Shown: positions 1 through 64,000 of the stretch, one piece after another
Position numbering within the stretch: position 1 is the first letter of the stretch
Layout: the number at the start of each line of letters is the position of its first letter
Assembly (NCBI GenBank): GCA_963761305.1
Contig: CAVXGK010000001.1
Coordinates: 1,696,001-1,760,000, forward strand
Direction of reading: 5' to 3'
DNA from: an uncultured Gemmatimonadaceae bacterium
Lineage (GTDB): Bacteria; Gemmatimonadota; Gemmatimonadetes; Gemmatimonadales; Gemmatimonadaceae
Length of the DNA: 64,000 nt
The notes under the pieces: model-generated
The model's database searches: none
What the model saw: only the letters and a program-made list of their open reading frames with translations
What the model was told of the DNA's origin: nothing
Program-made: the position numbers and the translations under genes

Positions 1-92
1 GGCGACGAGTCCGGGGAAGTCGCTCTTCCATTGTCATCTTCAGGATCACATGGACGCCGGCTTCATGACTCTGTTCGACTGTCGCTAGCCTC

Positions 93-1043
93 ATGCGCTC
101 GACCGCCCTTCTCGGATTCGCACTCGCGACCGCTGCTGCGACCGCGCGTGCCCAGGGCAACTACGAGATCGAGGTCTATAACTCGCTCGTCGCGCCGACC
201 AAGACGGTGATCCTCGAGCTGCACACCAATTACACGTTCGACGGTCAGATGCTGCCGCTCAACGGCGGCAGCCGCGCGCCCGTGGTCGACGACGATCTCA
301 CGCGACTCGGCGTTCGCGCGGCGACGACGAACGCGTGCCGCGGTCCGACTGCCTTCTTCGACCAGGTCGCGTTCAGCCACGAACGCTCGCTTGCCGTGCC
401 CGCTCGGGCGGCCACGACCGCCTGCACGAACAACGCGGCGACGAGCCACGTCGGCCACGAGACGATCGAGGCGACGACCGGTGTGACGTCGTGGTCGGAA
501 ATCGGCATGTATGCGTTCTCGAACGAGGACCGCGTTTCCGGCGTCCAGTACGTCGGCAGCAGCCTTCGGCCCAAGGTGCGCGTCCCGGATTCTTGGCGCT
601 TGCCGGTCGGCGTCGCGTTGTCGATGGAGCTGGAGTACGACCGGCCCGCGTTGTCGACCGACACGTGGTCGTGGGAAATCCGCCCGATCATCGACAAGGC
701 CGTCGGCCGCTGGTACGCGAGCGTCGACCCGACACTCGTGCGCACGCTTCAGGGAACGGGCGTCGCCAACGGCCTCGAGTTCTCGCCGAGCGCGAAGGTG
801 AACTACGACGTCACGCGAATCGTGAGCGCCGGGATCGAGTACTACAGCGCCTACGGACGAATCGGCCGCTTCGCGCCGGCCGCCGATCGCATTCAGCAGA
901 TCTTCGCCGCCGCGGATCTGCACGCGTCGGCGGCGTGGGAGGTCAACTTCGGCGTCGGAGCCGCGGCGACTCCCGCGACGAATCACCTCGTGGCCAAGTT
1001 GATCCTCGGTCGGAGCCTGTCGTGGGGCTCGAGCCTGAGATGA
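93..1043 (+). CDS. Secreted/outer-membrane hypothetical protein (putative beta-barrel)
   Basis: 316-aa ORF with Sec signal peptide (MRSTALLGFALATAAATARA-Q); alternating aromatic/hydrophobic beta-strand pattern in the C-terminal half. Confidence 0.6.
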   Translation: MRSTALLGFALATAAATARAQGNYEIEVYNSLVAPTKTVILELHTNYTFDGQMLPLNGGSRAPVVDDDLTRLGVRAATTNACRGPTAFFDQVAFSHERSLAVPARAATTACTNNAATSHVGHETIEATTGVTSWSEIGMYAFSNEDRVSGVQYVGSSLRPKVRVPDSWRLPVGVALSMELEYDRPALSTDTWSWEIRPIIDKAVGRWYASVDPTLVRTLQGTGVANGLEFSPSAKVNYDVTRIVSAGIEYYSAYGRIGRFAPAADRIQQIFAAADLHASAAWEVNFGVGAAATPATNHLVAKLILGRSLSWGSSLR

Positions 1044-1066
1044 GGCTTAGACGACGTCTCAACGGC

Positions 1067-1309
1067 AACTGCTTTACCGCAGAGGCGCAGAGGGCGCAGA
1101 GGGCGCAGAGGTCATGGTCGGTTCCGCAACGAGCCGGGAATATTCGGGGGAACTGCCGCTCGGGATGCCTCGATGTGCGGTCGTGGCGTCAACGGTACGC
1201 GCGGCTTCCCGAGCGGCTGTTCCCAAAAGCATCCCGGCTCGTAGCGCGTCGAGCCTCCAACGGCTCCGCTGTTTCTCTGCGTTCTCTGCGTCTCTGCGGT
1301 GAAGCAGTT
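1067..1309. repeat. Fold-back repeat family A, copy 1 (REPIN/MITE-like)
   Basis: Nested inverted repeats AACTGC..CGCAGAG / CTCTGCG..GCAGTT, GAGCCGGGA / TCCCGGCTC and GAACTGCCGCTCGGGA / TCCCGAGCGGCTGTTC; same architecture at 5662, 7326, 8108 and 19044. Confidence 0.9.
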
Positions 1310-4300
1310 CAAGCCAACTCGCCGAGCGAGACGTCGAACGCCTCGATCAGCAACTCCGCGTCCTCGACGTCAAACGGCATCGGCGGGCGGATCTTGACCA
1401 CATTGTGATACGGCCCGTCGGTGCCGAGCAGAATTCCCTTCTCTCGCATCCGATTCGCCACGAACGACGCCTCCGGGCCCGCCGGCTCGCGCGTCTCGCG
1501 ATCTCGCACGAGCTCGACACCGATGAAGAGCCCCGACCCGCGGACGTCGCCGATGATCTCATGGCGCTCCGCCAGCGGTCGGATTCGATCGAGTAGATAG
1601 CCGCCGACGCGCAGCGCGTGCTGCTGAAGTCCTTCCTCGCGCACGACGTCGAGCACGGCCAAACCGACGGCGCACGACACTGTGTTTCCGCCGAAGGTGC
1701 TGAAATACTCCATGCCGTTGTCGAACGCGTCGGCGATCGCGCGCGTCGTCGCCACGGCGGCGATCGGATGGCCGTTGCCGAGCGGCTTGCCCATTACGAC
1801 GATGTCGGGCGCGACGTGCTGGTCCTCGAACGCCCAGAAGCTCGTGCCCATTCGCCCGAGTCCCGTCTGCACTTCGTCGGCGATACACACACCGCCGGCG
1901 GCGCGGACGCGCTCATACACCTTCTCGAGATACTTCGGCGGGAAGATGATCTGTCCACCGACACTCGGGCACGTCTCGGCGATGAACGCGGCGACGCCGC
2001 GCCCGTTGCTCGCCAACTCGTCGACGATCGCGCCGACGTGCGACGCGTACTTTGGACCTGCGTCGGCGTCGCCACGCCGATAGGCACCGCGATAGTCGTC
2101 GGGCACCGGCGCTACATGAACCCAATCCGGCGCGCCGCTGCCACCGGGCCCCGCATGCTTGTACGGACTGATGTCGATGAGCGACGTCGTGTTGCCGTGG
2201 TAGGCCGCCTCGAGCACGATCATGTCCTTTCGGCCCGTCACCGCGCGCGAGAGACGCAACGCGAGCTCGTTGGCTTCGCTCGCCGAGCTCACGAAGTAGC
2301 AGACCTGCATCTCGCGCGGCATCGTCGCGAGCAGCGATGCGGCGTAACGCTCGAGCAGATCGTTGAGGTAGCGCGTGTTCGTGTTCAGCACGCGCATCTG
2401 CCTCTCGGCCGCGTCGACGACGCGCGGATGAGCGTGGCCGACGTGCGGCACGTTGTTGTACGCGTCGACGTACCGGCGCCCATCGCGATCGAACAGGTAC
2501 TGCATCCATCCGCGCACCACCTCGACTGGCTCGCGGTACGCGAGGCTCAGATTCCCGCCGATCATGCGCCGGCGCGCCGCGAGCTCCTCGCCGCGATCCG
2601 GCTCGGTGGGTGGAAACCGCTCGGCCGGCACGCGCACGATGAGATTCGGGTCGGGACAGAGCGACGTCCACACGGTACGCTCCGACGGACGCGCGACGCC
2701 CGGAAAGTCCGTGCCGAGCTCCAATAGGTCGGTGATGACTTGAAGATGCAGGTGCGGCGTCCAACCGCCGTTCACATTCGCTGCGCCGAGCGTCGCGATC
2801 TTGTCGCCCGCTGTCACTCGCTTGCCGATCGAGAGGCCGACGAGCGATTCGCGGCTCAAATGGCCGTACAGCGTAAAGAACTCGATGCCGTCGTCGGTGC
2901 GATGCCGCAGGATGATCACCGGACCGTAGTCCTGATTCATCCCGTTGTCGTTGCATCCTGCGATTTCGCCGTCGAGCGGCGTGAACACCGCGGTGCCCGC
3001 GTCGGCGAACAGGTCGAGCCCGATGTGAATCGTGCGATGATCGTCGGTGACGCGAGGCCCCAGCGCGAACGCCGGTGCCACGTAGAGAAGCCGCGGTTCG
3101 TCGTAACGGCCAATCGCCACGCGCACGCCGGCCTCGCGCATGACGTCGTCCACGCGCCGCGTGAGCGACGGCTCGTCGTTCCTGCTCGTATCGCCGGACA
3201 AGAGAGGACTCGCGACGCTCAGATCGAGCACGATCGACGGTTCCGTTCGCGCATCCACGCCAAGCACCGAGGGGAACGACGCGCGACTCTCTATGAAACG
3301 CACGACGCGATCTCTTGTCGGTGCGGGCGCAACCCCTGCCGCCTCTCGGACCATCGCCGTCGCCAGCGCGAACGGGATCTCCGCCAGCCGCGGCAGCGTC
3401 CGCGCGATCCCTCCCTGGCTGATTGCGAGATACTCGTGATCCGGCTTCTCGCCGAGCTGCGCCGCGGCGATGCACGCGCTGACGCACAGACGTATCGCCG
3501 CCAGACCAAACACCGCCGCAAGCTCGCTCTCCTCGAGTCGCATTCGTTCGCTGAATCCACGCACTACCCGCGCAACGACGGCGAGCGGATCGGGCGCGTC
3601 GAGCATCACGTACGCGCTCGCGATCGCCAGATCCGCGACACGATAGCTGTGCACCATGTCGCCGAGGTCGACGAGACCGGTGATGCGTTGGCCGCGCGAC
3701 TCGACGTCTCCCTCGCCGCCCACGAGGATGTTAAAATCGTTGGGATCACCGTGTACGACGGAGCGGGGCAACCGCTCGAGCAGCGGCGCCGTGTGGCGGT
3801 CAAACCGCTCGACGAGCGTGTCGATCGCCGCGCCGAGCGTCTTGTCGGCGATGGTCGCCCGCTGCGCGCCGACGATGCCGCGCGCGTTGGCCAGATCCCA
3901 GTAGAAATCGCGATGCACCGCCGGGTGATCGAACTCGGCGAACGCCGCGTCGATCGCGCCGAGCTGTCGGCCGAGGTCTTCGAACAGACGCGGCGATTTG
4001 TAGACTGACGTGCCGAACGGTTTGCCCGGCAAATGGCTCACGGCCCACACGAGATGTGTTCGCCCGTTGTCACCGTGAATGTCGACCAGCGCTTCGCCGT
4101 TCGTTGCCGTGAGCACACGTGGCGTGGTCGCGACCGATTGCGCGAGGTGTGCGAGTGCCGCCTGCTGCGCGTCCAGGATCCCGCGCTCTTCCGCCGCGCT
4201 GGCCACCTTGAGTATCGCACGCGGTCGTCCGTCAACCGTGACCAGGAAATTCTGGTCGCGCTCGCTCGGCAACGGCGATGCGCGCCCGTCGAGCCCGAAG

Positions 4301-4377
4301 CGGGTTCGCGCGAGCTCGGCCGCTTCGTCGAGCGACAGTGTCGGCGATTCGCGCAACAGACTATCGCTTGTCGCCAC
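1309..4377 (-). CDS. Fusion of an APH/hydroxylysine-kinase-like phosphotransferase, an M23-like domain and a class III PLP aminotransferase/phospho-lyase
   Basis: [10 protein letters not shown] and DLGD kinase motifs; HIGLD, YGHL and HLH M23 motifs; DEVQTGLGR and MGKPLGNG class III PLP motifs. Confidence 0.9.
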
Positions 4378-4924
4378 GGACTTCCTTGGGGATGCGCCCC
4401 TCGCGCGCCGCGCGCCATCCGTCGCCCGTGCGCACGACTTGATAGGCGCGCTCGAACCGAAGCGGCGGTGAATAGCCCGACGTCGCGTTGTCGTAGTTCT
4501 GCGCGAACAGGTAGACCTCGACCGTGTCGCCCGTCATCGCGAACACCGGCGAGAACCGAACCACGTAGCCGGGCAACGCGGCCGAGCATTTGACGGTCTT
4601 CCGCGACGCGCTGATCGGTGGCTCGCACACACCCTTGATCGACCCACGACGCCGCATTTCAGCGGCGACCTGATCGGGCCACGTGTCCCCCGCGGCGAGT
4701 CCAACCGTGCGCGGCAGGCCGCGCCGGTCGAACAGCAGCGACAGGTTCGGGTCGTTCAGTTCGAACGCGGCGCGGGCCGCGGCGTCGAAGACACCGCCCT
4801 GGGCCTCGGACGACAGCGCGGCCACGGGGAGACCGTGGCCGCGCAGAATGTTCGAATCGCCACCACCGCAACCGCTCGCGGCGTGCGCGGCGAAAGCGAT
4901 GGTGGCGATTCGAAGAACGGTCAT
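4361..4924 (-). CDS. Hypothetical lipoprotein
   Basis: 187 aa, hydrophobic leader ending in ASG-C lipobox; overlaps the downstream gene start, consistent with an operon. Confidence 0.65.
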   Translation of the reverse strand: MTVLRIATIAFAAHAASGCGGGDSNILRGHGLPVAALSSEAQGGVFDAAARAAFELNDPNLSLLFDRRGLPRTVGLAAGDTWPDQVAAEMRRRGSIKGVCEPPISASRKTVKCSAALPGYVVRFSPVFAMTGDTVEVYLFAQNYDNATSGYSPPLRFERAYQVVRTGDGWRAAREGRIPKEVRGDKR

Positions 4925-4933
4925 TCCGGGAAG

Positions 4934-5458
4934 TTAGCGCCGATCTCCTGGGCGGAAATCCCGGTGGTCGTCGTTCCGATGATTGCTGTCGTTGTGGTGA
5001 TCCCACGCGTGGTTCTGGTCGCGGTTTTCCTGTGCGTGGACTCTCGCGGCTTCGACCTCTCGAGCGCGAATGGCGGCCGCCTCTCGCTCACGCGCGATCT
5101 GAAACTCGCGGTCGCGTGCGATCTGAAGCTCACGCTCGCGGGCGATTTGCAAGTCGCGTTCGCGGGCGATCTGAAGCTCGCGTTCACGGATCATCCTCTC
5201 TTCGTACAGCCGGTCGTTGTTGTAGACGGTCGGACCGTAGACGAGGCGACCATTCGCCGGAAGCCACCGCGCGGCGACGGCGCAGCTGGTCGGCGCGGGC
5301 TGACGGCCCGGCGGAACGCCTTGGATCCAGACTCGGCACATGCCTGCCGCCGGCATCATGCCCATCGGCACGAACGCATACTCCCGTATGCCCTGGGCCA
5401 TGAGCGGCGTCGCAACGGCGAGGGCCGCCGTGGCCGCTAGAAGTTCGAGTTTGCGCAT
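4934..5458 (-). CDS. Secreted hypothetical protein with a CRVW..PPGRQP..C motif and RERELQIA repeats
   Basis: Signal peptide, AAGGAG RBS upstream, four 8-aa tandem repeats, His/Asp-rich tail. Confidence 0.7.
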   Translation of the reverse strand: MRKLELLAATAALAVATPLMAQGIREYAFVPMGMMPAAGMCRVWIQGVPPGRQPAPTSCAVAARWLPANGRLVYGPTVYNNDRLYEERMIRERELQIARERDLQIARERELQIARDREFQIAREREAAAIRAREVEAARVHAQENRDQNHAWDHHNDSNHRNDDHRDFRPGDRR

Positions 5459-5661
5459 GTACTTCTCCTTTGTTGGTGGGCGAGCTGATTTCGCTCGCCA
5501 CCTACAAAGGCATTAGGGATGCCGAACCGGGCACGACGGTAAGTCGTTGATCGACAATATCTTAGAACGATCCGACCCGAGTGATCCTAATCAGATCGTC
5601 CGATTGCAGTCGAAAGCAGCGTCCCCGATCGTGGACGCTTTCGGCAGCCTGTCCAGACGGC

Positions 5662-5880
5662 AACTGCTTCACGCAGAGACCCAGAGAACAACGGAGAGGA
5701 GTCCGTCGCGCCACGAGCCGGGATTCTTTGGGAACTGCCGCTCGGGATGCATCGCGAAGCAAGCGACCTTCGCTGGCGCGTCGAGGCTTCCCGAGCGGCT
5801 GTTCACAAGAAACATCCCGGCTCGTTGCGCGACGATTTGCGGTCGTCCTCTGTGCCTCCGCGTCTCTGCGTTAAGCAGTT
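5662..5880. repeat. Fold-back repeat family A, copy 2
   Basis: Same nested inverted repeats as 1067-1309. Confidence 0.9.
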
Positions 5881-5903
5881 GCGGTGAGCAGTTCCGAAAG
5901 CCG

Positions 5904-7244
5904 CTAGACAGCTTCGGCGGGACGCGGCTTGCGTGCCCAGAGTACGTAGACCGCGGCGCCTACGAACAGGATCGCCACGCCGATCCCCGCGTTCTCCGGA
6001 TACTGCACGATCGTCGACGCGGAGATGGCCCAGCACGCGAGCGCGAATAGTATCGTCGTGATCGGATGGCCCGGCACGCGCACGCCGCCTGGCGACGTTT
6101 CGGCCGTTCCTTTTTCGCGGGCGCGAAAGACGAGCAGTGACGCGCCGGTCAACCCGAAGAACAACACGTCGATCGAGACGACGTAGTTGAGGATCTGATC
6201 GTATTTCCCGGCGAGCGCGATCGCGACGGCCCACACGCCCTGGATCACGATGGCGACGATCGGCACGCGCGAACGCGGATCCAGCTTGCCGACCGCCTTG
6301 AAGAACACGCCGTCGCGCGCCATCGCGAAATAGACCCGCGGAGCCGTCAGCACACCCTGGCTCAAGAATCCAACGGTCGACACCGCGATGCCGAGCGCGA
6401 TGAGTCGGGCGCCCCGCTCGCCGAGTGCCGATCGCAGAATCGTCGACGCCGGCGTCGACGTCGCCGCCAAGCCATCCACGCCGAGCACGCGCAGGCAGAC
6501 GAGCGTCACGGCGAGGTACAGCACGATCACGCCGACGACGCCGATCAACAGCCCGCGTGGTAGATCGCGGCGCGGATCGCGCATCTCGCCGCTCAGGAAG
6601 CTCGCGGTCTGCCACCCGCCGTACGCGAACAACACGGGCACCATCGCGGCGCCGAATCCGGCAAGGCCACCCGTACCGCTGGGGAGCGTCGCCGACGCGA
6701 CGTGTTGAACCGGCGCCGCAAGAAAGAATCCGACGCCGATCAGCATCGCGATCGCGGCGATCTTCGTGATCATGAACGCTGACTGCACGTTGCTCCCCGC
6801 GCGCACGCCGAAACAGTTCACCATCGTGAGCACGCCGAGCGCGATCGCCGCGATCGCCTGCTCGGGCATCGCCCACCCAGTGAGCTCGCGCGTGTAGCGG
6901 CCAAAGATGATCGCCGACCCCGCCATGCCGCCTGTTTGGATGACGAGGAGCAGCGTCCACCCGTAGAGGAAGGCGACGATCGGATGGTACGCGTCGCGGA
7001 GATATGCGTACTGTCCGCCGACGCCCGGGCGCAGCTGCGCCAGCTCCGCGTAGACGAACGCGCCGATCAACGCGATGGCGCCGCCGGCAACCCACGCGCC
7101 GATCACGAGCAACGGCGTGTGCACCGCACGCGCGACGACGCTCGGGTTGACGAAGATCCCGGCGCCGATGATGCCACCCATGACGATCATCGTGGCGTCG
7201 AACGGCCCGAGGCGGCGGGCGAGAGTCGGTTCGCCGGAGGTCAT
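5904..7244 (-). CDS. APC-family amino acid permease
   Basis: About 12 hydrophobic segments; GGIIGAGIF, YAEL..PGVGGQY and FAYGGW motifs. Confidence 0.93.
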   Translation of the reverse strand: MTSGEPTLARRLGPFDATMIVMGGIIGAGIFVNPSVVARAVHTPLLVIGAWVAGGAIALIGAFVYAELAQLRPGVGGQYAYLRDAYHPIVAFLYGWTLLLVIQTGGMAGSAIIFGRYTRELTGWAMPEQAIAAIALGVLTMVNCFGVRAGSNVQSAFMITKIAAIAMLIGVGFFLAAPVQHVASATLPSGTGGLAGFGAAMVPVLFAYGGWQTASFLSGEMRDPRRDLPRGLLIGVVGVIVLYLAVTLVCLRVLGVDGLAATSTPASTILRSALGERGARLIALGIAVSTVGFLSQGVLTAPRVYFAMARDGVFFKAVGKLDPRSRVPIVAIVIQGVWAVAIALAGKYDQILNYVVSIDVLFFGLTGASLLVFRAREKGTAETSPGGVRVPGHPITTILFALACWAISASTIVQYPENAGIGVAILFVGAAVYVLWARKPRPAEAV

Positions 7245-7325
7245 TGCGGCATCAATCTACTCGCTGAAGCGCCTGGCGCAGGCGCGCCCGATTTGGCCCC
7301 ACTATCGGGACGCTCTGTGGAACTG

Positions 7326-7555
7326 AACTGCTTGACGCGGAGACGCAGAGAGGCAGAGACGCAGGGTCCGTCGCGCCACGAGCCGGGATTCTTTGGGGAA
7401 CTGCCGCTCGGGATGCATCGCGAAACGATGCATCCTCGTTGGCGCGTCGAGGCTTCCCGAGCGGCTGTTCACAAAACATCCCGGCTCGTGGCGCGACGAT
7501 CTCGGGTCGTTCTCTCTGCGTCCCTGCGTTCTCTGCGTCTCTGCGTTGAGCAGTT
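7326..7555. repeat. Fold-back repeat family A, copy 3
   Basis: Same nested inverted repeats as 1067-1309. Confidence 0.9.
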
Positions 7556-7688
7556 GCAGTCAGCCGTTGCCGCGAGACACTTACGGACGTGAAAGATTAG
7601 AGCGCTTTAATGTTTCGACTCTCTTGCCTGATCGTCGGTAGCAAGTAGTTTCCGCCCCGGGTTTCCCCCCCTCCCACCCACGCCCGCC

Positions 7689-7784
7689 ATGTCCAGTCGA
7701 CTCGTCGCGAGCGCGTTCGTGCTCGCTCTCGCCGCGCTGCCTGCCACCACGTCCGCCCAGCACGAGAAGGAACCGCGGCGCTGA
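7689..7784 (+). pseudogene. 31-aa signal-peptide-only ORF (gene remnant or small peptide)
   Basis: MSSRLVASAFVLALAALPATTSA-QHEKEPRR*; TTGCCT-N16-TAGTTT at 7624-7651 upstream. Confidence 0.4.
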
Positions 7785-7926
7785 CTGCCTAACGCAGAGA
7801 CGTGTTGTACTTCGCGTACGGGTACACGCATCCCACTCTGCGGCGCGGAACCGGCCCGGTCGTTCCCGCGAGGCACGCGTAGAGCGGGTTCGCAAAACGG
7901 ACTACGAGGCCGTTTGAGCAAAGGGA

Positions 7927-8063
7927 AACGCAGATGACGCCGATTTGAACAGCAATGCCGCAGATGAAAACGCAGACGGCGAGGCGCGCGGCTGCCGGTC
8001 AAATCCCCAGCAATCGCCGTTCAATCGGCGGCAATCGCCTTTCAAATCTGCGTCATCTGCGTT
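7927..8063. repeat. 137-bp palindromic element with 23-bp terminal inverted repeats
   Basis: AACGCAGATGACGCCGATTTGAA ... TTCAAATCTGCGTCATCTGCGTT (1 mismatch). Confidence 0.85.
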
Positions 8064-8107
8064 GAATTTTGGTCGACGCCAGTAGTGGCTTGGGCTGGCG
8101 CGGCGAA

Positions 8108-8217
8108 GCTTCCCGAGCGTCTGTTCACAAAAAAAATCCCGGCTCGTGGCGCGACGATGTCCGGTTGTCCTCTGCGCCTCTGCGTTCTCTGCGTCTCCGC
8201 GTCGAGCTGTTGCAGTT
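8108..8217. repeat. Fold-back repeat family A, copy 4 (right half only)
   Basis: GCTTCCCGAGCGTCTGTTC..TCCCGGCTCGTGGCGCG..CTCTGCG x3; left arm absent. Confidence 0.8.
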
Positions 8218-8230
8218 ACCCGGGCGACGA

Positions 8231-10882
8231 CTATTCGGACTGCAGCGCCACCGCCGGATCGACTTTCGTCGCTCGCCTCGCCGGCACGACCGTGGCCGCC
8301 ACCGCCGCGGCGCCGAGGACCAGCCCCACGAACGCCAACGTCGCCGGATCGCGCGCGCCGACACCGTAGAGCATTCCGGCCACGAATCGGCCGAGCACCA
8401 GCGCCGCCGCGATGCCGATGGTCACTCCGGCGAGTGCCATCCAGGCGCCGTGACGCACGACGAGCAGCACCAGGCTTCGGGTCTGTGCACCAAGCGCGAC
8501 GCGAATGCCGAGCTCGCGCGTGCGCTGGGTGACCGAGTAGCTCACCACGCCGTACACGCCGACCAGCGCGAGCACGAGCGTCGCGGCGGCAAAGGCGCCG
8601 ATGAGCAGGAGCGGGAATCGACGCATGAACACCGACGCGGACTCGGTGATCAGCTGATCCATCGCCACCGGATGAATCACGCCCGCGCCGGGCGCCATTT
8701 GCTCGACGACGCGATTCAGCTCGCGCGACAGATCGCCGACGTCGCGCCGCGAGCGGATCGCCATGCTCATGTACGTCTCGGGATCTTGCGAGAACGGCAG
8801 GTATATCGTCGGCGGGATGTGCTCGTCCACGTTGCCGATCGGCACGTCGCCGACTTGGCCGACGATGCGAATCGAGTCGCCCATCACGACCGTGTGCCCG
8901 ACCGCGTTGCCGTCGGTGAAGTACGCTTCGGCGAACGCCTTGTTCACGACGGCGACGCGCGGCGCATGGGCGACGCCGTCGCCCGCGTCGAAGTCGCGCC
9001 CTCGCGACATCGGGATCTCGAGCGCCGAGAAATAGCCCGAGCTCGCCGAGCGGTAGCTCGCCGTGGGTTCCTTGCCGGGCTCGTACGGCGGTTGGCCGAC
9101 GATGTCGAAGCCGACGCTGTTCCCCCAATCGAGCGGCATTTTCGTGACCAGTCCGACGGCGTCGACGCCCGGCAAAGCGTGCACGCCGTCGATGATGCGA
9201 TCGAACGTGGCGATCTGCCGGGTCGGATCGGTATAGCTCGCGTCGGGCAGGAACACGCCGGCCGTCATCAGATGCTCGGATTGAAAGCCGAGTTGGATCG
9301 ACAAGAGTTTCGTGAGACTCCGGCCGAAAAGCGCCGCGCCCGACATCAACACGATCGTCAACGCGACCTCGCCGATGACCAGCGCATCGCGCAGCGATCC
9401 CGCTCGGCTGCTGCCGCGCGAGCCTTGCTTCAGCACCTCGGCCATCTGTGGGCGAGCTTCTCGCAGCGCGGGCACGAGACCGAACAGCACACCGGCGGCG
9501 ACGGAGATGAGACAACTATAAAGCACGACCGGCGTGTTGACGCCCACCGCCGCCAGCGCCGGCGGGCGCTGTCCCGTCGGGATGATGCCGACCAGCGCAT
9601 GAATCCCGTAGCGCGCCACGACGAGCCCCGCCGCACCGCCGACGACGGCGAGCATGAGGCTCTCCGTCATCAGTTGTCGGACGAGCCGGCCGCGTCCCGC
9701 GCCGAGCGCGATGCGCACCGCGACTTCGCGCCGGCGGTCGGCGCCGCGCATAAGCAGGAGGTTCGCCACGTTCGCGCACGCGACGAGCAGCATCACGGCC
9801 ACCGCACCATATAGAAGGAGCACCAGCGGCCGCACCGAGCCGATGAGCTGATCGCGCAGCGGGATCACCTGCCCGTCGCGGCCGTTGTTCGTCGGCGGGT
9901 ATTCGCGGGCGAGTTGCGCCATGATTGACGACATGTCCGCCGACGCCGTGTGCAGCGTGGCGCCGTCCTTCAAGCGCGCGACGGTGTTGAGCCAGTGGTT
10001 GCCGCGCTGCTGGCGCGATCGGTCGAGGCGGTCGATCGGCGCCCAGATCGAGGCGTCGCCCAGTCGGGCAAACTGAAACTCTTTTGGGAGAACACCGATC
10101 ACCGTCGCCGTCGTGCCGTCGAGCGTGATCGTCCGCCCGATCACCGAACGGTCGCCGGCAAAGCTCCGCTCCCAGAATCCGTAGCCGAGCAAGACTCGAC
10201 GCGGCGCGCCGACGGCGTCTTCGCCGGGCACGAACGTGCGGCCGATCGCCGCGTGCACGCCGAGCACGTCGAAGAAGTTCGCGGTCGTTTTCGCGGCGCG
10301 AACGATCTGCGGATGCTCGGTGCCGAACACGAATCCCGCCCCGTGGTAGCCGGCGAGGTCCGTGAACGAATGATTGCGCGCGCGCCAGTCGAGGTAGTCG
10401 GGGTACGACGCCTCAGATCGGTTGTCGACCTTGGACTGGAACGTCTCCCAGAGATGGACGAGTCGATCGGGCTGGGCGAACGGCAGCGGCTTGAGCAGCA
10501 CCGCGTCGACGACGCTGAAGATCGCCGCGTTGGCGCCGATGCCGAGCGCGAGCGTGAGCAACACGGTGATGGCGAAGCCCGGACGTTTGCGCAGCGAGCG
10601 CGCCGCGAACTTGATGTCCTGTCCGACCGACGCGAGCCATTCCGACGCCGCCCAATTCCTCACCCGTCGCCGGTCCATCGACGCGAGCTCGGCCCGCGCC
10701 GCCTTCACATCCCCGAACTCGCGCAGCGCCATCTCCCGCGCGTCCTCGGCCGACATCCCGCGTGAGACGAGGTCATCGACGCGCTTGTCGAGATGAAACC
10801 GCATCTCGTCGTCGACGTCGCGCTGGACCGTGCGGCGAGTGGAATCGTGATGGAAGAGTTTGCGCGGACTGTTGTCAGTCAT
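8231..10882 (-). CDS. ADOP-type duplicated ABC transporter permease (MacB/FtsX domains)
   Basis: DDEMRFHL prefix, [57 protein letters not shown]; start placed at ATG 10882. Confidence 0.95.
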
Positions 10883-10924
10883 GATCGATTCCGTTTTTGT
10901 AGTTCCCGTCCACCCGTCCACCCG

Positions 10925-11251
10925 TCATGCTGTGCTCAGGATCTTGAACACGGCGTTCGCGTACGTCGTCCAATCCGCCGACTTCTCTCTGAGGCGTGCC
11001 TTTCCGGCCACGGTGAGTTGGTAGTACTTCGCCTTTCGGTTGTTCTCCGAGAGCCCCCATTTCGACTCCACCAGCCGCCGTTCCTCCAGCCGGTGCAGCG
11101 CGACGTACAGGGCCCGATCTTCCACGTTGATCGTCCCGTCGCTGGTCTCCCTGATCCACTGGGCCACCGCGTAGCCATGCCTGGGGCCCCAGGTCAGGGT
11201 CTTGAGAACCAGGGTGTCGAGGGTACCCTGGAGGAGTTCGAGGTCTGGCAC
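10925..11251 (-). CDS. PadR-family transcriptional regulator (ADOP-associated type)
   Basis: LLQGTLDTLVLKTL..PRHGY..LYVALHRLE..WGLSENNRKAKYY. Confidence 0.95.
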   Translation of the reverse strand: MPDLELLQGTLDTLVLKTLTWGPRHGYAVAQWIRETSDGTINVEDRALYVALHRLEERRLVESKWGLSENNRKAKYYQLTVAGKARLREKSADWTTYANAVFKILSTA

Positions 11252-11382
11252 GGAGTGATTCCCCGGAAAGGATCCGGGGAGTTAGACGCCAGGATGGTGG
11301 AAAAGGTTGACTGCTCGGTCCACCCGTCCACCCGTCCGCCGGTCCACCCGTCCACCCGCGTATCGAACGCTTTCCCTACACT

Positions 11383-11988
11383 TTGCATCTAAGCAACCAA
11401 CACGTGACCAAATCGGCCGTTGCCTTCCAGACCGATAACCGGGTGAGCGAACCCGAAATGATCGCTCGGGTCCTCGCCGGGGACCGGATCGCGGCGCGCG
11501 AGCTGTATGACGCGCACTCGCCCCGGGTGTTCCGGCTCGCCTTCCGGTTGACCGGGGACGCCGATCTGGCTCGCGAGTTCACGCAGGACACGTTCGTGCG
11601 CGCCTTCAGTCAGCTGTCCCGCTTCCGCGGGGACTCGGCGTTCTCCACCTGGCTGCACCGCGTCACCGTCACTGTCGTGGCGAACGCGATGCGAAAGGTG
11701 AAGCGGTTCAGGGAACGGGAGACGACACTCGAGGACGTCCACCCGTTCGGATCCGACAGCTCGGGAGTCGACCCCGTGCTTCGCGATCGACTGCACCGTG
11801 CGATCAGCGACCTGCCGGAGATCTATCGAACGACCGTCATCATGCACGACATCGAAGGCTATACGCACACCGAGATCGCTGAAGCCCTCGGCGTTGCTGA
11901 AGGAACCTGCAAGAGCCGGCTGTCGCAGGCACGCGCACAACTTCGCGCGGCGCTGAGCGACCTGGCACCCGGAGAGTTGGAATCATGA
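11383..11988 (+). CDS. ECF RNA polymerase sigma-70 factor (true start may be slightly downstream)
   Basis: QDTFVRAF..FRGDSAFSTWLHRV (region 2); HDIEGYTHTEIAEALGVAEGTCKSRLSQAR (region 4). Confidence 0.95.
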   Translation: MHLSNQHVTKSAVAFQTDNRVSEPEMIARVLAGDRIAARELYDAHSPRVFRLAFRLTGDADLAREFTQDTFVRAFSQLSRFRGDSAFSTWLHRVTVTVVANAMRKVKRFRERETTLEDVHPFGSDSSGVDPVLRDRLHRAISDLPEIYRTTVIMHDIEGYTHTEIAEALGVAEGTCKSRLSQARAQLRAALSDLAPGELES

Positions 11989-12650
11989 AAGAAGATCGAT
12001 TCGACGCACTCATGCGCGACGCCGCGCGAACGTATCGCAAACCGCCCGAGCCCGATCTCGACGGCATGTGGACCGAGATCGAGCGCGAGACATGGGGGGG
12101 GGTCGCGACGACGCAGCCGGCTCGCATCGCAGCGCGATGGTTCGGGGGAAGGACGCGCGCATCGGGTTGGCTCGCCGCCGCTACGCTGGTAATAGGTATT
12201 GGCTTGGGCCGCGCGTCGATCTCACTGCGACACGAGGCGGCGGTGCCGCAGGCGACGCAGTCCGTTGCGGCCATCGGCAGCATGGCGCCGGTTCGCAACG
12301 ACACCGCGTTCGACGCACCATACGGCGTCGAGACGTCGCAGTATCTGGGACAAACGGCGGCGCTCCTCATCGCGCTGCCATCGGAAGCACGATCCGGCCA
12401 TCCCGACGAACGATTCGTCGCACGAGCCTCCGAGCTGCTGACGCGTACGCGTCTGCTGCTCGACTCGCCGGCCGCGAACGACACGCAAATGCGCTCGCTA
12501 CTCGAGGATCTCGAGCTGGTGCTCGCGCAGGTCGTGCGGCTGCAAGATGGACAGGATCGCACCGAGCTGGACCTCATCAACCGCGCGCTCGAACAGCGCG
12601 ACGTCATCCCGCGGCTGCGCACGGCGGTCGCTGACATTTCTGCGAATTAG
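11985..12650 (+). CDS. Putative membrane-anchored anti-sigma factor
   Basis: ATGA overlap with the sigma gene; single transmembrane segment WLAAATLVIGIGLG. Confidence 0.7.
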   Translation: MKEDRFDALMRDAARTYRKPPEPDLDGMWTEIERETWGGVATTQPARIAARWFGGRTRASGWLAAATLVIGIGLGRASISLRHEAAVPQATQSVAAIGSMAPVRNDTAFDAPYGVETSQYLGQTAALLIALPSEARSGHPDERFVARASELLTRTRLLLDSPAANDTQMRSLLEDLELVLAQVVRLQDGQDRTELDLINRALEQRDVIPRLRTAVADISAN

Positions 12651-12660
12651 GAGAGGAGCG

Positions 12661-14595
12661 ATGAAACGGATCACGCTCGCCACTGTTGCACTCATTGCCG
12701 GATCGATGGTCGCGGCGGCGCAAGAGCCGCCCACGCCACCGACACCGCCCGCCCGTCCGGTGCCCGCACCGCGTCCGGATTCTCCGGCGCCGGTCGCACC
12801 CGAGGCCAGACCGATGCCGGCCCCGCGGCCGGCGCCGGTTGTGGTGCCGATGCGGGACTTCGACTACCGCTTCGACATCGACACTCGCGAGATCGCTCGG
12901 CAGGCCGAACAAGCGGCCCGCGAGGCGTCGCGGATCGACCAGGAGCAGGTGCGTGAGATTGCGCGCGAGGCGGCCGAAGCGGCGCGCTTCGACCAGGAGC
13001 ACATTCGCGAGATGGCTCGTTTCGACGCCGATCAAGCGCGACAGGTGGATCAAGCGGCCCGAGAGGCGGCGCGCGTCGACCAGGGGCGCATCCGGAATCT
13101 CGATTTTGACTTCGCACCGATGGCGGTGATGCCGCCGATGCCCCCGATGCCGGCTATGGCCCCGATGGCGCCGATGGCGTACGTCGGAGTGGGACGCGAC
13201 TTCACGGACCGGCAAGTGCCGGCGCCGTGGGTGCAGGGCGATCCAGCCGATTCCGTCTATCGCGTCGCACGCGACGCGCTCAACGGCGGCGACTACGGCC
13301 GCGCGGCGCGGACGTTCAACGATCTCGTGGCGAAGTATCCGAAGTCTCAGCTCACGGATGCCGCGCAGTACTACGAGGCGTTGGCGCGCTACAAGATCGG
13401 CACGACCGAAGAGCTGCAACGCGCGGCGAAGATCCTCGAGCCGCTGGTGGCCAAGCTGCCGGTGCGGACGAGCACCTCGGAGAACTCGGGGCAGACGCGC
13501 GTCAGCGTCAGCGTCGGCGGGTTCGGCGCCCAGGGATGCGGCGGATTCAATTGCGGCAACGTGTCGTACTACAAGGGCGGATTCAGTGAATCCGAGGTCG
13601 CGGCGCTCTACAACCGCGTGAACGGCACTCTCGCGCAGCGCGGCGACAAAAGCGCGCAAGCAATCATCGAGAAGTCAGCCGCGCAGGCGGGCAGCGCGTC
13701 GTGCGACCGCGAAGATCTCGACGTCCGCACCGAAGCGCTCAACGCGCTGAGCCAGATGGACGCCGCGACGTCGATGCCGGCGCTCAAGCGCGTGCTCGAC
13801 CGCAAGGACGACTGCTCGGCGCAGCTCCGTCGCAGCGCCGTGTTCATGCTCGGCCGTCGCTCCGACACGGAGTCGGCGAACCTGCTGATCTCGGTCGCGA
13901 AGTCGGACCCGAACATCGACGTCCGCATCGCCGCGATCAACTACCTCAGCAGGCTCCCCGGTGACGCTGGTCTTGCCACGCTCGAGGACCTGCTCAAGAA
14001 CGACCAGGACGAACGCATCCAGCGCGCGGCGGTACGCGCGCTCAACTCGAGCGACAACGTGCACGCTCGCACGAGCATGCGCGCGCTGATCGACCGCAAA
14101 GATGCGCCGATGAATCTCCGCATCGAAGCGATCAACAGCTTCGGCTCCGACCGCACCACGACCGACGACGCGGCATATCTGCGCGGCCTGTACGCCAAGG
14201 CCGACAACGATCAGATGAAGGACGCCATTCTCAGCGCCCTGTCGCGCATCGGCGGCGCCGAAAACGACCAGTTCGTCCTCGCCATCGCCAAGAATCCGAA
14301 CGAATCGAGCCGGATTCGGTCGTCGGCGCTCTCGCGGCTTTCGCGCTCGCCCACTGTTACGACCGCGGACCTGGGAAAGATCTACGATGCCGCGGATACG
14401 TACGACGTCCGCTCGCGCATCGTCCAAATCTTCTCCAGCCGCAAGGATCCGGAGTCGGCCGACAAGCTGATTGACATCGCGAAGACCAGCACGGTGCCGC
14501 AGATCAAGAAGGAAGCGCTCAACGCGCTGATGCGTCGCAACGACCCGCGCGCCACGCAGCTCTTCATGGACATTCTCGACGGGAAAAAGCCATGA
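12661..14595 (+). CDS. Secreted HEAT-repeat protein with Pro-rich linker and TPR/BamD-like segment
   Basis: GGAG RBS then ATG 12661 (MKRITLA..); signal peptide; repeated VRxxAxxAL helices. Confidence 0.85.
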   Translation: MKRITLATVALIAGSMVAAAQEPPTPPTPPARPVPAPRPDSPAPVAPEARPMPAPRPAPVVVPMRDFDYRFDIDTREIARQAEQAAREASRIDQEQVREIAREAAEAARFDQEHIREMARFDADQARQVDQAAREAARVDQGRIRNLDFDFAPMAVMPPMPPMPAMAPMAPMAYVGVGRDFTDRQVPAPWVQGDPADSVYRVARDALNGGDYGRAARTFNDLVAKYPKSQLTDAAQYYEALARYKIGTTEELQRAAKILEPLVAKLPVRTSTSENSGQTRVSVSVGGFGAQGCGGFNCGNVSYYKGGFSESEVAALYNRVNGTLAQRGDKSAQAIIEKSAAQAGSASCDREDLDVRTEALNALSQMDAATSMPALKRVLDRKDDCSAQLRRSAVFMLGRRSDTESANLLISVAKSDPNIDVRIAAINYLSRLPGDAGLATLEDLLKNDQDERIQRAAVRALNSSDNVHARTSMRALIDRKDAPMNLRIEAINSFGSDRTTTDDAAYLRGLYAKADNDQMKDAILSALSRIGGAENDQFVLAIAKNPNESSRIRSSALSRLSRSPTVTTADLGKIYDAADTYDVRSRIVQIFSSRKDPESADKLIDIAKTSTVPQIKKEALNALMRRNDPRATQLFMDILDGKKP

Positions 14596-15869
14596 GCCGA
14601 CGAATCCTTACGCTTGCGGCAATCGTCGCCGCGGTTCCGAGTTTCGCGAGTGGACAGTCGCTCGCCTCGCGCGTCGACGGCGCGCCCGATGGACGCGTGC
14701 AGTTCAACTTCGCCGCTCGCGCCGGTGTCTGCGGCAACGGTCGAAGTTGGATTCAGACGGGCCCGAACAACTATTCGGGCAACTTTTACGGCGACAGTTG
14801 GCGCTCCGAGCCGTGCGTGCCGGGGCCGGTGCGTGTCGTCGTCGACCGCGCCGACAAGCAGCCGCTCTCGGTGCAGACGTACGTCGGTCCGGCGGATTCC
14901 ACGTTGCGCGGCGTGACCGATCTCGGTCACGTCCGCGCGCAGGACGCCGCCGACTATTTGCTGGGCCTCGCCAGCAAGGCCGACGGCCGCGCCGGACGCG
15001 ACGCGCTCATGCCGGCGATGCTCGCCGACAGCGCGAATACGTCGGCCGAGTTGGTGGTGATCGCCAAGAACACGGCGCTCCCGCGGGAGACGCGCCGCAG
15101 CGCGCTTTCATACATGGGACGCTCGACCGACGGGATGCAGACGATTCCCGCCGCGGTCACCGACCCGATTCTCGCCATCGCCCGCGACGAGACCGACAAC
15201 CAGTCGGTGCGACAGCAAGCGCTCGCCGTGCTCGGCCGCCTCGACCACGGTGCGGGCATCCAGCCGCTGATTCAACTCTCGCAGCAGAATCAGAGCACGT
15301 GGCTGGCGAAGGAATCGATGTCCGCGCTCGCCCGCTCCGGCGACCCGCGTGCCCGGCAGTACCTGCGGACCGCGGTGAAGCGCACGGATCTGCCGGATGA
15401 AGTGCTCACCGTCGCCCTTCGCTCGCTCGGCCAGGACTACGCGACGGCGCAGGACGCCGCGCTGCTCCGCGAAGTCTACCCGACGCTCACCAGCGACCGC
15501 GCACGCGAGGCCGTGTTCAGCGCGTTGGCCGAGATGGGTGGGTCGGAGAACACGAAGTGGCTGCTCGCGCTGGCGCAGAACGGCAACGAGCCGATTCAGA
15601 CGCGGCGTCGCGCCGTGGACGCCGCCAGCCGAGCCGGCGCGCCAATCGGCGATTTGGTGCATCTCTACGACACGACGACCGATCCGAACATGAAGGAGTC
15701 GCTGATCAGCATCTACATGCGGAGCGGCGACAAGACGGCGGTCGACAAGCTGCTCACGATCGTGAAGGGCGAAGAGAACATCACGGTGCGGCGACGTGCG
15801 ATCTCGCAACTGTCGCGGTCCGAAGACCCGCGGATCAAGGCAGCCTTGCAGGACATCGTGATGAAGTAG
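14592..15869 (+). CDS. Secreted HEAT-repeat protein
   Basis: ATGA overlap, signal peptide, HEAT-like repeats. Confidence 0.85.
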   Translation: MSRRILTLAAIVAAVPSFASGQSLASRVDGAPDGRVQFNFAARAGVCGNGRSWIQTGPNNYSGNFYGDSWRSEPCVPGPVRVVVDRADKQPLSVQTYVGPADSTLRGVTDLGHVRAQDAADYLLGLASKADGRAGRDALMPAMLADSANTSAELVVIAKNTALPRETRRSALSYMGRSTDGMQTIPAAVTDPILAIARDETDNQSVRQQALAVLGRLDHGAGIQPLIQLSQQNQSTWLAKESMSALARSGDPRARQYLRTAVKRTDLPDEVLTVALRSLGQDYATAQDAALLREVYPTLTSDRAREAVFSALAEMGGSENTKWLLALAQNGNEPIQTRRRAVDAASRAGAPIGDLVHLYDTTTDPNMKESLISIYMRSGDKTAVDKLLTIVKGEENITVRRRAISQLSRSEDPRIKAALQDIVMK

Positions 15870-15909
15870 AGGTGGATCGGGTGGACAGGAGACGGGTGGA
15901 CAGTGCAGG

Positions 15910-15953
15910 GCGCAAAGGGCGGACTCCGCGGGGGAGAGCCGCCCTTTGTGTTT
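15910..15953 (+). terminator. Probable intrinsic terminator of the sigma-HEAT operon
   Basis: GCGCAAAGGGCGG..CCGCCCTTTGTGT stem followed by a short T run. Confidence 0.6.
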
Positions 15954-16067
15954 CCTCCATCGGGGGGTTGCTGGGGGGCGCCGCGGCGCAGCAGACTAAG
16001 TTGAGTCGGGGACAGGCGCGTGACCGTCGTCGCGCGACAACCGCACATCCTCCCACGGGGAATCGCC

Positions 16068-16829
16068 ATGACCGATCCGTCATCCGTCGCCGCGCCGTCG
16101 TCCACTGCGCCGGCGGCGCCTCAGAAGGCGTCTTTCTGGGAAGACCTGATCGACATCTTCTTCTCGCCGGCCAACGTCTTTCGACGCAACCAGGACAAGA
16201 GCGTATGGCCGCCGCTCCTCTTCGTGTCGCTCGCGATCGGCGTGATCTTCTTCGCGACCTTCAACCAGCTCGCAGCCGATCTTCGACGCCGAGTTCACGC
16301 GCGCAATGGCGAAACAGGCGGCGACGAACCAGCAGCTCACGCCCGAGGCGATCGAAAAGATGCCAAATGCGTGCAGCGAGATGATCACGCGCTACGGCTT
16401 TCGGCGTGATCATGTTCTTCACGATGTTGATCCTTGGCGCGGTGTCGTGGCTCGTCGGGAAGATCGTCGGATCTTCGCAGACGTTCCATTCCGCGACTCA
16501 TCGTCGCGGCATGGTCCTACATGCCCCGCATGCTCGGTGCGGTAATCGGCGGCGTTCAAGGATTGCTCATGGACCCGGCGAGCCTCACCGGACCGACTGG
16601 CCATCTCGCTCAGCCCCGCACGGTTTCTTCCGCCCGGACAGCTCAATCCGGTCGCGCTCCAGTTCCTCGGGCCGTCTCGATCTCATCACGATCTGGGTGA
16701 CGATACTGCTGGCGATCGGACTCTACGTCACTGGCAAGGTGAGCAAGAGCAGAGCGGCGGTGTTCGGCATCATCATTTGGCTCATCGGCTGCGCTGCCGG
16801 CGCTTCGACAGGCGTACATGTCAATGTGA
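16068..16829 (+). CDS. YIP1-family membrane protein (several frameshifts in this sequence)
   Basis: SFWEDLIDIFFSPANVF..WPPLL start; hydrophobic segments continue across frames to ..LRQAYMSM*. Confidence 0.75.
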
Positions 16830-16895
16830 GAACAGCGTCGGCTTGCGGCTGACGGCCGAGTCGTCACGGGCCGATCAGCTGTCAGCTTGACTGCA

Positions 16896-18269
16896 TCAGC
16901 TGGCCGCCGAGCGGAATCCCGATGTCGACGCCGTTCGCGAGTAAGGCGGCGTCGCGTGCGACCGCATCCCCGGCGCCCACAGCACGACCCGATCCCGCCC
17001 CAACCGCTTCGCCACGTACAGCGCCTCGTCGGCCCGCGCGCGCAGCGCGCCGGTGACGTGCGGCTCGGTGACGCACTCCGACGCGATACCGACGCTGATC
17101 GTCACCGGTTTCGCCACGCGGAACGCGTGCGAACGAATCGAATCCATCAGCCGCTCCGCGACGACGCCGGCCGTTTCGGAATCGGCGTCCGGCAGCAGCA
17201 TCACGAATTCTTCCCCACCGACGCGCCCCACGACGTCTCCCGCGCGCGACGCGTCGAGGAGGAGCATCGCGACTTCGCGCAGCACCATGTCGCCGGCGAG
17301 ATGGCCCGCCGAGTCGTTGATCGACTTGAAGTGGTCGATGTCGACGGCGAGGAGCGCGATCTCGGCTTCGTCGCGCGCGGCGCCCTCGACCATCTGCTCC
17401 AGGGCGTACTCGAATCCGTTCCGATTCAGGCAGCTCGTGAGATTGTCGGTGAACGCGATCTCGGCGAGCTCGGTGCGCATGTGGTTGTAGGCGCGGCCCA
17501 ACACCGTGATGGCATCCGGCTCGCCGTCGCGCGACTCGATGTACGTGCGGCCGAAGTCGCCGCGCTGGGCGGCAGCGAAAAGGTCGACCAGGGCGGCGAG
17601 CCGCTGGTTCGCGCTCGCCTGGAGGATCATGCCGTGAAAGGAGACGAACAGGAACACGGCCAGCATCCAGCTCTGCTCCCGCCAGTCGATGTGCGCACCG
17701 CGGCTGAACGCCGCGGCCAGCAGGCCGAGGTAGGCCGCAGATGACGCGACCACGACGATGAGCGCCGGCGAACGCAGGAAGAACATCTGCATCAGCTGGA
17801 GCGCCAGAAGACTCAGTAGCAGCGCCCGGCCGTAATAGGCGGGGCTCGTGACGAGCAGCGCGGTCGTGTAGATCGCGATGACGTCGGCCAGCGCGAGTAC
17901 GACGAGCGCGACGCGCGTGACCCGTTCGCGTTTCTCAATGAGAACCGTGAGAAGCGCGACGAAGATCAGGTACGCCGGCGCGACGACGAGGATCGGCCAG
18001 ACCGGTCCGCGCGCCAAACCGGTGATTCGCAGGAGCGCGCCGCCGGCGGCGACCGCCCCCGCGAGCCAGAATCGGCGCGTGGACTGCCAGACGACCATTT
18101 CCGCGTTGTTGAAGACGCCGGCTTTCTCGGCGTAACGCGACCGCCCCAGGACGCGCTCGAGTGACGACATCGACTCGGCGGCGAATCGACGATACGAGCG
18201 CGACGACAAGGCGGGGGAAGCGGAAGTTCGTCGCTCGATCGGGTGCTGCTGAGGGGTGTGCAACGACAT
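16896..18269 (-). CDS. Membrane-bound diguanylate cyclase (HAMP-like + GGDEF)
   Basis: TDNLT..NR, DIDHFKSINDSAGHLAGD, RVGGEEF, ADEALYVAKRLGRDRV. Confidence 0.95.
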   Translation of the reverse strand: MSLHTPQQHPIERRTSASPALSSRSYRRFAAESMSSLERVLGRSRYAEKAGVFNNAEMVVWQSTRRFWLAGAVAAGGALLRITGLARGPVWPILVVAPAYLIFVALLTVLIEKRERVTRVALVVLALADVIAIYTTALLVTSPAYYGRALLLSLLALQLMQMFFLRSPALIVVVASSAAYLGLLAAAFSRGAHIDWREQSWMLAVFLFVSFHGMILQASANQRLAALVDLFAAAQRGDFGRTYIESRDGEPDAITVLGRAYNHMRTELAEIAFTDNLTSCLNRNGFEYALEQMVEGAARDEAEIALLAVDIDHFKSINDSAGHLAGDMVLREVAMLLLDASRAGDVVGRVGGEEFVMLLPDADSETAGVVAERLMDSIRSHAFRVAKPVTISVGIASECVTEPHVTGALRARADEALYVAKRLGRDRVVLWAPGMRSHATPPYSRTASTSGFRSAAS

Positions 18270-18438
18270 CTGAGCCGCCTGAAGCTGCGGAGTGAATACC
18301 GCTCACTACAGACGATGTGGCTGTGATCGCTGGCACAGGCCAAAGTGTGACAGCACGCCAAGTCGCGCCGCAAAGACTTGCCGCGAGCGAGGAACAAATC
18401 GCGCTGTCAAGATTCTTCGCAGCGTGCCGCTCAGAGAG

Positions 18439-18948
18439 TCAAACGCCGGCCGACAGCGCGATCAGCTTGATCTGCCCCGCGTGGTACGTATCGTGGAGCG
18501 CCATGCCCACCAGTTGTCTCGCCACGGGCGTGTCGGATCGCTCCGGCACTCGCGCCAACTGCTCGGGCGACGCCGACCGGATGGCGGCGAGCAGGCGTTC
18601 CTGGTAATCGTCGAGCAAGTCGCGATCGACGAGCCACGCGGTCTCGCTCAGATCCGACGGCGACGCGGGCCACCACGGTTCTTTAATAGCACGCGGAAAC
18701 GCCGGCTCGGCTGCGTTCCTGAGGCGTTCGATCAACAGGTGCCGTCCATGCGCCAGGTGGAGCACCAGCTCCCAGATCGAGTGCCGGTGCGGCGCAACCC
18801 GGTGTGTCGCGGCCGCGGCGTCGACGTGGGCCAGCGCTTCGACGACACACGGACCGTGCCATGCCGGGCCGGCGTACGATTCGTGGATCAGATCCGCGAT
18901 GTAGTCGGGATGGGTGACGGTCGGGTCCTGCACTTTCGTGGTGCTCAC
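18439..18948 (-). CDS. DinB/YfiT-family protein
   Basis: GPAWHGP, HSIWELVLHL, HDTYHAGQI metal-binding histidines. Confidence 0.9.
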   Translation of the reverse strand: MSTTKVQDPTVTHPDYIADLIHESYAGPAWHGPCVVEALAHVDAAAATHRVAPHRHSIWELVLHLAHGRHLLIERLRNAAEPAFPRAIKEPWWPASPSDLSETAWLVDRDLLDDYQERLLAAIRSASPEQLARVPERSDTPVARQLVGMALHDTYHAGQIKLIALSAGV

Positions 18949-19043
18949 CAGCGTCCTCCTCGATCTACGTGTTGCCTGTGTAGCTCTCGATCGAAACGTA
19001 GTGATCAGGTGCCAGCCCGTAACTGCTCAACCCGCCGGCCCGT

Positions 19044-19284
19044 AACTGCTCAACGCAGGGGCGCGGAGACGCAGAGGGGAACAGCGATACGACTCAAATC
19101 CTTCGCGTCGCGGGCCGGATTCCTTGGAGAACTGCCGCTCGGGAAGCTTCCTAGCGCAGCGACTCTTCACGGCGCATCGATGCATCCGGAGCGGCTGTCA
19201 CAAAAACACCCCGGCTCGTGGCGCCGACAGACCTCAAACGTCTCGGGTTCTCTCTGCGCCTCCGCGCCTCTGCGTTGAGCAGTT
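19044..19284. repeat. Fold-back repeat family A, copy 5
   Basis: Same nested architecture; left end AACTGCTCAAC partly duplicated at 19021. Confidence 0.85.
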
Positions 19285-19320
19285 GCTGCTGCAGTTGCAG
19301 TTGCAGTGCAGCCGCCCGGA

Positions 19321-20457
19321 TTACGACTCCTCGGCCGCGATCCGCTCGTAGTACTGGCGCTTGAACTCCTCGAGCACTCCGTCGGAGAAGAGTTCGTCGG
19401 CGATCGCCGCGATTTCTTCGGCGTCTTGCCACGCCGCGTGGAGCGCATCGAGCTCGCCGCGCATCGCTTTGCGCTCGATGTCTTCGTTCGCTGCCATCTC
19501 GAGCGCGAGTCGATCGACGGCCGGCAATCGGAACAACGGTGTCTTCTCGTCGCTGCCCGTTCCCCCGCGGCCCCAGAAGGATCGATTCGCGAGTTGCAAC
19601 GCGAGTCGCTCGGAGAATGATCCCTTCGGCGGCGTTTCTACTCGCTGCGGCGCGTCGGGGAATCGTCCCCACGACGTGCGCATCGCGAGCGACGCGACGC
19701 GGGTGAAGTAACCTTCCGGATCGCCCGCGTCGTCCAGCTTCGCGATCGCGTGCGACACCTCGGCGCCGCTGGCGACCCCGAAGTTGAGTGTGGCGAGCAT
19801 TTTTCCGGCGACGCGCAACGCGGGTGATTCAGAGAGCGTCGCGATGCCCTTGTCGTGATGCAGACGCAATTGCCACGGCGCATCCAACTCGGGTCGCACG
19901 AGCTCGGCGGCACCCAAGTGCGCGTAACGGACGGTGATGGCGTTGCCGAATTCATCTCCAGTACGGAGCAGCACACCGTTCCCGCGGCGAAAGGTGCGCA
20001 TCCGCAGCACCGTGTCGTCGCTCAAGCCCACCGAATGCGCGTAGTGCACGAGCCCGGCCGCCACCCCACGCACTATGAGCCGCGCGCCGCGCGTGATCAG
20101 TCCGCGTTGCTCGTGGCCAGGTTCGATGCGCGCGAGCCGAGCGCCGTAGCGCCAGCTCGCGATCTCGGGGAGCAGCGCCGGACCGATGCGCACGAGCTCG
20201 AAGTCGCCGCGAAATCGCGCCAGTCCGATGTTGTCGGTCGACATTCGGAGACGCGTGCCGCGGAAGAGTCGCTCACACTCGTCGATCGCCTCCCAGCGCT
20301 CTTCCAGGGGAGTGAGGTTCCATCGTCCGCATCGCGTGCAGACGACCCACAGCCGTCCCTTCTTCGCGTCGAACGCCAACCGCCGGCCGACCGGAAACGT
20401 CGGCAAGAAGTGATTCGCGCCGAGGTCGGAGTGGCAGAACAAACAAGTGGTATACAC
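19321..20457 (-). CDS. Hypothetical protein with N-terminal CxxC..CxxC zinc ribbon
   Basis: MYTTCLFC..LWVVCTRCGRWNL; 378-aa intact ORF. Confidence 0.75.
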   Translation of the reverse strand: MYTTCLFCHSDLGANHFLPTFPVGRRLAFDAKKGRLWVVCTRCGRWNLTPLEERWEAIDECERLFRGTRLRMSTDNIGLARFRGDFELVRIGPALLPEIASWRYGARLARIEPGHEQRGLITRGARLIVRGVAAGLVHYAHSVGLSDDTVLRMRTFRRGNGVLLRTGDEFGNAITVRYAHLGAAELVRPELDAPWQLRLHHDKGIATLSESPALRVAGKMLATLNFGVASGAEVSHAIAKLDDAGDPEGYFTRVASLAMRTSWGRFPDAPQRVETPPKGSFSERLALQLANRSFWGRGGTGSDEKTPLFRLPAVDRLALEMAANEDIERKAMRGELDALHAAWQDAEEIAAIADELFSDGVLEEFKRQYYERIAAEES

Positions 20458-20471
20458 CGGAGGGCGAAACT

Positions 20472-20567
20472 CTAACGAAGAGCGAAGGTAACGAACGGCG
20501 AAACTAACGAAGAGCGAAACTAACGAAGGGCGAAGCTAACGAAGAGCGAAGCTAACGAAGAGCGAAA
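20472..20567. repeat. Six tandem 16-bp repeats (CTAACGAAGAGCGAAR)
   Basis: Units start at 20472, 20488, 20504, 20520, 20536 and 20552. Confidence 0.92.
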
Positions 20568-20686
20568 GCGACCAACGGCGACAAGGGCGAGACCGTCCAC
20601 CCGTCCACCCGTCCACCGCTCACTCTATGAGATGAAACCTGAGCTGGATAGAGCGCGCGTGTTTGCGGGGTGTAAGGGTCGATATC

Positions 20687-21773
20687 TCAATCAGGAACGA
20701 TCAGCGCCTTGATCGCCGTCCGATTCTCCACCGCCGCGAGCGCTTCCGACGCGCGGTCGAGCGAGAATCGTCCGCTCACCATCTCCCGCCACGGCTTCAT
20801 CGCGCCGAAGCGCGCCGTGAGCGACACCGCTCTATGGAAGTGGTCGTACCGCGACCCCCAGCATCCTTTGAGCTCGACGTGTTTGCGGTTGAGCTGCCAA
20901 TGCGGGTGCATCTCGATCGACCCGTTGTCGGTGTAGTGGCCGCACACGATCACGCGCCCGCCGTCGCGCACCATATCGAGTGCCTGACTCACCGCGTCGG
21001 GCGATCCGCTGGCTTCGATCACGACGTCCACTCCCCGTCCACCCGTCCACCCGTTCACCTGTCCACCCCTTTCTTTCGGTGGGATATCCAACCCGAGCAC
21101 CTGCGTCGCACCCATTCGCTTCGCGAAGGCGAGCCGATCGTTCGGCGCGCCGACGGCGATGATCTCGCCCGCACCCGACAGCGAAGAGAACGCAATGCAC
21201 GATTGGCCGACCGGACCGACGCCGAGCACGGCGACGGATTCGTCGAGGCGAATCTGCGCCATGTCCACCGCGTGGAGCGCCGTCACGAGTCCGCAACCGC
21301 CGCCGATGAACGTGTCGGGATCGAGGTCCTTCGGAATCTTGATCATCTTCACGCCCGGCTTCATCCAGATCGCTTCGGCCCATCCGCCGAGCAAGCCCTT
21401 CGTTCGCGCTGTAGGAGATGCCGTACACTTTGCGATGCGGACACTTCGTCGGCTGACGGGCGACGAGACAGTACCAACAGTTGTTGCACGTCTCGTGGAC
21501 GTCGAGAAACGTGACCGTGTCGCCTTCCTTGATCGGCTGGCCGTCGATGTCCTTGAGATCTCCGCGCGCTTTGTCGACGACGCCGACAGAGACGTGGCCG
21601 GGGATGATCGGAAACGGAACCTGGAGTCTGCCGTGATGAAGGTGGACGTCGGTGCCGCAGACCTCGGAATACAGCGTGCGGAGCAGCGCGGAACCGGGTT
21701 CCAGCGTGGGCTCCCTGATCTCTTCGACGCGAAGAGGCTGTTTGGCGCCGGACATGACGACGGCTTTTGGCAT
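20687..21773 (-). CDS. Zinc-dependent medium-chain alcohol dehydrogenase (one frameshift near 21390)
   Basis: EVCGTDVH, CNNCWYC..C structural Zn site, GVGPVG Rossmann motif; split over ORFs 20832-21773 and 20687-21394. Confidence 0.9.
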
Positions 21774-21949
21774 TCGAACTCTAGAGCGAAGGGGACGAAG
21801 CGCGACGGTGGAAGCTAGACGGCGGGACGCTGGGCCCGCTATACCGCCCTTCCTCTTCGTCCAATCTCCCCTCTCGTACCATCGCGCCTGACCTGCGCAT
21901 CGCGAAACCGGCGCGCAGCCGGGCTACCCCGGCTGCCCATCGACGAGAA

Positions 21950-22110
21950 GCAACCAGCGGAGGTACGTCAATGCGACGTGCCCATCGGCGCTGGCGTCTC
22001 GAAAGTCACGCACATCGGGGATCAGCCGATGAGCTTCGACATTCAGTATTATCACAATCTGAACAACCCGACGCCGGCGGGTGCGGAGCAGTTGCGCGCC
22101 TCTATTGGCC
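21950..22110 (+). pseudogene. C-terminal remnant of an outer-membrane (neuromedin-U-like/transporter) gene
   Basis: VPIGAGVSKVTHIGDQPMSFDIQYYHNL..QLR resembles, from memory, C-termini of beta-barrels found beside sulfatases; no 5' part present. Confidence 0.4.
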
Positions 22111-22180
22111 GGAGCAGGCGATCGTCGACGGGACGTGGCGTCCGCCGGGTATCGAGCGGGCATAACCAGTCCACGCTCGC

Positions 22181-24530
22181 TCATGGCCGACCCGCGCTCG
22201 CTGTAAGTGCGCGCAGCCGATCGCCGTACTGCTTGGCGAGCGCCGTGTCGCCCTGCTCTCGGTGGTAGCTCGCCAACGCCGCCAGCACATCACGATTGTT
22301 CTCGTCCAGCGCCAACAAATGATCGAGCAACGTGAGCGACGCCTTTGCCTTCCCGGTCGAGTACAGCGCGACCGCGTACGCGTAACCGAACCGCACGTTC
22401 GTCGGATCGAGCTCCGCGGCGCGCTGAAGCTCGGCGCGAGCGTCGTTGAGACGATGCAGTCGAATGAGCACGAGACCCAGCGCGTGGTGGAGCACCGCGC
22501 TCGCCGGCAGCTTTCGCGAGTCCGGATCGTAACACGCGCTCCGCGTCGGGATCGCGAGCCGTCTGCTGAGCGCGAAAGACGTCGGCGAGGTTTACGTACG
22601 CGGGTTGAAAGAAGGGATCGAGCCGGATCGCCTCCTCGAGCTCCGTCTGCGCGCGCGGCAGATCGCCCAGCTCCGCGTAGAAGGTGCCAAGGTTCGTTCG
22701 GGCGTCGGCGCGATCGGCGTCGTACTGTTGCGACGCCACGAATTCTCGCGACGCGCGCTCGAACGCCGCCTGTTGCTCCGACGACACGAACGCGGCGCCG
22801 GCCTGCAACTGCGTCGCCGCGATTCGCACGGCGCGCATCGAGTCGGAGAGAAGCGGCGTAGTCAGCGACGCGCGTTGCGACGGTTCGGCGAGCGTCAAAC
22901 CTTGCAACGCCCCAAGCCGCACGAGCGGGCTCGGGTCGTTGACGCCGTTGGCCAGCACATTGACCGCGTCGCGATCCGACGGCGGGAGCTCGGCCAGCGC
23001 CGTCGCGCGAGCGATCGCCGGTTGTGTCGTGTCGCCGGCCACTTCGCTCAATAGCCGGCGCGCGTCGGCCGAGCGCGCATCTGCGGCGGCGAAGGCGGCG
23101 GCGAACCGCTGAAGGCCTATGGGCGTTGCGCCACCGTTCCATGCCGACACCTGGCTCGCCGCCCACTGCGCTCCACGATCGGCGTGACACGACGAGCACG
23201 CGTTCGGCGTCCCGAGCGTGACCGACAGATCCGGACGTGGCACGCGGAAGCTGTGATCGCGCCGCGAATCCACCTTCATATATGTAGCGGCCGGCATGTG
23301 GCACGAGAGACAGGTGACGCCGGTTGCCGCTTGATGGTGACTGTGCGCGGGCGCGTCGTACTTGGCAGGGGAGTGACAGGTCGCGCAGACGGCCGCCCCC
23401 TGTGCGCGCAGTTCGCCGCTGTGCGGCTCATGGCAGTCGCTGCACGTGACGCCGTGCGCGTTCATGCGGCTCTGAAGGAACGACCCCCACTCGTACACCT
23501 CGGCGCGCTGCTGTCCGTCGGCGTGATACAGTGGGCTCGTCAGCAGCGCGGGTCTATAGAAGTCGAAGTACGGTTTTCCGGCGACGTACCCTTCCGCGAT
23601 CTCTCGGCGGCGCGAGTGGCACTGCGCGCACACTTGCAGCTCGCGATCGCTCGCTCGTTGCCGAGATCGGACTGCATTCCCGGTAGAAGCGTTCGCCACC
23701 CACGTGACGTGACGCCGCTCGTCGAGCTGCGCGGTAAGGCCCATCGTCGAATCCGTGCTCGAACGCGCAGCCGCCCACGCCAGATGTCGCGATCCGGGTC
23801 CGTGACACGCTTCGCAGCCGACGGCGATCTCCGACCATGTCGTGGCGAAGCTGTCCGCCGCGGCGACGTAATTCTTGCGCACGTTCGTCGAGTGGCAGTC
23901 GGCGCACATGTAGTTCCAGTTCTGCGCCGGCCGAGTCCAGTGCAGCTCGTCGTCGCTCGAGTGCACGTCAGGGTAAAGGCTGAACCAGTGCTGTCCCCCG
24001 CTCGCTGCCGGCCGGCTGTCCCACGCCGTCGTCAGCGCTTGCAGTCGGCCCTTTGAGAACGCGACGAGGTACTGCTGCAAGGGGGCCACGCCGAACGTAT
24101 ACGAAATCGCGAAATCGCCCGGGCGTCCGTCCGGCCCGTCGGTGTGGACGAAGAACTTGCCGTCCCGCTTGAAGAAGCCGCCCAGCACGCCGGCGGCGGC
24201 GGCGTTCGTGTTCTTGAAATTCGCGAGGACGCTCGAGCCCGTCGCAGCAGCCATCGCCGCGCTATGATGGGATCGGGACCAGCGTTGGCTTTCGGCCGCA
24301 TGACACGACCGGCACGCCGCACTCCCCACGAACTCTGTCGGTGGCGCCTCTCGATGCGGCGAGGAGGACTTCGAGAGCGTTGGGCCGCGGAGCACCCACA
24401 CGCCGAGCCCGACGACGGCAATCGCGGCCGTGGATCCGATTAGCAGCGTCGATCGCGAAAGCCACGTTCGTTTCGCGATCGGCGAGCGCTTCTGTGGTTT
24501 GCGCTTGGCGGGGTGCTGGCGCATGGACAC
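22181..24530 (-). CDS. Multiheme (8 CxxCH) cytochrome c with HEAT and TPR repeats (frameshift near 22500)
   Basis: CRSCH, CADCH, CEACH, CAQCH, CSDCH, CATCH, CLSCH, CSSCH; TPRs continue in ORF 22181-22495. Confidence 0.9.
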
Positions 24531-24577
24531 ACAAACGATCCATGCGCGCAGCTACGCCACCATTGGACTTTGGTCGC

Positions 24578-26335
24578 TTACTCGCTCGGGTGACCCTTCT
24601 TCTTCATCTCGGCCAGAATCCCGCTGAGGTTGTAGCTCTCAGGGTTCTGAAGCGGCGGGAATTTCGCGTACGTTTCCAACTCCCGCTCCCACAACTGCTG
24701 GCCAAGGGGGAGCATGTTCCAGTCGTACTGAAACGCGGTCAGCGGCCCACCAAGCGCGCCACCGAGACTCATCGCCGACTTCTGATCGACGCCGACGTTC
24801 TGTTCGAACGGATCGCGCTTGATGTTCTGGACGAGCGTGAAGTGGTACGGAATCAACGGCATGATCCAACCGGCCGGCCCGGGCTGCGACATCGTGTAGT
24901 ACATCTTCCAGTTCTTGTAACGCACCGCCGACGGCGTCGCGCCCGAGAAGTAGAAGAAGTAGTCGCGCGCTGACGTTTCGGTCTTGCACTCGAGGTAGTC
25001 GCGCTGATCGACGCCGTCGAGCGTGGTCTTGACGATGCCGGGGTACGCGCCCGCCTCGATTTCTTTCTTCAGGCTGTCGCCTTTTGGCCCACCGGCGATG
25101 TCGACGAGTGTCGGCAGCCAGTCCAGCGAGGCGAACATTTCGGTTGCCACCGTGTTCGCCGGGATATGCCCCGGCCAGCGAACCACCATCGGCGCTCGGT
25201 AGCCGCCCTCCCAAGCCTCGCCCTTCTGTCCCTTGAACGGTGTAATGCCGCCGTCGGGGAAGCTGATCTGCTCGGCTCCGTTGTCGGTCGTGAAGACGAC
25301 GATCGTGTTGTTGAGCTGGCCCATCTCTTCGAGCTTGTGGAGCACGACGCCGATGTTGTCGTCGAGCTGCTTCATGCCGGCTTCGTTCACGCCCCAATCC
25401 TTGCCGCCCCGCACGCCAAGCATGGCTTCGTACTTCGGCGAGAGCGCGGTCACGACGTGCATGCGCGCCGGATTATACCAGACGAAGAAGGGCTTGTTGG
25501 TCTTTTTCGGGTCGTTGCGATCGAGAAAATCGACGACTTTCGCCGAGATCTCCTCGTCCACCGTCTTCGATCGGTCGATCGTCAACGGCCCCTCGTCTTT
25601 GCACGTCTGGTTCTTCTCCGTCCCGTCGGCGGACTTGCACCAGATGATCGGGCGCGGCGGCATCAGGCAGATCGTCTTCTTCTGGTCAACCGCTCCCGGA
25701 ACCTCGGGGAGCCCCGGGACCGGCGTGTTCTTGCACGGTGGAGCGACGCCCTGGGTGTTCGGAGCCGAGTTGATGTCCGGGAAGCTCACCTGCTGCATTG
25801 CGTCGAGGTGGTAGAGATATCCCCAGAATTCCTGAAATCCGTGCGCCGTCGGCAAGGCCTCGGTGTGATCGCCCAAATGGTTCTTGCCGAATTCTCCCGT
25901 CGTGTAGCCGAGATCGCGCAGGAATACAGCGAGCGCCGGTGTGCCGGGCCGCAAATATGACGGACTGCCCGGCAGTTGCGGCGGGATCATCCCCGTGCGC
26001 AGCGGATACATGCCGGTAAAGAACGCGTTGCGCCCGGACGTGCAGCTCTGCTCGGCCAAGTAGTCGACGAACATCGCACCCTCGTGACCGATGCGGTCGA
26101 TGTTCGGCGTTTCGCCGACCATGAGCCCGCGATGGTAGATGCTCGGCTGCATCCAGCCGATGTCATCTCCCATGATGAAGAGAATGTTCGGCTGGCCGGT
26201 CATGTGCTGCGTCGACTGCGCGCCAGCTCCAGCTGAGCACAGCGCCACGAGCCCGGCGGCGGCTGTCCATCGCAGCGCTCGCCGGCCGTTACGAGATCCT
26301 GAACGATCGTCCCACGTCATCTTGAACCTCTGCAT
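24578..26335 (-). CDS. Arylsulfatase (FGly-dependent)
   Basis: PNILFIMGDDIGW, SCTSGRNAFFTG, GKNHLGD and TTDNG motifs; signal peptide. Confidence 0.93.
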   Translation of the reverse strand: MQRFKMTWDDRSGSRNGRRALRWTAAAGLVALCSAGAGAQSTQHMTGQPNILFIMGDDIGWMQPSIYHRGLMVGETPNIDRIGHEGAMFVDYLAEQSCTSGRNAFFTGMYPLRTGMIPPQLPGSPSYLRPGTPALAVFLRDLGYTTGEFGKNHLGDHTEALPTAHGFQEFWGYLYHLDAMQQVSFPDINSAPNTQGVAPPCKNTPVPGLPEVPGAVDQKKTICLMPPRPIIWCKSADGTEKNQTCKDEGPLTIDRSKTVDEEISAKVVDFLDRNDPKKTNKPFFVWYNPARMHVVTALSPKYEAMLGVRGGKDWGVNEAGMKQLDDNIGVVLHKLEEMGQLNNTIVVFTTDNGAEQISFPDGGITPFKGQKGEAWEGGYRAPMVVRWPGHIPANTVATEMFASLDWLPTLVDIAGGPKGDSLKKEIEAGAYPGIVKTTLDGVDQRDYLECKTETSARDYFFYFSGATPSAVRYKNWKMYYTMSQPGPAGWIMPLIPYHFTLVQNIKRDPFEQNVGVDQKSAMSLGGALGGPLTAFQYDWNMLPLGQQLWERELETYAKFPPLQNPESYNLSGILAEMKKKGHPSE

Positions 26336-26545
26336 CGAAATGTTCTGAGCGTTTCGCCAACACCGTCGCGCGGGTCAGCCACTCTGCGTGCGTCGCCGAG
26401 GGCTCGATCCGCACGGGAAACCGATGCATGCTGATTCACGAGTTGAGCCAAATGTGGCCCATCACACGGGTCCACCGTTCCACCGTTCCACTGGTCCACC
26501 GTCCACCGGTCCACCCGTCCACCCGTCCACCCGTCCACCCACTCT

Positions 26546-27265
26546 TCAGGCCAGCGTCACCTTTCCCGACGCGAGATCGTAGACCCCGGCGATCACCTTG
26601 ATGGATCCCTTGCTCGCCGCGTCTTTAATGACGGTCGAGGACGTGCGCAGCAGATCGGCCTGCAATCGCGCATTGGCCTCGACGGCCGCGTCGATGTTGC
26701 CGTTGGCGCGTTCGACGGCGGGACGGAGATACGCGTACAGCGAGCTGATTTGTCCAGGGACCTCTTCCGATTGCATCGCCGCCTTCACGGCGCCGCAGTT
26801 CTGATGGCCGAGCACGACGAGCGCACTGACCCCGAGCTCGGCGACGCCGTACTCGAGGCTCGCGATGATCTCCGGCGTCGCGACGTTCCCGGCGACGCGC
26901 GTCACGAACAGACGGCCGATCGATTGATCGAAGACGAGTTCGACGGGAACGCGCGAGTCCGCGCACCCGAGCACGGCGGCAAATGGTTCCTGCTTTTCGA
27001 CCGTGTGCTCTCTCAGCGCCGACAAGTCACTGTTGCTGGACGTCAATCGGCCGGCGGCGAATCGCTGGTTGCCGGCGACGAGCTCTCGAATGGCCTCGTC
27101 GGGCGACAGCTTCGTCGAACGCCGGGTGCTGCCCCGCTCATCAGTCAGGCCGCGCATCGTCGCCGACGTCGTGCGGGTCGCAAGGAACGGGGCCAGACGA
27201 GCGCTTCCCAACGCACCGACCGCCCACGCCTGCGCGTTCGACAGCAAGAACTCGCGCCTCTTCAT
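26546..27265 (-). CDS. Beta-class carbonic anhydrase, Tat-exported
   Basis: MKRREFL twin-arginine leader; CADSRVP, RVAGN, GHQNCGAV. Confidence 0.95.
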   Translation of the reverse strand: MKRREFLLSNAQAWAVGALGSARLAPFLATRTTSATMRGLTDERGSTRRSTKLSPDEAIRELVAGNQRFAAGRLTSSNSDLSALREHTVEKQEPFAAVLGCADSRVPVELVFDQSIGRLFVTRVAGNVATPEIIASLEYGVAELGVSALVVLGHQNCGAVKAAMQSEEVPGQISSLYAYLRPAVERANGNIDAAVEANARLQADLLRTSSTVIKDAASKGSIKVIAGVYDLASGKVTLA

Positions 27266-27504
27266 CGTTGACTCCGAGTGAACGTCGCCGATCCGAGAGA
27301 GAATCGCGGCGCCTGGGGCTTCGCGGCGTTTGGACGAAGGCCGTAGGCGGCTGGGCCTGGCCGCCCCCGATCCACCGGTCCACCGGTCCACCGCGCCCAC
27401 CCGCCAACACTCCCCGGCGCCGGGTCGTAACGCTATTGTCGTAACAGGCCCAAGCGCCTGGGGCGACCCCCCGCCCTTCCCTCCAATCCAACCGCAGGAA
27501 ACGT

Positions 27505-30500
27505 ATGCAACGCACGCGTTTGCTCGCCGCCGTCGCCTCCGGTGTCGCGCTCATGTCGACCACCGGACTCGCCTCCGCGCAGGGACTCGACTCGACCGTC
27601 ACCAGCGCCTTCAAGTGGCGCCAGATCGGTCCGTCCAACTTCATGGGCCGCGTTTCGGACGTTCAGGGAATACCAAGTCCGTCCAAGACCCTCTACGTCG
27701 CCGCCGCCGGCGGCGGAATCTGGAAGTCCAACAACTTCGGCATCACCTGGCGACCGGTGTTCGACGACAAGGACGTCGCCGCGTTCGGCATGCTCGCCAT
27801 CGCGCCGAGTGATACGAACGTCATTTACGCCGGCACCGGCGAGCCCAACTCGCGCAACACGATCGAGCCGGGCGACGGCGTCTACAAGTCCACCGACGGC
27901 GGGCTCCACTGGACCCACATCGGGCTCGAGAAGACACAGCACATCGGCCGCATCCAGGTCGACCCGCGGAACGCCAATACGGTATATGTCGCGGCGTTGG
28001 GGCCGGCGTGGAAATCGGGCGGTGACCGCGGTCTCTACAAGACCACCGACGGCGGCGCGACGTGGAAGCTCATCAAGGCGCCGGCGAACGACAAAACCGG
28101 CGCGGTCGACGTCCAGATCGATCCGTCGAATCCCGACGTCATCTATCTCTCGATGTGGGAGCGCTATCGCACGCCGTACTCGCTCTTCTCGGGCGGCGTC
28201 GGTTCGGGTCTCTTCAAGTCCACCGACGCCGGCGCGACGTGGACGGAGATCAAGGGCAACGGATACCCCGAAGGTCCCAAGGGCCGCATCGGTCTCGCCA
28301 TCTCGCGCTCGAATCCGCAGGTCGTCTACGCGCTCACCGAAGCCAGTTCGATCGAGCCCGGGCCGGTCAAGTTGAACACCGCGGCCAACGCGAAGGCGAA
28401 CGGTCTCTATCGCTCGACCGACGCCGGCAAGACGTGGCAGCACATGAACAACATCGACACGCGCCCGTTCTATTACTCGCAAGTGCGCGTCGATCCAAGA
28501 ACTCGAGAACCGCGTCTACTTCTCGTCGACGGAACTCCAAGTCTCGAACGACGGCGGCAAGACGACGATGAACGCGGCCCAGAGCGTCCACGTCGACGAC
28601 CACTCCATCTGGATCGATCCGAACGACGGCGAGCGGTGGGTGATCGGCATGGACGGCGGCATCGCCATCACCTACGACCGCGGCGGCAACTTCTGGTATC
28701 CGGAAAACCTGCCGATCGGCCAGTTCTACGACGTCAGCTTCGACTACGCCGTTCCATATAACGTCTGCTCCGGCGCGCAGGACAACGGCGCGTGGTGCGG
28801 GCCGAGCCGCCGTCGTCAGACGCCGCTGAACAACACGTACTGGTTCACGATCAGCGGCGGCGACGGATTCTATACGGCGCAGGATCCGACGAACCCCGAC
28901 ATGGTCTGGGGCGAGTCGCAGAACGCCGGCATCCAGCAGACGAATCTCAAGACGGGCGAACGCGGACGCGTCAACAAGCCGGCGTGGAACGATCGCTATC
29001 GCATGTGGGAGGACTCGATCGCCCTCGTGCGCGGCGATCCGCTCGAGCAGGAAACGCCGGACATGGCGAAGAAAATCGCCGAGCTCCGCGTCGAGCAGAA
29101 GAAAGATTCGGCCGATCTGCAGATTCGCTACAACTGGGAATCGCCCTACTTCCTCTCGCCGCACAACCCGCAGGTCTTCTACCTCGGCGGCAGCAGAGTT
29201 CTGAAGTCGCTGAAGCGCGGCGAAGATCTCTACCCGATCTCGCCGGATCTCTCGGTCAAGAAGGATCCCGCCCAGGAAAAAGCGCGCCTCGCCCGGCTCG
29301 ACACCGTCGACAAGTACACCGGCGGCATCACGCTCGACCTGACCGGCGCCGAGGCGTACGGAACGGTCGTGGCGATGCAGGAATCGCCGCTCAAGCCGGG
29401 GCTGCTGCTCGCCGGCACGGACGACGGCAACGTGTGGATCACCCACAACGACGGCGCCGTGTGGGACGATCTCACGCCCAAGTTCGCCGCACTCGGCGTG
29501 CCGTGGGACGCGTACGTCGTGCGCGTCGAGCCCTCGCACTTCGACACGTTGTCGTTCTACGTCGCATTCGAGAACCATCGCTGGAACGACTTCAAGCCGT
29601 ACCTGTTCGCGACCAACGACGGCGGCAAGACCTTCAAGTCGATCGTGAACAACCTCCCGACGTCGAGCCCCCAGGATTATCTGCACGTGATCCGCGAGGA
29701 TCCGCACAACCGAGACCTGCTGTTCGTCGGCAGCTCGCGTACGGTGTACGCGTCGATCGATCGCGGCGCGACGTGGAGCCGGTTGAGCAACAACCTGCCG
29801 ACAGTGCCGGTGTTCGACCTGCAGATTCATCCGCGCGATCACGAACTGATCGCGGCGACGCACGGCCGCAGCATCTGGGTCGTCGACATCGCGGCGCTCG
29901 AGGAGATGACGCCCAAGGTGCTGGCGCAGGGCACGTATCTGTTCAAGCCAAAGACGGCGTTTCAGTGGGGCGAAGGGTCCGCAACTGAACCTGCCGGGCA
30001 ACGGCTGGGGTCAGGCGCAGATGACGTACGCGAACCCGCCGTTCGGCGCCGACATCGTGTATCGTCTCGCGAGCGGTGCGCCGGCCAACGTGCGTCTCAT
30101 CGTCTCGAACGCCGCCGGCGACACGCTGGCGAGCATCAACGCGCCGGGCGGCACGGGCGTGCACCACGCCGACTGGAATTTCCAGGAAGCGCGTCCGCGC
30201 GGCGAACGGGCCGAGCTCTCGCCGTCGCAGAAGCGTGACAGCATCCTGCTGCACGCGCGCGCGCCGATGGTGCTCGACTCATTGATGAAATCCGGTTACG
30301 ACACGGCGGCGATTCGCCAAGTGCGCGCGCAGGTGAACATCCTGAGCAACCCGCAGCAAGTCGCGCAGTTCGGCGGCCGCGGCGGTGGTGGTGGCGGCCG
30401 AGGCGGCGCCGGTGGTCAGCCGTGCGAACACCCGACGACGCAGTGGGAGACTTTCTGCGCGCGTCCGGCTGAAGGAGTTGGTACGCGTCGCGGCGGTGGC

Positions 30501-30923
30501 GCTTTCGCCGGAGTCGACTCCGCGACGGCTGCCGCGTTCGCACCGGCGGCGACCGCCGGCGTGAACGTTCCCGCGGGCGGTGCGCGGGGCGGACGTGGTG
30601 GTGGACGCGGCGGTCGTGGTGCCGCAGCTGGTGCCGATCTCTCACCCATTCAGCACATCTGGTCGCTCATCGGGATGAATCCGCCCGTCGTCGGTGGCCG
30701 CGGTGGTGGGGGGGGCGGCGGCGGCTTCGGTGGCGGTGCGGGCGCGAACATGGCCAACACGGGCGATTATCTCGTGACCATGACCGTGAACGGACAGACG
30801 TACAAGCAGACGTTCCGGGTCGAACGCATCAGTGGTGGAGGCGAAGTCGGCGTCGTGTTCGGCAAGGACGCGAACCACGACCAGATGGGTCACTACACGC
30901 CGCAGACTCCTCAGCAGCGCTAG
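27505..30923 (+). CDS. Large secreted VPS10/sortilin-like (BNR repeat) glycosyl-hydrolase-like protein (frameshifts near 28500 and 29980)
   Basis: WRQIGP..GR, repeated KSTDGGxTW Asp-boxes, LIAATHGRSIW; joined from three ORFs. Confidence 0.88.
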
Positions 30924-30971
30924 GCCTACGCACCGGTGGCTCCGCGCACCGGTGGCTCCGAGCTCCGCGCG

Positions 30972-31320
30972 CCGGGAGCTCGGGGTGGGACTGTCCTCCG
31001 CGGACCGCTCGCAGTATTGCCGATACAGCCTGGCAATACTGCAACGGCTCCGCTCCGGACAATCCCACCCGCTCGCTCACTCGAATCGCCGAACGACAGA
31101 CTGCGTGAGCGCATAGGTGTGCGGTGCGCTCGCCGGCGCGCGCATGAGACCGCGACCGCAGGACCGACGCGCGCGCGCACCAGCCGGAGTTTCACGCGCC
31201 CACGGAGGCAGCGCCCGAGACGGCCCGGGGTCTGGAGCGCGAGCCGTTGCAGTATTGCCGGCAGTATCGGCAATACTGCGAGCGGTCGCGCGGAACGACC
31301 CCGGGCGGCTCGGGCGCGTG
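30972..31320. repeat. Fold-back repeat family B, copy 1 (REP-doublet/REPIN-like)
   Basis: Inverted ~50-bp arms GACCGCTCGCAGTATTGCCGATAC..GGCAATACTGCAACGGCTC / GAGCCGTTGCAGTATTGCC..GGCAATACTGCGAGCGGTC. Confidence 0.93.
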
Positions 31321-31473
31321 AAGCCCACCTCGGGCGCGTGAACACGCGAACGACAGCTCGGGCGCGTGAAGCCCAGCTCACGCACGCGAATGACGCGCAT
31401 CCGGTCGAGATCGGTTGGCTTTTCTTTCGCGCCGATCGCGATATCCTGACACGACACAACAACGGCTCGGCCA

Positions 31474-31845
31474 ATGTCATCGATGCACCGCACCATCACC
31501 GGCGACGTACTGGTTCAGCACCTCGCGTCCGACGTGATGACGATCGACCAGCATCTCCTGGCGACGCATGGCCGGAGCGCGCGAACGCTGGTGAAGGAGG
31601 GTCCGCTCCGCCTCACGATCATGGGACTCGCCGCCGGCGGAGAACTGCCGCCCCACAGCACCGACAATCCGGTATCGATTCAGGTCATCCGGGGCGACGT
31701 CACGTTCTTCGCCCTCGAGAAAGCGTACGCGCTCGTCGCCGGCGACGTCCTGATCTTCGCGCCCGGCGTCGAACACGCCGCACGGTCAAACGCCGGCGCG
31801 TCCTTCTTACTCACCGTCGCGTTCGTCCGCAGTTCGGGCGAATAG
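31474..31845 (+). CDS. Cupin-domain protein
   Basis: ARTLVKEGPLRLT..ELPPH..SIQVIRG..GDVLIFAPGVEH. Confidence 0.88.
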   Translation: MSSMHRTITGDVLVQHLASDVMTIDQHLLATHGRSARTLVKEGPLRLTIMGLAAGGELPPHSTDNPVSIQVIRGDVTFFALEKAYALVAGDVLIFAPGVEHAARSNAGASFLLTVAFVRSSGE

Positions 31846-31879
31846 ATCTCGTTTAGACGTCGTGCGCGCCGTCTAAAGC

Positions 31880-32268
31880 CCGGGGCTCGGAGTGGGACTG
31901 TCCTCCGCGGACCGCTCGCAGTATTGCCGATACTGCCGGCAATACTGCAACGGCTCCGCTCCGGACAGCCCCACCCGCTCGCCCCCGCGAGTCGGCGAAC
32001 GACAGACTGCGAGCGTGCGTCGGCGCGCGTCGCGCTCACCGGCGCGCGCAGGACACCGCGACCGCAGGACGTGCGCGCGCGTGACGCCACGACCGCAGGA
32101 GGACGCGCGCGCGCGCGCTTGCGGCACCCAGACGGAACCTCACGCGCCCACGGAGGCAGCGCCCGAGACGACCCGGGGTCTGGAGCGCGAGCCGTTGCAG
32201 TATTGCCGGCCGTATCGGCAATACTGCGAGCGGTCGCGCGGAACGACCCCGGGCGGCTCGGGCGCGTG
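31880..32268. repeat. Fold-back repeat family B, copy 2
   Basis: Near-identical arms to copy 1; longer spacer with duplicated CGACCGCAGGA. Confidence 0.93.
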
Positions 32269-32369
32269 ACACACACGCGAGATCAATGTCGACGACCGGC
32301 CCGATGACCCGCGTGGGTCGCACGCAAGAGAGGCGGCCGCTACATTAGCGCGTCGTTTCCCTCCCTCGC

Positions 32370-35072
32370 GTGAACTCGGTTCGCGACCAGCTCCAACGCT
32401 CACTCGGCACCGCGTACGTCCTCGATCGTGAGATCGGGCGCGGCGGCATGGCCACCGTCTACTTGGCGCGCGACGTCAAGCACGACCGGAGCGTCGCGCT
32501 CAAGGTCCTCGATCCCGAGCTCGGCGCCGTCCTCGGCGGCGAGCGATTCCTCAGCGAGATTCGCGTCACCGCCGGCCTGCAGCATCCAAACCTGCTGCCG
32601 CTGTTCGACTCCGGCGAAGCGGAAGGACTGCTGTTCTACGTCATGCCGTTCGTCGAAGGCGAAACCCTTCGACATCGACTAGACCGCGAAAAGCAATTGC
32701 CGGTGGAGGAAGCGGTGCGCATCGCCGCCGGTGTGGCCAACGCGCTCGACTACGCGCACCAACACGGCGTGATCCATCGGGATCTCAAGCCCGAGAACAT
32801 CCTGCTCCAACACGGGCAGCCGATGGTCGCCGACTTCGGCATCGCGTTGGCCGTCTCCAACGCCGGCGGCGCCCGCGTCACACAGACCGGATTGTCGCTC
32901 GGGACACCGCAGTACATGTCACCCGAGCAAGCGACCGGCGATCGAGTGATCGACGCCCGCACCGACATCTACTCTCTCGGCGCGGTCACCTACGAGATGC
33001 TCGCCGGCGAGGCGCCTCATAGCGGCAACAGTGCGCAGGCAATCATCGCCAAGCTCATGACGACGGAGCCGCAGCCGGTGCGCACGCTGCGGCCGAGCGT
33101 GCCGCCGAACGTCGCGATGGCGGTGGAGAAAGCGCTGGCGAAGCTGCCGGCCGACCGTTTCGGATCGGCGAAAGCGTTCGCCGACGCATTGCTCGATCCC
33201 CGTTTCGCGACCGGCACGCGCTCGGTTCCGACGGCAGCGACGCAGCGACGGCGGTTCGCCGATGTGGCGATCGGCGCCGTCGCCGCCGTCTCGATTCTCG
33301 CCGCCGGTTGGGCATGGATGCGACCCGCGTCGCCGGCGCCTTCCGCAGTGCGGCGATACAACATCGAGCTCGATTCCGCCGAGTCGCTGATTCCGACCGG
33401 GCGATGGGGTCGCGTGGCGATCTCGCCGGATGGATCCACCATCGTCTACGTCGGCGGTCCGAACAACGCCCTGATGCTGCGGCGCCGCGACGAGCTCCAT
33501 GCCAAGGAGATCCCCGGCGCGGAGGCAGCGGGCGCCCCGTTCTTTTCTCCGGACGGAAAGCGCGTCGGATTCATCCAGCATGCGTCGCGATTGATGATCG
33601 TCGCGCTCGATGGCAGCCCGCCGGTTTTCGTGACCGATTCGCTCATCGGCCTCGCCGGCCTGGCCTGGGGCCCCGACGACATGATCTACGCCGATGGCGA
33701 GGGACAGACGCCCTTGGTGCGCGTGGCGGCGCGCGCCGGCGCGAAACCGCAGTTCTTCACCGTGCTGGACACGGCGGCCGGCGAGGAGGACGAGCTCCTG
33801 CCGAGCGTCCTTCCGGACAACCGGGGCATTCTGTTCACCGCCGAGCTTCACCCCCGCGACGGCGGCGCAATTCATCACGCGATCGAGATCGCCGACCGAA
33901 GCTCCGGCGAGCACCACGTGCTCATCGACAACGCGAACTTGGCTCGGTACGCCGCGCCCGGGTACCTGGTCTACGTCACCACGGCTCGCGCGCTCATGGT
34001 CGTGCCGTTCGATCCGTCGGCGCGAAAGATCACCGGCAGCCCCGTGCTGCTGGCCAACGACATCTCGCCCGAATACGTGTCGATCGACGTCGCCGTCTCG
34101 CGGACGGGAACGCTACTATATGTCGGCGGCGGTGGCGGCGCCGCGGTCGGGCGCGACCTTGTTTGGGTCGACCGCGACGGCAGAGAACAGCGTGTCGACT
34201 CATCGTGGCACGGCGCGTTCTCCGATCCGGCGATCTCGCCTGACGGGAAGCGGCTTGCCGTCACGAGCGGCCTTTCGTTGCCGGATGTCGTTGTCGCGCG
34301 CGGTACGGCTCCCCCCGTGCTGCGCGGGGCCGGAGACATCTGGGTTCGGCGGCTCGACAACGGCGTGTTGTCCAAGCTGAGCGTCGAAGGGGGCGTCAAC
34401 CGTTTTCCAGCTTGGTCCGCCGATGGCAAGTCGGTGTTGTACTCGGGAGGCGTGAACAGCCAGACGATCCTCGAGAAGCAAGCCGACGGCGGCACACCTC
34501 CTGTCGTTCGAGTTCAGACGAATCAGTACCTCGGGGCGACTGTCGAATCGCCGGATGGGCAGTGGCTCGTGTACCAGCAAGGCGCGGGCAACGTGAACAC
34601 GCATCTGCTTGCCCGCCGCCGAGGCGACAGCGCCTCGGCGCCGCTCTTCCGCGGGACGGGTGCCACGCGGACCCCGGCCCTCTCGCCGGACGGGAAGTGG
34701 CTTGCCTATGCGTCGAACGAGACCAACGGGGAGGGAGGGACGTACGAGGTGTTCGTCGTGCCGTTTCCAAACGTCAGCGCGGCGAAATGGCAGGTCTCGC
34801 GCGACGGGGGCACCGATCCGCAATGGTCGAACCGCGGGGACGAGCTGTTTTACCGCGACAAGGATCGTTTTCTCACGTCGGTTCCCGTGTCGACGCGCCC
34901 GACGTTTTCAGCGGGAGCACCCAAGCGTCTGTTTTCGACGGCGCCATATCTTCTCGGATATGCGATCGAGCACGACGACTTGCGATTTCTCATGGTGCGA
35001 CGGACGGGCGGGGAGTCGCGAGAACAGCTGAGCGTGTTCGAGAACTGGATGCAGGCCGTGCGACCCAAGTAA
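32370..35072 (+). CDS. Hanks-type Ser/Thr protein kinase with C-terminal TolB/PD40 beta-propellers
   Basis: GRGGMATVY, VALK, HRDLKPEN, DFG, YMSPE; repeated SPDG motifs. Confidence 0.96.
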   Translation: MNSVRDQLQRSLGTAYVLDREIGRGGMATVYLARDVKHDRSVALKVLDPELGAVLGGERFLSEIRVTAGLQHPNLLPLFDSGEAEGLLFYVMPFVEGETLRHRLDREKQLPVEEAVRIAAGVANALDYAHQHGVIHRDLKPENILLQHGQPMVADFGIALAVSNAGGARVTQTGLSLGTPQYMSPEQATGDRVIDARTDIYSLGAVTYEMLAGEAPHSGNSAQAIIAKLMTTEPQPVRTLRPSVPPNVAMAVEKALAKLPADRFGSAKAFADALLDPRFATGTRSVPTAATQRRRFADVAIGAVAAVSILAAGWAWMRPASPAPSAVRRYNIELDSAESLIPTGRWGRVAISPDGSTIVYVGGPNNALMLRRRDELHAKEIPGAEAAGAPFFSPDGKRVGFIQHASRLMIVALDGSPPVFVTDSLIGLAGLAWGPDDMIYADGEGQTPLVRVAARAGAKPQFFTVLDTAAGEEDELLPSVLPDNRGILFTAELHPRDGGAIHHAIEIADRSSGEHHVLIDNANLARYAAPGYLVYVTTARALMVVPFDPSARKITGSPVLLANDISPEYVSIDVAVSRTGTLLYVGGGGGAAVGRDLVWVDRDGREQRVDSSWHGAFSDPAISPDGKRLAVTSGLSLPDVVVARGTAPPVLRGAGDIWVRRLDNGVLSKLSVEGGVNRFPAWSADGKSVLYSGGVNSQTILEKQADGGTPPVVRVQTNQYLGATVESPDGQWLVYQQGAGNVNTHLLARRRGDSASAPLFRGTGATRTPALSPDGKWLAYASNETNGEGGTYEVFVVPFPNVSAAKWQVSRDGGTDPQWSNRGDELFYRDKDRFLTSVPVSTRPTFSAGAPKRLFSTAPYLLGYAIEHDDLRFLMVRRTGGESREQLSVFENWMQAVRPK

Positions 35073-35128
35073 GGAGCGCTGAGGTTCCGCGGCTACACCA
35101 GGCTCGTCCGAGGTGCGCCGCCTATAGT

Positions 35129-35477
35129 CCGGGGCTCGGGGTGGGACTGTCCTCCGCGGACCGCTCGCAGTATTGCCGATACTGCCGGCAATACTGCAAC
35201 GGCTCCGCTCCGGACAGCCCCACCCGCTCGCCCACTCGAATCGCCGAACGACAGACTGCGAGCGCGCGTTGCCCGCGCATCGCGCTCACCGGCGCGCGCG
35301 TGACACCGCGACCGCGGGCCGGCGCGCACGCGGGCGCACCAGCGGAGCGTCGCGCGCACACGGAGGCAGCGCCCGAGACGGCCCGGGGTCTGGAGCGCGA
35401 GCCGTTGCAGTATTGCCGGCAGTATCGGCAATACTGCGAGCGGTCGCGCGGAACGACCCGGGCGGCTCGGACGCGTG
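35129..35477. repeat. Fold-back repeat family B, copy 3
   Basis: Near-identical arms to copies 1 and 2, same orientation. Confidence 0.93.
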
Positions 35478-35556
35478 ATCGCCGGCTCGGCGCGTGACCG
35501 CCGGCTCCAGCGGGCGATCCTAACGGTCCTCCGCCACCGCTCGTATCCTTAGCAAC

Positions 35557-38500
35557 ATGAGCATCTTCCCGTCACTCACGCAGCGCCGCATCGGCGCCCG
35601 CGCCGCGGCCATCACCGCCGCCGCGCTCATTGCCCTCGTCGCTCCGTCACTCCGGGCCCAGGCGTCCGTGAACGAGACGCGCGACCCGAATCAGCGCCAG
35701 GATCCCGAGTTCGCCACGTTCTACAAGGCATGGACGCACCACGGGAGTCCGCTCGTCGATCACCTCCCGGTCGTCTCAGGCGTCCCCTCGCCGAAGCAGT
35801 TCTTCGGCTACTACATCGGCGCGCCGGCCAAGCTCACGTACTACGACAAGATCGTCGCGTACTACCGAGCGCTCGCCAAGGCGACGCCGAGGGTCAAAGT
35901 CGAGACGATCGGCCGGTCGGACGAAGGACGCGAACTCGTCGTCGTGTGGGTGTCGTCGGACGAGAACATCAAGCATCTCGCTCAGAACCGCGCGAACCTC
36001 GGCAAGCTGGCCGATCCGCGCGGGCTCGCGGATCCTCAAGTTCGTGAGCTGATCGCCACGACGAAGCCGAACTACCATTTCCTCGGCTGTCTGCACTCGG
36101 GTGAGACCGGTCCGTGCGAGATGCTCATGGAGCTCGTCTATCGCCTCGCCACCGAGACGTCGCCGCTCATCACGCAGATCCGGAACAACGTGATCGTGTC
36201 GGTATCGCCGGCCGCCGAACCTGACGGACGCGATCGCAACGTCGACTGGTTCTATCATGGCCTGGACATGAAGGCGCAGTTCGGCGCGGCCGACTCGGTC
36301 GCGGCGTTGGACAGCGCGCGCGCCGACAGTTCGCGCGCGAATCGCGCCGCTCCCGGAGCGCCGGCCGGAGCGGGAGCGCCAACGGGTGCAGCGCCGCCAG
36401 GTGGTGGACGGGGCGGTCGTGGCGGGGGCGGACGGCGGGGGTCGTGGAGGCGCGCCGGCCGGCGCTGACTGACACGGCGGGCGCCGGTCGTGGCGGTCCA
36501 CCGGCCGGTGGCGGCGGCGGGCGCGGTGGAAATCTCGAGGGCGGCCTGCCGTACTGGGGCAAGTACGTCTTTCACGACAACAATCGCGACATCAACCTCT
36601 CGCAGTTGGAGATGCGCGCGATCACCGATTGGTACTTCACGGCGCATCCGCCGATCATCCACGATCTGCACGAAGCGCAAGCGCTGCTGTACACCTTCAG
36701 CGGCGGTCCGCCGCAGAACCCGAACCTCGACCCGATTCTCTTCACCGAGCTGCCGTTCTTCGCGAATTACGAGCTCGAGCAGATGACGAAGTACGGGATG
36801 CCCGGCGTGTACACGTACGCGTTCATGGACGGGTGGTCGCCAGGCTACCTGGGTTCCGTGGCGTACAATCACAACGGCATGATGAAGATGTACGAAACCC
36901 AGTCCGGTCGCGACATCCCTGCCGACTCGATGGCCGACAGCATCATGTACGCGACGCCGCGCGGTCGGGGCGGTGCGTTCGGCGGAGCAGGCGCCGGCGG
37001 ATTCGGCGGCCGAGCGACGATTCCGACCGGCAAGGGCGGCAGCCAGGACCGCGAGTGGTATCGCGGGCTCGCTTTGCCGCCGAACGGCGTCGGGACGTTC
37101 ACCCGCCGCGACAACACAAACTACATGGAAACGGGCGTCCTGTCGGCACTCCAGCTGACGTCCATGTTTCCGCAGATGGTATTGCAGAACTTTTATCTCA
37201 AGACAAAGCACTCGCTCGACGATGGCTCGGCCAAGGCACCGTACGCGTTCGTGCTTCCGGCAGCGCCGGACATGACGAAGCCGGCCACACTCATCAACGT
37301 CCTTCGCGCGCAGGGCATCGAGGTCGGCACACTCAAGAACGTCGCGGTCGCCGGCAAGGACACCTTCCCGGCCGGCTCGTACGTGATCAAGCTGAACCAA
37401 CCGTACGGACGCCTGGCCAAGAATCTTCTCGAGAAACAGGTCTTCCCCGACCCCGCGCTCACCACGTACGACGACAGCGGCTGGTCGATGGGCTGGGCGT
37501 TCGGCGTCGCCGTGAAGCAGGTCGACGACAAGTCGATCCTCGACGCGGCCGTGACACCGGTGAACGTCGCCGTCGTAAAAGGCACCGTGGCCGGCAGCGG
37601 CGCCGCCGGACTCGCCGTCGCCCACCTCGGCTCCAACAACATGATCGCCTTCCGCTTTTTGCTGAAGAGCGTCGCGATGAAGGTGGCCGAGGCGCCGTTC
37701 TCGGCGGAGGGTGTGAAGTTCCCGGCGGGTTCGTTCATCGTCACCGGATCGCCGGCCGACCTCTCCGCGGCCAAGCACGCTGTCGACTCGCTTGGTCTCA
37801 CCGCCGCGGCGCTGTCCGCGCTACCGACCGTGGCCACGCACGACGCCAACGTGCCGCGCGTCGCCGTCTACTCGCAGTGGAGCGGTACCCAGGAGTTGGG
37901 CTGGTATCGCTTCACGTTCGACGAGTTCCACGTTCCCTACGACCTGATCTTCAAGGAGCGCGTCGAGCAGGGGAATCTCAAGAAGGATTACGACGTCATC
38001 GTGATGGCGGCGCAGAACGTCAATCGCGCCGCTGTATTCGCCAAGAAGGCAGCGCATCCGCAGCCCTACGCCCAGAGCGACAAGTACAAGTTCCTCGGCA
38101 TGTACGGCTCGACGCCCGACATGAGCGGCGGCTTCGGCCAGCCGGGGGTCGACGCGATCAATGCGTTCCTCGACGCCGGCGGCACGCTCATTACCGCCGT
38201 TCAGTCGGCGCGCTACCCGATCGAGTTCGGACTCGCCCGGTCCGTCGACACGGAGAATCCGGCGGGCGTCACGGCCCAGAAGCCGCTCGTGATGGCGAAG
38301 ATCACGCGCACCGACAGCCCCATCTTCTACGGCTACGCCAGCGACACGATTCCGATCAAGTTCGGCCAGGGCTCGCAGTTGTTCCACGTTGGCGTCGCCG
38401 ACTCCGCCAACGTGCTGGCCGAGTATGTAGGCGGCGACGCGTCAGTGTTGAGCGGATTGATGACGGGCGCCGACAACCTCCGCAACCGCGCCTTCGCCAT

Positions 38501-38684
38501 CGACATCCCGAAGGCGTACGACGGTCACGGCCGGGTGCTGATGTTCGCCAACAATCCTGTCTATCGGTGGCAGAATCATGGGGAGTTCAACATGATCTTC
38601 AACGCGATCGTGAACTGGGATGATCCTACGCCGGCGAAGAATGAAGGGAGCGCGACGCAGGCTGGGAGAGCGGTGCGGCCGTAG
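35557..38684 (+). CDS. Secreted M14-family zinc carboxypeptidase-like protein (frameshift in the Gly-rich linker near 36440)
   Basis: IGRSDEGR, LHSGE, EPDG, HDNNRD and HDLHE motifs across two ORFs. Confidence 0.88.
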
Positions 38685-38721
38685 TCTCACGGCCGCAGTG
38701 TCGGACGGCGCTGAGCATTTC

Positions 38722-38890
38722 CTCACAGCTCTTGCTCATAGCTCCTGCTCACAGCTCATGCTCGAGGCTAGGCTCGCCCCCCGTGTCCGAGAAGTCGGCC
38801 ATGAGGGTTCCCAGGTGGCTATTCGGGCATCTCGGATCATCGGCCCGAGCTTAGCCATGAGCCAAGAAGCTTGAGCATGAGCCGTGAGCC
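38722..38890. repeat. Inverted clusters of short GCTCA(C/T)A-type / TGAGC-type repeats between convergent genes
   Basis: CTCACAGCTCTTGCTCATAGCTCCTGCTCACAGCTCATGCTC .. ATGAGCCAAGAAGCTTGAGCATGAGCCGTGAGC. Confidence 0.6.
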
Positions 38891-38923
38891 TTCGGCCTTC
38901 GGCCGCGGCTGCTGCGGACGCGA

Positions 38924-40972
38924 TTACGGGATGTTGCTTCCGCCGAGGGCGTTGTTCGTGAAGACGTTTCCGGCGGACGCCACCGGCGTCGGAGTGACTG
39001 CGCCGCTCAGCTCCACGAACAGGCCCCACCCTGCCCCATCATGAACATTAGAGTTCGTGAGTTTGAGCGTTGCGCCGCTGAAGACGTCGATCGTCGCCGC
39101 GCGGGCGGGTCCAGGAGCTCCGCCGCCGTACGCGACCTCGGTGAACGTCAGTTCGTTCGCGGAGCTTGCCGTCTGAAAGACTAGACCCTGCCAGTATCCT
39201 GGCGTCGACTGCTGGCCCAAGAACCGAATGCGAGACGTGGACGTCCCGATCGCCGTGAGCGTCCCCGACATGATTGTCCAGCCCCCGCCGGCCGCGACGA
39301 GAATCGTGGTTCCCGGCACCAACGTAAGTCTTCCGGAGATGGTCGTCTGTCCGTTGGTGCGGATCGGGATACTCGTAATGCTCCACGTCTGGTTGGTCGA
39401 CACACCGAACGCGGTGGCGTCGACGTAGGCGGCGCCGTTCCCGGTGGCATAGTCCGACCCGGCGTCGAGAGAGCCGACGAGTTGGTCGGTCACGCGGACG
39501 CCGGCATCCACGTTGTTGCGGAAAGTGTTCGCCGAGAACCCCGGGAGAGTCGCCAACGCGGTGGCGTAGAGCCCGACGCCGGCGCTCTGCTCCAGAACCG
39601 AATTGTCGAGCTGGAGTGAAGCGGAATTTCCGACTGAAACGTCGGCGAGATTGCTGCCCGTCCCACCGCCGCCGTACGAGACGCTGGCGAAGCTCAAGCG
39701 ATTAGAAGGATTGTTCGTCAGAATACTCAAGCCGCGCCAAAATCCGCGTTGTTGTTTTTCGGCTGAGAATTGAATTCGGTTTGTCGCTGTCCCCACTGCG
39801 GACAGGCTTCCTCCCGTCGCGACGGTCATTCCCGCATCCGCGCCAAACTGGACGTTCGCGCCGGCCGCGATGCCAAGGTCCGCCGAGACATTCACTTGCC
39901 CGGTGAGGTGAATGGGCGTCGTCGTCACAAACCACGTCTGAGGCGTGGAGACGCCGAATGCGAACGCGTCGATGAACTGGATTCCGTTTCCGGTCGAGTA
40001 GCTCGACGCATTGTCGAGTGTTCCGAGCAAACGATCGGGCAGGTGAATCCCGGCACCGGTGTTGTTCCGCATCGTGTCCGCGCTGAACGGTCCGAGGGCG
40101 GCGAGGGTGTCGAGATACAGGCCGAGAGCCCCGCTCTGTTCGAGAACCGAGTGCGACAGGTTGAGTTGCGGGGTGCCGATGACGGCCACGTCTGCCGCGT
40201 GCGCGGTTCCATCGCCGCCGCCATACGAGACGGTTGTGTAACTCAGGTCGTTCGCGACGTCGTTCGCGAAGAAGCTTATTCCCTTCCAGTAGCCGCGCAC
40301 GGTCTGGTCGCCGGTGAGGCGAATGCCCGCCGTCGGTGTCCCGAAGGCGCCGATGCTTCCACCGTTGGCGACCGTCAGCCCGGCGCCTGCCGCGAACGAG
40401 ACAACGGTTCCCGGCATGATTGTCAGTCGTCCCCTCACGTTGATCGCGGCGGTGACGTGAAAGTGCACGCAACCAACGGTGCCTGCGGCCCACGTCGTCG
40501 GATTGTCGATGTCTTGCGCGACAGTCGTCGGCGCTGGGCACGCCGTGGGTGTCGTCAAACTCGCGACGTTGGAATAGGCGCTCGTGCCGGCGCTTCCGAC
40601 GGCACGAACTCTATAGTTGTAGAGTGTGTTCGCCGCCAAGGCGGTGTCGCTGTACGTGGTCGCGCCGGGCGCTGTCGTGGCAAGGAGGTTGAACGTGCCA
40701 CTTCCGCCGCTGCTCCGTTCGACCTGGAACCCGGTCTCATTTGAAGAATTGCGAGTCCAGGTAAGCGTGACCGAAGACGCGGATGTCGACGTCGCCGCGA
40801 GCCCGGTCGGCGCCGCGGGGATTGTCGGTGCCGGTGTCGTCGAGGTCGTGTCGGGCGGGGTTGTAGTCCGAGTCGCGTCGGAGCTACCGCCGCAGGCCGA
40901 GACGCAGACAATCCACAGACCCAACGTGGCGCAGCTGAGGGAGCGTAACAGGGCGGGTTTGGAGCGGTGCAT
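38924..40972 (-). CDS. Lipoprotein with a fibronectin type III domain and repeated beta-helix-like modules
   Basis: VSA-C lipobox; APTGL..LTW..ETGFQVERS..YNYRVRA; three repeats of GYW/GFW.G...N.L...VSYGGG. Confidence 0.85.
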   Translation of the reverse strand: MHRSKPALLRSLSCATLGLWIVCVSACGGSSDATRTTTPPDTTSTTPAPTIPAAPTGLAATSTSASSVTLTWTRNSSNETGFQVERSSGGSGTFNLLATTAPGATTYSDTALAANTLYNYRVRAVGSAGTSAYSNVASLTTPTACPAPTTVAQDIDNPTTWAAGTVGCVHFHVTAAINVRGRLTIMPGTVVSFAAGAGLTVANGGSIGAFGTPTAGIRLTGDQTVRGYWKGISFFANDVANDLSYTTVSYGGGDGTAHAADVAVIGTPQLNLSHSVLEQSGALGLYLDTLAALGPFSADTMRNNTGAGIHLPDRLLGTLDNASSYSTGNGIQFIDAFAFGVSTPQTWFVTTTPIHLTGQVNVSADLGIAAGANVQFGADAGMTVATGGSLSAVGTATNRIQFSAEKQQRGFWRGLSILTNNPSNRLSFASVSYGGGGTGSNLADVSVGNSASLQLDNSVLEQSAGVGLYATALATLPGFSANTFRNNVDAGVRVTDQLVGSLDAGSDYATGNGAAYVDATAFGVSTNQTWSITSIPIRTNGQTTISGRLTLVPGTTILVAAGGGWTIMSGTLTAIGTSTSRIRFLGQQSTPGYWQGLVFQTASSANELTFTEVAYGGGAPGPARAATIDVFSGATLKLTNSNVHDGAGWGLFVELSGAVTPTPVASAGNVFTNNALGGSNIP

Positions 40973-41187
40973 CGGTTCTCAGGGGGGCGGTTCGGTAGTG
41001 GCGGGTCGGCGGGCCTAGCAGTACGACGCGCGAGCGCCCGCAACCGTCAACTGCTCCCATGAGGGCATAACGTGGTTGGCGGGCATCTCGGATGTTTGCG
41101 CGAGCTCAGCCTAGAGCAGGAAGCTCGAGCAGGAGCCGTCAGCCGGCGGTGCCGAACGGCGCTGAGGCGCGTTTGACAACGTCCCGC

Positions 41188-41772
41188 TCAGCCCAGTGGC
41201 GCGCCGTCGGCAACCGATGCGAAGAATGCTCCCACGTCGAGCTCGAACGCTGTCGGCGCGCCACTCGGTGACCACGTGAGCGTGCCGTCGACGAGGGCCG
41301 GGCGCTCGTCCGCCGAATGCCAAATCTCGAACACCGCCGCGTCCGCGTCGACGATCCAGTACTCCGGTAGGGCATTGCGCTGAAACGCTCGACGCTTCGT
41401 GATCCGGTCGTGGCGCGATGATCCGGGAGAGAGCACTTCGCAAATGAGCAGCGGGTCGGCTCGATCAGCGTCGGCAGGTGGTCGTCGTCCCTCGACAGCC
41501 GGGAGCACGAACAGATCCGGCTCGTAGCGTTCACCGGTGACGAGCGGCAGCTCGCCCGGGCCGAGCACGATTTCACCGAGCTTGTGGCGAGTGAGGTACG
41601 GCGCCAGCAGCAGTGCGAGTTGCAGAATGATCCGCTGATGCCGCACGCTGGGCGCCGGCGTCACGAGCAGCTCCCCGCCCACGAGCTCGTACCGCGGCGT
41701 AAGACCCGGACGCTCGTCGATGAGCTGATCGACTTCCGCTCGCGTCCAGCGATGCTGGCGTACCGCTGACAT
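41188..41772 (-). CDS. Uma2-family endonuclease
   Basis: RYELVGGEL..PAPSVRHQ, EPDLFV, EVLSPGS..DRITKR, EYWIVD. Confidence 0.93.
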   Translation of the reverse strand: MSAVRQHRWTRAEVDQLIDERPGLTPRYELVGGELLVTPAPSVRHQRIILQLALLLAPYLTRHKLGEIVLGPGELPLVTGERYEPDLFVLPAVEGRRPPADADRADPLLICEVLSPGSSRHDRITKRRAFQRNALPEYWIVDADAAVFEIWHSADERPALVDGTLTWSPSGAPTAFELDVGAFFASVADGAPLG

Positions 41773-41891
41773 GGCCACAATCTGCTCGGCGATCGAATCC
41801 GTCCGCAACTCGGCACGCAACAACATGACGATGCGCTTGATCCTGACCGCCTAGGACGACCGCCGCTCGCCGCGACGTCCCTTGCGCCGCC

Positions 41892-43310
41892 TCACTCCTT
41901 CGCGCGCCTCGAGGCTGGATGCGCATCGTTCACCCAGATCGTCGTGTCGACGAGACGTCCAAGCTCCGGATCGTCGGCCCGCGACTCGAATTCGATGCGG
42001 AGTCCCAAGCGCGTTGGTTGCCGTCGCCCGTTGGTCGCCGGAATTCCAACCTCCGGGCTCGGCGCGGGTGATTGTGTGGTCGGCGGCTCCGCCGTGCGCG
42101 GTTCGGTCGTGGGAACGTCGGTTGCCGGCGCGTTAGGCTCCACGGTCGGCACGGCGAACATGTCGATGGCGGCCGGATCGGCTTCGGGAACACGCGCGCG
42201 TCCAACGCGGAGCTTGTGCGGCCCGCCCGCCACTCGCTTCACAAGCATCGCCAGCAGCGGAAACTCGTCGGCGAGACCGGCGAGCACCGACTCCATGTCG
42301 CGCTCGATGGGACGCGCCACGCGACGATGCTGCGGGAGATCGCCGCGCTCGGCGTCACCCCACTGCGCGAGCTGCGCGCTCACGGCTTCCTGCATCGCCT
42401 TGCGATAGGCGAGGAAGCTGGCGCCGCGCGGTCCGCTGCGCAGAAAATCGGCCTTGTTCAACGTCAGCGACGCCGCCAGATCCGGCGCTTCGATCAACCC
42501 GCTCACCCGGTCGGCGACCGCCGGCATCATGCCCAGCCAATCCCAACCGCGCTTGATCACCTTTCCAAAAGTGCTGATGGCGACACCGCGCCGGTCCTCC
42601 GCGAGCGGCTCATCGAAGCGCAGCAGATAGCCGGTGGCCGACGGCTTGCGCTTGCCCGCCAGTCGCACGGCGATCGGCGCGACCTCGCGCTCGTCGCGTT
42701 CACGCACGCCGGCGAGCGCGAGGTCGCTTTCATTGATCTCGAACCGTATGCCGTTCGGGTAGTGCACGCGCAGCAGGTCGTCGAAGAACGGATCGAGCAG
42801 CGGCTCGAAGTGGCGGCGAACGGCCGCCTCGAGAAATCCGGAATCGATGAGTGGGGAGAGCGCGTTGCTCAGGCGAAGCCGCACCGCCGTGCCCCGCTCG
42901 GCGACCAGACCCGCCGGCGGCGTCCAGTGCCACGGCGCGCGCCGCCGCGTGGTGAGCATCCACGTCGTACTGATGTGCTCCTTGCCGCGGCGCGATTCGG
43001 TGATGACCTCGTCGCTCACCAGCAGCCCGAGTTTGATCCCGACGCCGGCGAATCCGATGCCCTGTCCACGCGTCTTGGTGCTCGCCCCGAGATCGTGGAA
43101 CCGTCGCAGGTCGGCTCGGCGCATGCCTCGGCCGTCGTCGATGACCGTGAGTGCCTGCGCGCTCAGGTCGGTCACCAACCGAACGCGCGTCGCGCCCGAA
43201 TCGAGCGCGTTGGCGATGACTTCGGTGAGAATCGTCTCGTGCAAGTCGCCGGGATATGCGTCGGCGAGATCTTGAAGCAGGTGAAGCAGGTCGACTCGCG
43301 TCTCACCCAT
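41892..43310 (-). CDS. GHKL (HATPase_c, MORC/MutL-like) ATP-binding protein; C-terminus possibly truncated
   Basis: EVIANALDS, DDGRGM and GIGFAGVGIK Bergerat-fold motifs. Confidence 0.85.
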   Translation of the reverse strand: MGETRVDLLHLLQDLADAYPGDLHETILTEVIANALDSGATRVRLVTDLSAQALTVIDDGRGMRRADLRRFHDLGASTKTRGQGIGFAGVGIKLGLLVSDEVITESRRGKEHISTTWMLTTRRRAPWHWTPPAGLVAERGTAVRLRLSNALSPLIDSGFLEAAVRRHFEPLLDPFFDDLLRVHYPNGIRFEINESDLALAGVRERDEREVAPIAVRLAGKRKPSATGYLLRFDEPLAEDRRGVAISTFGKVIKRGWDWLGMMPAVADRVSGLIEAPDLAASLTLNKADFLRSGPRGASFLAYRKAMQEAVSAQLAQWGDAERGDLPQHRRVARPIERDMESVLAGLADEFPLLAMLVKRVAGGPHKLRVGRARVPEADPAAIDMFAVPTVEPNAPATDVPTTEPRTAEPPTTQSPAPSPEVGIPATNGRRQPTRLGLRIEFESRADDPELGRLVDTTIWVNDAHPASRRAKE

Positions 43311-43366
43311 GAGAGGCCGACCTGTCGGCGACGTGCATAGAAAAGCAGGACTTCCTATCCATGCCC

Positions 43367-43392
43367 TGCCAGATGTGTATAGAAATCTGGCA
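43367..43392. promoter_or_regulatory. Inverted repeat between the fic 3' end and the ATPase start (terminator or operator)
   Basis: TGCCAGAT-N10-ATCTGGCA. Confidence 0.4.
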
Positions 43393-43400
43393 TTTCGGAG

Positions 43401-44573
43401 TCATGAGCGCAGCGGCTCCGTCCCTTCGCTCAGGATCGCGAGGTACTTCGCGTAGGTAAAGACACGCCCACGGCGACGGCCGGTAATTTCGCGGACGATC
43501 CCGAGCTCGCCGAGCGCCGCCAGTGATGTGTTCACAGACGGCTGGGAGACGCCGCTCAGCTTCGCGATCGCCGCGGCCGGCGCGATGGGACGTTGGCGGA
43601 GGACGTCGAACACTCGCAGCGCGCTGCCGGCAATGCGTCGCAGCGCCTGCACCCGGACGCGGTCGCTGTCTGCCTGATGCACGAGGCGCCGAACCGTATC
43701 GACGGCACCCGAAGCGCTCGACTCCACCCCGTCGGCAAAAAAGCCGAGCCAATCCTCCCAATCGCCATCCTTCCGAACAGTGTCGAGCAGCTCGTAGTAC
43801 CGCGCCCGATGCTGCTTGAGGTAGAGACTGATATACAGCAGTGGCTCGCTCAAAGCCCCCTCGGAGCACAGAAGGAGCGTCACGAGGAGACGGCCCACGC
43901 GGCCGTTGCCGTCCAGAAACGGATGGATCGTCTCGAACTGGACGTGCGCCAACGCAGCCTTGATGATGGTCGGCGTGCGCTCGGGGTGCCCATGGATCCA
44001 CTTCTCGAGCGCGCCGAGGGCGTCCGCGAGATGCTCGGCGGGCGGCGGGACGAAGACGGCATTCCCGGGTCGCGATCCCCCGATCCAGTTCTGCGAGCGC
44101 CGAATCTCGCCAGGTTGCTGGTCGGATCCGCGCCCTCGCTTCATGAGGACCTTGTGAATCTCGCGGATCAGGCGCGTCGAAACCGGAAAGCCACCGCGGA
44201 TGCGGGCGAGTCCGTGCTCCATCGCCGCGACGTAGTTCGAGACCTCGGTGACGTCGTCGAGCGGCACACCGGGAAGCTCGTCGGCTTCGAAGAGCAGGAG
44301 ATCGGAGAGCGAGGACTGCGTCCCCTCGATCTGCGAGGACAGCACCGCCTCCTTGCGGACATACATATATAGAAAAAGCTGCGTATCTGGGAGCAGCGTC
44401 GTGACGCTGTCCAACCTGCCAACCGCAAGCAGCGCGGCGTCGAGACGCTCACGAAGGGCGGCGTCGATTGCCAATGGTGGCTTGGGCGGCAGCGGCGCCG
44501 GCAGAAACGCGCGGACGCTCTCACCTCCGACGTTCGAGACGCTGAGATATTTGCCGGTCACCCCTCGTCGCAT
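43401..44573 (-). CDS. Fic-family protein (N-terminal Fic_N, C-terminal HTH)
   Basis: HPFLDGNGRVGR catalytic motif; KEAVLSSQIEGT inhibitory-helix motif. Confidence 0.96.
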   Translation of the reverse strand: MRRGVTGKYLSVSNVGGESVRAFLPAPLPPKPPLAIDAALRERLDAALLAVGRLDSVTTLLPDTQLFLYMYVRKEAVLSSQIEGTQSSLSDLLLFEADELPGVPLDDVTEVSNYVAAMEHGLARIRGGFPVSTRLIREIHKVLMKRGRGSDQQPGEIRRSQNWIGGSRPGNAVFVPPPAEHLADALGALEKWIHGHPERTPTIIKAALAHVQFETIHPFLDGNGRVGRLLVTLLLCSEGALSEPLLYISLYLKQHRARYYELLDTVRKDGDWEDWLGFFADGVESSASGAVDTVRRLVHQADSDRVRVQALRRIAGSALRVFDVLRQRPIAPAAAIAKLSGVSQPSVNTSLAALGELGIVREITGRRRGRVFTYAKYLAILSEGTEPLRS

Positions 44574-44817
44574 GCGTAGCCAAGGAAAGGGACTTAAATA
44601 AGGCGTACGGTTATTTAAAGATACGCCGTTCCCTTAAATAGGCCAGACTCAGCTTCGGGCCATGCGTCCCGCAGGTTCCCCCTGCGACGCAGCACGCGGC
44701 CGGGCACCCTCTGTTCCTCGGTAGGCTTACTCAAGGTGTGTACTTATCCCTAACTAAGGGCACGCCCGAGTAAAGGATACCGGGACCGCCGCCCCTGTGC
44801 GCTCCCGCGCGCTTCGG

Positions 44818-45033
44818 CTAAGTCGGAAGCTCGACGTAGCCCGCGGCGGTCGTGGGTCGGGGAATCGGCAGTCCGGCAAGTCGGAGCTCCTCGAGATGCC
44901 CTTCCACCGCTTCTCGCATGTTCGCCTCGACCTCGGTGACCGTGCGTCCCGTTGACGCGCAGCCGGGAAGATCCGGCAAGTAGCCCGAGAAGCCGGAGTC
45001 TGTCGGTTCGATGAGAATCACGTATCGGCTCAT
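44818..45033 (-). CDS. hicB: HicB-family antitoxin
   Basis: YVILIE..FSGYLPDLPGCASTGRTVTEVEANMREAVEGHLE. Confidence 0.9.
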   Translation of the reverse strand: MSRYVILIEPTDSGFSGYLPDLPGCASTGRTVTEVEANMREAVEGHLEELRLAGLPIPRPTTAAGYVELPT

Positions 45034-45338
45034 GTCGGCTCCTCCTTCTTGATCTCATCGTACATCGCGTCCGGCGCGAGATCGACGCCGTTCGGCCACG
45101 TAACCGCACCGTGAGCAACGCCGACCCGCGCAAACATCGCGGGATCGCGGAGCTGTTCGAACACGCCGGCATCGTCGCTCGCAACGAGACGCGATAAGTC
45201 CACCTCGCCGCGAGTTCCGTCCGCGAATGTCACGAAGAGGCGATAGCCGCCCGCTGGGCGAACGTCCGTGACATGCCACGGCACAGGGGAACTCAGTCCA
45301 GCGGCGGAATCTGCATCAGTGCCTGGTTGTTTGCGCAT
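45030..45338 (-). CDS. DUF2442-domain protein
   Basis: VTDVRPAGGYRLFVTFADG..VDL..TWPNGVDLAPDAMY. Confidence 0.88.
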   Translation of the reverse strand: MRKQPGTDADSAAGLSSPVPWHVTDVRPAGGYRLFVTFADGTRGEVDLSRLVASDDAGVFEQLRDPAMFARVGVAHGAVTWPNGVDLAPDAMYDEIKKEEPT

Positions 45339-45350
45339 CGTTGAAGGGCC

Positions 45351-45656
45351 TTACAACACGGGTCGGCGCGATTGTAGCCAGTTGTTGAACGAGCCTTTGC
45401 TCTCCCCGGACTGTGCCCCGCGCAGGAGGTTGTCGACGCTGATGTCCTCGTCGAGATCGGGCCAATGGATGCCCTCACCGCGGCCGATGAATCGCCAATT
45501 GTTTCGTTCAGCGGGCGTCGCGGCAGCGAGGCGAGGATACCAGCCGAGCGGCACGGCAATGCTGCGTCCGTCCGCGAGATCGACGGTCAGACTGGTTGCG
45601 GACAGGCGAACTGCCTCGGCAGTGGCCGGCCGAGGTTCAATCGGCGAAGTACTCAT
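45351..45656 (-). CDS. DUF2442-domain protein
   Basis: LTVDLADGRSIAVPLGWYPRL..GIHWPDLDEDISV. Confidence 0.92.
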   Translation of the reverse strand: MSTSPIEPRPATAEAVRLSATSLTVDLADGRSIAVPLGWYPRLAAATPAERNNWRFIGRGEGIHWPDLDEDISVDNLLRGAQSGESKGSFNNWLQSRRPVL

Positions 45657-45873
45657 CCCAGCGGCTCAGAAGGAGTTGCTCGTGTTCTCGGACTACCAGA
45701 AGGATACGAGCCAGTTCACCGCGTGAGAAGTTACCGCCATTGTGCACGCGAACCGGGTCGAGCCACAGCTTTGCCCGATTGGCGTCTCGCTCCACGTGGA
45801 TATGCGGCGGCTCCGTACGATCGCCGGCAAAAAAGAAGCAGCGGTAGGGGCCGGTGCGAAGGACAGTGGGCAC
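45637..45873 (-). CDS. DUF4160-domain protein
   Basis: (M)PTVLRTGPYRCFFFAGDRTEPPHIHV..AKLWL..WDEYF; GTG start at 45873. Confidence 0.92.
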   Translation of the reverse strand: MPTVLRTGPYRCFFFAGDRTEPPHIHVERDANRAKLWLDPVRVHNGGNFSRGELARILLVVREHEQLLLSRWDEYFAD

Positions 45874-45950
45874 GGCGTCCACTGTACAGCGACGACTCGC
45901 CTGCCTCGGCATCAAAACCGCGGCCTTCGGTCCCGGTCGTTGCCGTCAGT

Positions 45951-46301
45951 TCAAACGCGTAGAACAAGCATCGCTCCGACGCCGATCAGAATACCCAGCA
46001 ACACCCACGGCCACACCGCCCTCCCGCGCGATGGACGAGGCGACTCGAGGCCAAGCCAGTCGGGGACAGGCGACGGTTCGCGCGTCAGATCCTTGGGCTC
46101 GGACCGTGCATGGCCGGCCGAGTCGAGTCGCGTCCGGCTGCTTACGCCAGTGCCGGGGATGCCAAGATTGGCATAAGTGCCCCGGCTGCCCACGTTGACG
46201 CTCGCGCCGCGCGGGCCAATGGTTGTGCTGATTCCCCGGCGCGACAGGTTGATCCGCACGCCGGGAAGCAGCCGGATGGAGCGATGAAACCGGAAGCCCA
46301 T
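45951..46301 (-). CDS. DUF4236-domain membrane protein
   Basis: MGFRFHRSIRLLPGVRINLSRRGISTTIG..GIPGTG; C-terminal transmembrane helix. Confidence 0.9.
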   Translation of the reverse strand: MGFRFHRSIRLLPGVRINLSRRGISTTIGPRGASVNVGSRGTYANLGIPGTGVSSRTRLDSAGHARSEPKDLTREPSPVPDWLGLESPRPSRGRAVWPWVLLGILIGVGAMLVLRV

Positions 46302-46338
46302 GGGCGCTCCTCAATAGATGGCCGAACTGTATGCGGGC

Positions 46339-47004
46339 TTAACGAGCCTGACCGCCGGCGTTGAAAGCAACGGCGAGCTGAAAACTCACGACCCCGCCGC
46401 TGAGACCGAGCGGCACGCTGACAGAAGGCTGTATGGTCAGCACTCGGCTGACAACGAACCCCGCGCCCACCGTGGCAACACCATAGTTCTGATTGGCAGA
46501 ACTTGAAAACCCTCCGCCGCTGGCGGTGGCCTGCGCGATGACGTACGAGCCGCCAACGAACGGGACGAAATCGAATCCGGGGCTGTGGAGCGCGACGCCG
46601 CCGATCGCGCCGCCAAAGCTGAACCCATGGGTCGCTATCGACACACTGCCAAACCCGGTATCGAAGTTCGGTCCCGTTTGATACGCGAATCCCACCTCGG
46701 GGCAAAACTGAACGGTGCGTTGAGGATTGAGATCGACTGCAAAACCCGCGTCCCCGCCTACGGAAAGTCCGCTGCCCGACACGTCTTTGTATTGAACACT
46801 CGAGACGGTGCCGCTCACGAATGGACCGCTTGGCGCGCCGAACGCGATTTGACCGCCATAGCTCTGCGCATCGCTGTCGACACTGAGTCCGGCGCCGAGC
46901 CGTACGGGGCCGGCCGAGAAGGACGCGGCTCCTTCACAGACTTGAGCGTGCGTTTGTGAGAACGGCGCCAAACTAACGAGTACAGCTACGTGAACCATTC
47001 GCAT
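46339..47004 (-). CDS. Outer-membrane beta-barrel hypothetical protein
   Basis: Signal peptide from ATG 47004; Gly/aromatic-rich amphipathic strands. Confidence 0.65.
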   Translation of the reverse strand: MRMVHVAVLVSLAPFSQTHAQVCEGAASFSAGPVRLGAGLSVDSDAQSYGGQIAFGAPSGPFVSGTVSSVQYKDVSGSGLSVGGDAGFAVDLNPQRTVQFCPEVGFAYQTGPNFDTGFGSVSIATHGFSFGGAIGGVALHSPGFDFVPFVGGSYVIAQATASGGGFSSSANQNYGVATVGAGFVVSRVLTIQPSVSVPLGLSGGVVSFQLAVAFNAGGQAR

Positions 47005-47051
47005 TTTAGAGCCCTTTCCGTGGGTGGGTGAAGATCCGTCGATCGGTTGAC

Positions 47052-47497
47052 TCATCGGCTGGCACTCCAAGTACCGGTGAAGACGTACGTCGCACCGCTG
47101 ATTGCGATCGGACAATTCAGGGTTCCGCTCATTCGGTTTGGCGGACTCCCCGAAACGGTGCCGACGATCGTGCACCCACCAGCGCTGTTGAATGACACGG
47201 AGGTGCCAGAGATTTGACCGCCGGTCCATGAGGTGCCCGCCAGGCTCGACGTGCTCGCGGAGCCAAGCACCGAACACGTTTGACTTCCGCTCGCCGCGAT
47301 CCGCCAAACGAAGCGCCGGTTTGCGTAAAGTTGATCACGACCCCCTGAGCGGAACACGATGCACTCAACTGGCTGTTGCTGAAGTTGAGTGAGACCGTCC
47401 ACTGGCCGGAAATGTCGAGCGGCCCGGACGGAGCCGTGGAGTCGCTGCCGCAGGCGATGCCCGCAACGAGGCAAAGAAGACCAAGACGTCGGAACAT
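47052..47497 (-). CDS. Ser/Gly-rich hypothetical lipoprotein (frameshift near 47300)
   Basis: MFRRLGLLCLVAGIA-C lipobox; continues in the adjacent frame to ..FTGTWSASR*. Confidence 0.6.
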
Positions 47498-47555
47498 TGA
47501 TTTCTTGAGTGGGTGGTTGATGGGTGGCACGAGTCAATCGACCGATCGAGCGTGG

Positions 47556-48041
47556 CTACTTGGCACCTTTCGCCTCTGCGGCCTGTTTGATCTTCTGCTG
47601 CAGCGACGTTTCCCAGGTCGCTCTGGTAGAACATTCCTCATTTACGATCGACTGGTCGGCGAGCACGCGGGACTTGCCGATGCGCGTCCATCGCACGGTG
47701 ATTCGTAAAGAGGTATGAGATGAATCGCCTCGCACCAACGCGTTGTACGTCGCGTCGGTTGGGTACACGGGCCCCACGATCGCATCCTTTCCGCAGTCCG
47801 CCGCGTCGCCGAGGGACGGGCCGACCTTGAGGGCGTCGGTCGCGATCAATCCAGATGAGCGATCGATTGTCTTGATCGGAATATTGCTTCGCGCGAACTC
47901 GTCGATGACGGCGTCCCACGTCCGGCCAAACGACGCGCCAATGTCGATCGCATTATGCGGAGTCGGCGCCGCCGGTGGCGTCGGGAGGCAACCAACGGTG
48001 CACATCAGGGCCGCGGTAAGGACGACACGTGACCTGAGCAC
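47556..48041 (-). CDS. Hypothetical lipoprotein (possible BamC/DUF3568-like fold)
   Basis: TVG-C lipobox; ASFGRTWDAVI..IKTIDRSSGLIAT; GAGG RBS. Confidence 0.7.
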   Translation of the reverse strand: MLRSRVVLTAALMCTVGCLPTPPAAPTPHNAIDIGASFGRTWDAVIDEFARSNIPIKTIDRSSGLIATDALKVGPSLGDAADCGKDAIVGPVYPTDATYNALVRGDSSHTSLRITVRWTRIGKSRVLADQSIVNEECSTRATWETSLQQKIKQAAEAKGAK

Positions 48042-48086
48042 GCATTCCTCGCATGGAAGAGAGTTGTTGAACTTGCGAACTCTCGA

Positions 48087-48117
48087 CTCTCAACGTACGA
48101 GAACCCTCTGACAGTCG
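48087..48117 (-). promoter_or_regulatory. PafBC/RecA-NDp-like promoter (TGTCAG-N10-TACGTT) for the lipoprotein-TA gene run
   Basis: Minus strand CGACTGTCAGAGGGTTCTCGTACGTTGAGAG; -10-like box 50 nt upstream of the 48041 start; 28/31 identical to 56560-56590. Confidence 0.7.
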
Positions 48118-48122
48118 GGATA

Positions 48123-48329
48123 CTGACTTCCGGAACGGCGCTGACTTCCAGACGGCGCTGACTTCCAGACGGCGCTGGCTTCCGAAGCGCGCTGGCAGAG
48201 GAACCACGTGCGGAGTTTTCGCTCCTTTTCGGACGTTCGCGCCCTTCGGAGGTTCGCGCCCTTCGGGAGTTAGCGCCTCATGGAAGTCTGCGCCGCTTGG
48301 GAGTTAGCGCCCCTCGGAAGCTGGCGTCG
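48123..48329. repeat. Inverted array of ~17-bp repeats (4 forward CTGACTTCCAGACGGCG, about 7 degenerate reverse copies YGGRAGTTAGCGCC)
   Basis: Read directly from the sequence; second-half units approximate the reverse complement of GGCGCTGACTTCCR. Confidence 0.85.
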
Positions 48330-48361
48330 TTCAGAATCAAAGAGGGTAGTTGAATCAACTC

Positions 48362-49336
48362 TCAACGTACGTCCGCAAGCATCACCACAAGCCGCTCCCG
48401 AATCGCCTTCCTCGCCTCCGGCGGCGACAAAATCTCGGCCTCACGACCGTATCCCAGCACGTGCCTCACCCCCCAATCGAGATCCGCCATCGGATACTCG
48501 ACCACGAACGACCCATCCGCCTCCTTCGTCCCCCGTTCCCGCTCCTCGATCCACCGCGCGATCTTTGCCGAGAAACGGACACGAAGCCTGACCGGCGCAT
48601 CGGACACGAACACAGGGCCACGCTCGAGCTGCGCGTCGATCGCACCCAGGTCGGGCGGCGGACACTTCTCGGCCAACACCTTCGCCGACTCGATCCGATC
48701 CACCCGAAAGACCCGAATCCCGCTGCTCCGCTCACAGTACGCCACGAGATACCAAACCGGCCCCGCCAGAATCAGCCGATACGGACAGATCACCCTCGCA
48801 CTCGACTCGGCAGCACTCCCGCGCCGATACGAGATTCGAATCTTCTGCCGCTTGCCGAGCGCCTCGCGCACGACCGCGAGCTGAACGCCGCCGACGCTCT
48901 CTGTCGAGACGGCATACGAACCATCGCCCATGAGCGCGCCCGGCAGCTTCGCCACCGCTTTACGAATTCTCTCGCGCGCCCTATCAATGGCGCGCCACTC
49001 CGCCGGCCCTCGCTCGGCGCGCAGCATCGCGAGTCCTAAGTCCAGCGCGTGCAGCTCCGCGATCGTCAATCGCATCGGGCGCCGGAAGTGGTCGGTTTTG
49101 ACGGACACACTGTCCGCCTCGATGAACACCTCCAGCCCTTCGACGAACCCGCCGGGCGTGTCGTAGCGCCCGCCGATCGACGTGAGATCGCGCACGACCG
49201 TCTTCGCGTCGACGCCGAGCATCGCCGCCATCTCTTCTATAGAGTGCTCCTCGCCGTCGGCGACGACCGGCACCAGCGCCAGCAGCCTCTTCAGCTGCGC
49301 CGACGCGTCGACCGCCCCGCCCGACGCACCCTTCAC
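48362..49336 (-). CDS. pafC: WYL-domain transcriptional regulator, PafC-like (HTH-WYL-WCX)
   Basis: LKRLLALVP..EMAAMLGVDAKTVVRDL; WYLVAYC..IRVFRVDRI; GTGA overlap with the upstream WYL gene. Confidence 0.85.
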   Translation of the reverse strand: MKGASGGAVDASAQLKRLLALVPVVADGEEHSIEEMAAMLGVDAKTVVRDLTSIGGRYDTPGGFVEGLEVFIEADSVSVKTDHFRRPMRLTIAELHALDLGLAMLRAERGPAEWRAIDRARERIRKAVAKLPGALMGDGSYAVSTESVGGVQLAVVREALGKRQKIRISYRRGSAAESSARVICPYRLILAGPVWYLVAYCERSSGIRVFRVDRIESAKVLAEKCPPPDLGAIDAQLERGPVFVSDAPVRLRVRFSAKIARWIEERERGTKEADGSFVVEYPMADLDWGVRHVLGYGREAEILSPPEARKAIRERLVVMLADVR

Positions 49337-50424
49337 CTCTCCGCCTCATACAGCGCCAGCGTCTCGCGCGCCGACTGCCGGAATGCGTCCGTGACCGCCG
49401 GCGGCGATACAGGTTTGGCCGCTCCCGCAAACGACAGGATCCAACGAACGAACCGGTCCACCGACTTCACTCGGAAGCTGCGCCGATCCCGATGGCCCGG
49501 CACCGCCGCGCCCAACTGCAACCACGGAGAAACAGCCCCGGTTTGCGTCGCGAACTCGACGACCGCCTCCGTCGCATCGGTGTCTCCCAGCTCCCACGCG
49601 AGACGCGACGTCGCGTGCGTCCGCAGATTCCACCCCTCGGGCAGCGCGAAGTCGGCCGTCTGCGGACGCGCCTTGTTCACCGCGAGGTCGCGCATCCGGC
49701 TGACGCGAAAGTTCTTGATCGCTCGCGCCGCCGGCTCGTGCGCCGCCAAGTACCAATGCGAATTCAGGAAGAACATCCCGAGCGGCTCGACCGTCCGGCT
49801 CTTCGTCGAATCGCCGGACATCGAGCGATAGACGAAGGTCAGCCGCTTGCGCGACAGCAGCGACTCCTCGAGCGCCGGCAACACGGCCGGATCGATTCGC
49901 TCGGCTCTCACAACGACATCGTCGTGGTCGTGATCGACGATTCCAGGCACATCAAACGCCAGCTTCCGCACCGCCGACCGCGCCTGCTCGGCCAGCATCG
50001 CGTCGCCGAGTTTCTGCACACGCTCGGCGGCGGCGCCGACCGCCGCGATCTCGTCGGGCTCGAACGCCAACTCCTGCACGGAGTGGTAGCCGTCCTTGTC
50101 GACCCGACTCGGCGACACCTTTCGCCCGCTCTGCACGACGGCGAGATACGGCAGATAAAAGTCCGCCGGCCGCAGCCGATACCGCTCGATCTCCCCGTCC
50201 TTGGCGATCGTCTCGATCGGCACGCCGAACGCGAGCAGCTCCGCCTTGTCGCGCTCGAACATCCGCTTGACCGTCGCCTTCTCCTTCTCCGTCGCGCGCT
50301 TGGCCAGGCGATAGGCCGGCACGTCTCCCGAGAGCTGCGTGAACGTCGCGCCGAATTGGTAGCGGAGGAGCGCGACGAGGACATCGGTCCAGCGCTGGAG
50401 CTTTGCCGACGTCACGCGAGTCAC
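49333..50424 (-). CDS. pafB: WYL-domain transcriptional regulator, PafB-like (HTH-WYL-WCX)
   Basis: AKLQRWTDVLVALL..KRMFERDKAELLAFGVPIE matches the PafB N-terminal signature RMFERDKxELxxxGxP; RTVEPLG..HWYLAA..FRVSRM; GTG start at 50424. Confidence 0.85.
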   Translation of the reverse strand: MTRVTSAKLQRWTDVLVALLRYQFGATFTQLSGDVPAYRLAKRATEKEKATVKRMFERDKAELLAFGVPIETIAKDGEIERYRLRPADFYLPYLAVVQSGRKVSPSRVDKDGYHSVQELAFEPDEIAAVGAAAERVQKLGDAMLAEQARSAVRKLAFDVPGIVDHDHDDVVVRAERIDPAVLPALEESLLSRKRLTFVYRSMSGDSTKSRTVEPLGMFFLNSHWYLAAHEPAARAIKNFRVSRMRDLAVNKARPQTADFALPEGWNLRTHATSRLAWELGDTDATEAVVEFATQTGAVSPWLQLGAAVPGHRDRRSFRVKSVDRFVRWILSFAGAAKPVSPPAVTDAFRQSARETLALYEAER

Positions 50425-51130
50425 GCTCGGCCTGCTCCCTTCGGCGATGAGCGTCGAGGTGATACGGCTTCGAGCGGTCGACAGTCGACAAATATCTTGT
50501 GGACGAACTTTGAAAGACGATGTTCGCTGAGACCCAGCGATGCATCCATCAGCCGAAGCGCACCTCGCCACTCCTCGACGGTGTCAGGGCCATGCATCGC
50601 CGGTCGTTCGTAAAGTAGACAAGCGCAAGATGCGCATCGATGTCATTGTCCTCGCGCAAGAACTGCAGGAATGCCAAACGATTTGCGTACTGAAAGAAAG
50701 GGCTGCTAGCCCAATCAACCTTAGAGCGCGGAGCCAAAGACCTTCGCGTACGGCCGAGAGATTTGCGAATGGTCTCAAGGGATGTCCCCGCCGCTCTTGA
50801 CGCGCCCGAAAGAAGCTCTGGAATGTGAGCTTTGGCCTCTAACAGAACGTATTGGTCATCTATCACCGCGATCGCATCCCACACCGGGCCACGGCGAGGC
50901 CAGAAGTCCGCGAGGGGGCGGCGGCTAGGCTCTCTGCCAATTTGACGAAAGACCTCGCCATCGCGCGCCTCACGAAACTCAGGAGCATGCGGCGATTTCC
51001 AGGATACTTCGGTGTTGGGTCGGCCGACCGCGCTCGACAATGCGGTTTCAAGTGCCGGCATCCGCGTCGACACCGCTCGCTGTATCCAAGCTTGGCTGCC
51101 CCGCTCGGCTGACTGCGTGTTTTCGGCCAT
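50421..51130 (-). CDS. Hypothetical PD-(D/E)XK-like nuclease (frameshift near 50598)
   Basis: GPVWDAIA..LLEAKAH..QYANRL; the shifted frame continues MHGPDTVEEWRGAL..KIFVD.. and stops in a GTGA overlap with the pafB start. Confidence 0.6.
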
Positions 51131-51182
51131 AGTCGCTCCAGAAGTGGTTGGTATCGACGCGTTGGCGGGACCTACCGCTGAC

Positions 51183-52277
51183 CTATTTGATCACGGTCTC
51201 GATGCCAAGCTGGTCATGCTCGACGACGGCGCGCGGAAAACGCGCCGGAAGCAACGCCAGCAAATCACGGTGTATCCCCGACCACGGCTGTGACAAGTTC
51301 AGAGTGGCGGCCAGGAAGGGATGACCGAACAACGCAACGCTCACCCGCAGGCTTTCCGTCGTTCGCGGGTAAACCAATATGCCTCCCACCCGAGCTCTAT
51401 CCTCACCGGGCGTGAGATGGCTCATGTAGGCGAACATCTGGTAGAGATTCGCCGAATGTAGGCTGCTCTTCGTGAAGTGCTCACCCAGTGCGGCGGAATA
51501 GTACTTGGCGTCGACAACGATGGTCTGAGTCCTGTCGTTCAAGACAATGTCGGTACGCATTTCAGGCAGGTACGCCAGATCTTCATCGGCCCCGCTCGCT
51601 CGCCAACCGAAGCGCGGTGCGTTCACCTCAAAATGCCTCTGCTCTTTGGCGAAAAAGCGCCGGAGGAACTTCTCGAAGAGCCCCGCCATCTGCTGATCGT
51701 CCCTCGTGAAGTCACGGAACTCGACCTCGCCGGTGTCCTCGTTGACGAGCAGGTTTCGATGGACGATCTCACACACATCCAAGAGGAACCCGTAGTACGC
51801 ATTGTTGCGGCCGAGCACGACCCTACGGAAACTCTGTCCAGTGATTCGCGTTTCTTGTACCCCGGGCATTCGGCGGTACAGATCCCTGAGTCGTTCCGCT
51901 AGGTCCGGGTTCAAATCGGCCGCGGCGGCGAGACGCCGCAGCGTCGTCTTGACGATTCGGTTGTGCACCACGTCGGGCGAGAGCTCATCGAAGACACAGT
52001 GGGCACGCGCGCGGGCGAACGTCGTGCGTTTGATCGATGCCCCGAGATCCAATCTCCCTCTGATTCCCGCAATTTCATCCTCGTCGGTGACGTACGTTCG
52101 GTCTAGGCCGCGCTTCAGCAAATGCGTCAGCCCACCGATGAGAACACGGGCTAGCAGGTCCTGAAGCCGCATTTCCGGCGTCACGGTCACGCTCGCGAGT
52201 TCGGCCTCCTCCAGTGTGTCCCACGCATAACAGAGCAGGTAGTAGATGTTCTCGATCGGAATGACGGCTGGAGGCAC
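51183..52277 (-). CDS. mcrC: McrC 5-methylcytosine-specific restriction endonuclease subunit
   Basis: IPIENIYYLLCYAW, LFEKFL, MRTDIVL..VVDAKYY, NLYQMFAY. Confidence 0.93.
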   Translation of the reverse strand: MPPAVIPIENIYYLLCYAWDTLEEAELASVTVTPEMRLQDLLARVLIGGLTHLLKRGLDRTYVTDEDEIAGIRGRLDLGASIKRTTFARARAHCVFDELSPDVVHNRIVKTTLRRLAAAADLNPDLAERLRDLYRRMPGVQETRITGQSFRRVVLGRNNAYYGFLLDVCEIVHRNLLVNEDTGEVEFRDFTRDDQQMAGLFEKFLRRFFAKEQRHFEVNAPRFGWRASGADEDLAYLPEMRTDIVLNDRTQTIVVDAKYYSAALGEHFTKSSLHSANLYQMFAYMSHLTPGEDRARVGGILVYPRTTESLRVSVALFGHPFLAATLNLSQPWSGIHRDLLALLPARFPRAVVEHDQLGIETVIK

Positions 52278-52280
52278 GCG

Positions 52281-54508
52281 TCAATCCGAGAGAATCTTGA
52301 GACACTCTGCGACCGTAGTGCGATCGTCGAACCAGTATTCGTCCAGCAAGGGAGCGATCTCCTCCCGCACGACGCCGGCGTACCAGGCCGACGACTGGGT
52401 CACAGGACCGGTCGGGCAGAAGTAGCTGTGGCCGATGGCAAAACCGGGGCCCAGGTTCTTGTGATCCGCCGCGATCCGCCTGTTAACCTCACCGACACGT
52501 TCGAGAATCCGATCGATGACCGCGTCGTCAACGCCTCGCTCGAGGAGCATGCGGCGGAACGGCCGGGCTCGCGAATGCGGGTTCGAGCGTCACGAACGCG
52601 AATCGCCGCCGCAGAGCGTAATCCACCATCGCTAGCGAGCGATCGGCTGTGTTCATCAAGCCTATGATGAAGACATTGTCTGGGACATAGAATGTGTCAC
52701 TCGCCGATTCAGCGTACGTGAGGGGGATGGCGAACTCCGGCCCCCGCTTGTCGCCCTCAATCAGAAGGAGCAGTTCGCCGAATACTTTGCTCAGATTGCC
52801 GCGGTTGATCTCGTCGATGACGAAAACGTGCGGCTCGCCGGGTCGAGACTGCGCTCGGCGGCAGAACTCGTGGAAGACGCCGTTGCGCAGCGCGAAACCA
52901 CCACCGCCATTTGGGCGCCATCCTTGAATGAAATCCTCATAGGCATAGCTCTGATGAAACTGCACCATCTGCACGTTGTCGGGCGATTCGGCCCCGACCA
53001 GCGCATACGCCAGCCGTCGCGCGAGAAATGATTTGCCGACTCCCGGAGAGCCCTGGATAATCAAATTTTTCCGGCGGCGGATGCTGGCGAGAATCTGTTC
53101 TACTGTGTCGCGGGACAGGAAAGCCTCCCGCAGGATGTCTTCAACCCCGTAGGGCTTCGGTTCGGCAAGGGCCGGGACGCCGGCTCCGCTCTGCTCGCGA
53201 ACGACCTCGCGAACTGCCTGATACTGCGTAATGTCGGTGAGGGTCTTGAGCGGGAGCTGCGCGGTTTCGGGAAGCGTCCAGTTGCCCTTCTGAAGCCACT
53301 CGACGCGGCGGACGTTTCGGAAGTCGGGTCTGGACGAGTCGTATTGGTACTCGCTGGCGATGCGACCGCGGCCGAGGATGCGATCGCGGCCTTGTTTCAC
53401 GTAGACCTCGTCACCGACGGCAATGTCGTGACAGAACTGGTAGCAGGCGAGCGAGTCGTTCGTGGGATCCTGCTCGCGGTCATACAGCCGCTTGATCGCC
53501 GCACGAATGTCGTCCTGCTTCGAATACTGCCCCAGGTCGCCGAGCTCATCCCAGCCGATCGCGACGAGCCCCTGCTCTAGGAATGCGGGCCATCGATCGG
53601 CGCCTTGCCCCGCACCGATCGCCCACACTCGGGCCTTGGACGGGTAGGGTCTGGCGGGCAATGGCTCACTAATCTGCGTCGCGTCGGCCTTCTCGGGCGG
53701 ATCGGCGTCGCGCCACCGCGCAGCGATTTCAGGTACTTCGTAAAAGTCGACCCAAGTCCCCGGTCGTTCCGCTTCCAAGGCGTGTCGCAAGTGCCAGAGC
53801 CGTCGATCGCGGGCCAACGCTGTCGGTGCGCGATCTTTCAAGTCCAGCGCCTGCGCCTGAAGCATCCCGGCGAATGCCCTCTCAACGCTTTTTTTGTCCG
53901 ACTTCGAGGAGATTCGCTCGAACTCGTCGGGAAAGAGAAGGTGAAGGAGCATATGGCGGAGTTGCCGGGACGTTGCATCAGGCAACCGGTCGAACCAGTC
54001 GGCGAACCCCCACGGATCCTTGAGCAGCGATGCGCGCTCCGAGACATCCAAGGCCTTTATCGCCTCGGTGAACCGAACTAGCAGGAACAGCTCGAAAGGG
54101 CCGGTAGTTGTTGTAGCCCATGCCCCCGCTGCCAATTCCCCTCTCGAAGACGTCGAGCATTCGATTGGGGTCGCGCAGTGGAGTGCCGGACCAATCCCAC
54201 ACTGTGCGGACGAGATTGACCTTCGTGGCGCGCTTGAGATTGCTCGGGAACAGCATCATCACCCAAAGCATCTCCGCGGCCAGCTGCGTCGCTTCCGTCG
54301 GAGCCGGCGCCAGCTGATCGCGCAGCTTTTCTTCGAACGTGCGATCACCCTCGTCCGGCTTCTCAACGAAATGTTGGACGAGGTCGCGGGCGTGCTCAAT
54401 TGTCCAAATGGCGCCCGCCTGGAAGATCGACCCGTCGGCGACGAGGCAATCGCGTTTCCATCGATCGGCTGCGTCGTAGATGACGGTGTTCTCAGTTAGT
54501 CGCGCCAC
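52281..54508 (-). CDS. mcrB: McrB-family AAA+ GTPase with two N-terminal domains (frameshifts near 54110 and 52560)
   Basis: [57 protein letters not shown] over three ORFs. Confidence 0.93.
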
Positions 54509-54582
54509 GGAATCCGAAAGGTTTCAGGTGACTGTAGTGGAAAGAGAGCGAATGTGGCTGGCGCGGGCGTCTGATCATCGGG

Positions 54583-55746
54583 CTATCGGCCTGAACGGGC
54601 AAGCTCAGAGAGAAGGCCCGTCTGTCCGATGCCCAACACCCGATCGCGCCAACGCTGGGCATCCGACACCGCGACCGCCTTGCTGTGGGCCGCCGGATTT
54701 CGGACGTCAGACAATTCCCTCAGCACAGCGGGGAGGCTGGCCGTGAACCACTCTCCGCTGGCACCGAGTCGGCGCTTGAGTGCCTGGTTCAGGTGCTGCG
54801 CCTCGCCGATGAGGCGCGCCAGCGCACCGAGAGGCCAGTGTTCGCCGGCTGTTGGATCAACGCTACGTCCATCGACGTTGGTCAGACGATCGGATGTGGG
54901 CACCCCAGACAGCCCGCGGCGGAGGATGATGTTCGTCTGAAGCTCGATTGCCTTTGCGAAGTCGAGGACGACGGGCGAGAAGTCAAACGCGGGGTCCCTT
55001 CTGTGGGCGCGAAAGAGTGATTCAGCTGTCGCAACGAACGTGCGAACCGCCGGATCAAGCGCGTGCCAAGTTCTCTGGCCGACGACGTTGTCTCGCAATT
55101 CCCCTTCGAGTTCGCCGATACCAGCTCGCTCGGCGTCGAACTCGACCCAATACCGCCCTTCGATCAGCTTCTCTCGAACGTCCGGCTCGAAGTACCGTGC
55201 GCCATCGTCCCTAGTGACGATCAGCGGCAGTTCTACCATTCCGCCGTAGATCGAGACTGGTCGGTCATTGTAGCGGGTGTTGCGCAACTTCTTGAGCTCC
55301 TCGATGACAGCGATGGTATCGTCCAAAATCACGCGGCGAATGTCGAATAGTTTGAACCAGCAGTCGCACCGGAGATCGGACGTTCGATAGAAAGCTGGAA
55401 CGTACGCCTCCTCTCTTTTGTCGGCGCGCAGATCGTTAGCGATGATCTCGCCGACGTGCCCGACGTATAGCGATCGGTAGTCTGTCAAATAGAGATGTAC
55501 CTCTTCGTCGCCATCGGCCTCCTGTCGAAGCACCTCATCCATGGCGAGAATGTCGTCCAGGTGCGGTAACGGCGCTTGGCGGTTTGGAGACTTGGCCTTG
55601 CCCCACCAGACGAACACGTCCTCTTCCTCGAGTTTTCCGTCTCGGTGCGCGCGAGCGTGTTGAAGAAGCAGAGCCACGCTCGCGCTCATTGCATCGGCCG
55701 CGTAGGCCGGATTCCACACGCTGACCAGGTGACGCGCGCTTGTCAT
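54583..55746 (-). CDS. HP0729-like protein with a C-terminal HEPN-type RxxxxH motif
   Basis: N-terminal WNPAY..WWGK..LYLTDYRSLYV resembles the HP0729 family from memory; C-terminal helical region with FAKAIE and VRNPAAH. Confidence 0.65.
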   Translation of the reverse strand: MTSARHLVSVWNPAYAADAMSASVALLLQHARAHRDGKLEEEDVFVWWGKAKSPNRQAPLPHLDDILAMDEVLRQEADGDEEVHLYLTDYRSLYVGHVGEIIANDLRADKREEAYVPAFYRTSDLRCDCWFKLFDIRRVILDDTIAVIEELKKLRNTRYNDRPVSIYGGMVELPLIVTRDDGARYFEPDVREKLIEGRYWVEFDAERAGIGELEGELRDNVVGQRTWHALDPAVRTFVATAESLFRAHRRDPAFDFSPVVLDFAKAIELQTNIILRRGLSGVPTSDRLTNVDGRSVDPTAGEHWPLGALARLIGEAQHLNQALKRRLGASGEWFTASLPAVLRELSDVRNPAAHSKAVAVSDAQRWRDRVLGIGQTGLLSELARSGR

Positions 55747-55938
55747 TCCGTGCTCCCGGGGACACTGGGCGGTTCAGACTGCCGGCGTGACGATATCGGT
55801 GACATCGACGCGGGCGGCGAGCCAAACGGGACTATTGGTCAAGTCCGTTTGGCGAACCAGCAGTCAGAATCGGCCGTGAATGTGCACCCCAGCCGCCGAT
55901 CCCGCGAGACGCCTGGCACGTATCGCAACATCAGCGTT

Positions 55939-56526
55939 CTAATTGCTCTTCTCTTCGGCCGTTACGATTGCCTCGGCCGGTTCGGCTCCGGCGAAAACCA
56001 CGCTCATCAAGCCCGGGAAGTAGTGTTCGCAGCACCCCAGCGCCGTGTGAACCATGCGTCGGATCATCTCGGGGACGATCGCCCCACCGCTCGCGTCGAT
56101 GGTCAGGCGAAACCGCATCTCGCCGTCGCCCGGATCCAACTCGAAGTTTCCGGTGCGTAGCCGCCAGTTGGCCCGATTCAGGTAGTCCAAGGCGCGGGCG
56201 CGTTGTGGCTCGGGTGCGTTGACGCCGATCTCCGCCACGCAGAGCAGTACCGGCCGGTCATCGTATGCCTTGAAGCACAGGCGATAGGATGCGTGGATCG
56301 CTCGCACGGAACAGCATATCTGATTGACGCCAAGGAGATGTGATTGCCACTGGAATTCGCCGAGGACTCCGGCGACCGTCGCAATCAGCGGGTGCGGAAC
56401 CATCGCCTCCTGACGTTCGACGACTCCGCTAAGCTGTTGCCCTGTCAGCGTGTCGAGCCAGATCTCTGTTCCATCGTCGTCCCGGGAAAGACGAACGATT
56501 CGCTGCTCATCCTTCTTTGTCTCCAA
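55939..56526 (-). CDS. YbjN-domain protein
   Basis: RARALDYLNRANWRLRTGNFELDPGDGEMRFR. Confidence 0.85.
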   Translation of the reverse strand: METKKDEQRIVRLSRDDDGTEIWLDTLTGQQLSGVVERQEAMVPHPLIATVAGVLGEFQWQSHLLGVNQICCSVRAIHASYRLCFKAYDDRPVLLCVAEIGVNAPEPQRARALDYLNRANWRLRTGNFELDPGDGEMRFRLTIDASGGAIVPEMIRRMVHTALGCCEHYFPGLMSVVFAGAEPAEAIVTAEEKSN

Positions 56527-56559
56527 GGGTACCTCGCTGAGAAAGCGTTGAAACCCGCT

Positions 56560-56590
56560 CTCTCAACGTACGGCACCCCTCTGACAGTCG
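56560..56590 (-). promoter_or_regulatory. PafBC/RecA-NDp-like promoter (TGTCAG-N10-TACGTT) for the ybjN-HEPN-mcrBC-pafBC run
   Basis: Minus strand CGACTGTCAGAGGGGTGCCGTACGTTGAGAG; -10-like box about 40 nt upstream of the ybjN start. Confidence 0.7.
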
Positions 56591-56629
56591 ACTCGTGGAT
56601 GCGGTTGCGGGTCGCGGTGCGCGCAGCCA

Positions 56630-56657
56630 GACTGTCAGACCCCACCGTGAGATTGAG
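56630..56657 (+). promoter_or_regulatory. Divergent PafBC-like promoter (TGTCAG-N10-GAGATT) for the TM0106 nuclease-helicase
   Basis: GACTGTCAGACCCCACCGTGAGATTGAG, ending 20 nt before ATG 56678. Confidence 0.6.
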
Positions 56658-56677
56658 CACCATCCACAGGCCACCGA

Positions 56678-59600
56678 ATGCAACCTGACGGCGCCGCCGT
56701 TCTCTACTCCGCCAAGGATCTCATCAACTTCCTTGGCTGCCAGCACAGCACCGCTCTCGACCTCCAAGTCGCGGCGCGCGCGCTGCGCGCGCCGGAAGGT
56801 GTCGAAGACGGCTACCTCGACCTCCTCAAAGCCAAGGGTAACGCGCACGAACGCGCCTATCTCGAAAAGCTGAAGGCCGAAGGCAGGTCCGTGCGCGAGA
56901 TAACGCGCGTCGAGTCGCTGGACGAAATGACCGCGGCGACGCGTCAGGCGATGCGTGACGGCGTGGACGTCATCTACCAGGGTGCTCTGCGTTCCGGGCC
57001 GTGGCACGGGTATTCGGATTTTCTCTTGCGCGTCGACGTTGCGTCCGACCTCGGCAACTACTCGTACGAGGTCGCCGACACCAAGCTGGCCCGCACAGCA
57101 CAACCCAAGCACGTCGTACAGCTGTGCATCTACTCCGAACTGGTCGCGCGCGAGCAGGGGCTGCGCCCGAAGCACACGCATGTCGTGCTCGGCGACAGCA
57201 GCGCGGTGACCTTGAGGGTCGAAGACTACCGCCACTATGTGGACGTCGTGCGCGAGCGGTTCGAAGCGTTCGCCACCGGCAAGCACGAGACGGAAGCCGA
57301 GCCTTGTTCGCACTGCGAGCTTTGCCGCTGGTCGGAGCGCTGCACCGAGGAGTGGGAGGCGACCGACAGCCTCCGACTCGTCGCACGGCTCAGCGGCACA
57401 CAAGCCACAAAGTTGCGCGCCGCGGGGGTGACGAACCTCCGCGAGCTGGCTGTTGTCGACGATCGCCAGATCCCGAAAATGCGGGCTGAGACCCTCCAGC
57501 GCTTGCGCGCGCAGGCTCGGCTTCAGGACGTGAAGCGCAGAACTGGTGAGAACTGCGTCGAAACGCTAACGCTGGAACCGCACCGCGGTTTCGCGCGCCT
57601 GCCACAGCCGCACCAAGGCGACCTCTTCTTCGACATGGAGGGCGATCCGGTCTACTCGGCGGATGGCTCCCTGGAATACCTGTTCGGATTTCACCACGTG
57701 GACGCCGGCGAAGAAAAGTTCACGCCGTTTTGGGCGCGCGACCGTGCCTCGGAGAAGAAAGCATTCGAAGACGCCCTCGATTTCATCACGGCGCGGATTG
57801 CGCGGTTTCCCGACGCGTTCGTCTACCACTACGCCGTCGTACGAGGAAGTCGCGCTCAGAAAGTTGGCGCGGAAATACGGCACCTCGGTGTCGGCTGCGG
57901 TGGCCGAGCCGGACAAGAAACAGGTAGACGCCATCAAGCGGCTGGCACAGCAGTACGGCACGCGCGAGGACCAGGTTGACGACCTGCTCCGAGGCCGCAA
58001 GCTGGTAGACCTATATAAGGTAGTCCGAGAGGGGATCCGAGACCTCCGAGCCATCATACTCGCTCAAGAACCTCGAGGCGTTCTACGCCCCGGAGCGGAC
58101 GGAGGTGATCACGAGCGGCAGCGACAGCATCGTCGCGTTCGAGCGCTGGCTCGCGCTGGGCGACGAGACGCTGCTCCACCAAATCGAGGAGTACAACGCG
58201 TTCGACTGCCGCTCGACGAAGCTCTGCCGCGATTGGTTGCTGTCGCTGCGGCCCGTCCGAGGTGGAGTGGTTCGATCCCAAGAAAGCGGACGCGCAAGAC
58301 GCCGAGAAGGAAAAGGAGCGCGAGGCGAAGCGCCGAGCCAGCGACGCGCGCATTCTTGAACTTCGCCAGGCGCTCGTTCTGAACGTCTCCGACGACGAAC
58401 GCCCGTGGCGCGAGCTCCTCGGTTACCTGCTGGAATACCACCGCCGCGAGGCGCGGCAGGAATGGTGGCAGTTCTTCGCACGCCGGGACGCGCGTGTCGA
58501 AGAATTGATCGAGGATGCTGACTGCATCGGTGGGCTGATCGTGGACACATCGGTGCCACTCAGCGGCCTGAGAAGAAGTCGAAGGTTTGGACGCTACGCT
58601 TTCCGGAGCAGGAGCTGAAGCTCGGCGCCGGCGACAAGGTGGTGCGCGCGGATACTGGTGAGGGGCTCGAGATCATGTCGCTCGACGAGCGCGCGTGTAC
58701 ACTGGAGCTCAAGGTGGGTCCGTCGCGCGAGCCATTGATCGACGGCATCTCGTTGATCCCGCCGCGGCCCGATGAACGACACCACTCAGCGCGAGGCGAT
58801 CGTCAGGTATGCCGAGGCGGTTATTGCCGGACGCGAGAAGGACTACGCCGCAATAACGAGCATCGTTCGGAAGGATCCGTCCGAGGCTGACGGACGCGGT
58901 CATCTTGGGCGGAGGCGGCACGTCGGACTTGCTGTCAGGGACAATCGACGCGGTCGGACGAATGGACAACTCGCACCTGGTCATTCAGGGCCCGCCCGGC
59001 ACCGGCAAGACATTCACGTCGGCACATGCGATCGTCGAGCTGTTGAAGAATGGCAAGCGCGTCGGGGTCACCGCCTTTACGCACAAGGCGATCAACAATC
59101 TGCTGAATAAGATCGAAGAGGTTGCCCGGGAGCGCGGCGTGAAGTTCACGGGCGTGAAGAAGTCCTCGAGCGACACCGAACAACGGCTCGGCGGTTCAGT
59201 CATAGTAGACACGGACGACAACGCCGTCGCGACCAGCGACGACTATCAACTCGTCGCCGGTACGGCGTGGCTGTTTTCACGGCCGGAGCTTGACCGCAGG
59301 CTCGATTACCTGTTCGTGGATGAAGCCGGCCAGATGAGCCTCGCGAGCGTCGTGTCATGTGGCGCGAGCGCCAGGAACATCGTGCTCGTGGGAGACCAGA
59401 TGCAGCTCTCGCAGCCGGTCAAGGGCGCGCACCCGGGCGGGAGCGGCGTCTCTGCGTTGGATCACCTGATGGGTGACTGGGCCACGGTGCCGGAGGACCG
59501 TGGGATCTTTCTCGCGAAGACATGGCGCATGCAACCCGACCTGTGCCGGTTCGTGTCGGATGCCTTTTACGACGGGCGGCTCGAGTCGGTGGAGTCCGCC

Positions 59601-60127
59601 GCGCAACAGAAGCTGATTCTTTCGGGCGAACGCTCGCGGCGCGCTCGCGCCATTCGGGCTGCGATTCGTGCCGGTGGAGCACGAGGATCGGTCGCAGAAG
59701 AGTGACGAGGAAGCCGATCGGCTGAACGGCGTATATCGTGAGCTGCTCGGACAATGCTGGGTGAATCAGCGCGGCGAGACGAAGTCGATCACCATGGATG
59801 ACATTCTCGTGGTGAGCCCGTACAATATGCAGGTGAATCTGCTGAAGCTCGTGCTGCCGAACGGCGCTCGCGTGGGCACCGTGGACAAGTTTCAGGGCCA
59901 GGAGGGCGCCGTGGTGCTGATCTCGATGGCGGCGTCGAGCGGCGAGCACATTCCGCGCGGGATAGAGTTCCTGTTCGTCGCGAAATCGGTTGAACGTGGC
60001 TATGTCTCGTGCTCGTTGCCTGTCGACCATTCTGGCGTCGCCGCTGCTGTTGGGCGTCACGTGCGGCATTCGGTTCGAGCAGATGCGGCTGGCCAATGTC
60101 ATTTGCTGGTTCGCGTCGTATGTCTAA
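56678..60127 (+). CDS. TM0106-family RecB-like nuclease fused to an RNase-H-like domain and an SF1 (DNA2/UPF1-like) helicase (many frameshifts)
   Basis: YSAKDLINFLGC, DFLLR..EVADTK, FFDMEGDP, YNAFDC, QGPPGTGKT, VDEAGQ, VGDQMQL, GTVDKFQGQE, NRLNVAMSRA. Confidence 0.92.
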
Positions 60128-60266
60128 GGCGGCCAAAATATCGGTCGACCCTCACAGCTTTCCCCAGTCGGAACGACACCGCCAACTAGGCAATGCGCCA
60201 CGACCGCTGCAGCGCGGCGGATTGCACGGACGGTCGCCCGCACAATGAGCATGCAATCGCCCGACG

Positions 60267-60698
60267 ATGGATCGAATCAATAGACGGCGGCGTTCGGCAA
60301 ACATGGCGGCGATCCGTGGTCGAGATACGACTCCGGAACGCGCTGTAGCGGCCGCGCTCAAACGTCTGCGATACACCTTTCGGACTCACGCGCGCGAACT
60401 ACCCGGTCGACCTGACTTTGTCCTCCCTCGTCGGCGAATGGCCGTTCTCGTTCACGGCTGCTTCTGGCACCGCCACCGAACCTGTCGATTCGCGTATACG
60501 CCGAAATCCCGCATCGATTTCTGGATGGCGAAGTTCGCCGAGAACGTTGCCCGCGACCGCAGGGTACGGCAGGCCTTACGGCGCGACGGCTGGCGTGTGA
60601 TCGAAATATGGGAGTGCCAGACTGACGAGCCCACGCGACTCGATCGGCGCTTGAAGCGTGCGATCAAGGGGCCCGTAGAGCGGGTTGAAGACCAGTGA
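60267..60698 (+). CDS. vsr: Very-short-patch repair endonuclease
   Basis: RSANMAAIRGRDTTPE, LPGRPDFV, VHGCFWH, FWMAKFAENVARD, IWEC. Confidence 0.96.
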   Translation: MDRINRRRRSANMAAIRGRDTTPERAVAAALKRLRYTFRTHARELPGRPDFVLPRRRMAVLVHGCFWHRHRTCRFAYTPKSRIDFWMAKFAENVARDRRVRQALRRDGWRVIEIWECQTDEPTRLDRRLKRAIKGPVERVEDQ

Positions 60699-62188
60699 AG
60701 AAGGGCGGATTGGAGGATGTTACACCCCGCCCGGGTGAACTCATCGATTCGCTCCGCGACTTCGGATACACGTTGCACTCGGCCATCGCGGACCTCGTGG
60801 ACAACAGTATCACGGCGGAGGCGCATAAGATCGCTATAACCGTTGCGCCAGAAGGTCAGCGCCCCGCGCACATCGGTGTCGTCGATGACGGCAGAGGAAT
60901 GTCTGTCGAGACGCTTGTCGAGGCGATGCGGCTCGGGACGAAGGGGCCGCGGGCCACGCGAGCGCCGGGCGATCTGGGCCGTTTCGGCCTCGGGATGAAA
61001 ACCGCGTCGCTGTCCCAAGGCAGATCGGTGACCGTCATTACAAAGCGCGCCGGAGAAGAACCGAGTGGCCGCTGTCTGGATGTGCGGTTCGTACGGGATG
61101 AAAAGGCGTGGTCGCTGAAGGCGCCAGACTCGCGTCTTGCGATTGAGTACGCGGCGATCGTCGATGCTCAGGCGTGCGGCACAGCGGTCATCATCGAGGA
61201 CCTAGATCGCGCCACCTTTCTCAAAGTGCCGCCCGCCCAGTTACACGAGCACCTCGGCATGGCATTAAGCATCGTGGCTGACCATCTGGGCCTAGTCTTT
61301 CATCGATTCATTGCCGACGGTCTGCAGATTCGAATCGGCGAGAAAACCATCGCCGGCTGGGATCCGTTTCTCTCCGGACAGTCCACCGCGCTGCCCACGA
61401 GGCATGCGTCTCGAAGGAGCGCCGATCGTCCTGTCACCTTATGTACTTCCACATAAGTCAAGGCTTTCGTCAGATGACGAACACACGCGCGCGGGCGGGC
61501 CCCGCGGCTGGAATGAGCACCAAGGGTTCTACATTTACAGGTGCGGTCGTCTGATCGTGCCCGGCACGTGGCTGAACTTGGGACGAAGAAAGAGGAGCAC
61601 TATAAGCTCGCACGAATCGCCGTTGATCTTCCCAACAGTATGGATGAGGCATGGCACCTGAACGTGACGAAAGCGCACGTTGCCGCGCCAGCGTATCTCC
61701 GGGATGATCTGCGGCGCATCGCCCGTCGGACACGGAGCGATGCGTCAAACGTCTTCCGGTATCGAGGAGAGCGCGCAGCGCCGACGCAGGGACCACCAGA
61801 ACGGTTCGTATGGAAGCGCGAGGAGACGCAATCCGGCGTCCGCTTCCGTATCGACCGGAGTCACCCGGTGATCCGCGCGCTACTCCATGCGGGTTGTGGA
61901 CACGAAAGTCTGCTGAATGGTGCGTTCGAGCTGGTGGAGCGTACGGTGCCGATTGCGGCAATGCTTCAGGATCCGGGAAGCGCCGTTGACGGGAGCGTCG
62001 AAGATCCGGATGCCAAATTGCTGACGCACATGGCGTCACTGGCGAGTCACACGCAGGCTTTCCTGATCCGCGCGGGCAAGTCTCCGCAACAGGCCCGTCA
62101 CATCGTACTCACCTCCGAACCGTTTGTTCGCTGGCGCGCAGCGCTCCAGCCCCTCCTCGGAAGCGACTTAGTCAACTCTGAACCATGA
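60695..62188 (+). CDS. MutL/MORC-like GHKL ATPase (MzaB-like; frameshifts near 61400 and 61590)
   Basis: LRDFGYTLHSAIADLVDNSITA, DDGRGM, DLGRFGLGMKTAS, QGFYIYR, YKLARI; GTGA overlap with vsr. Confidence 0.9.
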
Positions 62189-62637
62189 GCGCTCCTTTCA
62201 CTCAGTTCACTGCGGCGCAGGTCGTTGAAATCCTGATGCAGTTGTTTCAGAGCGGGGCGGACGTCACGCCAGCTCAAGTCCAGGAACGGGTCCAACAATT
62301 CTTGGAAGCGCCGGGTTTCGGCCACCTGAAGCCCGAGATCGCCTCGATCGTCGACGAAATACTGCGGCGCATCAAAGTCGTGATTGGTGCGGCGGCCGTT
62401 CTTGATGACGATGACGATCACATCGACTGGCTTGAGGACGCGGACCGATCGAGCTGGCGTCTGTGGCCGCGGCTTGAGGATTATCTGAAGCGCATCGACA
62501 AATTGCCGCCCGCCGTCGTCGGTGAGGTCGGCCGATCCACGGATCTCGTACTCAAACGGTTGGAAAGCCCTGAACGCGATGGACAATGGGACCGACGCGG
62601 CTCGTGGTAGGACATGTTCAGTCTGGAAGACGACCCA
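62185..62637 (+). CDS. N-terminal fragment of a Z1-domain protein (MzaC-like), cut at the junction
   Basis: ATGA overlap with the ATPase gene; ..WDRRG(L)VVGHVQSG(KT) Walker-A-like motif typical of Z1 proteins, then an abrupt change of sequence. Confidence 0.8.
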
Positions 62638-63340
62638 CCAACGGAAAGATAGCGCGCAATATTTACGAGCACAAAGAAGAGATCGCCAACTTCATCTTCC
62701 ACACGCTGTCTGAGTTCTTCCGGAAGCATGAGTTTTTCAGCAGGCGAATCAGCGGACGGAATCTTTTGCACCTGCTCCTGTAATTCATGTGTCTCTTCAG
62801 AGAGCTTCTCAAATAGGCCTTGCACTGTGGGCCAGTCAAAGCCAATATGTGCCGCCTTGGAGCTGATTTTGTGGGCCTCTTGCAGTCCCGGCATTTTGAA
62901 GAAACGCCATCCAGCAGCAGTTGCGGCTTGGTCTGCAAGCTTTCGCCGCTATTGTGCAAATTTTTTGCTTCTCTTCTGCTTTCAGGGCTTCCCAGTTCTT
63001 TAGCACCTGGGCAGAATCGTCTGCCTTTGTGTCGCCAAAAACATGGGGATGGCGGTGGATCAGCTTGTTACTAAGGGCATCAAGGACGTCGTCAATCGTG
63101 AATGAGCCCTGTTCCTGGGCCATTTCGGCATAAAACAGCACCTGCAGCAGCAGGTCTCCCAGTTCGCCTGTAAGCTCTTTCCAGTCCCTGTTTTCAATAG
63201 CTTCCAGAACTTCATAGGTTTCTTCCAGGGTGTAACGCTTGATTGTGTCGAAGGTTTGTTCACGGTCCCATGGCATTCGCCGGGCGCCCTAAGCCGGGCC
63301 ATGATAAAACTGCACGTTCGAATTTTGCGCCTGTTAACAC
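62638..63340 (-). CDS. mazG: MazG nucleoside triphosphate pyrophosphohydrolase (frameshifted, C-terminus cut at the junction)
   Basis: IMARLRAP..CPWDREQT, LEETYEV, ELGDLLLQVLFYA, KLIHRHPHVFG, GFDWP, EVGDLFFVLVNIARYL. Confidence 0.92.
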
Positions 63341-63436
63341 AAAAGTAATGTATCATTGCGGCGACTTTCCCAAAAAACTGCGTCGCGGCCAAAGTAACAG
63401 GCGACACTAAAAATACTGGCCTTTCCGGGGGTCTAA

Positions 63437-64000
63437 ATGCCTTTGTATTTGAAAAGCAGCGGCAAGAACGTTTTAAGAAGCGCATTGGACGCTCGCAAGC
63501 TGCTGCCATTCGCTTTCATGTTGATGCTTGCCTTCCTTGTGGCCATGGCCTGGGACAGCTTTTCCCGCACGCGCGAACTTCTGAGTTCACAAACGTACGT
63601 GGAGCATACCCACCAGGTCCTTTATGAACTGGATGCCATTCAAGATGGCTTGGGCGATGCGCGTGAAGCGTGGCTCCACTACATCCTGACGCCGGAACAA
63701 CAGGATCTTGATACCTTTGCGGAATCTCCAAGCAGATATGGAAACGCGTGGCGCTTGTGGAAGAGTTGACCAAAGGCGATCCACAAGAAGAAAGAATCAA
63801 ACAACTTCAGGTGTGGATCACGGAAGAATTGAAGCAGCTAAGCGACAACCTGCGTACCAACAAGACGCTGCTCATTTATCACAGCCCGGCAACCGACTTT
63901 AAGCAAGACCGGGTGCGCAACGCGGTACAGAAGTTCAAAGACGAACAAGAAGTCATTCTGCATGAGCGCAATCTGGCAACGCAGGCGCGGGCGCAGGAAG
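63437..64000 (+). CDS. CHASE3-domain sensor protein N-terminus (frameshifted, runs off the window)
   Basis: Transmembrane helix followed by YVEHTHQVLYEL..YILT.. Confidence 0.75.

Follow-up and report, generated by a model that had tools for sequence, protein, structure and literature searches.

On the evidence of their sequences, two WYL genes in a 64,000-nt stretch of DNA (the window) from an uncultured Gemmatimonadaceae soil bacterium are orthologues of pafB and pafC, and it is likely that their products form a heterodimer that, with single-stranded DNA (ssDNA) on its WYL domains, activates the housekeeping RNA polymerase at three promoters of the form TGTCAG-N10-NANNNT. As the three boxes are unique to the island around the pair, ssDNA is likely to make this switch turn on nearby genes, i.e. 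those for nuclease, restriction and surface proteins. We found no publication describing this Gemmatimonadota PafBC system, the parts and logic of which are already known, namely from PafBC and from DdaA as a WYL activator of defence genes. The PafBC of Mycobacterium smegmatis and Arthrobacter aurescens (PDB 7P5X, 9FND, 6SJ9) acts on tGTCgg-N10-tA-N3-T promoters by means of sigma adaptation (PMC8635444, PMC11804915). The pair in the window comprises:

49333..50424, minus strand: pafB orthologue (363 aa, wHTH-WYL-WCX), predicted DNA-reading subunit (WYL and WCX matches, profile search, Foldseek, tree, residues)
48362..49336, minus strand: pafC orthologue (324 aa, HTH_PafC-WYL-WCX), predicted sigma-contacting subunit (HTH_PafC match, profile search, tree)

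The two genes, which are the only WYL genes in the whole genome, overlap by 4 nt in the order B then C (the start of pafB was picked by alignment with relatives). WYL and WCX domains are present in both products and HTH_PafC in the pafC product only (57.7 bits, cut-off 32); NCBIfam assigned no families to either protein. In profile searches against the PDB the pafB product matched PafB best (141 bits, against 61 for DriD and 26-33 for BrxR/CapW) and the pafC product matched PafC best (136 bits, against 82 for PafB and 78 for DriD), so that the comparison with PafB, PafC, DriD and BrxR/CapW that had been proposed in the initial annotation comes out for PafB and PafC and not for BrxR/CapW. Both proteins are reciprocal best structural hits with PafB and PafC, PafB (9fnd_X) being the top Foldseek hit of the pafB product. 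In a tree of 82 proteins, from which the outgroup row L016 was omitted as too short and in which DriD, DdaA, BrxR and CapW are not rows, they form clades with the pafA-linked actinobacterial PafB (100/99) and PafC (100/97).

The residues point the same way. Taking the DNA-contact residues of M. smegmatis PafB as reference and numbering (PMC8635444), K5, R8, R50, K52 and Y76 are kept in all 45 rows and R46 in 43 of the 45; R56 is Arg in 38 of the 45 rows and Leu in the present protein. With the ssDNA-binding residues of the PafBC WYL domains as reference (PMC11804915), R181, Y196 and R214 of PafB are present in 45/45 rows, R211 in 43/45 and R201/R204 of PafC in 37/37; in PafB, R204 varies and position 208 has Arg or Lys. 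In actinobacteria PafBC is encoded with pafA in the Pup-proteasome locus, whereas the present pair stands without pafA: a search for the Pup ligase gave no Pup_ligase matches in this 93%-complete genome and none among the recurrent pafBC neighbours in relatives. The earlier proposal of a non-actinobacterial PafBC pair without Pup genes is thus upheld by the profile scores, the tree and this search. That the two proteins would form a heterodimer is suggested indirectly by the 4-nt overlap together with natural PafB-PafC fusions (5 of 44 clean pairs). Among 43 candidates from viral contigs there were no PafB relatives.

Within the window GACTGTCAG-N10-NNNNTTGAG has exactly three matches, at 48089-48116 (-), 56562-56589 (-) and 56630-56657 (+), and the whole 5.2-Mb genome holds it at the same three sites only; 100 shuffles gave a mean of 0.01 matches and not one shuffle with three. 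The three copies noticed at first are therefore real as exact matches, and their orientation and proximity to first genes (stated as within about 50 nt) hold as well, since all are sense-oriented and, counted from the last T of the -10 hexamer, boxes 1, 2 and 3 are 50, 38 and 23 nt, respectively, upstream of the first gene's start:

48092..48113, minus strand: box 1, TGTCAG-N10-TACGTT, 5' of the first lipoprotein gene (PWM rank 1, score 23.1; kept in genome G460)
56565..56586, minus strand: box 2, TGTCAG-N10-TACGTT, 5' of ybjN, heading the co-directional run that ends in pafBC (PWM rank 3, score 20.1; kept 5' of ybjN in G460)
56633..56654, plus strand: box 3, TGTCAG-N10-GAGATT, 5' of the TM0106 gene and divergent from box 2 (PWM rank 2, score 21.2)

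The flanking GAC and GAG, initially counted as motif parts, had to be dropped: relatives conserve (Y)TGTCAG-ASSS-N6-YANNNT, and the extension to GAC...GAG was rejected, being put down to local duplication. The ranks given are those in 5.2 Mb for a PWM trained only on other genomes, with the next site (16.9) being intragenic; a small model built from nine out-of-family sites put boxes 1 and 2 at ranks 4 and 6 and box 3, which has a non-consensus -10 (GAGATT; G at the first position in 6 of 37 training sites), outside the top 12. The 10-nt spacer is specific: 30 intergenic sense sites have N10 against 0-4 at each of nine other spacers (60 loci), and in held-out metagenomic loci, after exclusion of three that were near-identical to training loci, the numbers are 11 against 0-2 (38 loci). 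Over this genome as a whole N10 is not in excess (19 vs 16-25). In 19 of 94 boxes the first ATG lies 5-8 nt past the -10, against a background of 4%, a spacing typical of leaderless promoters, and the spacing of divergent box pairs varies, as expected of independent promoters. With the caveat that kin genomes are not independent in such counts, by which significance is overstated, family f1 has a strict match in 26 of 29 PafC-positive and 18 of 64 PafC-negative genomes and, outside the training loci, 55 versus 27 matches; in family f2 the motif is not enriched genome-wide (55 positive genomes have 17 matches, 111 negative ones 32). A scan of related genomes, as had been suggested, thus finds the motif enriched and conserved, family f2 being the exception. 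At the level of pafBC loci, 20 of 59 have no box scoring above 16, and in 12 of 59 boxes lie within 300 nt of pafB.

These data bear on the reading in which the pair would repress the defence island in the manner of BrxR/CapW, with the boxes as operators. BrxR and CapW are likewise WYL regulators in defence islands (PMC9122601, PMC11662680), McrBC and Mza-like genes adjoin, and boxes 2 and 3 are mutually inverted. BrxR and CapW are, however, single-gene repressors and the weakest of the structural matches (26-41 bits overall for both WYL proteins, against 136-141 for PafB/PafC), the box is not palindromic in the motif model from relatives and has a fixed -10, and none of the three sites has a canonical sigma-70 promoter to block (scanning for sigma-70 promoters and terminators gave counts at chance level, 3 vs 2.9 and 17 vs 14.5). 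We regard repression as scarcely credible.

The PafBC pair is patchy in Gemmatimonadota (110 of 401 genomes), unlike the near-universal known PafBC, and travels with genes for DNA-end processing, conflict and the envelope. The island is a variable hotspot: two genomes of the same genus (G131 and G337) have no WYL genes, and in 74 kb of the same hotspot they have no box scoring above 15, i.e. pair and boxes are absent together. This co-absence weighs against the possibility that the boxes belong to a different regulator (alternative sigma or unrelated activator) and that pafBC only shares the islands. Orphan boxes scoring 20-23 do occur 5' of addAB in the WYL-less genomes G103 and G383 (one of which is a single contig, 99% complete), the present genome has five related sigma-70 genes, and a box-like site 5' of a sigma gene is kept in G131 and G337. 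But the box holds the GTC predicted to be recognised by the conserved arginines of PafB, and the proximity of boxes to pafB in 12 loci is likewise at odds with a foreign reader, which we consider quite unlikely. The site 5' of the sigma gene (TGTCAG-N10-TAGAAT at C2:2501685, top in the out-of-family model) was rejected as a member because the two WYL-less genomes retain it and a separate TTGACG...TATCCT promoter serves the gene; matches in G089 (five) and G015 (three) were not counted as support, since neither genome has a WYL gene. Spacing, PWM, hotspot comparison and held-out loci together bear out the proposal that the boxes are hybrid promoters of the PafBC type and belong with the pair.

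The boxes are embedded in the following genes:

55939..56526, minus strand: YbjN-family (T3SS-chaperone-like) gene, first after box 2 (PF10722)
54583..55746, minus strand: HP0729-family protein with Pua-like N-terminus (PF24405; NF041917 below cut-off), a recurrent pafBC neighbour
51183..54508, minus strand: mcrB, frameshifted into three pieces, and mcrC; restriction of the modification-dependent type (AAA_5, McrBC; McrC 338.4 vs cut-off 338; McrB partial)
50549..51130, minus strand: ORF directly upstream of pafB with a D...EAK nuclease-like motif, found in the sequence; no matches in Pfam, NCBIfam or PADLOC
56678..60189, plus strand: TM0106-family RecB-like nuclease/helicase in several frameshifted pieces, first gene after box 3 (TIGR03491 above cut-off)
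60267..62610, plus strand: vsr, MzaB-like MORC ATPase (two pieces) and start of MzaC/Z1 (profile matches), Z1 being truncated by a contig join near 62,620
48118..48377, no strand: insertion of 260 bp that carries a repeat and separates pafC from box 1; a -10 half (TACGTTGAGAGT) is duplicated at the pafC stop
46339..48041, minus strand: genes following box 1, for two predicted lipoproteins and one predicted outer-membrane protein (signal and lipobox-like sequence; no Pfam match)
44818..46301, minus strand: DUF4236, DUF4160, two DUF2442 and hicB-like genes (Pfam)

The label HEPN given earlier to the second gene gives way to HP0729-family/Pua-like, which is what the profile matches say; a C-terminal RxxxxH (HEPN-like) motif is seen by inspection only. 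At about 62,620 the Z1 gene is interrupted by an apparently chimeric join of contigs; the DNA beyond it has a lower GC (48-57%) and a different gene content, with housekeeping genes.

Several target genes are frameshifted in this genome. The frameshifts in mcrB, TM0106 (six tblastn segments spread over three frames) and MORC and the repeat insertion behind pafC would suit a circuit that was once real and is now decaying, the island being a relic. Yet neither pafB nor pafC nor any of the three boxes is damaged, the breaks are on the side of the faulty contig end, and related contigs differ by single bases at two breaks, as assembly errors would give (in the TM0106 region single bases are missing from them at 58040 and 58252), which makes decay very unlikely. 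The 260-bp insertion is missing in G460, contigs from three of four runs join 48117 to 48378, and its repeat has dispersed copies in G337.

The regulon is local in this genome. Its recA and lexA have no box, unlike the genome-wide repair regulon of known PafBC, which includes recA, and a genome-wide regulon was rejected, the best sites beyond the three boxes being intragenic or facing away. The positive feedback loop that had been postulated, with box 2 at the head of the run ending in pafBC, would need a 6.1-kb transcript, and there is no box directly 5' of pafB (best score 3.0). Box 1 heads the lipoprotein genes (in G460 each lipoprotein gene has a separate box), but the proposed extension to DUF4160/DUF2442/hicB is doubtful because these genes are box-less in WYL-less relatives (DUF2442/hicB homologues in G131/G337); the genes at 44818..46301 are co-directional and probably not all box-driven.

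We propose the following course of events. PafB and PafC would form a heterodimer, the WYL domains of which would bind ssDNA. As in mycobacterial PafBC, from which these steps are inferred, helix 3 of PafB (R54, R58) would recognise GTC in the -26 element, the -10 hexamer would be read by sigma region 2, and PafC would wedge between the DNA and sigma region 4, i.e. sigma adaptation. Targets would be the TM0106 helicase-nuclease, the ybjN-HP0729-mcrBC run, which may reach pafBC, and the lipoproteins, with recA and lexA staying under ordinary promoters. PafBC could instead activate through another polymerase contact, by ordinary recruitment via sigma 4 or the beta flap: of the three sigma-4 residues contacting PafC only R442 is retained, Tyr replacing R416 in 24 of 24 aligned sigmas and Glu or Asp replacing S446, the PafB wing Trp70 is absent, and Gemmatimonad PafC has an invariant R57 of its own. 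The -26/-10 geometry, however, is the mycobacterial one (PMC8635444) and leaves no room for a -35 contact, and the D62 equivalent of PafC is acidic (Asp/Glu) in 32 of 37; we therefore hold the recruitment reading to be improbable, though worth some weight.

Compared with mycobacterial PafBC, the system thus shares the arrangement of two wHTH-WYL-WCX proteins, coupled or fused, with B preceding C, the conserved DNA-reading and ssDNA-binding residues, the hybrid -26/-10 promoter with 10-nt spacer and the coexistence with LexA. It differs in its consensus (TGTCAG-ASSS), in the wing Trp and two sigma-4 contacts, and in scale, with three boxes versus about 150 genes; moreover, mycobacterial PafBC levels are unchanging, whereas boxes before pafB in relatives suggest autoregulation. 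A WYL activator that switches on defence genes has a precedent in DdaA of Moraxellaceae, which joins DNA-damage genes and anti-phage systems (restriction-modification, CRISPR) and which binds, as a homodimer, a palindromic site some 50 bp 5' of the start, its authors arguing against sigma adaptation (PMC12392091). DriD of Caulobacter (PDB 8TP8, 9PFQ) is likewise an ssDNA-activated wHTH-WYL-WCX activator, also a homodimer with a palindromic site. Unlike these homodimers on inverted repeats, the present system would have two distinct subunits and has a direct bipartite -26/-10 box with variable divergent spacing, and DriD scores far lower than PafB and PafC. Among the closest systems by description are MXAN_1359/MXAN_1360 of Myxococcus xanthus, LexA-regulated and not studied further, with no regulon or motif in the part of the source consulted (PMC12288472).

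The support for the circuit is wholly computational. Sigma adaptation has, to our knowledge, been shown only in mycobacteria. If the boxes are read alike, sigma adaptation extends to a distant phylum that is abundant in soil and functions there in the absence of the Pup-proteasome, with a sigma lacking two of the three known contacts; its generality could then be tested, as could the way in which accessory nucleases and restriction stay silent before DNA damage or the arrival of phage DNA. Tentatively, and with somewhat less than even confidence, we suggest that sigma adaptation is an old, portable, cross-phylum switch rather than an actinobacterial speciality. PafBC and its 22-bp box would be a plug-in alarm for ssDNA, acting on a sigma whose contact surface has been rebuilt; it would be wired first to island cargo (end-resection, restriction and conflict, envelope genes), later settling at a fixed locus and capturing the leaderless yraN-recA promoter, with living genomes showing stages in the birth of a damage regulon beside LexA.

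The 75 box-headed first genes in relatives comprise 15 envelope, 11 vWA, 8 pafB, 7 AddAB/RecBCD, 5 TM0106/DUF2779/exonuclease, 5 YbjN/TY-chaperone, 4 HD/AAA/ARPP/HEAT, 3 yraN-recA, 3 Hma-type defence units, 1 DUF4236 and 13 unclassified genes. With targets so mixed (envelope, vWA, AddAB/RecBCD, chaperones, restriction), the term defence regulon is only partly right. A recA box is found in three (plus one weak) of 30 PafC-positive, 0 of 32 PafC-negative and 0 of 18 untyped genomes; the three belong to one clade, in which the pair sits at a stable locus, and have the box at the yraN-recA promoter. Standing beside close relatives without the box, these genomes offer a natural comparison for regulon capture.

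The window holds a PafB-like and a PafC-like WYL gene (together called the pair) and three boxes, i.e. pattern matches to a candidate promoter of the form TGTCAG-N10-(-10 hexamer), in the genome of an uncultured Gemmatimonadaceae bacterium (G000, with the window at C1:1696001-1760000; other G numbers are other genomes of the phylum, L numbers DNA loci compared):

48362-49336: PafC-like gene, domains HTH_PafC, WYL and WCX
49333-50424: PafB-like gene, domains WYL and WCX
48089-48116, minus strand: box 1, before lipoprotein genes
56562-56589, minus strand: box 2, before ybjN
56630-56657, plus strand: box 3, before the TM0106 gene

Judged from sequence, this Gemmatimonadota feature is real and represents a predicted PafBC regulon that is Pup-free, patchy and mostly local, with a predicted content that is part defence, part DNA-end processing and part envelope. 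Profiles built from 45 B-type and 37 C-type relatives had PafB (141 bits; DriD 61, PafC 57, BrxR/CapW 26-33) and PafC (136 bits; PafB 82, DriD 78, BrxR/CapW 33-41) as their respective best matches, so that PafB and PafC score far above the alternative assignment to BrxR/CapW. When the B protein was modelled with AlphaFold (pLDDT 83, pTM 0.48), a structure search with the model retrieved PafB first, though the loose placement of its domains kept the TM-scores low. Natural PafB-PafC fusions account for 5 of 44 clean pairs. Of the PafB residues for DNA contact and for ssDNA binding (named in PMC8635444 and PMC11804915, respectively), all but R56, which is Leu in the G000 protein, R204 and the wing residue W70 are conserved in 43-45 of 45 rows.

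The tree covered 82 proteins, with 18 unnamed single WYL proteins as outgroup and the root not inferred. One branch (100/99) sets apart all 33 B-types, and another (100/97) all 31 C-types. The B-types were collected via a conserved motif, and metagenomic rows (the metagenome scan supplied the actinobacteria-like loci in which a Pup ligase adjoins pafB and pafC) were labelled from gene context alone. Gemmatimonad-type proteins group in clades of their own (100/99 each), which lie beside, not within, the pafA-linked ones; this placement points to an old orthologous pair rather than to a recent transfer. G000 encodes both LexA and RecA, and a Pup ligase was not found in this 93% complete genome. 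Together, profile matches, tree clades and the Pup ligase result bear out the initial annotation of the pair as non-actinobacterial PafB/PafC homologues without Pup genes. A PafC match occurs in 110 of 401 phylum genomes. Further PafB/PafC pairs, one of them fused, were seen in three other clades of uncertain taxonomy (L373, L389, L390; L372, L374, L376, L379, L382; and L365, L368, L371), with Pup genes absent from the loci examined, and by these sequences the family reaches beyond Actinobacteria plus Gemmatimonadota. Literature searches turned up no account of PafBC or its motif in this phylum; homologues could be mentioned in Müller 2018 (Cell Rep) or in the Keller/Weber-Ban review of 2023. 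A table in the supplement of PMC6789036 has a row for a class A WYL protein of 330 aa from G. phototrophica AP64, a term search in the supplement of PMC12392091 gave no match, and the literature consulted also included PMC12288472, PMC7617703, PMC9122601, PMC8682763, PMC5656591 and PMC11662680.

The three oriented boxes upstream of island genes are present as originally described: shuffled window sequence gave a mean of 0.01 matches to the three-box pattern, and a fourth match was absent from the whole G000 genome (5.2 Mb, 93% complete). Their -10 hexamers end 50, 38 and 23 nt (boxes 1, 2 and 3) before the first gene start. A PWM derived from 44 sites in other genomes only scored boxes 1, 3 and 2 at 23.1, 21.2 and 20.1, and they were the only G000 sites above 17; a 9-site out-of-family model ranked boxes 1 and 2 at 4 and 6 and box 3 beyond the top 12.

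Enrichment was examined up to 20 kb around the PafC match in 60 of the 110 PafC-positive genomes (those with a PafC match), with genes called by our own codon model and starts thus approximate. Intergenic, sense-oriented TGTCAG-Nk-NANNNT occurred 30 times at k=10 versus 0-4 times at other k in the 60 loci; an N10 excess was not found genome-wide in G000. The signal was strong in 26 loci of the own family (32 at N10 versus 0-5 at other spacers) and weak in 34 loci outside it (9 versus 0-5), and held-out metagenomic loci gave 11 versus 0-2 at an identity of at least 40% (n=38) and 3 versus 0-1 when more distant (n=39). The first ATG lies 5-8 nt past the -10 in 19 of 94 boxes, where 4% is expected, a spacing that marks out the hexamer as a genuine -10. 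Within the own family the strict pattern matched in 26 of 29 PafC-positive versus 18 of 64 negative genomes, with 55 versus 27 matches outside the training loci (positions in G140 and G303 inferred); leaving out G157, flagged as unpublished, from the negatives did not change the outcome. The expected motif enrichment thus holds for the own family and the held-out loci, but not for the second family (f2; 17 matches in 55 positive versus 32 in 111 negative genomes).

Two genomes at the same hotspot (G131, G337) have neither a WYL gene nor, over 74 kb, a box, and G460 has the pair with three boxes in L001 and two more nearby, of which one is weak. Strict coupling of box and pair is opposed by G103 (L159) and G383 (L161), where addAB is preceded by good boxes although a WYL gene is absent; such orphans are relics, or else a different factor reads them. 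A box-like site in a distant WYL-less genome (L293, G015 C8:22833), preceding a run with a recA fragment, is probably due to chance. In genus g9 the pair occupies a stable locus and the boxes are scattered across the chromosome.

Among 80 recA loci, a box lies 5-6 nt before the yraN-recA start, on a conserved and apparently leaderless promoter, in three PafC-positive genomes (L139, G136; L147, G282; L149, G203), and a fourth has a weak box before recA. It was absent from 32 PafC-negative and 18 untyped genomes and from G000, and kin with the same pafBC locus lack it (G092, G257, G265). These three recA boxes are probably one event, because their genomes are close kin. Family-wide (L173-L252), the yraN-recA start looks leaderless, with a -10 about 6 nt before the ATG and a GGTGAC/GATGAC-like upstream element; TTCGTATTTTRTTCGGG, which recurs just upstream of recA in these loci, is a candidate for the phylum's LexA box.

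Box 3 has TM0106 first with vsr and Mza-like genes behind, box 1 is followed by lipoprotein genes, and box 2 heads ybjN, HP0729, mcrBC, a nuclease-like gene without family, pafB and pafC, with intergenic gaps of up to 192 nt. In relatives, 12 of 59 loci have a box at most 300 nt from pafB and 7 more have one at the head of a pafB-containing run, so that the suggested positive feedback is plausible but not universal; no box directly precedes pafB in G000. Across the window and 66 loci, the genes that recur as neighbours are of the AddAB/RecB type (22), vWA (17), TM0106/DUF2779 (13), HP0729 (13) and Uma2 (10), and one query found no full-length AddA match in G000. HsdM, Mrr or Hma genes within some box-headed units agree with the defence regulon first envisaged, but the first genes behind 75 boxes have mixed functions, including end processing and envelope, so that defence describes the regulon only in part. 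The commonest single target, even far from pafBC, is a conserved vWA protein of 415-465 aa (11 of 75; L077, L084, L110, L117, L135, L163, L167, L169). YbjN/TY-chaperone genes repeatedly come first in box-driven units (L136, L137, L100, L115); in one such unit a helicase-HNH gene and an HsdM methylase follow.

Orthology, residues, promoter geometry and the co-occurrence of boxes and pair are shown by the sequence comparisons. In the mechanism that we propose, PafB and PafC would form a heterodimer that is triggered by ssDNA, which could stem from replication stress, end resection by co-travelling nucleases or phage DNA, and that would activate box promoters by insertion at sigma 4. We hold activation by PafBC in any geometry to be very likely, and activation via sigma adaptation to be likely. 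The most conserved sigma-70 of G000 keeps R442, with Tyr in place of R416 and Glu in place of S446. All aligned G000 sigma-70 proteins have Tyr at the position of M. smegmatis SigA R416; five sigma-70 genes are short (about 285-300 aa; C1:184655-185506 and four paralogues), and a long RpoD was absent among the sigma-70 matches.

Among named relatives, those closest to the PafC-like protein come from Gemmatimonadaceae (63-87%), and two genomes of the same genus share synteny with the window from 35.5 to 46 kb, which assigns the island to a gemmatimonad. Past about 62,620, i.e. from window 62620-64000 to the contig end (C1:1758620-1791416, 33 kb), GC falls to 48-57%, versus 66% in the host, and the genes are housekeeping ones; by appearance they include infC, rpmI, rplT-like and citrate synthase-like genes. 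Contig C1 probably has a chimeric join here, truncating the Z1/MzaC gene. Between pafC and box 1, a dispersed genus-level repeat is inserted (48118-48377); the insertion copies the box's -10 half into the stop codon of pafC.
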